Made by a program: the position numbers and the translations under genes | The notes under the pieces: model-generated | Database searches by the model: none | The model's input: only the letters and a program-made list of their open reading frames with translations | Told to the model about the DNA's origin: nothing | From: Anabaena sp. CCY 9613 | GTDB taxonomy: Bacteria > Cyanobacteriota > Cyanobacteriia > Cyanobacteriales > Nostocaceae | Length of the DNA stretch: 40,000 nt | NCBI RefSeq assembly: GCF_963920895.1 | Contig: NZ_CAWUDE010000012.1 | Coordinates: forward strand, 1-40,000 | Direction: 5' to 3' | Shown: in pieces, positions 1-40,000 of the stretch | Layout of the letters: the number at the start of each line of letters is the position of its first letter | Numbering within the stretch: the first letter of the stretch is position 1

Positions 1-249
1 CAGGTTGCTAAGTTGACCAATTTCCGGTGGCAGACTGCTCAGTTGATTAAAGCCGAGGTGGAGCGATCGCAGGTTGCTAAGTTGACCAATTTCCGGTGGC
101 AGACTGCTCAGTTGATTAAAGCCGAGGTGGAGCGATCGCAGGTTGCTAAGTTGACCAATTTCCGGTGGCAGACTGCTCAGTCTACTATCGCTGAGGTCGA
201 GCGATCGCAGGTTGGTGAGTTGACCAATTTCCGGTGGCAGAGTTGTTAA
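1..249. repeat. 69-bp tandem repeat, about 3.6 copies (the DNA encoding the LRR units)
   Basis: The unit beginning CAGGTTGCTAAGTTGACCAATTTCCGGTGGCAG restarts at 1, 70, 139 and 208. Copies 1 and 2 look identical by eye, and copies 3 and 4 differ in short patches. Each full unit contains one HIP1 site (GCGATCGC). Confidence 0.95.
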
Positions 250-363
250 ACCTTTGCCAGAAAGTTTTAATTCTGTCACCTGATCTCTGAGTTTTAATTC
301 TGTCACCTGATCTCTGACGGCTTTTCTAATGATTTGCAGTAGCAGCAGTTCTTCGTGATTCAT
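1..363 (-). CDS. Leucine-rich-repeat (LRR) protein, N-terminal 121 codons; the gene continues past the left edge of the window (Roco/COR-type LRR N-terminus is plausible)
   Basis: Absent from the ORF track because it runs off the window. The reverse complement of 363..1 starts with ATG and reads MNHEELLLLQIIRKAVRDQVTELKLRDQVTELKLSGKGLTTLPPEIGQLTNLRSLDLSDSRLSSLPPEIGQLSNLRSLHLGFNQLSSLPPEIGQLSNLRSLHLGFNQLSSLPPEIGQLSNL with no stop. The 23-aa units LxxLPPEIGQLxNLxxLxLxxNxL are canonical bacterial LRRs. Confidence 0.8.
   Translation of the reverse strand, partial: MNHEELLLLQIIRKAVRDQVTELKLRDQVTELKLSGKGLTTLPPEIGQLTNLRSLDLSDSRLSSLPPEIGQLSNLRSLHLGFNQLSSLPPEIGQLSNLRSLHLGFNQLSSLPPEIGQLSNL
264..317. 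repeat. Perfect 27-bp tandem duplication (2 copies) inside the LRR gene
   Basis: GTTTTAATTCTGTCACCTGATCTCTGA occurs at 264-290 and again at 291-317. It is in frame on the minus strand and duplicates the nine residues LRDQVTELK. Confidence 0.95.
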
Positions 364-598
364 TGGGAGTTGTTATACAGGTATGTCGATGAGTTACTGC
401 TTAGACACGCAGTAGAGAAATTTAGCTAATTAATAATGTAACTTGTATCAATACTAAGTGCTTAGTAAAAAAGTTAAGGCTTGCTATCAGTGCAAGGTGT
501 AATTTTAGTCCAGTTAATAAACTGGCCAGATTATTTATACCAGTAAAACTATTAATGAATAGAATCACATTAAAGCACTTAATTTTAGGTAAAAAAAT

Positions 599-883
599 AT
601 GCAAACAATTAATCCAGCAAAAGACAGTGCAGCGTGGATTATTCAAACATGGGCTGCTTTTTTATTCTCTATATCGATGACCACTTTCGGTATTGTCAAC
701 TTACCTGTTGATAACTGGGTCAAAGGATTCATGGGTATGGGTTTGGCATTTTCTATTGGCTCAAGTTTTACATTGGCAAAAACCACTAGAGACTTACATG
801 AAACCAAAAGATTAACCGCGAGGATTGATGAAGCGAAAGTAGAAAAATTGCTTTCCCAGCATGATCCACTCAATTTCAAATGA
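599..883 (+). CDS. Small inner-membrane protein, YiaA/YiaB two-helix family-like
   Basis: ATG ORF of 94 aa with two hydrophobic helices. WIIQTWAAFLFSISMTTFGIV and GFMGMGLAFSIGSSFTLAKTTRD resemble the YiaAB motif. A hairpin follows at 901-919. Confidence 0.7.
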   Translation: MQTINPAKDSAAWIIQTWAAFLFSISMTTFGIVNLPVDNWVKGFMGMGLAFSIGSSFTLAKTTRDLHETKRLTARIDEAKVEKLLSQHDPLNFK

Positions 884-900
884 GAAACAAAAACAATAAA

Positions 901-919
901 GGACTGGTAATACCAGTCC
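901..919. terminator. Candidate bidirectional terminator hairpin between convergent genes
   Basis: GGACTGGTA-A-TACCAGTCC forms perfect 9-bp inverted arms. It lies 18 nt after the stop of 599..883 and 27 nt after the stop of 946..1407. Confidence 0.5.
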
Positions 920-945
920 CCTACTTTGTATATTGAACTTTTTTA

Positions 946-1407
946 TTAAAGGGATTTTTTGCTTTTTAACTTGCGTTTTTTACGTCGCCGTTCAGCAGCA
1001 GCTACAGCTTGTTCTACAGGGTAACCCACCACAGGGATGACCTGATATTTGCGCTCTTCTTCTAACTTTTTCAGTTCAGTGTAATCAACCCAATGGATGC
1101 AATCAACTGGACAAGTATCAATCGCTTCTTGGATTAGTTCTTCTCCATCTCCATCTTGGCGAATCACACGCGATCGCCCATAATCTGGTTCAATGTAGAA
1201 GGTATTACGCGCAACGTGAGCGCAGTGTAAACAGCCAATACAGGTGATTTCGTCAACGTAAACACCCTTTTGACGCACCACACCGCCTAATTCCGGTTCT
1301 AAACCAGAGCGTTCTGGGTCGTCTCGTAAAAAACCACCTAACTCTGGTTCTAAACCGGAACGATTGTCGTCTGCTTGTTCATCCGGCGACGGCAGAAAAT
1401 CAGCCAT
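946..1407 (-). CDS. 4Fe-4S single-cluster ferredoxin-domain protein with a basic C-terminal tail
   Basis: 153 aa. Cluster motif CIGCLHC (CxxCxxC) plus a distal CPVDC. The N-terminus carries a duplicated RSGLEPELGG decapeptide and the C-terminus is lysine/arginine-rich (RRRKKRKLKSKK). Its ATG overlaps the stop of the upstream ycf35 gene (TAATG at 1405-1409). Confidence 0.85.
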   Translation of the reverse strand: MADFLPSPDEQADDNRSGLEPELGGFLRDDPERSGLEPELGGVVRQKGVYVDEITCIGCLHCAHVARNTFYIEPDYGRSRVIRQDGDGEELIQEAIDTCPVDCIHWVDYTELKKLEEERKYQVIPVVGYPVEQAVAAAERRRKKRKLKSKKSL

Positions 1408-1793
1408 TACGCACTCCAGCGTTGTACTACCAGGCGAATCGAACCATCTTGATTGTTTTGTTGTTCAGCTACTTGAAAACCGACACGTGCAGTTTCTTTG
1501 ACAACTGTTTGGTAAGCATAGCGCTGTGTTACTTGGCGTAAGAACCCGTCTACAGACAAACCTTGTTGCCAATATTGCAAATCAGCTACCAACTCATATT
1601 CCTTGCCATTCCATCTAAAACCGATGTCATAGCCGTTTTCCTGTTCAATAGTTACTTCCGCAGGATGAGTTTGACCGCGATAGCCGCGTACTTCCCTGGG
1701 GCCTGGTTTCCAGTCTATGCCCAACTCAGTCAGAGCATCTTTTAAAGAGTCAAGGTTACGGATTTGAGTCTTAATTTGGCTAAAGTGTGACAT
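1407..1793 (-). CDS. ycf35: Ycf35 / DUF1257 family protein
   Basis: 128 aa starting MSHFSQIKTQIRNLDSLKDALTELGIDWK, which matches my recollection of cyanobacterial and plastid Ycf35 (DUF1257). It is translationally coupled to the downstream ferredoxin gene. Confidence 0.85.
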   Translation of the reverse strand: MSHFSQIKTQIRNLDSLKDALTELGIDWKPGPREVRGYRGQTHPAEVTIEQENGYDIGFRWNGKEYELVADLQYWQQGLSVDGFLRQVTQRYAYQTVVKETARVGFQVAEQQNNQDGSIRLVVQRWSA

Positions 1794-1832
1794 GGCGGTT
1801 GTTAGTAAATGACGCTAAACTTTTGAGAAAAC

Positions 1833-2057
1833 TTACCAATCGCTGTAGGTGGCTTGCGTATTTGCCACAGCAGACTGCTGCTGCACCTGAGCAGCAAAAA
1901 ATTCCGAGGTTGGCTCATGACTAAGTACTTGTCCCAGCTGTGCCTCTATTGCTGCTGTAACCTCAGCGCAAGAATTACCCACAATGCCAGTGACTTTCTC
2001 TTGTACCCGACCGTCTGGATAAATTATGAACTCTAATGTCTCCATGCTTTTGGCCAA
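1833..2057 (-). CDS. DUF2997-like small protein
   Basis: 74 aa. The N-terminus LEFIIYPDGRVQEKVTGIVGNSCAEVTAAIEAQLGQV fits the DUF2997 pattern, which usually lies next to DUF1257 in cyanobacteria. It ends 39 nt upstream of the ycf35 start. Confidence 0.75.
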   Translation of the reverse strand: MAKSMETLEFIIYPDGRVQEKVTGIVGNSCAEVTAAIEAQLGQVLSHEPTSEFFAAQVQQQSAVANTQATYSDW

Positions 2058-2586
2058 CCACGATAGTACGCTTGAATTGTACTGCCTTAGCAGCAGGCTA
2101 CGTATATAGCCTTCGGAACATTGTTACTTAGATATAAAATTGCCATTTGTTAACTAATGTTGCATCTCTCGAAATATATATCTCAGAATCTTTACAAAAT
2201 TTATTAATATTATAAGCACACACGTCAGTTATTAGTTAGTTTCTCTTAACCTCATCGATTAGTCAAGTTGATGATTAATTGGGCAAAGTAAGTATTAAAA
2301 TCCCGAAAAACCAGCGCTAGCAGCAGTATAGCTAGCTATGTGATTTACAAAAATATACGTTTTATTGAAAAAATTTATCATTATTATTGAACTTATACTA
2401 TTCTTGCCATAGCTAGATTCAATGCTGGGTAGTGTCCCCCCAGAGGATTATTTTATTGATTTTATTGATGCGATCGCCTGAGGAAGATGAATTAAATATC
2501 ATGCAAATCTAATTTTTGACCTCACCCAGTTTGATTTTAACTGGTAGTGGACTGATAAGTCTAACATGGTTGTGATAGATATAACT

Positions 2587-2642
2587 CTTGTAATGCGGGC
2601 ATCTTGCCTGCACCGGACGAGCGAGACGCCCATGCTACAAGA
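2587..2642. repeat. GC-rich imperfect hairpin repeat of the Nostoc dispersed-repeat type
   Basis: CTTGTAATGCGGGCATCTTGCCTGCACC...GCCCATGCTACAAG has partly complementary ends and is embedded in otherwise very AT-rich DNA. A related motif (GACAACCCACCCTACAAATAA) lies near 2738-2760. The family assignment is from memory only. Confidence 0.4.
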
Positions 2643-3245
2643 TAAATTTAATGCCACATTTTAGCCTTGACACGCCAGGAGGGTGCTTTATGGACTTTAC
2701 CTAACGCACCGAAAATATTGATAATGCCTTGCGCTGGGCGACAACCCACCCTACAAATAATTTACATTCCTTCATGTACATTATTGAATTTTTCTCACCA
2801 ATTTACTTAGTTACAACAGGGTTTTCTGGAAGCAAAAAGATAAATAATCTAAATAAATTTAAAAATATGAAAAACTTGCTTAATTTTATACCCTCTAAAG
2901 TTACTGCTTTTTTATGAAAATTCTTTGCAATACTTAACTTTTTTCTAATTAAAAAAAATAAATATAGATTAAAAATAATAACTAACATAATAATTTATGA
3001 AGTTTATTAGGCTAGATTAAGAGTATGCTTAATCGTTGAAGCCTAGTTCAAAGTTTGGATAAATAGGTACAAAAAACTAAATAATTATTAATTATTTGTC
3101 ATGTGTTTAAGTGCTAATAGCTAATGATTAAAAGTTTATTTGTACCAGACTTAGGAACTAGGTTATTGAGCCAGGCGTTGGAAACTTCAACTGAGCCAAG
3201 TAATAAGAGCAAACACCAAAGCAACCTTAACCACAAGAAGTAACA

Positions 3246-4097
3246 ATGATTGAAAAAATTTTGCTAGCGGTTTCTGGCTTGGGACATGCAGAAGAAATGC
3301 TCAAAACCTTAAAAGAAATGCCATCTATCCAATCTGCAAAAGTGACAGTTTTGCATGTTGTCTCTGCCCAAAGTACTGCGGCGGCTATGACAGATAAATG
3401 GGAAGAAGGTGGCAAAATCCTGGCTAATGCTATTCAGTCTCTGAATTTAGATCCCAGTCAGGTTTCTTCCATTTTGCGGCAAGGTGACCCCAAAGACGTA
3501 GTTTGTCAAGTAGCAGATGAAATAGATGCTGACTTAATTATTATGGGTTCACGTGGACTTAAGCGTCTACAATCAATTTTATCTAACTCAGTTAGTCAGT
3601 ATGTTTTCCAACTGTCTTCTCGTCCCATGCTGCTGGTAAAAGACGACATTTATGTCAAGAGAATTAAGCGTGTAATGGTGGCGATGGATAATTCTGATTC
3701 TGCAAAACACTGCTTAAGTTTAGCTTTGTTCTTGTTAAGAGATATTCCAGGTGGCCAGTTAATTTTGACTAATGTAACTACAGATTTGCGTGGTAAAACA
3801 TCTGAAGTTACGGAAATTGTCCCCGACAAAAGTTCAGCGTTGGGATCTGCGGTTGCGGAAGCACAAAAGTATGGTGTCCAAACACGTTGTTTTACCAGTA
3901 GCGGTAAACCAGGTGAAGAAATCTGCCGTTTAGCAGAAGAATTAAATACAGACTTATTATTACTCGGATCTCCAGACCGTCGGCCATCGGTGGCTAAGAG
4001 TTTTGTTGATATAGACAGACTCATAGGCGCTTCTTTGTCTGACTATGTTCGAGTTAATGCTACTTGTCCGGTTTTGTTGGCGCGGACAGTAGCTTAA
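3246..4097 (+). CDS. Universal stress protein with two tandem Usp domains
   Basis: 283 aa. Each half has the Usp layout: (I/V)LLAV/MVAMD strand, then DLIIMGSRGLKRLQSILSNSVSQYV or DLLLLGSPDRR...GASLSDYV, then P(M/V)LLV. A hairpin follows. Confidence 0.9.
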   Translation: MIEKILLAVSGLGHAEEMLKTLKEMPSIQSAKVTVLHVVSAQSTAAAMTDKWEEGGKILANAIQSLNLDPSQVSSILRQGDPKDVVCQVADEIDADLIIMGSRGLKRLQSILSNSVSQYVFQLSSRPMLLVKDDIYVKRIKRVMVAMDNSDSAKHCLSLALFLLRDIPGGQLILTNVTTDLRGKTSEVTEIVPDKSSALGSAVAEAQKYGVQTRCFTSSGKPGEEICRLAEELNTDLLLLGSPDRRPSVAKSFVDIDRLIGASLSDYVRVNATCPVLLARTVA

Positions 4098-4124
4098 CAT
4101 CACAATCAGTTTTGCGGTTGGTCA

Positions 4125-4159
4125 ACAAAAAACCCCTGCACCAATGGTGTTGGGGTTTT
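4125..4159. terminator. Bidirectional rho-independent terminator candidate between the usp gene (+) and psbM (-)
   Basis: AAAAAA-CCCCTGCACC-AAT-GGTGTTGGGG-TTTTT. The stem matches 8 of 10 positions and is flanked by an A-run and a T-run, so it can terminate in both directions. Confidence 0.6.
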
Positions 4160-4176
4160 TCATATTATGCACAAAT

Positions 4177-4293
4177 GTCAAGAATCTTTTCCACCTTCAC
4201 GGCTAGCAGTTTGGATGTAAAGAACTATTAAAAACACTGCGGGAACTAATACGAACAGAATGCTCGCTACGAACCCTAGGTCATTCACTTGCA
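4177..4293 (-). CDS. psbM: Photosystem II reaction centre protein M
   Basis: Below the ORF-track size cut-off. Hand translation gives [38 protein letters not shown] (38 aa), which matches the conserved PsbM sequence pattern MQVNxLGFxAxxLFVLVPxVFLxxLYxQT. Confidence 0.85.
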
Positions 4294-4390
4294 TAGCAAG
4301 AAAGCCTCTCTTTAATTTTAGTTTCCAGTCAACAACTTTAGAATAGCATTATCGATGCCTGTGTTCATCCAATTTTTTTTACTTTCTTAG

Positions 4391-4687
4391 CTAGGGCTTT
4401 GTGACTACGCTAACTGGCCCATTGACTAAGGTTTGACAAGCTAGGCGATAATTATCGGGCTTTTTCTGAAATTTGCGGTTTTCTACATCTGTACGCGGGG
4501 AAAGATTTTCCATTCCTTCAACTATTTCGACAATACAAGTACCACATTGACCATTGCCATTACAATTGGTCATCTTGCCGATGAATTTATATATATCAAT
4601 GTCATTTTGCATGGCCTTGAGTCGAAGATTAGCCCCATCCGCCGCAATTACTTCTTTATCTTCTTTGACAAATTTGATGTTACCCAT
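4391..4687 (-). CDS. 2Fe-2S ferredoxin-like iron-sulfur protein
   Basis: 98 aa. It has the cysteine pattern [10 protein letters not shown] plus a distal LACQT, with a beta-grasp-type length. Confidence 0.8.
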
Positions 4688-4822
4688 AGCAGATTGATTC
4701 CTCTTTGACTTTAGATGTGGCTGGAAAGGCGGATTTGTGGATAGGTTCTATACTCATCCTACTGAACTTATGGTAGGTTATTACAAAATATTAAGAAATA
4801 TCAAGTTTTAAAAAATAATTCT

Positions 4823-4852
4823 CAAAAAATAGGACAGGTAAAATACCTGCCC
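4823..4852 (-). terminator. Rho-independent terminator of psbK
   Basis: The minus strand reads GGGCAGGTA-TTT-TACCTGTCC (9-bp stem with one G-U pair) followed by TATTTTTTG. It starts about 22 nt after the psbK stop. Confidence 0.65.
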
Positions 4853-4874
4853 TAGTAATTGATCATGAATTAAC

Positions 4875-5012
4875 TTATCTAAATCCAACTGCTGCTTGCC
4901 ATACAAAAGCTAGCAACAAAAAGAAGACAGGAATAATTGGGAGAACATCTACCAAGGGGTCGAATATTTGATAAGCTTCAGGCAATTTGGCTAACAACAA
5001 TGCTGCTTCCAT
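4875..5012 (-). CDS. psbK: Photosystem II reaction centre protein K (precursor)
   Basis: Below the ORF-track cut-off. Hand translation gives [45 protein letters not shown] (45 aa), essentially the canonical cyanobacterial PsbK sequence. Confidence 0.9.
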
Positions 5013-5139
5013 GTTCTTTTAAATCCACCGATCCAACACAGTATTCATAATTGAGATGTATCTTAACATGGTTTGGGTATTGGGAATTGGAGATTGAATA
5101 CTGGGTATTTAATCTTTTGGGATTGAAAAATTCTTTCCC

Positions 5140-6288
<1,149 letters not shown>

Positions 6289-6349
6289 CTAGATTATAAG
6301 CAATACTTGCGTTCATTTTCTCAAACGCCTTCAGGCTGGCAACTTGAGA

Positions 6350-7813
6350 TTAATTATTGACATTTCTTGGTTTTGGCAACAACCAAAGTAATACTATGCC
6401 AGAAATAATCCCACCAAACCAACCACCTAAAACATTAGTTAATATCCACCAACTAGACTTAGGAACAAATGGCCGCAGTACCAACCATTGCCCGAAACCA
6501 ACAATTAATCCGTGTACAGCAGCAAAATGTATCCAGTTATTTAACCCCACCAAGTAAAAAGGAATTATAAAAGCTAAAGTAGTTACTAATATCCACGACC
6601 AAGCCGGAAAGGACACCTGTCGGCGCAGTACAAACCATTGCTTGACTCCCACAGCTAATCCCCAAAAACAAACAGCCGCCAAATTACCTGCGATAAGCCC
6701 GAAGGGCATAGCTACGCTTATCGCAACAACATTAAAACCCAAAAAAAAGCCCCCAGCGTAACCAAAAACATTGGCTAACAACCACTGAGCATAAAAGCCC
6801 AATTGCATTTTGGGGAGTTGAATTGATGTCAGTGGTTTGATAGTAGGAATTAATTTCTTTGGTAGCAGAGAAACGGCTGAACTATGCCGGGGTGCAATAA
6901 AAGACGATAATTCATATGGTGTGGCTTGAAGCTGACTCGAATGAAGCAGCGGTTTGTATGTTTGAGTCCTTGAATATTGCTTGAGTACGAAAGGATCAGC
7001 CAAAGCTTGCACCGCCGTTAAAGCTTCTGCGGCTGATTTGTATCGCTGGCGAAAGTCGTAGCGCACCATTTTATCTAAAACATCTGCCAACTGTGGATTT
7101 ACAGGTGCTAGATCACGCCAAATCATCTCCGCGCTGTGGGCATCTTCTGGGATATCTTCAGGCATTAATCCTGTCAAAGCTTGAATGCCAATCATGCCTA
7201 CAGCATAAATATCGCTGCTGAATCTGGGACTACCTCGACTTTGTTCGCTAGGCATGTAACCTGGTGTGCCAATACTGACAGTAATTCTTGTTTGTCCTTG
7301 AGGACTCACCAACTGAGTGCTAATTTGTTTAACTGCCCCAAAATCGATGAGAACGATTTGTCCATCACTGTGGCGGCGAATTAAGTTAGGGGGCTTAATA
7401 TCTCGGTGAATGACATTATTTTTATGGACAAAGACTAAAGGTTGGAGGATATGCTGCAAGAGGTTAATCACATAACCTTCATTCCAATGTTTACCTGGTG
7501 TCAGTTCGCGGCTTAAAGGATGCCCGGCAATAAATTGCTGAACTAAATAAAATTCCTGATTTTCTTCAAAATGAGCTAGTAGTTGCGGTATTTGATCGTG
7601 GTTCCCTAATGTGTGTAGTAACCGGGATTCAGTATCAAATAACCGTCTAGCTAACCGCAGAGTCCCAGGGTCAGTTGATTGTGGCTTGAGTTGTTTAACA
7701 ACACAAGTCGTATTGTAAAGTTTGGTGTCTTCAGCTATGTATGTTTGACTAAAACCACCAGTACCTAAAGCTTGAATAATGTTATAGCGTCCGTCTAGTA
7801 AATGACCCAACAT
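6350..7813 (-). CDS. Hanks-type Ser/Thr protein kinase with a C-terminal multi-pass membrane domain
   Basis: 487 aa. Kinase motifs LGTGGFSQTY, VVKQL, HRDIKPPN, DFG and GTPGYMPSEQ occupy the first ~270 aa. The last ~150 aa are hydrophobic and contain an internally repeated W-rich module. Confidence 0.9.
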   Translation of the reverse strand: MLGHLLDGRYNIIQALGTGGFSQTYIAEDTKLYNTTCVVKQLKPQSTDPGTLRLARRLFDTESRLLHTLGNHDQIPQLLAHFEENQEFYLVQQFIAGHPLSRELTPGKHWNEGYVINLLQHILQPLVFVHKNNVIHRDIKPPNLIRRHSDGQIVLIDFGAVKQISTQLVSPQGQTRITVSIGTPGYMPSEQSRGSPRFSSDIYAVGMIGIQALTGLMPEDIPEDAHSAEMIWRDLAPVNPQLADVLDKMVRYDFRQRYKSAAEALTAVQALADPFVLKQYSRTQTYKPLLHSSQLQATPYELSSFIAPRHSSAVSLLPKKLIPTIKPLTSIQLPKMQLGFYAQWLLANVFGYAGGFFLGFNVVAISVAMPFGLIAGNLAAVCFWGLAVGVKQWFVLRRQVSFPAWSWILVTTLAFIIPFYLVGLNNWIHFAAVHGLIVGFGQWLVLRPFVPKSSWWILTNVLGGWFGGIISGIVLLWLLPKPRNVNN

Positions 7814-7927
7814 AAGGGCGATCGCCTAGCAAGTTAACAGATGTATTGTAGCTTCCTAGCGATATATTCGGTATCTGGGTGTGGGGATAGGAAGATGGGG
7901 AAAGGATATTTCTGACTAATTCTCTAA

Positions 7928-7950
7928 CCCCTAGCCTCTAGCCCCTAGCC
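7928..7950. repeat. STRR-like heptamer run CCCCTAG/CCTCTAG abutting the clpB stop codon
   Basis: CCCCTAG CCTCTAG CCCCTAG CC lies directly next to the clpB stop (7952-7954). A G-rich counterpart (GGGTGTGGGGATAGGAAGATGGGGAAAGG) lies at about 7876-7905. Confidence 0.85.
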
Positions 7951-7951
7951 C

Positions 7952-10570
7952 TTAACTACTAAACACCTCCATCGATACACGACCGAAGGAAAGCCGCTCA
8001 TTTTGCACATCGACAACGATAGTATCACCGTCATTGAATTCACCGCGTAAGATGGCTTTGGCGATTTGCGTTTCTAGTTCTCGCTGAATTGCTCGCTTTA
8101 ATGGACGCGCACCATATACAGGGTCATATCCTACTTCTGCCAAAAAGTCAAGAGCAGCATCAGAGAGTTTGAGGGACATCTTGCGATCGCTTAATCTGCC
8201 TCTGAGTCTCTCTACTTGTAACAGTACAATTTGCCGCAGTTCTTTTTTGTCTAAGCCGTGGAAGATGATAATTTCGTCAATGCGGTTAAGAAACTCTGGA
8301 CGGAAGCTATTTCGCATTGCTTCCATGACTCGGCGGCGCATTTCGTCGTAATGGTTGGCTTCTCCGGCGACATCGAGAATGTACTGTGAACCGATGTTAC
8401 TGGTCATGATAATAATGGCGTTTTTGAAGTCCACTGTATGACCTTGGGCATCGGTGACGCGACCGTCATCAAGAATTTGCAGAAAGATATTAAATACGTC
8501 GGGATGTGCTTTTTCGATTTCATCGAACAGAATAACTGCATAGGGACGACGACGAATGGCTTCGGTTAATTGTCCACCTTCTTCATAACCCACGTATCCG
8601 GGAGGCGCGCCGATTAATCTAGAAACTGCGTGTTTCTCCATATATTCAGACATATCAATTCGCACCAAAGCTTCCTCAGTGTCGAACATATACGCCGCCA
8701 GTGCTTTGGCTAACTCGGTTTTACCTACACCTGTGGGCCCCAAGAAAATAAAGCTAGCAGTGGGACGATTGGGGTCAGCTAATCCCGCACGCGATCGCTG
8801 AATTGCATCGGCTACAGCTGTCACGGCTTCGGCTTGTCCAATGACGCGATTATGTAGCTCATCTTCTAAATGCAGCAGTTTTTCTTTCTCTGATTCCACC
8901 AACTTACTGATGGGAATCCCTGTCCACTTAGAAATGATTTCGGCAATGTCAGCTTCTGTGACTTCCTCACGTAATAAAGATTTGCCAGTTTTTTGGGCAT
9001 TGGCTAATTCGCTTTCGGCGGTTTCCAATTGGCGATGCAAACTAGTTAATTTGCCATATTTCAACTCAGCCGCGCGGTTGAGGTCGTAGTTTCTTTCTGA
9101 TTGCTGAATTTCTAAGTTAACCCGGTCAATTTCTTCTTTGATGGACTGAATTTTATTGATGATATCTTTTTCCGACTGCCATTGAGCATTGAGAGTTCTT
9201 TGTTCTTCCTTGAGGTCAGCCAGTTCTTTTTCAATTCTTTCTAAACGTTCTCGAGAAGCTGCATCAGTTTCTTTTTGCAAAGATAGCTTCTCCATTTCCA
9301 ATTGCAAAATCTTACGGTCGATTTCGTCTAGTTCTTCTGGTTTGGAGGTAATCTCCATTTTCAGTCTGGCGGCGGCTTCGTCTACCAAGTCAATGGCTTT
9401 ATCTGGTAAGAAGCGATCGCTGATATATCTACTAGATAATGTAGCGGCTGCAACTAAAGAACTATCAGAAATTTTCACCCCGTGGTGGACTTCATAGCGT
9501 TCTTTCAACCCGCGCAGAATAGAAATTGTATCTTCTACACTGGGCTGGTCTACATATACTTGCTGGAAGCGTCTTTCTAGTGCCGCGTCTTTTTCTATAT
9601 ACTTGCGATATTCATCTAAAGTTGTCGCCCCAATACACCGCAATTCGCCCCGCGCCAACATGGGTTTTAATAAATTGCCGGCATCCATCGCCCCTTGGGT
9701 AGCACCAGCACCAACTACGGTATGAATCTCATCAATAAATAAAACTATACTACCGCCGGATTCTGTAACTTCTTTTAATACTGCTTTGAGACGTTCTTCA
9801 AATTCACCCCGGAATTTTGCCCCGGCGATTAAAGCACCCATATCTAGGGCGATTAACTTGCGGTCTTTCAGGGATTGGGGCACATCACCAGCGATAATGC
9901 GTTGTGCTAGTCCTTCGGCGATAGCAGTTTTACCAACACCTGGTTCTCCAATTAAAACAGGGTTATTTTTGGTACGGCGCGAGAGAATTTGAATGGTGCG
10001 ACGAATTTCATCATCTCGCCCAATGACTGGATCTAGTTGACCTTGACGTGCGGCTTCTGTGAGATCACGCCCATATTTTTCCAGTGATTGGTATTTGCCT
10101 TCTGGATTTTGGTCGGTCACTTTTTGACTCCCACGAATTTGCTTAATAATATTTTTGAGCTTGCCTTCGTCTAAACCAAATTCTTGGAATAAACTTTTAC
10201 CAAAACGGTCATCTTTGGCATAACCCAGCAACAAATGTTCAATGGAGATATATTCGTCTTTGAATTCCTTACGATATGCCTCTGACCGATCTAACAGTGT
10301 ATCTAAGCTGCGTCCCAAGTAGACAGACGTGCTGCTACCAGATACTTTCGGTTGACGACGGAAAAATTGATCAGTGCGATCGCGGACTTTTTGCAAATCT
10401 ACACCCGCTTTTGTCAAAATACTGCTAGCCAGACCTTCTTGTTCCAGCAGCGCTTTCATCAGGTGTTCGCTTTCGATTTGCTGTTGTTGATATTGTTTAG
10501 CAATATCTGGGGTATGGGCGATCGCTTCCCAGGCTTTTTCGGTAAATTGGTTAGGATTAGTGGGTTGCAT
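7952..10570 (-). CDS. clpB: ATP-dependent chaperone/disaggregase ClpB
   Basis: Two AAA+ modules (Walker A GEPGVGKT and GPTGVGKT), Clp-N repeats and a long coiled-coil middle domain. The track ORF starts at TTG 10594. The ATG at 10570 gives [14 protein letters not shown], which I judge the more likely start (872 aa). Confidence 0.95.
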
Positions 10571-10890
10571 AGGCTGTTCGAGAAACCACTCCAAATATGA
10601 GGCGCACAGAGAACAAGAGTCAATTTTGTTTTGATATGGTTATTGTAAGAAGAGGGGCATACCTACCTGGATCGGTCTTCACGTCTTTATAGAGTAGTAT
10701 TATCGCCCGTTTTTGTAGAGTGTGGGCAGGCAGAGGGTGGGTTGGCAACACCATGTAACAATATTTCTAGCTTTATCGGCATCAAAATTATGGGCAAGGA
10801 CTTGAGGCACATTTTCTCGTTTCCATTGTGCCCCGGAAATCTTTGTTCGACGGTCAACCTGTTTAACGGCAGATTCAACCGAACCAGAAC

Positions 10891-10919
10891 CAAAAAAAAG
10901 GTAGACCTTTCAGTCTACC
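10891..10919 (-). terminator. Rho-independent terminator of tkt
   Basis: The minus strand reads GGTAGAC-TGAAAG-GTCTACC followed by TTTTTTTTGG. It starts about 25 nt after the tkt stop. Confidence 0.7.
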
Positions 10920-10943
10920 CTAAAGAGAATATTCCGTTGCTAA

Positions 10944-12956
10944 TTAACCCAATAATTGTTTAGCCTTAGCTAATACATTATCAACGCTAAAGCCAAATTT
11001 CTCCAGACAAACACCGCCAGGAGCCGAAGCACCAAAGCGATCAATACTAACAGTATCTCCTTCCATGCCCACGTACTTATGCCAGCCGAAGCTAGAAGCA
11101 GCTTCTACAGACAAACGCTTGGTGACAGCTTTCGGCAGAACCGACTCTTTATAAGCTGCATCCTGTGCGTCAAACAAGTCAGTTGAAGGCATTGAGACAA
11201 CACGGACTTTCTTACCTTCTGTTGTCAGTTTTTCGGCTGCGGTAACGCAGAGGCTCAATTCAGAACCAGTACCAATCAGAATTAGCTCTGGTGTACCTTG
11301 GCAATCTACCACTGTGTATCCACCCTTGGCCACATGCTCAACCGATGTACCTGCTAAGTTGGGAACAGCCTGACGGGTGAACGCCAACAGAGTAGGAGCA
11401 TTTTGCTTGGCGTGTTCAATTGCGACTTTGTAAGCACCAGAGCATTCGTTACCGTCTGCGGGGCGAATTACAGTCAAGTTAGGAATAGCACGCAAGGAAG
11501 CTAAAGTTTCTATGGGTTGGTGTGTGGGGCCATCTTCACCTTGTCCAATGGAGTCGTGAGTCATTACCCAAATGACTCCAGCTTGGGACAAAGCCGATAA
11601 GCGGATAGCTGCCCGCATATAATCTGTGAAGATCAAGAAGGTCGCACCGTAGGGAATTAATCCCGAACCATGCAGCGCTATACCATTACAGATTGCGCCC
11701 ATACCGTGTTCCCGGACACCGAAGTGGATGTTGGGGTTTTGGTATTGTCCTTTTTGGAAGTCCCCCTTACCCTTGATTTCAGTTAAGTTGGAATGGGTCA
11801 AGTCAGCTGAACCACCAATTAACTCAGGTAAACCTGCTGCCAATTTATTGAGACAGTTTTCCGAGTGTTTGCGGGTAGGCAATCCTTTGTCTTCGGCGGT
11901 GTAGGTAGGTAGTACTTTATCCCAACCGTCTGGTAGTTTGCTGCTCAGGTAACGTTCAAATTCAGCCGCTTCTTGGGGATATTTGGCTTTGTAGTCGGCA
12001 AATGTCTTGTTCCAGTCAGCTTCGTAACCTGCGCCACGTTCTACTGCTTTGCGTGCATGATTGAGAGCATCTTGAGGAACTACGAAAGGCTCGTGTTCCC
12101 AACCCAAATTTTTCCGGGTTAATGCTATTTCGTCTCCACCCAAGGCAGCACCATGAACACCAGCAGTGTTGGCTTTGTTGGGAGAACCATAACCGATGGT
12201 AGTTGTAACCTTAATCATGGTCGGCTTGTCGGTTACAGCTTTAGCTGCTTCAATTGCCTTGGCAATGCCATCTAAATCGGTATTACCATCTTTGACATGT
12301 AAAACATGCCAGCCATAAGCTTCAAAACGCTTGGACACATCTTCGGTGAAGGCTACATCTGTAGAACCATCGATAGAGATGTGGTTGTCGTCATACAGAG
12401 CAATCAGTTTGCCTAATCCCAAGTGACCCGCGAAAGAAGCAGCTTCGCCGGAAATGCCTTCCATGTTGCAACCATCACCTAGAATTACGTAGGTGTAATG
12501 GTCAACAATTTTGGCATCAGGTTTATTGAATTTAGCAGCTAGATGGGCTTCTGCTATCGCTAAACCGACTCCATTGGCAATTCCTTGACCCAAGGGGCCA
12601 GTCGTAACTTCCACGCCTGCGGTCATGAAGTTTTCGGGGTGTCCGGGGGTTCTAGATTCCCACTGACGGAATTGCTGAATATCTTCAATGGTGACGCTAT
12701 CGTAGCCTGTCAGGTACAGTAAAGCGTACTGCAACATCGAGCCATGACCAGCAGACAAGACAAAGCGATCGCGGTTGAACCAACTGGGATTTTTGGGATT
12801 AAATCGCATAAAGCGATCCCATAGGACGAAAGCCATAGGAGCCGCGCCCATCGGCAGCCCTGGGTGTCCCGATTTTGCTTTTTCTACGGCATCAATAGCC
12901 AAAAAGCGAATTGAATTAATACAAAGTTCTTCGAGGGATTGGGTTGCAACAGCCAT
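10944..12956 (-). CDS. tkt: Transketolase
   Basis: 670 aa, ATG start. It carries the thiamine-diphosphate motif [11 protein letters not shown] and the transketolase signature [18 protein letters not shown]. Confidence 0.97.
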
Positions 12957-13020
12957 AATCTCTTGTTCTTAACGACGGGTTAGCACTCTTGGAGCTTCTC
13001 TTCTCACTGGGTTTATTTTA

Positions 13021-13101
13021 AACAGTTAACAGTTAACGGTTATCAGTTATCATTTTTATTCATTAAGCCTGGTAACTGATCACTGATAGCTGACCACTGA
13101 T
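13021..13101. repeat. Inverted blocks of heptamer repeats (AACAGTT-type arm and its complement AACTGAT-type arm)
   Basis: 13021-13052 reads AACAGTT AACAGTT AACGGTT ATCAGTT ATCA. 13074-13101 reads AACTGAT CACTGAT AGCTGAC CACTGAT. AACTGAT is the reverse complement of ATCAGTT, so the two blocks can form a hairpin. Confidence 0.85.
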
Positions 13102-13293
13102 TTAAAGGTTCCCGCAGTATCTTCATCATCCCATTCCCCATTGTGGATGGACAAGCGGGATCTCCTGAGTTTCTGGTGATAAATCAAGCTGATAATCGGG
13201 TTATGCTGAACGCTCAATTCAGCCATGAATGATATTTATGATACTTTTCACAAGATGATCTCAGGAGAACTGAAAACGGCAAATTTGAGAATT

Positions 13294-14544
13294 TTAGGTG
13301 TACTTCTTAAAGGCTAGTGTGACATTGTGACCACCGAACCCGAAAGAGTTGGATAGTGCGACTTCAACTTTTTGCTCGCGGCTAGAGTTGGCTACGTAAT
13401 CTAGGTCACACTCTGGATCGGGATTTTCTAAATTGATGGTTGGCGGAATTTTATCACTAGCGATCGCCAATACTGTGGCTACTGCTTCGATGCCTCCTGA
13501 ACCACCCAAAAGATGTCCTGTCATCGATTTGGTGGAACTGACGGCAATTTTATAAATGTGATCGCCTAAGGCAGTTTTCATGGCAGCGGTTTCGGTGGAA
13601 TCATTAGCCGGGGTGCTGGTGCCGTGAGCATTGATGTAACTCACCATTTCTGGGGTGAGTCCGCCATCTTTCAGAGCCAGTTGGATGGCTCTAGCGGCTC
13701 CCGTGCCACCTGGTACTGGGGAAGTCATATGATAGGCATCACAGGTCATGCCATAGCCGACCATTTCCCCATAAATCCGAGCGCCACGACTCAAGGCGTG
13801 TTCTAATTCTTCCAAGATGAGTACTCCGCCACCTTCACCCATGACAAACCCATCGCGATCGCGGTCGAATGGACGGCACGCGTGAGCGGGGTCATCATTG
13901 CGAGTCGAAAGCGCTCGTGCTGCGGCAAAACCAGCTAAACCCAAGGGTGTAATTGCGGCTTCACATCCCCCGCAAATCATTGCTTGAGCATAACCATTTT
14001 GAATCAGGCGAAATGCATCCCCAATGGCGTTAGAACCTGCGGCGCAGGCGGTGACAGCGCAAGAGTTAGGCCCTTTAGCACCGGTATGAATTGCTGTTAA
14101 TCCCGCGGCCATATTGGCAATCATCATGGGAATCATGAAGGGACTACAGCGATCAGGCCCACGATTGAGGTAGATTGTTTGCTGGTCTTCCATCACCTTT
14201 AGTCCACCAACACCGGAGCCAATCATCACTCCCACCTGTTCGGCATTTAGTTCATTAATGACTAACTTGGCGTCGGCCAGGGCTTGTTTGGCGGCTGATA
14301 CCCCAAATTGGGAAAACCGATCCATGCGTTTGGCTTCTTTGCGATCCATGTAATCATGTGGATCGAAGTTTTTTACTTCCCCTGCAATGCGGCAATCATG
14401 GCGCGACGCATCAAAAAATGTGATGTGGTCAATGCCATTGCGTCCGCTTAACAATCCTTCCCAATATTCATCTGGTGTGTTACCAATAGGTGTAATCGCG
14501 CCAACACCAGTTACAACAACGCGTTTACGTTTATAATCTGTCAT
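13294..14544 (-). CDS. fabF: Beta-ketoacyl-ACP synthase II
   Basis: 416 aa, ATG start. It has the active-site Cys context PNSCAVTACAAGSNAIG, catalytic His motifs NAHGTSTP and KSMTGHLLG, and a C-terminal SNSFGFGGHN. Confidence 0.95.
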   Translation of the reverse strand: MTDYKRKRVVVTGVGAITPIGNTPDEYWEGLLSGRNGIDHITFFDASRHDCRIAGEVKNFDPHDYMDRKEAKRMDRFSQFGVSAAKQALADAKLVINELNAEQVGVMIGSGVGGLKVMEDQQTIYLNRGPDRCSPFMIPMMIANMAAGLTAIHTGAKGPNSCAVTACAAGSNAIGDAFRLIQNGYAQAMICGGCEAAITPLGLAGFAAARALSTRNDDPAHACRPFDRDRDGFVMGEGGGVLILEELEHALSRGARIYGEMVGYGMTCDAYHMTSPVPGGTGAARAIQLALKDGGLTPEMVSYINAHGTSTPANDSTETAAMKTALGDHIYKIAVSSTKSMTGHLLGGSGGIEAVATVLAIASDKIPPTINLENPDPECDLDYVANSSREQKVEVALSNSFGFGGHNVTLAFKKYT

Positions 14545-14586
14545 GACTTAGTTAAAGGTGGCGAGAAAGCTGCACAATATAGGGAA

Positions 14587-14630
14587 TGGGGACTGGGGAC
14601 TGGGGACTGGGAAGCAGGGATTGGGAAGTA
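14587..14630. repeat. STRR1-type heptamer repeat (TGGGGAC x3, then degenerate GGGAAGC/AGGGATT/GGGAAGT)
   Basis: TGGGGAC TGGGGAC TGGGGAC TGGGAAG lies in the fabF-acpP spacer. GGGGACT is the complement and permutation of the CCCCAGT heptamer known from Nostocales (STRR1, from memory). A C-rich counterpart lies at about 14690-14752. Confidence 0.9.
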
Positions 14631-14752
14631 GAAAGACAAAATAATGGTTTCTTCAGAAGATTTTTCTCTTTAGCCAATTATTACCAGTACCTAATACCCA
14701 GTACCCATTGCCCCTTATCCCCAGAGTGGGTCCCGAGTTCCCCAATTGCTGT

Positions 14753-15013
14753 TTAGGCAGATGCAGCAACTTTGTCGTTGATGTAATCCACCGCTTCTTG
14801 AACCGTCGTAATTTTTTCGGCGGCTTCATCGGGAATTTCAATATCAAATTCTTCTTCCAATGCCATTACCAATTCAACTGTATCTAGGGAATCGGCTCCT
14901 AAATCGTTAGCAAAATTAGCTTGGGGTGTAATAGTTTTGTCAACTTTGTCATCATCAACACTCAGTTGATCGGCAACAATTTTCTTGACCTTTTCAAAAA
15001 TTTCTTGATTCAT
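14753..15013 (-). CDS. acpP: Acyl carrier protein
   Basis: 86 aa, ATG start, with the phosphopantetheine attachment motif [13 protein letters not shown]. It lies immediately upstream of fabF. Confidence 0.95.
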
Positions 15014-15747
15014 AGGTAAAAGTCCTTGACCAGTTGCTATTATCCGCTCTTTATGGGCGACATGGTTTTGAGCATATACATCTTATCGGAAAGCGCGATC
15101 GCCCGTATACTACCGGAGGCTTTTCCTTGAGAAAACTCTAGCCCCTAGGGTACGACTAAACTGTTGTACCTGAAAGCACAAGGTAATCTAGAGAAAAACA
15201 GTTGGCAATTAGAACCAGCGACGCGATCGCTTGATGTCAACGCTTTTATTTACCAGGTGATTAGTGACCTCCTCCCCCACTGACGCGATCGCGTACAGTC
15301 AGGGCTGCCTTACTGCGCTATCGCGCCGCTACGCTAACACGATCAGGCTTTCCTAGTTATTTCCATTTCTGGTTTTACACCCACCATCTAGATTTGGAGT
15401 AATAATTAAGTTACTTCATATCCCCGACGCTCTGATTGCCCAGGCAGTTTCCATTCCCGCCAGTCTAGCGGTACTTGTGCTAGTTTGAGTTTTTTGTGGT
15501 GCCGATTTTCGGCAACTAACAACCCATTCATTCGCCCAACATTATTGTATTACTCTTGAAATCATCGCTATATCAAGATTACATGCAACTTATCACTTCG
15601 GTTGTTATCTGTTGATTAACCCCCATCCACAAGCTCAATTTTTAGTTGAATATCTAAATTAACATCTATGCCCTGGCTAATATCCCTGTCCAAGAATGAT
15701 ACAACAGTAGTTGTCAGGGGCAATTGCCCTTATCCAAATATACTTTT

Positions 15748-16656
15748 ATGCTATCTCAGACGTTAAAGTACGCTTATTACCCTGGTTGTGTCGCCCAAGG
15801 AGCTTGTCGGGAGCTGTATTTATCAACTCAAGCTTTGACTCAAGCATTGGGTATTGAACTGGTTGAATTGAAAAAAGCTGCTTGTTGCGGTTCAGGCACA
15901 TTTAAAGAAGATTCTCAATTACTAGAAGATACGGTTAACGCCAGAAATATTGCTTTAGCAGAAGAATTAAATCTACCCTTACTTACCCATTGCAGCACTT
16001 GTCAGGGTGTAATCGGTCATGTCAACGAAAACCTGAAAACATGCCAGACCAGTAACCCTGCTTATGTTGAGCAAGTAAATAGTTTGCTGCACAAAGAAGG
16101 TTGTTCACCTTATCGCGGTAGTACCGAAGTTAAACATCTCCTTTATGCCCTAGTCACAGATTACGGTTTAGAGGAAATTACCCAACGTGTAACTCGTAAG
16201 TTAACGGGATTAAAATGTGCTGCTTTTTATGGTTGCTATCTCCTGCGTGCCCAAAAGTTAATGCCCTATGATGACCCTTTCCAACCTGAAGCAATGGAAA
16301 ATGTCTTTCGAGCAATAGGCGCAACACCAATTTATTATCGTGGACGCACCCAATGTTGTGGCTGGCCCCTTGCTAGCTACGCTACTACCCAGTCTTTCAA
16401 GATGGCTGGGATGCACATTCAAGAAGCCTTAGAAAATGGTGCTGATTGTCTAGTCACGCCTTGTCCTCTTTGCCATCTGAATTTAGATTCTCGTCAGCCA
16501 GAAGTAGAAAAAGTCATCGGGCAGAAACTAGGTTTACCAGTACTGCATTTACCACAGTTAATTGCCTTAGCATTAGGAATTAGCCCGAAAGAACTGGGTT
16601 TAGAACGCCACATTGTTTCCACAAAGTCATTGTTGGAAAAATTGGAGATTAGCTAG
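15748..16656 (+). CDS. HdrB-like protein with two CCG domains (heterodisulfide reductase subunit B / SdhE-type family)
   Basis: Two cysteine-rich CCG motifs (AACCGSG and TQCCGWP) with accompanying CxxC/PCPLC patterns. The track start is TTG 15724. The ATG at 15748 (MLSQTLKYAYYPGC) is more plausible. Confidence 0.8.
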   Translation: MLSQTLKYAYYPGCVAQGACRELYLSTQALTQALGIELVELKKAACCGSGTFKEDSQLLEDTVNARNIALAEELNLPLLTHCSTCQGVIGHVNENLKTCQTSNPAYVEQVNSLLHKEGCSPYRGSTEVKHLLYALVTDYGLEEITQRVTRKLTGLKCAAFYGCYLLRAQKLMPYDDPFQPEAMENVFRAIGATPIYYRGRTQCCGWPLASYATTQSFKMAGMHIQEALENGADCLVTPCPLCHLNLDSRQPEVEKVIGQKLGLPVLHLPQLIALALGISPKELGLERHIVSTKSLLEKLEIS

Positions 16657-16665
16657 TAGACAGAG

Positions 16666-16795
16666 GGGGAGATGGGGAGATGGGGAGATGAGGAGATGAG
16701 GAGATGGGGAGATGAGGAGATGAGGAGATGAGGAGATGGGGAGATGGGGAGATGAGGAGATGAGGAGATGGGGAGATGGGGAAGATGAGGAAGAT
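16666..16795. repeat. Tandem array of 14 octamers GRGGAGAT plus 2 nonamers GRGGAAGAT
   Basis: Read unit by unit, the variable second base goes G G G A A G A A A G G A A G, then G A in the two 9-mers. The array starts 10 nt after the stop of the HdrB-like gene. A C-rich tract at 16827-16880 follows and reaches the lpxD stop. Confidence 0.95.
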
Positions 16796-16881
16796 AAAAA
16801 CAAAGATATTGGTACTCACCGAAAATCCTTCCCCCCTGCTCCCTGCCCCCCTGCCTCTTCCTGCCTCGTCCCCAGTCCCAA

Positions 16882-17925
16882 TCACTTCTTCCCTAACTGG
16901 CGTTGCAATTGCTTGAAGGATAGATACATTTCTGGCAAGCGATTATAAATAGCAGATATCTTCAGATATAGTTTGTGGGGTATTGCTGGCATTCCGGAGA
17001 CGATTTCCCCTGGTGCAACATCATTATGAATTCCGGCTTTAGCGGATGCGATCGCCCCATCACCAATTTTCACTTGATTGGCAATTCCCGATTGTCCAGC
17101 GAGGATGACGCGATTACCAATTTTGACGCCTCCTGCCATACCGGCTTGACCGGCGATGGCACATCCTGCACCAATTTGGCAGCCGTGTCCTATCTGTACC
17201 ATGTTATCAATTACTGTCCGACGTCCTACTCTTGTTTCCCCTACGGCTGGGCGGTCAATGGCACTGTTGCAGCCTACTTCTACACCATCTTCTAAAACAG
17301 TGTAGCCAGATTGTTCCATTTTTAACCAACCAGTAGGGGTAGGCACAAAGCCAAAACCTTCTGCACCGATGACAGCGCCACTGTGAATTACGCAATCTGC
17401 ACCGATAAGTGTGCGCTCATGTATGGTGCAGTTAGCATGTAAGGTGGTGCGATCGCCTATTTTGGCATCGGGATAAATCACCACATTGGGATGAATTATG
17501 GCATGATTACCAATTTCTACATTTTGCTGAATCACTGCATGGGGGCCAATATAAACATCATTGCCTAGTTTTGCTGTGGGGTGAATCACAGCCGTGGGAT
17601 GAATTTCTGGGCTGGGGCGATATGGCTGGTAGAAGAGGGCGATCGCCTGGGCAAACGTCAGCTTGGGGTTGGGTGTAGCTATCCAAGCTATACCGCGTTC
17701 TTGAGCTTGTGATTGTAATGTTTTGTCTAAAGGCAAAATTAAAGCACTGGCATTTGTTGTGCTGACAAAAGATGCGAATTTTGCGCCTTCTACGTAACTG
17801 AGATTACCAGGTTGAGCTTCATCTAAAGCAGCCAACCCTATAATTGCTGGATCGTAACTTTGCAAAGTTGTCAGGCTATTGTCGGTAGTGGCGTCCAGTT
17901 TACTGATAATTTCACTGAATTTCAT
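16882..17925 (-). CDS. lpxD: UDP-3-O-acylglucosamine N-acyltransferase
   Basis: 347 aa, ATG start. It has the LpxD-type N-terminal domain (MKFSEIISKL...LSYV) followed by a long run of hexapeptide left-handed beta-helix repeats. Confidence 0.92.
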   Translation of the reverse strand: MKFSEIISKLDATTDNSLTTLQSYDPAIIGLAALDEAQPGNLSYVEGAKFASFVSTTNASALILPLDKTLQSQAQERGIAWIATPNPKLTFAQAIALFYQPYRPSPEIHPTAVIHPTAKLGNDVYIGPHAVIQQNVEIGNHAIIHPNVVIYPDAKIGDRTTLHANCTIHERTLIGADCVIHSGAVIGAEGFGFVPTPTGWLKMEQSGYTVLEDGVEVGCNSAIDRPAVGETRVGRRTVIDNMVQIGHGCQIGAGCAIAGQAGMAGGVKIGNRVILAGQSGIANQVKIGDGAIASAKAGIHNDVAPGEIVSGMPAIPHKLYLKISAIYNRLPEMYLSFKQLQRQLGKK

Positions 17926-18355
17926 ATTGTGCTGTTATGAGGTTACATGTTGAAGCGATACAGTTGCTATTTAACCAATTTTTACTTGTAGTCTATATTT
18001 GTGGCTTAATTATCTCAACATTCAGGATATTTACATAAAAAATAATTAGTTCTAAAAATCGGCTATAAGTATTGCTAAATATAGCTTTAATGTTGGCGCT
18101 GAAGACATAAATTTTTCATTTAAACGACCTTTACAAAACAATTTAGTGATGCTGAGTGTAATTACTTATGGCAGTAACTCTACGTCATTATCTGATTGAA
18201 CTCAAATTAATTCAATCTACGTACAAGCACGTTACATTAGTAGTTTTAATTTTTACATTATTTTTTAAAAAGATTTACTGTTTACTAATTTAATTACCTA
18301 GTAATAACACTGATGGCGCACGTATTTCTTCAAACTATCTTTGGATTGCAGTTTG

Positions 18356-19822
18356 ATGAAAAGTGTATTTTTTATGGTAGTAAAAAGTTTAAGATTGAAA
18401 GCGTTTCTTGTACTCCCCTGGGTATTAAGCGGTGTTGGTGAAGTACAAAAAACGTCTTTAGCAACGGTTGTTCAGCCATCATCCAATTATGAAGCAATAG
18501 TAAAGAACAAACCTCAGATCATCAGTATGAATTCGGGAACAACATACTATGTCAGTGGTAGTGGCAACGACAACAATAACGGACGTTCGGCATCGTCTGC
18601 TTTTAGAACAATTCAAAAGGCAGCAAACCTGACTCAGCCAGGAGATACGGTACTGATCATGAACGGAGAGTACAAAAATTCGCACTCTGGCAACGTAGTA
18701 TATATTTCACGCTCTGGAAATGCAAATGCCTGGATTACTTATAAAGCGCATCCTGGACATTCACCGAAGATTAAACACAATGCTTGGCACGGAATTGAGA
18801 TTGATCGAGGCGCTTCTTATATCGAAATCAATGGGCTGGAAGTAGAAGGAAACAATGCCAATATCAGCCTTGATTATGCCAGAAGTCAAAGATATAACGG
18901 TGGCAACCCACTAACAAACGGCAATTGCATCACCCTAGATGGGCGCAAAAATGGTCGTTCGCGTCACATCCGCATTCTCAATAACAAGATACATAACTGC
19001 GGTGGTGGTGGTGTTTCAGTCATTCAATCTGACTACATAACAGTGGATGGCAACGAAATATTTAATAATGCCTGGTACTCTGTATATGCCAACAGCGGCA
19101 TTTCTATGTGGCAGAATTGGAATTCTGATAACAACACCACAGATTACAAGATGATTGTGACCAACAACAAGACTTACAACAATCGTCAGAACATTGAATG
19201 GTTAGCAGTTGGTAGAATCACTGATGGTAATGGCATCATTATCGATGACTCTAGAAATACTCAGAACGGCTCCAATTTGGGTAAATATCGAGGTCGCACT
19301 TTAGTTGCCAACAATGTTACATACAAAAATGGTGGTTCAGGTATTCATACTTATGAGAGTGATCACGTTGATATTGTCAACAATACTGCTGTTTTGAATA
19401 ACCAAAGTCCAGAACTCAGCGGTGGACAAATATTTGCTGCTGATTCATCTGATGTCAAAGTTTTGAACAACATTCTTTATGCTTTCCCTGGTAAGAGAAT
19501 GAATGGTAACTCCCGAAGTACTAACATCACGTACGACCACAATATCTACGCTAATAATGGCAACATAGTTGTGCGAGGGGCTAACGATATTATCGCTGAC
19601 CCGCAGTTTGTTAATCTATCGAAAAATGACTTTCAACTGAAGGCAAATAGTCCAGCTATCGACAAAGGTAGTACATGGAGTATTTTAAAAACTGATTTTG
19701 CTGGCAAACCTCGTCAATCGGGTACTAAATATGATATGGGGGCATACGAATATCAGCATTCAAGTACTCCCACTCATCCTACTACTCCAAATAACCCTAC
19801 ACCAGGTTGCCCTAGTAATTAA
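18356..19822 (+). CDS. Secreted right-handed parallel beta-helix protein (pectate-lyase-fold, DUF1565-like N-terminus), paralogue 1
   Basis: Signal-peptide-like N-terminus MKSVFFMVVKSLRLKAFLVLPWVLSGVG. The motif YYVSGSGNDNNNGRSASSAFRTIQKAANLTQPGDTVLIMNGEY is typical of DUF1565/beta-helix polysaccharide-active enzymes. It has N/G-rich repeating turns and a unique Pro/Thr tail HSSTPTHPTTPNNPTPGCPSN. The track start is TTG 18341, and ATG 18356 is preferred. Confidence 0.8.
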   Translation: MKSVFFMVVKSLRLKAFLVLPWVLSGVGEVQKTSLATVVQPSSNYEAIVKNKPQIISMNSGTTYYVSGSGNDNNNGRSASSAFRTIQKAANLTQPGDTVLIMNGEYKNSHSGNVVYISRSGNANAWITYKAHPGHSPKIKHNAWHGIEIDRGASYIEINGLEVEGNNANISLDYARSQRYNGGNPLTNGNCITLDGRKNGRSRHIRILNNKIHNCGGGGVSVIQSDYITVDGNEIFNNAWYSVYANSGISMWQNWNSDNNTTDYKMIVTNNKTYNNRQNIEWLAVGRITDGNGIIIDDSRNTQNGSNLGKYRGRTLVANNVTYKNGGSGIHTYESDHVDIVNNTAVLNNQSPELSGGQIFAADSSDVKVLNNILYAFPGKRMNGNSRSTNITYDHNIYANNGNIVVRGANDIIADPQFVNLSKNDFQLKANSPAIDKGSTWSILKTDFAGKPRQSGTKYDMGAYEYQHSSTPTHPTTPNNPTPGCPSN

Positions 19823-20046
19823 AATCAATAATATCCTGAAATGCTGATTTTTAGGATGTTACTAGTGGGGTTTTTGCTGCTTTTATTGGACATTTTCATA
19901 ATGCTCATTGCCAATTTATTCTACGGATGAATTACAGCAGGATCATGAATTTCTTATATGAAGTGATAGGATTACCAAAAAGTGCGATAATTCCACAGGA
20001 AGCCGCAAAAGCGCTTCTTTAAGGTAATCTTAGACACCAATTATTG

Positions 20047-21450
20047 ATGAAAATTCTGTTTCCACTAGGAATGAAAAGTTTGAGTTTGCGTGCATTTCTT
20101 GTACTTCCTTGGGTATTAGGTGTTATAGGTGCAGCACAAAAACCAACTTTAACAACCAGTAATCATCCGTTATCCAATCATCAAGAAAGGATAGAGGAAT
20201 CCAAGTTGATTAGTATGAATTCGGGAACAACATACTATGTCAGTGGTAGTGGCAACGACAACAATAACGGACGTTCGGCATCGTCTGCTTTTAGAACAAT
20301 TCAAAAGGCAGCAAACCTGACTCAGCCAGGAGATACGGTACTGATCATGAACGGAGAGTACAAAAATTCCAACTCTGGTCAAGTGGTATATATTTCACGC
20401 TCTGGAAATGCAAATGCCTGGATTACTTATAAAGCGCATCCTGGACATTCACCGAAGATTAAACACAATGCTTGGCACGGAATTGAGATTGATCGAGGCG
20501 CTTCTTATATCGAAATCAATGGGCTGGAAGTAGAAGGAAACAATGCCAATATCAGCCTTGATTATGCCAGAAGTCAAAGATATAACGGTGGCAACCCACT
20601 AACAAACGGCAATTGCATCACCCTAGATGGGCGCAAAAATGGTCGTTCGCGTCACATCCGCATTCTCAATAACAAGATACATAACTGCGGTGGTGGTGGT
20701 GTTTCAGTCATTCAATCTGACTACATAACAGTGGATGGCAACGAAATATTTAATAATGCCTGGTACTCTGTATATGCCAACAGCGGCATTTCTATGTGGC
20801 AGAATTGGAATTCTGATAACAACACCACAGATTACAAGATGATTGTGACCAACAACAAGACTTACAACAATCGTCAGAACATTGAATGGTTAGCAGTTGG
20901 TAGAATCACTGATGGTAATGGCATCATTATCGATGACTCCAGAAATACTCAGAACGGCTCCAATTTGGGTAGATATCGAGGTCGCACTTTAGTTGCCAAC
21001 AATGTCACATACAAAAATGGCGGTTCAGGCATTCATGCATTTTTAAGTGATAATGTCGATATTGTCAACAATACTGCTGTTTTGAATAACCAAAGCCCAG
21101 AACTCAGCGGTGGACAAATATTTGCCGCGGAGTCATCTGATGTCAAAATTTTGAACAATATTTTCTACGCTTTTCCTGGTAAGAGAATGAACGGTAACTC
21201 CAGAAGTTCCAACATCACTTACGACCACAATATCTACGCCAATAATGGCAACATCGTTGTGCAGGGAGATAATGATATTATCGCTGATCCGCAGTTTGTT
21301 AATCTATCGAACAATGATTTTCGACTTAAGGCGAATAGTCCAGCTATCGATAAAGGTACTAACTTTAGTGCCGTAAAAACTGATTTTGCTGGCAATCGTC
21401 GTCCGTCCGGTAAAGGATATGATATCGGGGCGTATGAATATGAAGACTAG
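20047..21450 (+). CDS. Secreted right-handed parallel beta-helix protein, paralogue 2
   Basis: Same architecture as 18356..19822, offset 1688 bp. It has a signal-like N-terminus MKILFPLGMKSLSLRAFLVLPWVLGVIG and lacks the Pro/Thr tail. The track start is TTG 20044, and the ATG is at 20047. Confidence 0.8.
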   Translation: MKILFPLGMKSLSLRAFLVLPWVLGVIGAAQKPTLTTSNHPLSNHQERIEESKLISMNSGTTYYVSGSGNDNNNGRSASSAFRTIQKAANLTQPGDTVLIMNGEYKNSNSGQVVYISRSGNANAWITYKAHPGHSPKIKHNAWHGIEIDRGASYIEINGLEVEGNNANISLDYARSQRYNGGNPLTNGNCITLDGRKNGRSRHIRILNNKIHNCGGGGVSVIQSDYITVDGNEIFNNAWYSVYANSGISMWQNWNSDNNTTDYKMIVTNNKTYNNRQNIEWLAVGRITDGNGIIIDDSRNTQNGSNLGRYRGRTLVANNVTYKNGGSGIHAFLSDNVDIVNNTAVLNNQSPELSGGQIFAAESSDVKILNNIFYAFPGKRMNGNSRSSNITYDHNIYANNGNIVVQGDNDIIADPQFVNLSNNDFRLKANSPAIDKGTNFSAVKTDFAGNRRPSGKGYDIGAYEYED

Positions 21451-21564
21451 GCACAATTAACCTATTGGTTGATCAAATTGCCCTTCGGCAAAGCTAATGC
21501 CTAAATTTACTGTTAGGCAAATAAAGCAACCTGATACTGATTCCTCATTTCTTTAGTAAAAGTT

Positions 21565-21703
21565 GATTTTTTGGCGTTGCTAAATTTAGGGATGAATCTT
21601 ATGGGGTGAATTTCTTAAACGCCCTAAAATACAAGGGACAGGCGAGAAACCCATCCCCAATAAAATTAAAATCATCCAGCAAATATGCAACGCCGATTTT
21701 TTT
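21565..21703. repeat. About 140-nt imperfect palindrome (MITE-like element or large bidirectional terminator)
   Basis: The left arm GATTTTTTGGCGTTGCTAAATTTAGGGATGA...GGGGTGAATTTC is partly complementary to the right arm GAAACCCATCCCC...TCATCCAGCAAATATGCAACGCCGATTTTTTT. It lies between convergent genes (stops at 21450 and 21741). Confidence 0.55.
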
Positions 21704-21740
21704 ACCCTTTCCCCTGAAAGACAAAAGGTTTTGACAAAAG

Positions 21741-23969
21741 TTAACGTTTTTGCAACGCCACATCTTTTTTGCTTAACTTTTCGTGAGGGAAGTATTCTTT
21801 TGCATGATAAAAATAACTGCTAGATTCGTTTTTCTCAATGATTCCATTGACAACTAAACCTAAAACGTTGTGATTGGCTCTGTCTAGCATCTCTTGGGCG
21901 GCAACAGCACTATTATAATCAATTACCTCTGGTCTAGATACTAACAACATCCCATCGGACATGCGATTTAAAGTTAAAGCGTCAGCCGCAAGCAGCAAAG
22001 GAGGAGCATCGATAATTACACAATCGTACTGTGATGCAAACTGTTGAATGAGTGATGCCATGTGCTTGGATTCTAGTAAAGCCAGTGGGTTAGGTGGTCT
22101 AACTCCAGCAGTTAAGACATCCAGGTGATCCATAACTGTATTCACAGCTGTGCGGAATTCAGCCTGTCCTACAAGTACCTCACTCAAACCTGCGGCATTT
22201 GTTAGTTCCCAAAGATGATGCTGAGAAGGCATTCGCATATCTGCATCAATTAATAAAACCTTTCGTCCTAGTTGAGCGATCGCAGCAGCCAAATTAGCGG
22301 AAACTGTAGACTTACCTTCTTTGGGAACTGCACTGGCGACTACAATTGTTTTCACATCCTTATCTGAACTGAGGAATTTCAGATTGGCTTGAATCATCCG
22401 GTACATTTCGCTAGTTAAAGAGTATGGCATATCTCTAACAGCAATCTCAGGGGTAATTGATTCTGGCTCACGATGACGGGAGTTAGCCTTACTCGGCAAC
22501 AAAGGAAGCATCCCTAACGGTGTATAGTTAAATACCTCTCTGACTTCCTTCGTTGTTTTGAGGGATTTATCTCTCAGTTCTAGGAAGAGAACGGCCGTAG
22601 TGGATAAAAATATCCCTGACATCAATCCCAAAGCCAAAACAATCAGTTTTTTCCCTGATGCTGGCTCTGTGGGAACTAAAGCCTGAGCAATAATCCGAGC
22701 ATTGGGTGTAGTTCTATTTTCTGCTACCTCTAATTGTTGAACTTTTTGCAACAAATTTTGATACGTAGTTTCTGCAACTGTAACTTTCCGTTCTAAATCC
22801 CGCTGAGTTTGTACTAATTGGGGTATGTTTCTCAAACGCTGCTCGTAGGTAGAGCGTGAATTGTACAAAGAAGCAACTCTCTGGCTCAGTCCAGAGCGCT
22901 GCACTTCTGATTGCAGCAAATTTTGGATCAAGTTTTGTCTGAGTTCTCCAATCTGTAATAGTCTGGGCGGAACATTGGCTTGATTACCAACAGTCTGGGC
23001 AATTTGCTGTTGTAAGAGGTTTTGTAAACTAGCTCTTCTGGCTACTAGTCCGACTACTACCGGGTTTTCATCTTGGAAACGACTACGCTCATTCGCCAAC
23101 TGTAGTTCCGTTTCTTGAAGTTGTGTCAGCACTCCCTGCACAGCCGGTGACTGACTCAGCGTACTCACAACGATCGCTTCCTGGGAATTTAGGGCAACTT
23201 TCTGCCGTAGTTCATTGGTTTGAGCATTTACCTCAGCTAATTGCGCCTGAACAGTATTAATCTCGTTATTAAGATTGCTAATAAGCCCAACAGATGTCCT
23301 TGTTTCTTCCGGTAAGTCTGCAATGTTGTACTTCTGTCTAAATATGCGTAACTCTTCTTCTGCCTTATTCAGAGCAGCTCGACTTTGAGGCAGCTGCTGA
23401 GACATAAAGTCACGAGTTGCTTCTGCCTCAGAACGATTGATGAGAATATCGTTTTGGAGATAGAGATCCATTATTGTGTTGATTACTGCTGCTGTTTCGT
23501 CAGGTTGACGACTGCTGTAGTTAATTTGCAACACATCTGTGCCACCAACAATTTTTAGATCTAGGGATCTCTCTAGCTCTTTTGCTTCTAGTGGTTCACC
23601 TTTGTCATTCTTGAGTTGTAATTTGTCTATTACCTGCTGCAAAAAAGAAGGAGAAGAAATTACTTGCATTTGAGTACTGATGGGATTTTGAGTAGAGATC
23701 AAAGATCTCAAATCACCTGCTTCTTGTCCTTCTGCTTGACTAGGCAACAAATTATTACCTACTGTTTTAAAAGAAGGCATCCGGAAGAAGAGTTTTCCTT
23801 CTGCCTCATACGAGGGCTTCATCAATGTTGTGGCTACAACACTTAGTCCAAATGTACCTGCCAAAATGAGTAAGACTAGTATCCAGCGCCGTTTCACTGT
23901 TAATAAGTAATGGCTCAAGTCTAAGTCAATAGACTCTTTAGATTCCACAAATTTTTCTGAATTTGACAT
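21741..23969 (-). CDS. wzc: Polysaccharide co-polymerase fused to a BY-type tyrosine autokinase (Wzc/GumC-like)
   Basis: It has an N-terminal TM helix, a long Q/L-rich coiled-coil periplasmic domain and a second TM. The C-terminal kinase has Walker A PKEGKST, Walker A' LLIDADMR and Walker B DCVIIDAPP, plus a short Tyr cluster SSYFYHAKEY. The track start is TTG 24002, and the ATG at 23969 (MSNSEKF) is preferred. Confidence 0.9.
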   Translation of the reverse strand: MSNSEKFVESKESIDLDLSHYLLTVKRRWILVLLILAGTFGLSVVATTLMKPSYEAEGKLFFRMPSFKTVGNNLLPSQAEGQEAGDLRSLISTQNPISTQMQVISSPSFLQQVIDKLQLKNDKGEPLEAKELERSLDLKIVGGTDVLQINYSSRQPDETAAVINTIMDLYLQNDILINRSEAEATRDFMSQQLPQSRAALNKAEEELRIFRQKYNIADLPEETRTSVGLISNLNNEINTVQAQLAEVNAQTNELRQKVALNSQEAIVVSTLSQSPAVQGVLTQLQETELQLANERSRFQDENPVVVGLVARRASLQNLLQQQIAQTVGNQANVPPRLLQIGELRQNLIQNLLQSEVQRSGLSQRVASLYNSRSTYEQRLRNIPQLVQTQRDLERKVTVAETTYQNLLQKVQQLEVAENRTTPNARIIAQALVPTEPASGKKLIVLALGLMSGIFLSTTAVLFLELRDKSLKTTKEVREVFNYTPLGMLPLLPSKANSRHREPESITPEIAVRDMPYSLTSEMYRMIQANLKFLSSDKDVKTIVVASAVPKEGKSTVSANLAAAIAQLGRKVLLIDADMRMPSQHHLWELTNAAGLSEVLVGQAEFRTAVNTVMDHLDVLTAGVRPPNPLALLESKHMASLIQQFASQYDCVIIDAPPLLLAADALTLNRMSDGMLLVSRPEVIDYNSAVAAQEMLDRANHNVLGLVVNGIIEKNESSSYFYHAKEYFPHEKLSKKDVALQKR

Positions 23970-24474
23970 AATTTTTCCTTTACAAGTAAGGGTTGGCAAC
24001 AAAAAAATTAGATTTTATTTAGAAGAGAATTTCAAGTAATACTGCAACCATAAATGCACTGATGGGACTTAACAATAGTGTTGACTAACTAGGTTGCAAA
24101 ATTGAGAATTTTTCGATGTGGGTATTTGCTTGACTTGTTTTGTTAATTGCTGCTTGTTTGTATTGCTGTATCTCAAAAAATATAAACAACAGAGGAAGGA
24201 GGAAGTATGAATAGGATCTTATCAGTCTTTGGTAGTATGATCAAGAGCATTAATAGAATCACATTCATTTCTAAATTTGCATCTGATGAGAGAATATTAT
24301 TGCAACTCGCTGCATGATAAATAATCCTTATTCTCAATATATGTCAATCATTTATTAATAATAAATTAATTTAGCATAAGTGCCTGATATCATCGTAAAA
24401 TACCTCCCCAGATATATTGCCTTCTTATCAATCAAATTCAAAGATTAACTTTCTTAACAAAGCAGAATATTCCC

Positions 24475-25245
24475 TTAGCGCTTTACTAATATTGCTTGAG
24501 TAATTCGTTGTTTGAACACACGATAAAAGAATAGTGGATTGCCTACAATATAACGTTTCCAAAGACGATTAGGCTCAACAATTAAGCGGGTTAACCACTC
24601 AAAACCATTATCAGTTAGCCAACGCGGCCCACGATATACAGATTCAGTATAGAAATCTAGACATGCTCCTAGAGGTAAAAACACACGCGTGTCAATTTTA
24701 TGGAAGTTATCTTGAATCCAGCGTTCCTGTAATGGCATACCAAAGCCGACATATAAAACATCTGGCTTAAATTTATTAATTTTCTCAATTACAGCTTCTT
24801 CTTCTGCTCCAGATTTTTCAAAATAACCGTGATGTCCTTCTATGCGTAAATTAGGAGCTATCTCCAGCAACTTGCTAATTGCTTTATCTGTTACGCCTGG
24901 TTTACCAGCCAGCAAAAATAAAGAAACATTCTGTTGCTCACAAGCTAACGCTAAAGTTTCTATATAATCAGGACAAGTCATACGATGTGCGGGTTCCATT
25001 TGGTAGCCCAAAATTTTTGCTCCCAGTGACACACCAAATCCATCGCAAAATACTAAATCAGCATTGTTTATAAAATTGCGATACCAAGGTAACTCACATG
25101 CAAAGTTGATTCCTCGCACATTGACATTAGCGATAGTTCTTTTTTGCTCGATTTTCCCACTGGCTACGATGTAACTTATTAAGTCATTTACTGTTAATGT
25201 ATGAAATCTTGTATCTAATATTTTTATTTCAGAAAATCTTTCCAT
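24475..25245 (-). CDS. WecG/TagA/CpsF-family glycosyltransferase (GT26)
   Basis: 256 aa, ATG start. The pattern NVNVRGINFA...ADLVFCDGFGVSLGAKILG...LFLLGGKPGV-like...DVLYVGFGMPLQERW is typical of the GT26 family. Confidence 0.88.
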   Translation of the reverse strand: MERFSEIKILDTRFHTLTVNDLISYIVASGKIEQKRTIANVNVRGINFACELPWYRNFINNADLVFCDGFGVSLGAKILGYQMEPAHRMTCPDYIETLALACEQQNVSLFLLAGKPGVTDKAISKLLEIAPNLRIEGHHGYFEKSGAEEEAVIEKINKFKPDVLYVGFGMPLQERWIQDNFHKIDTRVFLPLGACLDFYTESVYRGPRWLTDNGFEWLTRLIVEPNRLWKRYIVGNPLFFYRVFKQRITQAILVKR

Positions 25246-25276
25246 TTGGTACCTCTACAGCTTAAAAATATGTAAA

Positions 25277-26335
25277 TTAAATCATCACTGAATGATAAAT
25301 TTTGAACAAATGAATTAAATATTTATCTACATCAAAAGGTTGGATACTTTCTCTGGCGTTCTCACCTATTTCCTGCCTTAGCTCTTGATTTACAATCAAA
25401 CTCTGCATCGCTATTGATAATTCTTTAATATTCCCTGGTTTCACTAGTAACCCATTTTTATCAGGAATTACTAGCTCTGGAATACCTCCAACTGGTGTAG
25501 TAATCACAGGTAATCCCCAACTCATAGCTTCAAGTAGTGCCATTGGTAACCCTTCATTGTATGAAGGTAAAACAAAAACATCCGCTTTTTTCAAAAGTGC
25601 ATCTCTTTCTTGTTCATTTACCCAATCTAAAATAGTAATTTGGTTGCTTAAATTCAGATTTTTGACTAAATCTCTAGCTCTTTTACCATCTCCATCTCCC
25701 GCCATAGTCAACTCTGAATTTTGTCTTTGTTCATGAGGAATCGCCGCGAAAGCTTCAATTAAATCAAATGCTCCTTTGCGTTCACCAATTCGGCCTAAAA
25801 ACAAAAAATTGACTTTTTGAAAATTTGTTCTTGGCGGTACTTCTACCGGGAGTTTAACTGGGTTAGGTAATACAACTACCTGCTTTGGGTTTAAGCCTAG
25901 ATTATCGACGTAGAATTTTTTCCAACTATCTGATAAAACAATAAAACGTGTAGATTTACAAAATGCCCATCTTAATACTGCTTGGAATATTCTGGGTATC
26001 TTTGAGTAAAATACATGAAAATCAGCACTATGGGTGTGAAGAATGACTGGTTTTTGCAGTAACCAAGCAATTAAAGTAGTGATTGACTGGCGCCAAGCAC
26101 TACCTCGTTCTGAGACATGGATATGAACAATGTCAGCTTCTTGTTTTAATAGTTGCCAAAATAATAAGACTAAAGCTTGAAAAAATACTAATACTTTGAT
26201 GAGTGTAGATCCCTTGGGTAAAGTAGATATATGATGAATTTGCACCTCAGCAGGAGCTTGTTTAATTATTAGCTTTTCAACTGAAACTATTCCTCCTTGA
26301 TTTTTTAGGCTTTCTCCTAGCATTAAAATTCGCAT
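25277..26335 (-). CDS. Glycosyltransferase family 4 (GT-B, retaining)
   Basis: 352 aa with the C-terminal EX7E region PSYNEGLPMALLEAMSWGLPVITTPVGGIPELV. Confidence 0.88.
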   Translation of the reverse strand: MRILMLGESLKNQGGIVSVEKLIIKQAPAEVQIHHISTLPKGSTLIKVLVFFQALVLLFWQLLKQEADIVHIHVSERGSAWRQSITTLIAWLLQKPVILHTHSADFHVFYSKIPRIFQAVLRWAFCKSTRFIVLSDSWKKFYVDNLGLNPKQVVVLPNPVKLPVEVPPRTNFQKVNFLFLGRIGERKGAFDLIEAFAAIPHEQRQNSELTMAGDGDGKRARDLVKNLNLSNQITILDWVNEQERDALLKKADVFVLPSYNEGLPMALLEAMSWGLPVITTPVGGIPELVIPDKNGLLVKPGNIKELSIAMQSLIVNQELRQEIGENARESIQPFDVDKYLIHLFKIYHSVMI

Positions 26336-26392
26336 TCCATAAATCCTTAATTTATTATATTTATTGTTTCGATATCCCTCTTTTTGTCTATT

Positions 26393-27637
26393 TTAAGCTA
26401 TTAATTTTTCTTGATTTTTAGGAATTATGGGCAATGATAAAACCAAGGCAATGTAAAGTACCCAAACAATAGTGTTTGAGTCCAATAATGCGGATTCAGT
26501 CAAATTGAATGTGGCTATATAAGTAAGATGGATGGCCGGCAAAATATCTGCTGCTGTTTTACTACTACGTACCCAAGTAAATGCGTGGCGGCAACTACGC
26601 CAGAATCCTATAAAGAATAAAACTAATCCTAACAGGCCTAAATCCAGCCACAGTGCCAAAAACCCGTTGTGAGGATGAGTCGGTGTCCATCCGGCTGCTC
26701 GCCAAACATATGCCGATTCTCCATTAAAACCTTGCCAAAATCCACCGTAACCATAACCAAACCAAGGTTGTTGCCAAATCATTTCCATCACAAATGGCCA
26801 TAAATCTGCCCGACCAGTAAGTGTCGCATCTCTGCCAATTGAAGCAAATAAGACATCGGCATTATCACTCAACCAAAAAGAAAAAGCCTGACTAATGGTT
26901 ATCAACATCATTTGCGTTGGTATCATCACTATGTATGGCCAACGAAAAGTCCGAAAAACAAAAAATGCAAATACAAGGACGAAGAGATTGACAACAGATG
27001 AAGTTGAATCTGCAAGCACTAAAAGTAGGATTGATAAGCTCAACCCACCCCACATGAGCCAACTATGCTTTTTACTTTGATAAGCTAAAAGGAGAAAAAC
27101 GATCCCACTATTGACCATTTTTGCTCCCAGTCCATTTTTATGTATAAAGACTCCGCGCCACCTTCCTTGATGAATACCGCCCATGATCCCGTATGAGGGT
27201 AAAGCTATAGCAAAGATGAAACTCAATATTACAGCAATGCCAAATGTCCAACCCAACAACTGTAATTGCTGTTTTAAAGTATAACGAGAGGCTAAATAAA
27301 CTCCAAATAAACTGGAACCAATAAGTGTAAAACTGTCTTTAATTGTTGTACCAGGCTCAAAAGACCAAATAACTGAAACAGCCGCAAGAATGATTAAAGG
27401 AAAAAGCCAGCGGTCTTTACTAAAGACATAAAGAGTTTTTTTCCAACGCAAAACTAATAATACGAAGGTAACTACATAAATTAATAAATTAATTATTCTA
27501 ATTAATGAACTATCAAACTCAACAACTTCATTTTCTTGCATCCCTCCTGAGAGGATAAGAGTTAATATTGCCCCTGAATAAATCAGTAAGACAGTAACTG
27601 TAAATGCCTGTTCAGCAAAAAGTAAGAGCTTTTTCAT
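26393..27637 (-). CDS. wzy: O-antigen polymerase/ligase-family membrane protein (Wzy-type)
   Basis: About 10-12 TM segments and a Wzy_C-like loop (WTPTHPHNGFLALWLDLGLLGLVLF). The track start TTG 27649 overlaps the upstream stop (TTGA). The alternative ATG at 27637 is used here. Confidence 0.8.
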   Translation of the reverse strand: MKKLLLFAEQAFTVTVLLIYSGAILTLILSGGMQENEVVEFDSSLIRIINLLIYVVTFVLLVLRWKKTLYVFSKDRWLFPLIILAAVSVIWSFEPGTTIKDSFTLIGSSLFGVYLASRYTLKQQLQLLGWTFGIAVILSFIFAIALPSYGIMGGIHQGRWRGVFIHKNGLGAKMVNSGIVFLLLAYQSKKHSWLMWGGLSLSILLLVLADSTSSVVNLFVLVFAFFVFRTFRWPYIVMIPTQMMLITISQAFSFWLSDNADVLFASIGRDATLTGRADLWPFVMEMIWQQPWFGYGYGGFWQGFNGESAYVWRAAGWTPTHPHNGFLALWLDLGLLGLVLFFIGFWRSCRHAFTWVRSSKTAADILPAIHLTYIATFNLTESALLDSNTIVWVLYIALVLSLPIIPKNQEKLIA

Positions 27638-27645
27638 AAACTGAT

Positions 27646-28755
27646 TCAAGATTTATTTTTTATCTTTATTGCCTGGTGATAAACTTGGACTGTTTGCGCC
27701 GCAATATTTGTCCAATTTAAATCTTGCTGACAGCGTGCTAATGCCGCAGTTTGCATCTGCTGTTGTAAGTTGCGATCGCCTAATAACCGGATGATGGCAT
27801 CAGCTAAGGCTGTAACATCTTTGGGAGGAACTAGTAAACCATCTTTTTCATGGGCAACTATTTCTTGCAAACCCCCAATATCAGAAGCAATTATTGGTGT
27901 TCCCATGCCATAAGATAAAGTTGCTACGCCACTTTGTGAAGCTTCAATGTAGGGTAAAACGGAAACGGCACTACGTTGGAATAGCCCTGAAACCTTTTCT
28001 AAGGGTATGAAGTCATTTATCAGTTCGATGTGGCTGGTATCGTAACCATCGGGAAAATATTGCTGGATATTTTCTCCCCGTCCAGCAATAATCAATTTGA
28101 CTTCCGGAATTTTGGCAGCAACCAATGGTAGTGCTTCTAACAAGTAGTTTAATCCTTTATATGGCCAGATTCTGCCGAAGAATAATAATGTATAAGGGTC
28201 TCTTGGTAAACTGTGTTGCCCTGATCGACGTTGGTATAAACTGCCGAGTTCCCCATGTGGTAACACGTTAACTCGCTGTTGTGGTACCCGAAAATCTTGA
28301 ATCAGTGCTTGTTTTAAAGCTTCAGCATGAACGATAATTTGCTGAGAGCGATAAAATGCAATACGCCTAGTATATTCTGCACCGAATACAACTTGGCGAT
28401 CGCCTGGATGACGATATACATCATGAATCGTTGTTACCAATGGCGGCATTTGATTTAGCAGCAACGTCAAGTCATACCACGGATCGTTAGTTTCTTGTAC
28501 ATGTAACACATCTGGTTGCACATCTTTGATAATCCGCATCATGGCGCGCATAGATGACAAGTTGTGCGGATCACGCATCCGTGGCTTTTTAAAGCTGATG
28601 ACGCGAATACTGGGGTCGAGAACATCGCCACAGGTAGCGGCAACATTTTCTGGTTGAATTACTGTTAAATCAACGTACTTAACTAGACTATTGGCTAACT
28701 CAATAGTATAGTCTTCAAAGCAAAAATGTAGTAAAGCAACTTTTGTCACTCGCAT
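27646..28755 (-). CDS. Glycosyltransferase family 4
   Basis: 369 aa, ATG start. It has the GT-B C-terminal motif LPYIEASQSGVATLSYGMGTPIIASDIGGLQEIV. Confidence 0.88.
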   Translation of the reverse strand: MRVTKVALLHFCFEDYTIELANSLVKYVDLTVIQPENVAATCGDVLDPSIRVISFKKPRMRDPHNLSSMRAMMRIIKDVQPDVLHVQETNDPWYDLTLLLNQMPPLVTTIHDVYRHPGDRQVVFGAEYTRRIAFYRSQQIIVHAEALKQALIQDFRVPQQRVNVLPHGELGSLYQRRSGQHSLPRDPYTLLFFGRIWPYKGLNYLLEALPLVAAKIPEVKLIIAGRGENIQQYFPDGYDTSHIELINDFIPLEKVSGLFQRSAVSVLPYIEASQSGVATLSYGMGTPIIASDIGGLQEIVAHEKDGLLVPPKDVTALADAIIRLLGDRNLQQQMQTAALARCQQDLNWTNIAAQTVQVYHQAIKIKNKS

Positions 28756-28934
28756 TTCTCCATGTTTAGCACCTTGTCACAATTATTAAGGTCAATTTCT
28801 TCATTACCTAGTATGCTAAATATCAGTTAACAACTAACAACCCTTACTAGATAACCAAAGTTGTTTAAACTGCCAATCTTTGTTACTTAACTCATATTTC
28901 AGCATAACTAGTAATGAAGAAGGAGTAATTTTTA

Positions 28935-30140
28935 TTACTTTGATTCCTTAACTTTTTTTATTAAAAAAGGCTTGGATACTTTTTGTAGATTGGATTTTAA
29001 ATTAGCACGAGCAATTATATATTTGGTAGCTTGTACTAAATCGTCACGACCTATAGATGCAAACAAAGGTATCAGACTCTGATATTTTCCTTTTTCCAAC
29101 AGAGTTTTTGGATGTGCAAACTTTATCAGCCTTTCTTTCGTAAGCTCCTTGACAGGAAAAATATTCGTTTTGTCTAATACATCTAACGCCGCAAGGTGTG
29201 CCATTGTTATTGTACATTTATGACAAATACCACAGTTTAAATAACCAGTGGGTAAAACTAATTCATCACAAACTCTAAGGTTTTGGAACGCGACATCCCA
29301 ACCCACTACTAATTTAGTTTTATCTAACCTGGATAAATGCACGCTATCATACTTAACACGCAAATCATAACTGCTGTAATTGGGATCTGTTAAAGGATGT
29401 GAACCCCAAGGCTCGATATGCTTTATTTCACTAGTAGAGGCTACATACACTAAATTCAATCGGTTGACAAAAGCATGTGCAATAGCTGATAAGGCAGAGC
29501 CACCAAAATAGTATTTCCAGAAATTGTAATTGCTATCTTCTAAGTCTTTTACATGTCTATATATATTGGTATAAACTGGAATTAAGTTTATTCCGGCATC
29601 TTTAGTTACTGGTAATAGTGAAATAAAAGCTTTCTCAAATGCTTCTAAAGTAGTATTTGCTATCCCGTAAACTATAAAACCATCTTTAATTGAAGCTGGA
29701 TGATCTTGTCCAAAGTTAAGACGGTTATTTCGCAAAGTGGCAAAGGTATCTACGCCACCTGAAAAAAACATCCCCGCCCTTTGAGGTCTAACTGTGTTTG
29801 ATGTCTTAAAATTAGTTTTTGCCTCTATTTGCACAATATCACGATCTAATTTGTACCAAGATCTCATCCAATGCATTGACGTAATTAAACCATCACGCAA
29901 TTCTGGACAAATTTCTGCTTCTTCTGTATCTATAAAAATTCTTGTTTCCCCATAGTGAAAAGCTAGCATGGTACAAGCTATGAGAAAAGTATTGGGGTTG
30001 CAGGATAAGTCATTGGCAAATTCTTTAGTAGTAGCAACGTAGATTTCTTGAGAGGGTCGATCCCGATCTTCCCAAACTACAGTCGCTGCGACTCTGGTCA
30101 AATTTTCTTTTTCATACTTTGTAAAGTTACTAATCTTCAT
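28935..30140 (-). CDS. Uncharacterised protein with a PP-loop-like (SGGxDT) nucleotide-binding signature and a C-terminal Cys cluster
   Basis: 401 aa. The ATG overlaps the stop of the flippase gene (ATGA at 30137-30140). Residues 122-136 read AGMFFSGGVDTFATL (nt 29745-29762 encode SGGVDT), and NCGICHKC lies near residue 305. I recognise no named family, so the function is inferred only. Confidence 0.6.
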   Translation of the reverse strand: MKISNFTKYEKENLTRVAATVVWEDRDRPSQEIYVATTKEFANDLSCNPNTFLIACTMLAFHYGETRIFIDTEEAEICPELRDGLITSMHWMRSWYKLDRDIVQIEAKTNFKTSNTVRPQRAGMFFSGGVDTFATLRNNRLNFGQDHPASIKDGFIVYGIANTTLEAFEKAFISLLPVTKDAGINLIPVYTNIYRHVKDLEDSNYNFWKYYFGGSALSAIAHAFVNRLNLVYVASTSEIKHIEPWGSHPLTDPNYSSYDLRVKYDSVHLSRLDKTKLVVGWDVAFQNLRVCDELVLPTGYLNCGICHKCTITMAHLAALDVLDKTNIFPVKELTKERLIKFAHPKTLLEKGKYQSLIPLFASIGRDDLVQATKYIIARANLKSNLQKVSKPFLIKKVKESK

Positions 30141-31585
30141 GTTTCTCCTTCACTTTTTTTAAAAAATTTTGCCCACAGAACATTGACACCGCCTAATGTA
30201 TTGACCGCTAAAAAACTAGCTATCAAAGCATAGGCACAAATTGACACAATCAAAACTACCACAAAATCAAGTTGATATCTTTGTAGTAACAAGAATACTA
30301 ATGCCATGCTCACGCCAATTACCAATGGACGATACATTATTCTCCATATATTCAATGAAAATAACCGACTGTACACACCATACATAAGTATGCTAAAAGC
30401 CGTTAAACTCATTGACAAATACATAAAAGCTGCACCCATTAACTGAAATTGTGAAATTAATACTACACCTGCTATATTTCCCACGGCATTGGTAATAATC
30501 ACTTCTTTCAGGTTATATCTCTCTAATCCATTAGATAAAAGCAGATAACCTAATGTGCGGACAAATGGACTAGCCAGTACGGCTAATGCAGTCAATTTAA
30601 GCACTAAATCTACTTGATTAAAATCAGAATTTTTATAAATAAATGTTATTAAATCATTACCAATAAAGTGTATACCAATCACAAATGGTAAGGCTATACA
30701 CATCAGCATTGTAATAATATTTTCTGTGACTTGCGCCTGTTTCTTTTTGCCACTATTTACGGCTTTTGTCATCCCTGGAAAAGCAGCAAGACTGACACTC
30801 TGAATAATCATCGTAATGGGTTGCATTAATTGGAGAACAGCACCAAAAAGACCAACCATGACTTCACTCCCCAAGAGTGAGATAATGAGAATACTTGTTT
30901 TACTAGTGATTATTCCTACTGCATCAATAGCAAAAAATGTCCGAGCAGATTTTAATAATTGCCGGATAAAACCTTGCTTAATCTCCCATCTCGGTCTAAT
31001 CATGCTGGTGAGCATGACCCATTGAATAATAAAAACTATTACTTCGGAAACAACAAATATTCCCGCTATATAATTGACCCCATAATTTAGTTCTTGCATA
31101 CACCATATCATTACTACTAAACGTAGAATGTAAACTGGCACCGTTGAGACAGCTATCAAAGTCATTTTTTCTTGAGCTTGAAAAATTGCCTCCGTTATAT
31201 TAGAAAGTGAAAAAGGAATAATTGCTAGACCCATGATGTAGCAAACCATTGAGGTCTCAGGATTGTAGGGCAATAAAAACACCAATATAATCATTGCTCC
31301 ATAACCAAGGACACTCAAAAGTATTTGCAAGAAAGTGCCATTGACTAGATACACGGGTATTTCTTCGGGATTGCGAGAAAGTTCTCGTGTAAATAAGGTT
31401 TTTAATCCCTGTGACGCAATACTCGCAAACACAAAATAGTAGCTGAATGCTAGTAAATATTGACCTAATTCATAAGCACCTAAATTACGGGCTATGGCTG
31501 CTGTTAACACAAAAGTAGCGATACTTTGTATTAAACGAGTAACTAATAATGATAGAGAATTTGTAATTAAGGTGCGTTTTTCCAT
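30137..31585 (-). CDS. wzx: Wzx-type oligosaccharide flippase (MOP/polysaccharide-biosynthesis family)
   Basis: 482 aa, ATG start, with about 12-14 hydrophobic helices. The N-terminus LLVTRLIQSIATFVLTAAIARNLGAYELGQY is typical of PST/Wzx proteins. Confidence 0.85.
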   Translation of the reverse strand: MEKRTLITNSLSLLVTRLIQSIATFVLTAAIARNLGAYELGQYLLAFSYYFVFASIASQGLKTLFTRELSRNPEEIPVYLVNGTFLQILLSVLGYGAMIILVFLLPYNPETSMVCYIMGLAIIPFSLSNITEAIFQAQEKMTLIAVSTVPVYILRLVVMIWCMQELNYGVNYIAGIFVVSEVIVFIIQWVMLTSMIRPRWEIKQGFIRQLLKSARTFFAIDAVGIITSKTSILIISLLGSEVMVGLFGAVLQLMQPITMIIQSVSLAAFPGMTKAVNSGKKKQAQVTENIITMLMCIALPFVIGIHFIGNDLITFIYKNSDFNQVDLVLKLTALAVLASPFVRTLGYLLLSNGLERYNLKEVIITNAVGNIAGVVLISQFQLMGAAFMYLSMSLTAFSILMYGVYSRLFSLNIWRIMYRPLVIGVSMALVFLLLQRYQLDFVVVLIVSICAYALIASFLAVNTLGGVNVLWAKFFKKSEGET

Positions 31586-31678
31586 ATTTTTTATAGTAAA
31601 TATTTTTATAATTTTTAGCAGATAATATATATTATCTGCTATGCTTGGGTGTTTTATTTATTTTTTATAGTTTTCACT

Positions 31679-32707
31679 TTAAATCTTTAAAATCTTTTGG
31701 TCTTTACTACGATAAAACATGTCGTATGCTGCTGTATTGCCAAAAATGTAACGCTGTATGCGACGATTTGTAATACCAGGAAATTGGATAGAGAAATGCC
31801 AGAAAAAGTAAGGATTACGTACCATTTCTATCACACATCTAAACCATTGTCGTTGCTTTAATGAGTCTACAACACGGTAATAAGCTAAATTTTTTTTAAA
31901 GACAGTAAGATTTTTAGATAAAGCATAAGCTACTTCAGGTTTTTGCCTCAAACAGTCTTCTTGATCGATAAAAGCTACAGTTGCTTGACAATCTTGTTCG
32001 AGACGCTTGACTTTAGATGAATAAACTAGAGAACCGGGACGAGAACGATAATAATAATAAGGTTTTGGTAGAAGAAAAAATCTCGCTCCTCTTATCAAAC
32101 ATTTCAGGGCTAACCAAAAATCTTCGCTCACCTTCATTAAGGGATCATATTTAATGTCATGTTTCAACATAAAATCTCGCCGGAATAAAGGCTTTGATAA
32201 GCCAAGGTGTAGCCCTTGTTGTCCATACACATCTGTTTCCACAAAATATTGCGGATCAATTTGCTTGATTTCTGCAACAACTTCCCCGCTTTCGTTAATT
32301 AGTGTACTCCAGGGAGCATCTTCACCGTCTCTAATCAAAAATAAATCATCAGCAATTATATCTGCATTTTGTGCGTGTGGTAACTGTAGAAGTTTTTCTA
32401 GTCTTTCCGGAGCATACCAGTCATCGGAGTCTAAAACAGCAATCCATCTGCCTTTGGCTTCCTTCAAGGCCCGATTACGTGTAGCAGCCACTCCCAGATT
32501 TTGAGGATTTACAAAAACTTTTAGTCGTTCATCTGTAAAGCTTCTAGCTACTTCGGGTGTCCCATCAGTGGAGGCATCATCTACTACAATTACCTCAATA
32601 TTTTTCAAAGTTTGCTCCAAGGCCGACTCAATTGTTTGGGAAATGTAGCCTGCGGTATTATAGGCAGGAATAATGACCGATACTTCTGGATTCATGTTGA
32701 TAGTCAT
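31679..32707 (-). CDS. Glycosyltransferase family 2
   Basis: 342 aa with VSVIIPAYNTAGYISQTIESALEQTLKNIEVIVVDDASTDGT and the DxD motif LDSDD. An alternative ATG lies at 32695. Confidence 0.9.
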   Translation of the reverse strand: MTINMNPEVSVIIPAYNTAGYISQTIESALEQTLKNIEVIVVDDASTDGTPEVARSFTDERLKVFVNPQNLGVAATRNRALKEAKGRWIAVLDSDDWYAPERLEKLLQLPHAQNADIIADDLFLIRDGEDAPWSTLINESGEVVAEIKQIDPQYFVETDVYGQQGLHLGLSKPLFRRDFMLKHDIKYDPLMKVSEDFWLALKCLIRGARFFLLPKPYYYYRSRPGSLVYSSKVKRLEQDCQATVAFIDQEDCLRQKPEVAYALSKNLTVFKKNLAYYRVVDSLKQRQWFRCVIEMVRNPYFFWHFSIQFPGITNRRIQRYIFGNTAAYDMFYRSKDQKILKI

Positions 32708-32895
32708 CGATGAGAAATTCTCAGGTGTATTTACTAGTTGATTGGGTTATGCCAAATATGAGGATAGTCAGTTTTTACAGGCTGTTATCAATTATCTTTT
32801 GAGAAGTATTGTTAGCAAGCCTTCTACTTGAAGCCCATATTTGGTGTTTTTTGTCAAGGTGTAATTCCTAAGAATCTGGAAATACTAGGACTGTT

Positions 32896-34572
32896 TTAAG
32901 CCTCAACGGTGGCGTTAGTCACTGGGAGTCTTACTAGTGGGCTGCCTTCAAAATAGTTGGGAATGGGCGCCCCCATTAATTCTAAAATTGTGGCTGACAC
33001 ATCTACTGCTTCGGCGTTAGGCAAATCAGAACCTGGTTGGATATCAGGCCCCTTTGCCAAAACAAATCCTCTGTTCCAGTGACCACCTGCGCGGAAGTGA
33101 GTTAGGGGGCCAATGCGTCCAAAGTCGGGACTATCTACGACATCAGTCATGCTCTCATGCCATAAAACAGCCAAGTCAAAATCTGGCAGATGAGGATCGT
33201 TATCTAGAGGATTTTCTCTTGTCCGCACAACTTCTTTAACTATGGGTTCTCCAGTTCTGCCATCTTTGAGACGACATAGCACTTCGGCAATTTCATCACA
33301 GAGGGAATGATATTCAGCAGCGGTGACTACACCATGAGGATCTCTGCCTTGAAGATTGATGCGAATATGTCCATTGGTGAAAGAAGGTATACCAAAAGCT
33401 TTCATTTTTGTCCACAGAGGTTGATACCAACGTGCAGGCATCCAACCCATAGGCACCGATTGTTCCATCAATGGGTAAGGAGAAGCTAAACCGTTTTGGT
33501 TAGCATGTAAGAACTTACTAGGTGTCCAGGGTTTGAGGAAGCGTTTAATGGGATTTGGCTCATAATTTTTTACCCAAACTTCTCCAGGCCAAGAGTTCCG
33601 CAGGGGTTTACTGACTGTTGGTGGTAGAGGATCTCCTACTTTACCAGGTGCGATCGCAACTTGTTCGGGAAAGTTAAATCGATACAAAACTTCGGGCAAA
33701 AAGACCATACTCAGCATATCGCTGTAGTTAGGCCCCATACCATGAAGTGAAAAACATACTACATAAGCATCTTCGGGAGCTTCAGCTAATATTGTGCCGA
33801 TGGCCCTATCGATATTTTCATAGGTTTCAAATAATATATCAGGAGTGCCAGTTTTACTCAGGTCGGAATGTAGGGGATGATCTGGTTGGCTATAGTTATA
33901 TATGTCATGACCAGCAGTGTGTGGCTCACCAAATACTGCTAAGAATAAATCCCAAGGTTCTTTTTTTAATAAGTCACAGCAGATTTTAGTACGACTGTCA
34001 ATACTTTCTTTAAGTGCTTGCTGCAACCATTTGACGTAATCTTTATCCCACCAAATACCATCATCATTGAAGAGAATGGGATTTTTGCCATATTGATTAA
34101 TAATTTCCGAATAGACTTCAGGGGGATGAGAATGACTAGGTGTATAAGGAAAATGTCCTCCCCATCCTAAAATTTGGGTGCCGTTGACTTCATCAGAAAG
34201 CCTAGTTACAGGTAAATCAAAAATAGCGACTTTGTATTTGTCTCCTAAGGCATAAAATGGGGAATATTCTTGATAATCATAGCCACTTAGAGCTAGATCA
34301 CATTCCATATCATACTTTTTGTCATCATACCTAAAGGAGTCCCAATAGCCTGTTTTATGAGGCTTACAACCAGTAGAAAATGCAGACCACAATGGCTCGG
34401 TTACAGCAAATTCGGTTGTTTTACCGCAGTATTCGACTGTATTCTTAATCCGACCATAGGTTCCTTGCTGACGCAGTTTAGCAATATTTTTGAGGTGCCC
34501 TTGTGACATCCATTTTTCTAGTAATACTGGATCTGCTGCATCTAAACCAATGGCAATTACAGGTTTTTTCAT
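32896..34572 (-). CDS. Alkaline-phosphatase-superfamily enzyme (type I phosphodiesterase/nucleotide pyrophosphatase-like), no signal peptide
   Basis: 558 aa. The N-terminus KPVIAIGLDAADPVLLEKWMSQGHLKNIAKL, followed by VTEPLWSAFSTGCKPHKTG, fits the metal-ligand Asp plus Thr-nucleophile layout of NPP/AP-family proteins. Later HG/GGH motifs (FSLHGMG, RAGGHW) fit the second metal site. Confidence 0.75.
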   Translation of the reverse strand: MKKPVIAIGLDAADPVLLEKWMSQGHLKNIAKLRQQGTYGRIKNTVEYCGKTTEFAVTEPLWSAFSTGCKPHKTGYWDSFRYDDKKYDMECDLALSGYDYQEYSPFYALGDKYKVAIFDLPVTRLSDEVNGTQILGWGGHFPYTPSHSHPPEVYSEIINQYGKNPILFNDDGIWWDKDYVKWLQQALKESIDSRTKICCDLLKKEPWDLFLAVFGEPHTAGHDIYNYSQPDHPLHSDLSKTGTPDILFETYENIDRAIGTILAEAPEDAYVVCFSLHGMGPNYSDMLSMVFLPEVLYRFNFPEQVAIAPGKVGDPLPPTVSKPLRNSWPGEVWVKNYEPNPIKRFLKPWTPSKFLHANQNGLASPYPLMEQSVPMGWMPARWYQPLWTKMKAFGIPSFTNGHIRINLQGRDPHGVVTAAEYHSLCDEIAEVLCRLKDGRTGEPIVKEVVRTRENPLDNDPHLPDFDLAVLWHESMTDVVDSPDFGRIGPLTHFRAGGHWNRGFVLAKGPDIQPGSDLPNAEAVDVSATILELMGAPIPNYFEGSPLVRLPVTNATVEA

Positions 34573-34638
34573 CTTCCTTCAAATTTCTTGTACTTGTAAA
34601 TAACTGACGTAGTTAAGATGGTTTTTTGTGCCTGATAC

Positions 34639-36093
34639 TTAGTAAGCACCTTCTTTTTTTAAAACAACCTTGACTGTTTTCATCAAAATTTCAAAATCTA
34701 ACTGCAACGACCAATTCTCGATGTAGCTTAGATCAAGATTGATTACTTGTTCAAAATCGATAATATTGGAGCGTCCGGAAACTTGCCACAGACCTGTAAC
34801 ACCAGGTAAAACTTCATGTCGGATAAAGTGGTGTTCAGCAAACTTGTTGACATCTCTGGTTGGCAAGGGACGAGGGCCAACTAAACTCATTTCTCCCAAC
34901 ATCACGTTAAATAGTTGAGGTAGTTCATCTAAGCTATAACGACGGAGAAACTTACCTACACGAGTAATCCGAGGATCATCTTTAATTTTGAAGATGATAC
35001 CGTCTTTGGTTTCGTTTAAAGCTTCTAGTTCTTTTTGGAGTTTGTCCGCATCTGGTCTCATGGTACGGAATTTCCATACTTTAAACTCTTGACCACGCAG
35101 ACCTATGCGAGTTTGTTTGTAAAAGACTGGGCCTGGAGAATCTAGTTTGATAGCTATAGCAATGGCGGCATAAACAGGAAAGGTGAACATGAGAAATAAG
35201 CTAGTGAAGCAAAAGTCAAAACACCGCTTAAGCCAAAAATCCTTACCTGTAAGTACTGGGCAATCAAAACTCAGACAAGTCATTCCTCCGATGTTTTGCA
35301 ATTCGACTTGTCTGTGAATTGGCTTTAGCCCCATTGGGAGAAGATGTACAGTGATGCCAGATGCTTGAAATAACCAGCAAACAAACATACGATTCTTAAT
35401 GGCATCCCACGTAATAAAAACTTCTGTAACCCCCAATCTCTTCAGTTTGTCTAAAGTCTCTTGACGGCGATACCTGTCTAAACATTGAGAATCTTCGAGT
35501 CCACGGATAACGTAACGCTTTTCCTTTTGCACAAAGTTAAGGAATTGCTCGCTATTTTCAGCATCACCAATAATAAAAACAGAATTACACCCGAAGATTT
35601 TTTGCTTACGAAGATATTCAAGATTAAAATTGACAAATAATCTCCCAGCACAAACCAAAGTTGTACTCATCAATCCAGATAAGATAAATGTAGAGCGGGG
35701 AAGATCTAAAATAGGTTGATATAAAAAACAAACAAGTAGTATTAACCCGTGGGCAAAAGTCAATGTTTTGATAATCCCTAGATAATCACATCGCTTTTTA
35801 CCTGATTGATAAATACCTTGGAGAGCTAGTGCGGCTATTTGAATCACAACTAGCAAGGGTATATAAGTGATTTGTGTATTCCAAAGAGGATCTACAGATG
35901 CAGCATGATGTAGAGCTAATACCCAAGCAAGAGTCAGAAGACTAGCGTCTGCTGCAATCAGTGTGATTAATCGTAGCCACCATGACCCCTTTCTGAGTCT
36001 AGAAAATGCAGGCGCACGTAAATCAAATACAGGCGTACGTAAGTCGAGAGCAACTTCGCTTAATTGATTAGTTGTCAGAGTTTTGTTTGTCAT
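34639..36093 (-). CDS. Priming polyprenyl-phosphate glycosyl-1-phosphate transferase (WbaP/EpsL-like bacterial sugar transferase)
   Basis: It has N-terminal TM helices, a central Rossmann-like region, and a C-terminal catalytic domain with KVWKFRTM, DPRITRVGKFLRRYSLDELPQLFNV and SLVGPRP. The track start is TTG 36114, and the ATG at 36093 is preferred. Confidence 0.9.
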   Translation of the reverse strand: MTNKTLTTNQLSEVALDLRTPVFDLRAPAFSRLRKGSWWLRLITLIAADASLLTLAWVLALHHAASVDPLWNTQITYIPLLVVIQIAALALQGIYQSGKKRCDYLGIIKTLTFAHGLILLVCFLYQPILDLPRSTFILSGLMSTTLVCAGRLFVNFNLEYLRKQKIFGCNSVFIIGDAENSEQFLNFVQKEKRYVIRGLEDSQCLDRYRRQETLDKLKRLGVTEVFITWDAIKNRMFVCWLFQASGITVHLLPMGLKPIHRQVELQNIGGMTCLSFDCPVLTGKDFWLKRCFDFCFTSLFLMFTFPVYAAIAIAIKLDSPGPVFYKQTRIGLRGQEFKVWKFRTMRPDADKLQKELEALNETKDGIIFKIKDDPRITRVGKFLRRYSLDELPQLFNVMLGEMSLVGPRPLPTRDVNKFAEHHFIRHEVLPGVTGLWQVSGRSNIIDFEQVINLDLSYIENWSLQLDFEILMKTVKVVLKKEGAY

Positions 36094-36576
36094 GTTCAGG
36101 AACACCTGGTGCAATAGTAAATTGAAAAAAGATTATGTTGATAAATATTTGATTTTCTGTTCACAATACACCCCCAATTCACGAAATAACGTCACTTCTT
36201 CCGTTAATTATTCTCACGTGTTTAGAACCAATGAGCATAGCTAACAACGAAACTAGCGGTTGAGGAAAGGCTTAATTTACCTTAGTCAACATGCTGTGAA
36301 CAGTAAACACATAAATTTAATCGAGGGCATGTTTTTATAATCCACTGTGTTTTCAAGTGGGTATGCTTACGCGTGTTATCTCTGCACACGAGTCCCAAGA
36401 AGTTGCTTCTGAGAATGTGATGTTAGTATGGTGTTGGTTATTCTAAGTAATATTGAGTAAGTATTTATTAAATTACATAATATTACCCGTTCGGTAAATA
36501 TAGTAGTATTTCTGAGTTTAAAAGTCACTTAGCGGTTCAAGTCTTTACTAAATATTTATATCCTTAGAGAGACTCG

Positions 36577-36616
36577 TATATAGAGAAAGGTATTTTTTTA
36601 TATCGAGAAAGGTATT
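36577..36616. repeat. Two 18-bp direct repeats, 22 bp start to start
   Basis: TATATAGAGAAAGGTATT (36577-36594) and TATATCGAGAAAGGTATT (36599-36616) match at 17 of 18 positions. They lie about 490 bp upstream of the priming-transferase start. Confidence 0.85.
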
Positions 36617-36759
36617 CTTTGCAGATGAGTGGCTGAAAATTTCAACATTTTAGTAATAATCAACAAATTTTAGTTATTTCAGCCACAATACTTGAATGTT
36701 TGACTCTGGAGTGCTAAAAACAAGGTGTTCCTTATCCATAAAAAACATCTAAAATACTA

Positions 36760-36787
36760 TTTTCATAGTACATTTGTACCATGAAAA
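36760..36787. repeat. 28-bp near-perfect palindrome, possible operator
   Basis: TTTTCATAGTAC-ATTT-GTACCATGAAAA. The 12-nt arms match at 11 of 12 positions. Confidence 0.85.
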
Positions 36788-36947
36788 TATATAGCATAAT
36801 TACTTATACTTAATTTAAACAGCTTTACAAGAACTTCATTCACATAACATACTTAGTAAGTATTGCGGATAGGCCCAAAATGGTGTATGTAAACGTGTAG
36901 AGGGAGGTAAGGGAGAAATTTGTGGAAAATTTCTCCTTTGCCCTTCT

Positions 36948-37148
36948 TGTTTAAAAGTGAGTTCGATGAACCTCTCCCTAACCCTCTCCGACTCGGAGAG
37001 GGGCAGAAATATCCTTAATTACCAACAAAAATTAAGCCTTTAAAGTCTCTAACGCCACTTGCTACAACGCGGGAAACCCGCGCAACGCAGTGGCTTCTCC
37101 TTGCAGGGGTTTTTTAAATCCGTCAAACTCACGTTTGTTTAAAAGTGA
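36948..37148. mobile_element. MITE-like about 200-bp GC-rich insertion bounded by a 13-bp direct repeat
   Basis: TGTTTAAAAGTGA occurs at 36948-36960 and 37136-37148. The sub-terminal inverted repeats GTGAGTTCGATGAA and TCCGTCAAACTCAC match at 11 of 14. Internal hairpins are CCCTCTCCGA/TCGGAGAGGG (36982-37002) and CGCCACTTGCTACAACGCGGG/CCCGCGCAACGCAGTGGC. There is no coding capacity. Confidence 0.5.
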
Positions 37149-37171
37149 TTTGAGATTTTCGATGCCCGTTT

Positions 37172-38413
37172 CTAACTACTCATCCCCATTGCGTTACCAG
37201 CTAAATATGAGGTTGTCCAAGCACTTTGGAAGTTGAAACCACCAGTGATGCCATCAATATCTAAAATTTCGCCGGCAAAGTAAAGTCCAGGAATTAGCTT
37301 ACTTTCCATTGTTTTGAAGTTGACTTCTTTGAGATTCACGCCTCCACAGGTGACAAACTCTTCTTTAAAGACTCCTTTACCATTGATTAAGTATTCACCC
37401 TGAATCAGTTCTTGGACTAACTGATTTAATTTTTTGTTGGATAGTCCTGCCCAACGGTCTTCTGTGGAGATATCTACACGATCAACAATGTATTGCCAGA
37501 GGCGGTGGGGTAGGTCAACACCACGATGCAAGGCGATCGCTTTGTTGGCCCATTGGGTTTTGACTGCTAAAATTTTTTGCCGTACTTGTTCTTGATGCAA
37601 ATCAGGCAACCAATTGACTAACAATTTCGCTTGATAGTGGTTTTGGTGCAGAAATCTGGCACCCCAAGCAGAAAGTTTAAGGACAGCCGGGCCACTCATA
37701 CCCCAGTGGGTAATTAGCAATGGCCCGGTTTGTGTGAGTTGGGGTTTTCCTGTATCTAACCGTAATTGCACAGGATCAACACTAATACCAGCCAATGACC
37801 GCAATTTGGCATCGGGAATATTGAAGGTAAATAAAGAAGGTACAGGCGGTTCAATGTGATGACCAAACTCCCTAGCAATTTTATAACCTACAGGGTTACT
37901 GCCTGTGGCCAATAATAGGCGATCGCACTGTTTCGTTGCTCCTGATTTCCCAAAAATTTCAAACCCTTGGTTTTGAGCAAGTTGTTTGACTGTAACGACT
38001 GGTGTCCCAATGCGTAGTTCTATCCCAGATTTAGCAGCAGCTTTGACTAGACATTCCACAATTGTTTCGGAATTATCTGTAATGGGAAACATCCGACCAT
38101 CTGCTTCGGTTTTTAAATGTACACCGTGGGCAGAAAACCAAGCCACTGTATCTTGTGCTTGGAAGCGGGTAAAAGCACCTAGTAGGGCCCTGCTACCTCT
38201 GGGGTAATTTTGGATTAACCTCTGTGGTTCAAAGCAAGCGTGAGTGACATTACAGCGTCCTCCACCAGAAATTAACACTTTCGCCAGGGGTTGGCGACTA
38301 GCTTCAAATAACGTGACTTGGGCATGAGGATTAGCTTTCGCACAAGCGATCGCGCCGAAAAATCCGGCCGCCCCACCCCCAATAACTACAATGTTTAACG
38401 GCAGCAAATTCAA
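37172..38413 (-). CDS. FAD-dependent flavoprotein of the HI0933/BaiN-like family
   Basis: 413 aa. It has the N-terminal dinucleotide fold VVIGGGAAGFFGAIACA, SGGGRCNVTH, and C-terminal GEILDIDGITGGFNFQSAW, all typical of HI0933-like proteins. The start is a TTG, so it is uncertain. Confidence 0.85.
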   Translation of the reverse strand: MNLLPLNIVVIGGGAAGFFGAIACAKANPHAQVTLFEASRQPLAKVLISGGGRCNVTHACFEPQRLIQNYPRGSRALLGAFTRFQAQDTVAWFSAHGVHLKTEADGRMFPITDNSETIVECLVKAAAKSGIELRIGTPVVTVKQLAQNQGFEIFGKSGATKQCDRLLLATGSNPVGYKIAREFGHHIEPPVPSLFTFNIPDAKLRSLAGISVDPVQLRLDTGKPQLTQTGPLLITHWGMSGPAVLKLSAWGARFLHQNHYQAKLLVNWLPDLHQEQVRQKILAVKTQWANKAIALHRGVDLPHRLWQYIVDRVDISTEDRWAGLSNKKLNQLVQELIQGEYLINGKGVFKEEFVTCGGVNLKEVNFKTMESKLIPGLYFAGEILDIDGITGGFNFQSAWTTSYLAGNAMGMSS

Positions 38414-38459
38414 AAACGTCTCTTTAGATCAATACCTATCTCTAGGCTAGCTGTTATTT

Positions 38460-38624
38460 TTACGGTTCTGACGGTTCAAATAAATCTTTTGTGGCACCGC
38501 AAACCGGACAAACCCAATCCTCTGGGATATCTTCAAAGGGTGTTCCTGGGGCTATACCGCTATCAGGATCGCCAACTTCAGGGTCATATTCGTAGCCACA
38601 AACAGTACATACATAAATTTCCAT
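38460..38624 (-). CDS. Rubredoxin (soluble, 54 aa)
   Basis: Below the ORF-track cut-off. Hand translation gives [54 protein letters not shown], with the two CxxCG knuckles (CTVCG, CPVCG) and conserved aromatic residues. Confidence 0.9.
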
Positions 38625-38636
38625 GAGCCTTTTCCT

Positions 38637-38831
38637 CTAAAAACGCCACCAAGTTCTTTGCACGTAGCTGATAATTCCCATAGCCATCGCCCCTAGTAAC
38701 AATAACCCAATTACTCCACCCGGAATAAAGGTGAGAATACCAAAGCCTCTGAGTACCCAAACAGCTAGTCCAATGCCGAGAAGGATACCAAAAATCTGGG
38801 TTAATGTCCGGTTTAAGGAAGATTGATTCAC
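38637..38831 (-). CDS. Small two-helix membrane protein, unknown function
   Basis: 64 aa, GTG start, two hydrophobic helices. The stop lies 12 nt upstream of the rubredoxin ATG. Support is only the ORF, its hydrophobicity and its operon position. Confidence 0.5.
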   Translation of the reverse strand: MNQSSLNRTLTQIFGILLGIGLAVWVLRGFGILTFIPGGVIGLLLLGAMAMGIISYVQRTWWRF

Positions 38832-39268
38832 TTAATTTTTCCTCTTAATTGAAAATTTATATTCCTATATATATATTGATAGTTAAACATCAATAGTATA
38901 TGTGTAAACAAACACAAGCAAGGGTTTGATCCTGCTCAAAATCGGGTGATCCAAAATTATGACTACATTGCCTGCTTTTTGCTAAAAATCAGTTTGCATA
39001 TGAGATTATATTTGTGCCATTCTAGCTGTTATAAATTTCTTTTTTCTCGAAATAGTAGTGATATTTTCATAGTCACTCATGTGTAGATCTGATTAAAAGT
39101 AATAATAAATACAGTTTTTTTAGGTGAAATTTCTGAATAATGTCCTGAAAATGTCTGGTTCCAGCAGTTGAAAACTGGAATTAAAATCTATGGGGTAGGA
39201 CTCGACCTAATTTCATAGGTCGCCATTTCATCCCTAGTATAAGGTGGAAAAGGTGAGGAGTGAAGGAA

Positions 39269-39832
39269 ATGAATATGTCTGCGTCTCAAATATCAGACTC
39301 AATGATTACAGGATCAGATATGGCTTGGAGTCAAAACCAGCAATCGTTGCTAATGCAGGGGGAAATTTTATTGCAAACGCGATCGCATACAGCCTGGGGC
39401 GGTTGTGTGACTGCTTGCATGTATTTACCACTAGTGCGATCGCAAGTCTGGCAGCAACTAACTGACTACCCTCGTTGGGTTCAATATTTTCCTGACATCA
39501 CCAAAAGCGAAGTTATCTCCAAAGGTGAAGTTAAGCGACTGTATCAAGTAGCACACAAAGCCTTTTTATTTTTTACGGCGCAAGTCGAAATTTATCTTAA
39601 CGTTGTAGAAGTGTTGGGGCAACAAATTCAATTCCGCATGGAAAAAGGAAATTTCCTGGACTTTACAGCCATTGTAGACCTACAGGATTGTGGTGATGGC
39701 ACTTTGTTGGCATATAAAGTGCAAGCTACACCCAACCTCCCCATACCTGCGGTTTTTATTCAACAAGCCATGAATTTTGAGTTGCCTGCAAATATGCGTA
39801 AAATGCGGCAAGTTTTATGTAAGGTGCAATAA
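39269..39832 (+). CDS. SRPBCC (START/cyclase-dehydrase-like) family protein
   Basis: The size and the pattern VWQQLTDYPRWVQYFPDITKSEVI...YQV...FTAQVEIYLNVVE fit the SRPBCC fold. The track start is GTG 39260. The ATG at 39269 has AGGAG 8 nt upstream. Confidence 0.7.
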   Translation: MNMSASQISDSMITGSDMAWSQNQQSLLMQGEILLQTRSHTAWGGCVTACMYLPLVRSQVWQQLTDYPRWVQYFPDITKSEVISKGEVKRLYQVAHKAFLFFTAQVEIYLNVVEVLGQQIQFRMEKGNFLDFTAIVDLQDCGDGTLLAYKVQATPNLPIPAVFIQQAMNFELPANMRKMRQVLCKVQ

Positions 39833-39837
39833 AGGCA

Positions 39838-40000
39838 ATGTCACAGGCAAAAACTATTTTGGAATTTTGGTTTGGTCATCCCGATGAACCGGATTACGGC
39901 AAACCAAGGGCTGATTGGTTTCAGGAAAAAGCGGCATTTGATGAAGCCCTGCGAAATCAGTTTCTTGCAGATTACCAAAAGGCAGCAGCAGGATATTTAG
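39838..40000 (+). CDS. DUF924-family protein, N-terminal fragment (continues past the right edge)
   Basis: Hand translation from ATG 39838 gives MSQAKTILEFWFGHPDEPDYGKPRADWFQEKAAFDEALRNQFLADYQKAAAGYL with no stop. The FWFG...WF...FD pattern is typical of DUF924. Confidence 0.7.
   Translation, partial: MSQAKTILEFWFGHPDEPDYGKPRADWFQEKAAFDEALRNQFLADYQKAAAGYL

Follow-up and report, generated by a model that had tools for sequence, protein, structure and literature searches.

A mosaic of identity in a tandem pair of beta-helix genes next to a cyanobacterial Wzx/Wzy polysaccharide cluster

Duplicated genes in prokaryotes can evolve in concert by gene conversion. The tuf genes are a known case, as are psbA and psbD in Nostocales (Wang & Chen 2018, PMC6053082), and Santoyo & Romero 2005 is cited in PMC6053082 for gene conversion and concerted evolution of duplicated prokaryotic genes. 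Islands of divergence persist within conversion tracts, an example being the GOT1 paralogues of Tigriopus (PMC3728101).

Here we describe two neighbouring genes, A1 and A2, in a window of 40,000 nucleotides from Anabaena sp. CCY 9613 (contig NZ_CAWUDE010000012.1). Like tuf, psbA and psbD, they are in their core closer to each other than to their orthologues, synonymous sites there are homogenised, synteny identifies the true orthologues, and the pattern is present in several lineages. Comparison with a congener, the metagenomic assembly (MAG) Cyanocohniella sp. LLY, whose copies are called B1, B2 and B3 (the third copy), indicates that the middle 728 bases have very probably been copied recently between the two genes by gene conversion, the ends staying different.

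The gene pair and its identity mosaic

The features of the locus are collected in Table 1. The start codon of A1 is ambiguous (TTG at 18341 or 18353, ATG at 18356 or ATG at 18374); the public gene call uses 18356, giving 488 amino acids. Candidate starts of A2 are TTG 20044, ATG 20047 and ATG 20071. The two proteins are 88% identical. Both match NF041518 (choice-of-anchor Q) at their C-termini, with 51.5 bits for A1 and 57.7 bits for A2 against a curated cut-off of 25, and PF13229 from the local Pfam library matches A1 marginally. The orientation proposed in the original prediction, divergent from lpxD and convergent with wzc, agrees with the minus-strand positions of both neighbours.

Table 1. 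Features of the beta-helix gene pair and adjoining genes, in coordinates of the window
Feature	Position	Strand	Description
lpxD	16882-17925	-	divergent from pair
Paralogue 1 (A1)	18356..19822	+	ORF; PF13229 and NF041518 matches; signal peptide, disordered linker, right-handed beta-helix, choice-of-anchor Q, Pro/Thr tail
5' segment, diverged (encodes signal peptide and linker)	18353..18523	+	orthologous copy for copy with congener
Identical tract 1	18524..18681 (= 20212-20369)	+	158 nt, 0 differences; near-identical in all four genes of both species
Unconverted 16-nt patch	18682..18697 (= 20370-20385)	+	residues 110-115; six mismatches; copy-specific H111/N111, N·H114/Q114
Identical tract 2	18698..19251 (= 20386-20939)	+	554 nt, 0 differences; beta-helix turns to residue 300
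3' third, diverged (final turns of the helix plus choice-of-anchor Q)	19252..19756	+	each copy orthologous to its counterpart from about 19408 on
Copy 1 Pro/Thr tail, ending GCPSN	19757..19822	+	A1, B1 and B3 only among 120 homologues
Spacer between copies	19823..20043		non-homologous to region upstream of copy 1; 92% identical to congener spacer
Paralogue 2 (A2)	20047..21450	+	ORF; NF041518 match; architecture of A1 without tail; C-terminus YEYED
wzc (PCP/BY-kinase)	21741..24002	-	Wzz, GNVR and ParA/AAA_31 domains; convergent with pair; first gene of Wzx/Wzy cluster

Ungapped comparison of the two genes at an offset of 1688 reproduced, to the base, both stretches that had been reported as identical. 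The patch between them was confirmed as well: its six substitutions lie at 18682, 18683, 18691, 18692, 18694 and 18697 and change SHSGNV to SNSGQV. Before 18524 the genes are strongly diverged, as had been noted, with about 65-72% identity and a 3-nt indel that shifts the offset to 1691. The expected drop after the core, with many synonymous changes, is also present: about 66 differences in 507 nt separate the copies in the 3' third (87% identity), 36 of them synonymous by the Nei-Gojobori method. None of about 150 synonymous sites in the core has changed (dS 0), against dS of 0.56 in the 5' flank and 0.43 in the 3' flank. The pattern far exceeds chance expectation: the longest identical run, 554 nt, was not reached in any of 5000 GENECONV-type permutations of the pairwise differences (maximum 127 nt), and the 65 consecutive concordant polymorphic sites not in any of 20000 (maximum 17). 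In the 3' third, dN/dS between A1 and A2 is about 0.19, and values of 0.11-0.19 indicate purifying selection on both copies.

The Pro/Thr tail of A1 (QHSSTPTHPTTPNNPTPGCPSN) is absent from A2, in line with its earlier assignment to paralogue 1 alone, and no remnant of it was found downstream of A2. Among 120 homologues, most relatives terminate 0-2 residues past GAYEY, and the tail is otherwise carried only by the orthologue B1 and by B3, where it ends in DCPTN. Upstream of the two genes nothing aligns beyond the start codon. Since the non-coding flanks of the copies have no homology, the repeat unit consists of the coding sequence only. A search of the genome found no further copies or leftover core fragments besides A1 and A2, and an Rfam scan of 17800-21800 gave chance-level matches only, with no riboswitch in the 415-nt leader.

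Orthologous ends and paralogous core in related genomes

The copy number and boundaries of the pair could be followed in the congener, which shares the layout lpxD, copy 1, copy 2. There, both flanks are orthologous and the core is paralogous. Sites informative against the congener fall into 43 orthologous ones in the 5' segment, where no paralogous site occurs, two in the patch, 46 paralogous ones (18701-19222), 29 orthologous ones (19408-19817) and two crossed ones. At the 72 flank sites each copy groups with its namesake in the other species, while at the 46 core sites A1 equals A2 and differs from B1, which equals B2. Segment trees are in agreement: the 5' segment gives (A1,B1) against (A2,B2) with support 92, the 3' third gives (A1,B1) against (A2,B2,B3) with support 96, and in the core the copies cluster by genome. 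In the 5' segment, orthologues are separated by dS of only 0.088 (A1-B1) and 0.055 (A2-B2), which matches the baseline of 0.06-0.12 obtained from neighbouring housekeeping genes. The conversion pattern and the orthology of the ends are shown by these comparisons.

Between the species, tract 1 has a dS of 0.03-0.09. This value sits at the species baseline, and homogenisation of the tract may therefore predate the divergence of the two species. Within 18932-19251, the between-species dS is 0.33-0.39, three to four times the baseline. Such an excess is more than one simple conversion can account for and calls for input from another paralogue. The comparison implies a history of multiple events in which at least three paralogues took part. 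B3 lies on a separate 13-kb contig of the MAG, beside MobV relaxase genes. The longest exact run in the congener's own pair is 164 nt.

The 16-nt patch is not a set of new mutations but an old island, specific to each copy, within a loop that is hypervariable across the family. At its sites 18683 and 18697 the bases follow orthology (A1 = B1, A2 = B2), and the copy-specific residues H/N111 and N·H/Q114 are kept in both species. Column entropy in the loop is 2.4-3.0 bits, compared with a domain mean of 1.1, and relatives have indels there. A short block of old copy-specific differences likewise survives between homogenised stretches in the Tigriopus GOT1 paralogues. In the present pair, either selection or simply the density of mismatches may preserve the patch. 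Selection keeping the loop different as a general rule was considered and rejected, as the two copies of Anabaenopsis circularis NIES-21 are identical at this position.

The complete genome of NIES-21 contains an equivalent pair with a near-identical tract of its own: two mismatches over about 443 nt at the 5' end, and 62-74% identity over the last 300 nt. Partial homogenisation therefore recurs, with other endpoints, in an independent assembly. Across genera, no deep orthology of the two copy types was recovered, the C-terminal third grouping the NIES-21 copies together and splitting those of Nostoc sp. CHAB 5844; for this reason we do not claim one ancient duplication for all genera.

The placement of the genes within a polysaccharide island, as originally proposed, is supported by conserved linkage. 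The cluster extends to 36114, begins with wzc and holds WecG, GT4, Wzy, GT4, Wzx, GT2 and Bac_transf. NIES-21 has the pair, the convergent wzc and the same cluster, with PPDK on the other side, so that linkage to the Wzx/Wzy cluster is conserved independently of the opposite neighbour. In CHAB 5844, the pair lies beside the same cluster and is convergent with a 748-aa ORF that occupies the position of wzc and is its candidate counterpart. Overall, wzc is found at most 1.5 kb away in 11 of 33 homologue loci.

Origin of the mosaic

We propose that A1 and A2 represent an old tandem duplicate, that the duplication predates the split of the species from its congener, and that the gene interiors were subsequently homogenised by non-reciprocal homologous recombination, that is, by interlocus gene conversion. 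In the latest event, one of the genes would have received about 554 nt (18698-19251), possibly all 728 nt, from its partner, apparently so recently that no substitution came after. We infer a barrier mechanism at the tract ends: tracts would stop where local identity becomes too low for strand exchange. The 5' limit would be set by the fast-evolving signal-peptide and linker segment, the internal limit by the cluster of six mismatches within 16 nt in the hypervariable surface loop, and the 3' limit by the more diverged C-terminal third. The locus also appears to trade sequence with at least one further paralogue, for which the third copy of the congener, adjoining MobV relaxase genes, is a candidate.

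The original prediction offered two alternatives, recent gene conversion or selection for two enzymes sharing a catalytic core. The former is strongly supported by the core dS of 0, the orthologous flanks and the permutation tests, the tandem pair of the congener being the decisive comparison. The latter alone cannot account for a core in which none of some 150 synonymous sites differs (dS 0) next to flanks at dS of 0.43-0.56. That purifying selection without recombination holds the catalytic core identical could draw on the presence of the family's invariant residues in the core, yet between species the same synonymous sites differ at dS of 0.33-0.39; this reading is refuted by the synonymous-site data and its probability is practically nil. 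Tandem layout and identical interior also resemble a young duplicate, and a single copy adjoining wzc is common in relatives, so a fresh duplication of one gene whose ends were then overwritten or diverged rapidly has to be weighed. Against it, each end of each copy, and likewise the spacer, is matched one to one by an orthologue in the congener that has diverged no further than the baseline, from which it follows that the two-copy structure is older than the species and the identical core younger; moreover, the non-coding flanks of the copies share no homology. We regard a fresh duplication as very unlikely.

Hardly more probable is an assembly artefact, in which a short-read graph collapsed both cores and the same consensus was written twice, the true copies differing throughout. 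The assembly is a draft of 117 contigs, many of them of 56-57 nt, which is typical of graph-based assemblers, and such an assembler could in principle put one consensus into both copies and hide a few core differences. However, the patch with its six mismatches survives between the two identical stretches, and comparison with the orthologous copies of the congener shows it in correct phase with either flank. There is no spare contig with a variant core, and long contigs of the assembly carry, well inside their ends, exact repeats as long as 1827 nt. Similar tracts are also present in independent assemblies, those of the congener (the 164-nt exact run) and of the complete NIES-21 genome. Recent gene conversion between the two copies thus stays the preferred explanation.

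As a bacterial case of a well-known process, partial concerted evolution, the pair is a new example, clean but ordinary, and it leaves the understanding of gene conversion or of polysaccharide synthesis unchanged. Its value lies in tract ends mapped to a few bases, in the orthologues from a second species, and in a 16-nt heterology that appears to stop the tracts.

Protein fold, putative function and comparison with known systems

Each product consists of a right-handed beta-helix that ends in a choice-of-anchor Q domain. The AF2 model of A1 was built from an alignment of 95 sequences and has a mean pLDDT of 85.8, with residues 1-58 disordered; it replaced a single-sequence AF2 model of pLDDT 36. 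Foldseek matched the model to GH136 (best, E 4.8e-13), Pel9A, GH120, PL9, AlgE4, PL6 and RbmB, the right-handed parallel beta-helix of Pel9A (1ru4) being similar at E 4.7e-11 and TM 0.51/0.61. In a search of the PDB with the family profile, the best match was likewise a GH136 chain (7v6m, E 2.3e-13), through the N-terminal cap. Only this cap and a weak C-terminal stretch are aligned by sequence, the centre remaining unaligned, and catalytic residues are therefore not transferable from known structures. The residues D227, Y228, D291 and D298 of tract 2 are invariant in the family; D227, D291 and D298, together with the near-invariant K212 and K266, are no more than candidates for the catalytic Lys base and the Ca2+-binding Asp cluster with which PL9 enzymes carry out beta-elimination. 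For PF22842, the Pfam family considered for PL9, precomputed matches to PF22842.4 exist on this protein and its relatives, while the local PF22842.2 model gave none in hmmscan or in the genome search. Our search of the literature for this protein family or for "choice-of-anchor Q" found no paper.

The genes had been expected to encode secreted enzymes that modify or degrade polysaccharide. The beta-helix fold fits this expectation; the activity stays putative. Both products would be exported by the Sec route and might cleave or alter the polysaccharide that the neighbouring Wzx/Wzy cluster produces. The catalytic body would then be common to A1 and A2; what sets them apart is one loop, the C-terminal third and the Pro/Thr-Cys tail, present in copy 1 only. 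It is conceivable, though rather unlikely, that selection maintains them as a pair of enzymes serving cyanobacterial exopolysaccharide clusters, in which conversion keeps the catalytic body the same in both genes while a specificity loop (110-115), the C-terminal third and the Cys-bearing Pro/Thr tail are held apart. This would yield two differently targeted or localised glycanases, and variant cores would travel between strains on a plasmid-borne third copy. The finding draws attention to an unstudied beta-helix family, structurally nearest to GH136 and PL9 and ending in choice-of-anchor Q, whose genes are repeatedly found alongside wzc in Nostocales polysaccharide clusters; the family is a reasonable candidate for trimming or modifying the slime polymers of cyanobacteria, a material of applied interest.

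Among enzymes of known structure, Pel9A (1ru4) and the rhamnogalacturonan lyase 5olq, both of PL9, have the same right-handed beta-helix and N-terminal cap motif as A1, but identity is about 16% and A1 and A2 end in a choice-of-anchor Q domain. The GH136 lacto-N-biosidases LnbX, BsaX and TnX (5gqc, 7v6i, 7v6m) align with A1 in the N-terminal cap and in the C-terminal "DIGA-E" end, whereas the central catalytic region is unaligned by sequence; these enzymes exceed A1 and A2 in size and have human-milk oligosaccharides as substrates. The Vibrio lyase RbmB (9ozd) and the epimerases AlgE/AlgG (2pyg) belong to the same fold class and their genes adjoin those for biosynthesis of the polymer on which the enzymes act, the structural similarity being distant only (E 1e-4 to 1e-6).

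With respect to concerted evolution, the pair departs from tuf, psbA and psbD in three ways. A1 and A2 are homogenised internally only, with both ends orthologous; they are accessory, predicted secreted enzymes of a low-GC polysaccharide island instead of subunits of core complexes; and a third, plasmid-linked copy takes part at the beta-helix locus.

Homogenised core and diverged flanks of the tandem copies

The window corresponds to CAWUDF010000011.1:1-40000 in assembly GCA_963920905.1. Its two tandem genes, A1 (copy 1) and A2 (copy 2), are the only beta-helix copies in this genome. In an ungapped comparison, with copy 2 shifted by 1688 nt, they show 0 differences in either of the two tracts listed in the Table, and six mismatches, no more, between them (18682, 18683, 18691, 18692, 18694 and 18697); tracts and intervening patch make up a core of 728 nt. 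The signal peptide/linker segment upstream of 18524 is about 65-72% identical between the copies and includes a 3-nt indel. The 3' third is 76-96% identical per 50 nt; over 507 nt it shows about 66 differences, of which 36 are synonymous. Of the two copies, only copy 1 extends into QHSSTPTHPTTPNNPTPGCPSN. The longest identical run (554 nt) and the number of concordant consecutive polymorphic sites (65) exceed all values obtained by permutation in a GENECONV-type test (at most 127 nt in 5000 and at most 17 in 20000 permutations, respectively); clustering of identity is beyond chance. The original prediction, an identical core flanked by diverged ends, was accurate in this respect and in all its coordinates.

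The same layout, fabF … lpxD – copy 1 – copy 2, is present in a metagenome-assembled congener labelled Cyanocohniella sp. LLY or Nostoc sp. LLA-1, the sole other species of the genus in the collection. Its tandem copies are called B1 and B2 here, and a third copy, B3, lies on a separate contig. The tail of A1 is also present on B1, and the inter-copy spacer is 92% identical between the window and the congener. Aligned by codon, A1, A2, B1 and B2 show phylogenetically informative sites that cluster in blocks (Table). Maximum-likelihood trees built for three segments agree with these blocks: the 5' segment separates (A1,B1) from (A2,B2) with support 92, the core pairs (A1,A2), and the 3' segment separates (A1,B1) from (A2,B2,B3) with support 96. 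Synonymous divergence (dS) between A1 and A2 is 0 in the core (about 150 synonymous sites); the corresponding values are 0.56 for the 5' segment and 0.43 for the 3' segment. As flanks and spacer are orthologous while the core groups by genome, the two-gene structure predates the species, and the identity of the core arose far more recently. An old pair with a young identical core means that the core of A1 and A2 has been homogenised by interlocus gene conversion, which supports the reading first proposed for this locus.

Selection on the protein is ruled out as the cause of core identity by dS of 0 over so many synonymous sites; with 0.43-0.56 in the flanks, constraint at the protein level is insufficient to explain it. 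Both copies are functional, as shown by their 3' thirds, where dN/dS is 0.11-0.19. Assembly collapse hiding real differences between the A1 and A2 cores is very improbable: the patch has been retained and, by orthology, phased correctly with both flanks, no spare core fragment is present in the genome, and exact repeats up to 1.8 kb (1827 nt) are carried deep inside long contigs of the same assembly (C4/C8). Its N50 is 244 kb, and many of its contigs are 56-57 nt long.

Table. Coordinates, site patterns and patch residues of the beta-helix genes (window positions unless an accession is given)
Feature	Position	Strand	Pattern or residues	Informative sites	Remark
A1, open reading frame	18341/18356-19822	+			alternative starts
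A2, open reading frame	20044/20047-21450	+			alternative starts
Tract 1	18524-18681
Patch	18682-18697				16 nt
Tract 2	18698-19251
3' third	19252-19756
5' block	18371-18523		A1=B1, A2=B2 (orthologous)	43
Patch sites	18683, 18697		orthologous	2
Core block	18701-19222		A1=A2, B1=B2 (paralogous)	46
Core block, continuation	beyond 19222, up to 19384		paralogous	4
Isolated site within 3' third	19612		paralogous	1
3' block	19408-19817		orthologous	29
Crossed pattern	whole alignment of A1, A2, B1, B2		crossed	2
A1 patch			SHSGNV
B1 patch			SHSGHV
A2 patch			SNSGQV
B2 patch			SNPGQV
B3 patch			SGSGHV
B3	L013:5155-6576				congener contig C158 / JAKOMP010000138.1
NIES-21 tandem pair	L014:10001-13237, AP018174.1				Anabaenopsis circularis NIES-21, complete genome

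The variable loop inside the core

The patch is a hypervariable loop directly after the conserved GDT-[VL]-IMNG-x-Y cap motif. Among 95 family members its positions carry indels and have an entropy of 2.4-3.0 bits, compared with a domain mean of 1.1. Since A1 and B1 are set apart from A2 and B2 here, His111 versus Asn111 and Asn/His114 versus Gln114 are old copy-specific states retained in both species. Homogenised sequence lies on either side. To the right, the last orthologous site (18697) and the first paralogous site (18701) fix the tract end within 4 nt. On our reading, six mismatches within 16 nt locally impede strand exchange or are restored by mismatch repair. Selection keeping the loops of the two copies different is possible; as a general rule it was rejected, because the copies of the NIES-21 pair are identical at the loop.

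Exchange with further partners

The neighbouring housekeeping genes (lpxD, fabF and CCG genes) differ between the two species at a dS of 0.06-0.12, taken as the baseline, and both the flank orthologues and tract 1 diverge between species at this level. Tract 2 reaches 0.33-0.39, 3-4 times the baseline, with the excess concentrated in 18932-19251, where between-species identity is 81-89%. This excess implies that a diverged core was imported from another paralogue in one lineage. Within the congener, B1 and B2 differ in tract 2 at a dS of 0.13, roughly the baseline, so its pair may have gone without conversion since the species split.

Across the 51 paralogous sites B3 is a mosaic. Of the 17 sites in 18701-19019 it shares the B state at 12, and of the 31 in 19057-19326 it shares the A state at about 24. 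It combines a copy-2-type 3' third with a copy-1-type tail (…DCPTN). It is neighboured by two Mob_Pre (MobV relaxase) genes, a helicase gene and a ShlB/FhaC-type transporter gene, and because of the relaxase and helicase genes it is probably located on a mobilisable element. A second short copy-specific block is found at 19342-19369, where ten clustered differences separate HTYESDH (A1, B1 and B2) from HAFLSDN (A2). The A2 version (AFLSDN) resembles that of B3 (SYLSDN; HSYLSDN). As B2 equals B1 there, the homogenised stretch extends further 3' in the congener than in the window's genome. The family in this genus evolves as a small recombining network.

Predicted function, genomic setting and precedents

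Both proteins begin with a hydrophobic signal-like segment and a linker (residues 1-58 are disordered in the model), followed by a right-handed beta-helix, predicted confidently (mean pLDDT 85.8), and a C-terminal choice-of-anchor Q domain (NF041518; 51.5 and 57.7 bits). In a Foldseek search of the PDB the top-ranked structures are GH136 lacto-N-biosidases, followed by Pel9A (PL9; TM 0.51/0.61), GH120 XylC, PL9 rhamnogalacturonan lyase, AlgE4, PL6 lyases and RbmB. The family profile matches GH136 chain 7v6m (E 2.3e-13), but the alignment is limited to the N-terminal cap and, weakly, a stretch at the C-terminus. Precomputed annotation places PF22842.4 (Pel9A-like) on this protein and its relatives, whereas the local PF22842.2 model gave no match by hmmscan or genome search; the Pel9A-like call thus depends on model version. 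The identical core (residues 58-300) contains the family-invariant D227, Y228, D291 and D298. More than 2600 relatives were found at E ≤ 1e-10, the named ones mostly cyanobacterial and some fused to SLH domains. Family members occur in 65 of the 301 genomes searched of the taxonomic family, with 1-4 copies each, and the Pro/Thr tail ending in C-P-[ST]-N in this genus only (A1, B1 and B3).

The pair lies at the edge of a polysaccharide island (17926-37171) poor in GC (0.38 versus 0.436, or 0.44 when rounded, to its left) and in HIP1 sites (GCGATCGC): the window has 30 of these, only 4 of them inside the island and 21 in the 17.9-kb stretch on its left. The island encodes Wzc, WecG, GT4, Wzy, GT4, an unnamed 401-aa protein, Wzx and GT2, as well as a phosphodiesterase-type protein and a priming transferase. 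The gene wzc lies within 1.5 kb at 11 of 33 homologue loci, one of them from another taxonomic family. We infer that A1 and A2 are exported and act enzymatically on the polymer of this cluster, as candidate lyases, hydrolases or epimerases. Two terminator-like hairpins (21498-21658, minus strand) are located in the 290-nt gap between A2 and wzc.

In NIES-21 a tandem pair is likewise convergent with wzc, beyond which GH10, WecG, GT4, Wzy, GT4 and Wzx genes follow; the GH10 gene, between wzc and the WecG gene, has no counterpart in the window, and PPDK replaces lpxD on the other side of the pair. Identity of its copies begins 15 nt before the start codon (ATG), with 2 mismatches in about 443 nt, then 90-98% identity and 62-74% over the last 300 nt. 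In Nostoc sp. CHAB 5844 the pair is convergent with a 748-aa reading frame in the wzc position and has a weaker identity gradient (63-90%). Partial homogenisation thus recurs in this pair, with varying endpoints and across independent assemblies.

Many bacterial examples of gene conversion driving concerted evolution are on record, psbA and psbD of Nostocales among them (PMC6053082). Divergence islands within conversion tracts are also already known (PMC3728101). The locus is of modest significance and represents a new, unusually clean case of a process already known; the enzyme family involved is uncharacterised.

What the first reader, a model, noticed from the sequence alone, without database searches (positions are those of the whole stretch)
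28935..30140. Orphan PP-loop-like enzyme translationally coupled to the Wzx flippase
Seen in the sequence: this 401-aa ORF has an ATG that overlaps the flippase stop codon (ATGA, 30137-30140). Residues 122-136 read AGMFFSGGVDTFATL, a beta-strand followed by SGGxD(S/T). That is the PP-loop ATP-pyrophosphatase signature of the adenine-nucleotide alpha-hydrolase superfamily (QueC, asparagine-synthetase-like enzymes, and N-acetyl-sugar amidotransferases of the WbpG/WbuX type). A cysteine cluster NCGICHKC lies near the C-terminus, and an extra ~120-aa N-terminal domain has no motif I recognise. Inference: this is an adenylating enzyme that modifies a carboxyl or acetamido group on the repeat unit, by amidation, amidino formation or amino-acid ligation. 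Unlike the WbuXYZ systems, no HisH/HisF-like ammonia-supplying partner is present in the cluster. I cannot place the protein in any named family, which makes it the best candidate here for an undescribed polysaccharide-tailoring activity.
Basis: partly seen in the sequence, partly recalled or inferred. Interest (0 to 1): 0.7.

Follow-up and report, generated by a model that had tools for sequence, protein, structure and literature searches.

The report
Unnamed QueC-like PP-loop enzyme beside Wzx
This gene encodes a well-conserved ATP-using enzyme, distantly related to the queuosine enzyme QueC, from a large family that no database names and nobody has studied; in this cyanobacterium and many other bacteria it sits directly after the gene that exports a surface polysaccharide, so it probably adds a chemical decoration, but which one is not known.

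Summary
The ORF at 28935-30140 (-) encodes 401 aa, its ATG overlaps the Wzx stop codon (ATGA), AGMFFSGGVDTFATL is at residues 122-136, and NCGICHKC is at 302-309.

The PP-loop reading holds. [ST]GGxD and four cysteines (C291, C303, C306, C309) are 99-100% conserved in 339 homologues. A confident AlphaFold model (pLDDT 90.9) matches only PP-loop enzymes, best a phage QueC and YcfA. A profile comparison lays residues 119-328 collinearly on full-length QueC, though with weak statistics.

It is not an orphan. About 7,760 50%-identity clusters match, across many phyla, and none has a Pfam, NCBIfam or PDB sequence match. It is not a WbpG/WbuX-type amidotransferase, a true QueC or an AsnB-like enzyme.

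Gene context supports glycan tailoring only in part. Of 81 distinct loci, 29 have a Wzx or Wzm/Wzt exporter gene just upstream. Four fusions join the protein to sulfo-, pyruvyl- or FemAB-like transferases. However, 11 loci follow a RimK-like ligase and 35 have other contexts.

The substrate is unknown. UDP-sugar dehydrogenase genes are rarely nearby. The most likely mechanism is adenylation of a carboxyl or carbonyl oxygen, then attack by ammonia or an amine without a glutaminase, as in QueC. I class it as a new family-level variant of a known enzyme kind.

The parts
28935..30140 (-). Complete ORF of 401 aa plus stop codon: a QueC-like PP-loop ATP pyrophosphatase from an unnamed family
   Evidence: family shown
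30137..30140 (-). ATGA overlap between the Wzx stop codon and this gene's start codon (translational coupling)
30145..30148 (-). GGAG Shine-Dalgarno-like element, four bases upstream of the ATG, inside the end of wzx
   Evidence: read directly
29787..30140 (-). N-terminal domain, residues 1-118. Strand/helix order is beta-beta-beta-alpha-beta-alpha-beta. W23, E24, E65, R67 and W95 are near-invariant and C78 is 91% conserved. No solved structure matches it significantly.
29151..29786 (-). Catalytic PP-loop (Rossmann-like) domain, residues 119-330, collinear with full-length QueC
29745..29762 (-). PP-loop motif S127-G-G-V-D-T132, the pyrophosphate-binding loop
29214..29270 (-). Four-cysteine site C291-x11-C303-x2-C306-x2-C309, spaced like the QueC zinc site. 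It aligns with the cysteines of the QueC C-terminal cluster (established as the Zn site) in hhalign.
28938..29150 (-). C-terminal helical region, residues 331-401. Together with the cysteine site it gives weak, sub-threshold hits to Pfam DUF6395 in homologues. It ends in a basic tail and has no transmembrane segment.
30137..31585 (-). Wzx-type flippase (Polysacc_synt / MurJ-like), immediately upstream and coupled to this gene
21741..36114 (-). Surrounding Wzx/Wzy-type polysaccharide cluster. Gene order is Bac_transf, AlkP-like 'Phosphodiest', GT2, Wzx, this gene, GT4, Wzy, GT4, WecG-family GT, Wzc-like kinase. The same synteny occurs in Calothrix, Anabaena and Nostoc.

Best explanation
The gene encodes a soluble cytoplasmic ATP pyrophosphatase of the PP-loop superfamily. 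It is the founding example in this window of a large, unnamed, QueC-like family. The protein has three parts. The first is a conserved N-terminal domain (residues 1-118) found in no named family. The second is a QueC-like catalytic core (119-330) carrying the SGGxD[ST] loop and a four-cysteine site that is probably a zinc site. The third is a helical tail. The proposed mechanism is inferred from the superfamily. ATP binds at the PP-loop. A carboxyl or amide-carbonyl oxygen of the substrate is adenylated and PPi is released. AMP is then displaced by a nitrogen nucleophile, either free ammonia as in QueC or an amine, giving an amide or amidine. In this locus the gene is made together with the Wzx flippase. 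I infer that it decorates the lipid-linked repeat unit, or a dedicated precursor, on the cytoplasmic side before export. A ManNAc(A)-type residue delivered by the cluster's WecG-family transferase is one candidate substrate. What is shown: the fold class, the motif conservation, the size of the family and the gene contexts. What is inferred: ATP use, the chemistry, the nucleophile and the substrate.
For: [ST]GGxD is 99-100% conserved, and so are C291, C303, C306 and C309, in 339 homologues. The AF2 model has pLDDT 90.9 and pTM 0.89. Every interpretable Foldseek hit is a PP-loop enzyme. In the PDB these are YcfA 9kq7 (probability 0.99, TM 0.50 over 175 columns), a TtuA-like sulfurtransferase, asparagine synthetase, GMP synthetase, NAD synthetase and the FAD synthase PAPS-reductase-like domain. 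In BFVD the best hit is a phage QueC (E 1e-4, probability 1.00, TM 0.57 over 292 columns). hhalign of the family against a QueC alignment gives E 1e-4 and probability 48-58% over the SRLDK...C...CGxCxKC region. With relaxed settings, residues 119-328 align collinearly with QueC residues 1-222, including the PP-loop. The Pfam QueC model gives weak hits in 9 of 53 members. Context: ATGA coupling to wzx. The order Wzx then this gene is conserved in 9 Nostocales-type loci, and Wzm/Wzt then this gene in 20 loci from Nitrospirota, Desulfobacterota, Planctomycetota, Chloroflexota and Bacteroidota. Natural fusions join it to a sulfotransferase, a FemAB-like GNAT and two polysaccharide pyruvyl transferases. 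No glutaminase partner is present in the window, which fits QueC-type use of free ammonia.
Against: No biochemical data exist for any member, and literature searches found nothing. Structural and profile similarity to known PP-loop enzymes is weak: no PDB hit reaches E<=1e-3 and hhalign probability stays below 60%. Of the 81 loci, 46 lack an exporter context, namely 11 next to RimK-like ATP-grasp ligases and 35 other, and 6 more lie at a contig edge. Identity between contexts remains about 44% with all key residues kept. That could mean the substrate is a common small molecule rather than a variable repeat unit. UDP-sugar dehydrogenase genes lie within 10 kb in only 2 of 81 loci, and none is in the window, so a uronic-acid carboxyl substrate has no neighbourhood support. 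The four cysteines could bind an Fe-S cluster instead of zinc.
Confidence: 0.45

Rival explanations
1. It works like the N-acetyl-sugar amidotransferases (WbpG, WbuX, PseA, LfnA). It would adenylate the carbonyl of a sugar acetamido group and add ammonia to give an acetamidino group on the repeat unit.
For: It is a PP-loop enzyme in a glycan cluster. Its PP-loop begins at residue 127; in LpNASAT the PP-loop is at 122-127 and is likewise preceded by about 120 residues, and both proteins have a tetracysteine site (PMC10607449). The cluster also has a WecG-family transferase, which may add an N-acetylated sugar.
Against: The NCBIfam library, which should include the NASAT model TIGR03573 (from memory), gives no match even at E<=10. 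The cysteine pattern is C-x11-C-x2-C-x2-C, whereas NASAT has CXXC-Xn-[GN]XCXXC. The NASAT structure 8WEX is not among the top 50 Foldseek hits. No HisH/HisF-like partner is present.
Confidence: 0.12
2. It acts on a soluble small molecule, such as an amino acid, peptide or cofactor-like acid, not on the glycan. The product would then be used by several different pathways, including this polysaccharide cluster.
For: Identity is about 44% with identical key residues across very different contexts: the exporter context, the RimK-like ligase, GNAT and transporter context, and stand-alone genes in Pleurocapsales. The closest relatives by fold, QueC and YcfA, act on small molecules.
Against: The gene is tightly coupled to wzx or placed just after wzt. 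It is fused to three kinds of glycan-decorating transferase. No biosynthetic genes for such a small molecule are recognisable in the window cluster.
Confidence: 0.2
3. It is a sulfur-related PP-loop enzyme. Either it is a thiolating enzyme like YcfA, TtuA or LarE, or it is an ATP-sulfurylase/PAPS-reductase-like nucleotidyl transferase that supplies sulfation.
For: The top PDB hits include YcfA, a TtuA-like sulfurtransferase and the PAPS-reductase-like domain of FAD synthase. One homologue is fused to a sulfotransferase and another has a sulfotransferase next door. An FGE-sulfatase gene lies in the RimK context. C78 is 91% conserved.
Against: C78 is replaced by Ser or Asp in 26 members and C47 is only 61% conserved, so there is no universal catalytic cysteine. 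The four-cysteine spacing matches the QueC zinc site, not the three-cysteine Fe-S site of TtuA. No PAPS_reduct or ATP-sulfurylase Pfam signal appears. The window contains no sulfotransferase, APS kinase, cysteine desulfurase or C-S lyase.
Confidence: 0.08
4. It is a true QueC paralogue in 7-deazaguanine (queuosine or archaeosine-type) metabolism, and its position in a polysaccharide cluster is accidental.
For: UniRef labels one homologue '7-cyano-7-deazaguanine synthase'. The best BFVD hit is a phage QueC. A tgt gene is in the same window at 5140-6267.
Against: The QueC Pfam model is never reached: the best score is 16.9 bits against a cut-off of 22, and only over the cysteine region. The protein is 401 aa with extra conserved domains, whereas E. 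coli QueC is 231 aa. No queD, queE or queF neighbours were recognised in 81 loci. The tgt gene is 23 kb away among housekeeping genes.
Confidence: 0.02
5. It is a non-catalytic accessory or regulatory subunit of the exporter that keeps only a nucleotide-binding fold.
For: It is positioned immediately after two unrelated exporter types, Wzx and Wzm/Wzt.
Against: The full catalytic PP-loop, the metal site and about 45 other positions are at least 90% conserved, which is typical of an active enzyme. Many homologues have no exporter nearby.
Confidence: 0.03

Closest known systems
QueC (7-cyano-7-deazaguanine synthase; Pfam PF06508)
   Same: Both have a PP-loop SGGxDS at the start of the catalytic core. 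The cores are collinear: residues 119-328 here align with QueC residues 1-222. An S/P-x-L-x-K motif is shared (K274 here, K165 in E. coli QueC). Both have a C-xn-C-x2-C-x2-C metal site. Neither has a glutaminase partner. A phage QueC is the best fold match in BFVD.
   Different: This protein is 401 aa and E. coli QueC is 231 aa. It has a conserved N-terminal domain of 118 aa and a helical tail of about 70 aa that QueC lacks. The QueC HMM scores below threshold. The genomic context has no que genes. Most QueC-invariant residues are not among this family's conserved positions.
YcfA of Erwinia amylovora (PDB 9kq6, 9kq7, 9kq9), the 6-thioguanine thioamide-forming AANH enzyme
   Same: It is the best solved-structure match (probability 0.99, TM 0.50, 175 columns). 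It adenylates a carbonyl oxygen with ATP before a nucleophile attacks (PMC12494993).
   Different: Identity is 10-12%. YcfA is about 220 aa and forms a double heptamer. Its nucleophile is L-cysteine, and it works with the C-S lyase YcfC. No such partner is present here.
N-acetyl sugar amidotransferases (WbpG, WbuX, PseA, LfnA; LpNASAT, PDB 8WEX)
   Same: These are PP-loop enzymes encoded in glycan clusters. The PP-loop starts about 120 residues from the N-terminus, and they have a zinc tetracysteine site.
   Different: There is no NCBIfam match. The cysteine motif has a different pattern. No WbuY/WbuZ-type ammonia supplier is present. 8WEX is not among the top 50 fold hits.
Pfam DUF6395 (PF19932)
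   Same: Eighteen of 53 family members give weak hits over the cysteine site plus the C-terminal helices (residues about 296-403).
   Different: All hits are below the gathering score (best 17.2 bits against 25). The window protein itself gives no hit. DUF6395 is itself uncharacterised, and no paper mentions it.

Membership tests
PP-loop ATP pyrophosphatase / adenine-nucleotide alpha-hydrolase superfamily | SGGxD[ST] loop between the first beta-strand and the following helix | tested here: met
   S127-GGVD-T132 follows strand 122-125 and begins helix 130-142. It is 99-100% conserved in 339 homologues.
PP-loop ATP pyrophosphatase / adenine-nucleotide alpha-hydrolase superfamily | Rossmann-like alpha/beta/alpha fold that superposes on solved PP-loop enzymes | tested here: met
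PP-loop ATP pyrophosphatase / adenine-nucleotide alpha-hydrolase superfamily | [quoted passage not shown] | not testable with these tools
   This needs an enzyme assay.
QueC (PF06508) | Family HMM matched above the curated threshold | tested here: not met
   No hit for the window protein at E<=10. The best score among relatives is 16.9 bits against a cut-off of 22, over the C-terminal 46 residues only.
QueC (PF06508) | C-terminal four-cysteine zinc site C-xn-C-x2-C-x2-C | tested here: met
   C291-x11-C303-x2-C306-x2-C309 is invariant and aligns to the QueC cysteines in hhalign. The identity of the metal was not tested.
QueC (PF06508) | Single-domain protein of about 220-230 aa, encoded with queD, queE or queF | tested here: not met
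   The protein is 401 aa with two extra conserved regions. No que neighbours were seen in 81 loci.
N-acetyl sugar amidotransferase (NASAT; WbpG/WbuX/PseA) | Match to the family model (I recall it as TIGR03573) | tested here: not met
   The NCBIfam scan returned no families at E<=10.
N-acetyl sugar amidotransferase (NASAT; WbpG/WbuX/PseA) | Tetracysteine motif CXXC-Xn-[GN]XCXXC | tested here: not met
   The motif as defined in PMC10607449 is absent. Here the pattern is C-x11-C-x2-C-x2-C.
N-acetyl sugar amidotransferase (NASAT; WbpG/WbuX/PseA) | HisH/HisF-like (WbuY/WbuZ) partner genes in the cluster | tested here: not met
   None was found among the window ORFs of at least 100 aa that were scanned.
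Asparagine synthetase B-like amidotransferases (for example WbpS) | Asn_synthase domain plus an N-terminal Cys2 glutaminase domain | tested here: not met
   The Asn_synthase model hit 1 of 53 members, at E 0.17. Residue 2 is Lys, and the N-terminal domain is 118 aa with no match to a solved structure.
DUF6395 (PF19932) | Family HMM matched above the gathering score | tested here: not met
   Eighteen of 53 members give sub-threshold hits (17.2 bits or less against 25). The window protein gives none.

The most novel reading that the evidence does not exclude
This family is a previously unrecognised class of glycan-tailoring enzyme that acts on the finished lipid-linked glycan just before export. 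That would explain why it follows either Wzx or Wzm/Wzt. It would use QueC chemistry with free ammonia to turn a carboxyl group into a carboxamide, or even, as QueC does, into a nitrile. In the ABC-transporter loci the carboxyl would be made in place by the co-conserved, quinone-linked complex of GMC oxidoreductase, Fe-S protein and NrfD-like membrane protein.
Probability: 0.12. Interest if true: 0.8.

Novelty: new variant of a known kind. Interest (0 to 1): 0.55.

Why it matters
The family is large (about 7,760 50%-identity clusters), strongly conserved and spread across many phyla, yet Pfam, NCBIfam and the PDB cannot see it by sequence. It recurs next to the export genes of surface polysaccharides. 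Naming it and finding its reaction would fill an annotation gap in thousands of glycan loci, including cyanobacterial exopolysaccharide clusters of biotechnological interest. It would add a new reaction or substrate class to the PP-loop superfamily. It would also give a handle on a conserved five-gene module, made of this enzyme, a GMC oxidoreductase, an Fe-S protein, an NrfD-like membrane protein and an acyltransferase, whose product is unknown.

Tried and rejected
- **Sequence searches of the single protein.** Pfam, NCBIfam and PDB gave nothing at E<=10. The family profile against the PDB gave only noise: 2gyq at E 1.2.
- **Locus search.** The search for related loci with the diverse alignment A2 failed because no stretch was conserved enough. 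It was repeated with A1.
- **PADLOC.** Only two weak JAB hits appeared for the window protein (E 0.007 and 0.03). They were not reproduced in three homologues and are treated as noise, so a QatC-like defence role is rejected.
- **Literature.** Searches for QueC-like plus polysaccharide, DUF6395, PP-loop plus O-antigen, the GMC/NrfD module, and AANH plus exopolysaccharide found no description of this family.
- **N-terminal domain modelled alone (pLDDT 81).** No PDB hit reached E<=1e-3. There were only weak matches (TM 0.3-0.4) to RNase H-like and RuvC/hexokinase-like folds and to a de novo design. I do not call the fold.
- **Membrane association through the C-terminal tail.** There is no transmembrane segment (maximum Kyte-Doolittle 19-residue mean 1.25) and the amphipathic moment is low, so this idea was dropped.
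- **Uronic-acid substrate, tested by co-occurrence.** Ugd-like genes lie within 10 kb in only 2 of 81 loci, so the idea is not supported.
- **Terminator or promoter between this gene and its neighbours.** No minus-strand terminator was predicted, and promoter-like sites occur at the chance rate.
Full report
**1. Observation**

The ORF at 28935..30140 on the minus strand encodes 401 aa. A public assembly, GCA_963920905.1, calls the identical ORF. Its ATG (30140-30138) overlaps the TGA (30139-30137) of the upstream 482-aa ORF. That ORF matches Polysacc_synt, Polysacc_synt_3 and MurJ, so it is a Wzx-type flippase. A GGAG lies four bases upstream of the ATG.

AGMFFSGGVDTFATL occupies residues 122-136 and NCGICHKC residues 302-309. 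No minus-strand terminator is predicted around the gene. The one correction is that the cysteine cluster lies three quarters of the way along the protein, not at the C-terminus.

**2. The locus**

Pfam annotation shows a Wzx/Wzy-dependent polysaccharide cluster on the minus strand, from about 36.1 kb down to 21.7 kb. In order it contains:
- a Bac_transf initiating transferase
- a 558-aa alkaline-phosphatase-superfamily 'Phosphodiest' protein
- a GT2
- Wzx
- the target gene
- a GT4
- Wzy
- a GT4
- a WecG/TagA-family glycosyltransferase
- a Wzc-like GNVR/ParA protein

The cluster core has 34-38% GC, against 44-47% in the housekeeping part of the window. The rest of the window is housekeeping: ferredoxin, Usp, Tgt, a Ser/Thr kinase, ClpB, transketolase, FabF, LpxD and two beta-helix proteins. 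There is no glutaminase, HisH/HisF, UDP-sugar dehydrogenase, pyruvyl transferase or sulfotransferase.

**3. Family**

The protein has no Pfam, NCBIfam or PDB sequence match, even at E<=10. A 33-sequence family profile also finds nothing real in the PDB. Even so, it is not an orphan:
- The word-indexed search returned 906 homologues. Where a source gives a name they are called 'hypothetical', apart from one UniRef label of QueC, and none of the 120 listed has a Pfam domain.
- The exhaustive profile search found 7,762 50%-identity representatives at E<=1e-3, of which 1,831 are at E<=1e-30.
- Members occur in Cyanobacteria, Nitrospirota, Desulfobacterota, Planctomycetota, Chloroflexota, Spirochaetota, Bacteroidota, Verrucomicrobiota and Gammaproteobacteria.

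In 339 non-identical members, about 45 positions are at least 90% conserved:
- In the PP-loop, S/T127 is in 338 of 339, G128 is 99%, G129 100% and D131 99%.
- In the cysteine site, C291, C303, C306 and C309 are each 99-100%.
- In the N-terminal domain, W23, E24, E65 (100%), R67 (99%) and W95 are conserved.
- In the core, N139 (100%), H147, N192, H222, H248, R271, K274, N302 and K308 are conserved.
- C47 is only 61% conserved. C78 is 91%, replaced by Ser or Asp in the rest.

**4. Fold**

AlphaFold2 with the family alignment gives a confident model, with pLDDT 90.9 and pTM 0.89. Foldseek against the PDB gives no hit at E<=1e-3, but every interpretable hit is a PP-loop or AANH enzyme:
- YcfA (9kq7): probability 0.99, target-normalised TM 0.50, 175 columns
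- a TtuA-like sulfurtransferase
- asparagine synthetase
- GMP synthetase
- NAD synthetase
- the PAPS-reductase-like domain of FAD synthase

Against BFVD the best hit is a phage QueC (E 1e-4, probability 1.00, TM 0.57, 292 columns). It is followed by ThiI, another QueC and an 'adenine alpha hydrolase'.

At the sequence-profile level, hhalign of the family against a nine-sequence QueC alignment gives E 1e-4 and probability 48-58%. The aligned region is the S-R-L-D-K...C...C-G-x-C-x-K-C block, matched to QueC's P-L-x-x-L-x-K...C...C-G-x-C-x-x-C. With relaxed settings, residues 119-328 align collinearly with QueC residues 1-222, including the PP-loop. Nine of 53 members give weak hits to the Pfam QueC model. 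Eighteen of 53 give weak hits to DUF6395 over the cysteine site plus the C-terminal helices. All of these are below threshold.

The N-terminal domain modelled alone (pLDDT 81) has a beta-beta-beta-alpha-beta-alpha-beta order and no significant PDB match. There is no transmembrane segment.

The conclusion is that the protein has a QueC-like PP-loop core flanked by a family-specific N-terminal domain and a helical tail.

**5. Context of homologues**

I collected 81 distinct loci, including the window. ORFs were called and clustered in scripts, and clusters were labelled from Pfam hits.

| Context | Loci | Details |
|---|---|---|
| Wzx within three genes upstream, same strand | 9 | Nostocales-type loci with the window's synteny: Bac_transf, Phosphodiest, (AKR), GT2, (methyltransferase), Wzx, target, GT4, (Pel9A-like), Wzy, GT4, WecG, (GH10), Wzc |
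| Wzm/Wzt ABC transporter within three genes upstream | 20 | From at least five phyla |
| RimK-like ATP-grasp ligase directly upstream | 11 | Desulfobacterales; with a GNAT protein, FGE-sulfatase, a TLC/HEAT/cNMP transporter and a solute-binding protein |
| Other contexts | 35 | Mainly Pleurocapsales, beside PHP, permease or two-component genes |
| At a contig edge | 6 | Not informative |

Eighteen loci in all have a GMC oxidoreductase shortly downstream of the target. It is usually followed by a DmsB-like 4Fe-4S protein, a DmsC/NrfD-like membrane protein and a hexapeptide acyltransferase. The GMC oxidoreductase and the Fe-S protein lack signal peptides.

Mean identity between contexts is 43-48%, against 51-70% within contexts. 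All motif residues are kept throughout.

Natural fusions link the protein to a sulfotransferase (P0135), a FemAB-like Acetyltransf_6 domain (P0148) and polysaccharide pyruvyl transferases (P0151, P0246). The fusion loci are glycan loci. L098 carries a DegT aminotransferase, a UDP-sugar dehydrogenase and an ABC transporter. L100 carries a GT2 and a sulfotransferase. Ugd-like genes lie within 10 kb of only 2 of the 81 loci.

**6. Mechanism**

*Shown:* the PP-loop fold class, an invariant pyrophosphate-binding loop, a four-cysteine site spaced like the QueC site, a conserved extra domain, translational coupling to wzx, and recurrent exporter-adjacent placement and fusions with glycan-decorating transferases.

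*Inferred* from established PP-loop chemistry (GMP, NAD and asparagine synthetases, QueC, TilS, NASAT; YcfA in PMC12494993): ATP adenylates a carboxyl or carbonyl oxygen with release of PPi, and a nucleophile displaces AMP.

The closest lineage is QueC, which uses free ammonia (established knowledge). No glutaminase is present here, and no cysteine outside the metal site is universally conserved. For those reasons I favour a nitrogen nucleophile (ammonia or an amine) giving an amide or amidine, with zinc as a structural metal.

Because the gene follows two unrelated exporter types and is fused to three kinds of decorating enzyme, I favour action on the lipid-linked glycan before export. The WecG-family transferase could supply a ManNAc(A)-type residue as acceptor, but this is a lead only.

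Overall confidence is 0.45. The specific idea of uronic-acid amidation is weaker than that, given.

**7. Rivals**

| Rival | Confidence |
|---|---|
| A common small-molecule substrate | 0.20 |
| NASAT-like acetamidino formation | 0.12 |
| Sulfur or sulfate chemistry | 0.08 |
| Non-catalytic accessory of the exporter | 0.03 |
| A true QueC | 0.02 |

- **Small-molecule substrate.** This is suggested by the high conservation between contexts and by the RimK and stand-alone contexts.
- **NASAT-like.** The defining features were tested and not met: no model hit, a different cysteine motif, and no WbuY/WbuZ-like partner.
- **Sulfur or sulfate chemistry.** The fold hits and the sulfotransferase fusion favour it. 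Against it, there is no universal catalytic cysteine, no PAPS_reduct signal and no sulfur-related partner in the window.
- **True QueC.** The HMM is not met, the architecture is wrong and there are no que neighbours.

**8. Comparison with known families, and novelty**

The protein belongs to the PP-loop ATP pyrophosphatase superfamily, since the motif and fold tests are met. It is not a member of QueC, NASAT, AsnB-like or DUF6395 as currently defined. No paper in the searchable corpus describes it. It is therefore a new family-level variant of a known enzyme kind: a QueC-like core with a new N-terminal domain and a new genomic association.

**9. Verdict**

'Orphan' is wrong in the sense of rarity but right in the sense of having no name. 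The polysaccharide-tailoring role is plausible but unproven, and it does not hold for the whole family.

Interest is 0.55. This is a large, conserved, unannotated enzyme family with a testable reaction. It does not overturn any established idea.

Noticed in passing
L004 8001-14607 (also L018, L025, L027, L038, L042, L048, L049, L063, L067, L072, L076 and others): A conserved module lies downstream of Wzm/Wzt in 18 loci from at least five phyla. It consists of this PP-loop protein, a GMC oxidoreductase without a signal peptide, a DmsB-like 4Fe-4S protein, a DmsC/NrfD-like membrane protein and a hexapeptide acyltransferase. CDP/dTDP-6-deoxyhexose genes (NTP_transferase, a dehydratase-like epimerase, dTDP_sugar_isom, DRL_cat) often lie upstream. 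It looks like a quinone-linked sugar oxidation system, and its product is unknown.
   Followed up: partly
L050, L054, L055, L060-L062, L065, L071, L077, L082, L085: In Desulfobacterales the homologue lies directly downstream of a RimK-like ATP-grasp ligase. Nearby are a 660-aa protein ending in a GNAT domain, an FGE-sulfatase, a TLC/HEAT/cNMP-binding transporter and a family-5 solute-binding protein. No polysaccharide genes are present. This suggests a peptide or small-molecule role for that clade.
   Followed up: partly
window 32896-34572 (-): A 558-aa alkaline-phosphatase-superfamily ('Phosphodiest') protein lies in the cluster. Its cluster has 13 members across the collected loci, including the Nostocales syntenic loci, plus L020 and L069. 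Its role in the cluster is unknown.
   Followed up: no
L024, L025, L027, L049, L066, L078, L086: Two or three paralogues of the family occur in tandem or nearby in one locus. Nostoc sp. UHCC 0302 carries two copies on one plasmid (P0004 and P0009), and one of them is isolated between transposases (L001). This could mean hetero-oligomers or sequential reactions.
   Followed up: no
window 24001-32000 compared with 8001-18000: The polysaccharide cluster core has 34-38% GC, against 44-47% in the adjacent housekeeping genes. The target gene itself is 35.4% GC. This is typical of variable, horizontally exchanged glycan loci.
   Followed up: partly
window 5140-6267 (-): A tgt gene (queuine tRNA-ribosyltransferase) lies in the same window as the QueC-like gene. 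It is 23 kb away among housekeeping genes, and I judge the co-location a coincidence.
   Followed up: partly
window 18341-19822 (+) and 20044-21450 (+): Two tandem right-handed beta-helix proteins (Pel9A-like in the syntenic loci) are encoded on the opposite strand just beyond the Wzc gene. The syntenic Calothrix and Anabaena clusters carry one such gene inside the cluster, plus a GH10 gene that this window lacks.
   Followed up: no
L010 8258-8896; also L002, L008 and L011: A 212-aa cysteine-rich protein with no Pfam match recurs in the Nostocales clusters. In L010 it lies directly upstream of the target gene. It is absent from the window.
   Followed up: no
L098 14842-15168: In the locus of the FemAB-like fusion protein there is a 108-aa GATase_6/7 fragment, resembling the N-terminus of an AsnB- or GlmS-type glutaminase. 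This is the only glutaminase-type gene seen close to a family member, apart from weak hits in L081 and L083.
   Followed up: no
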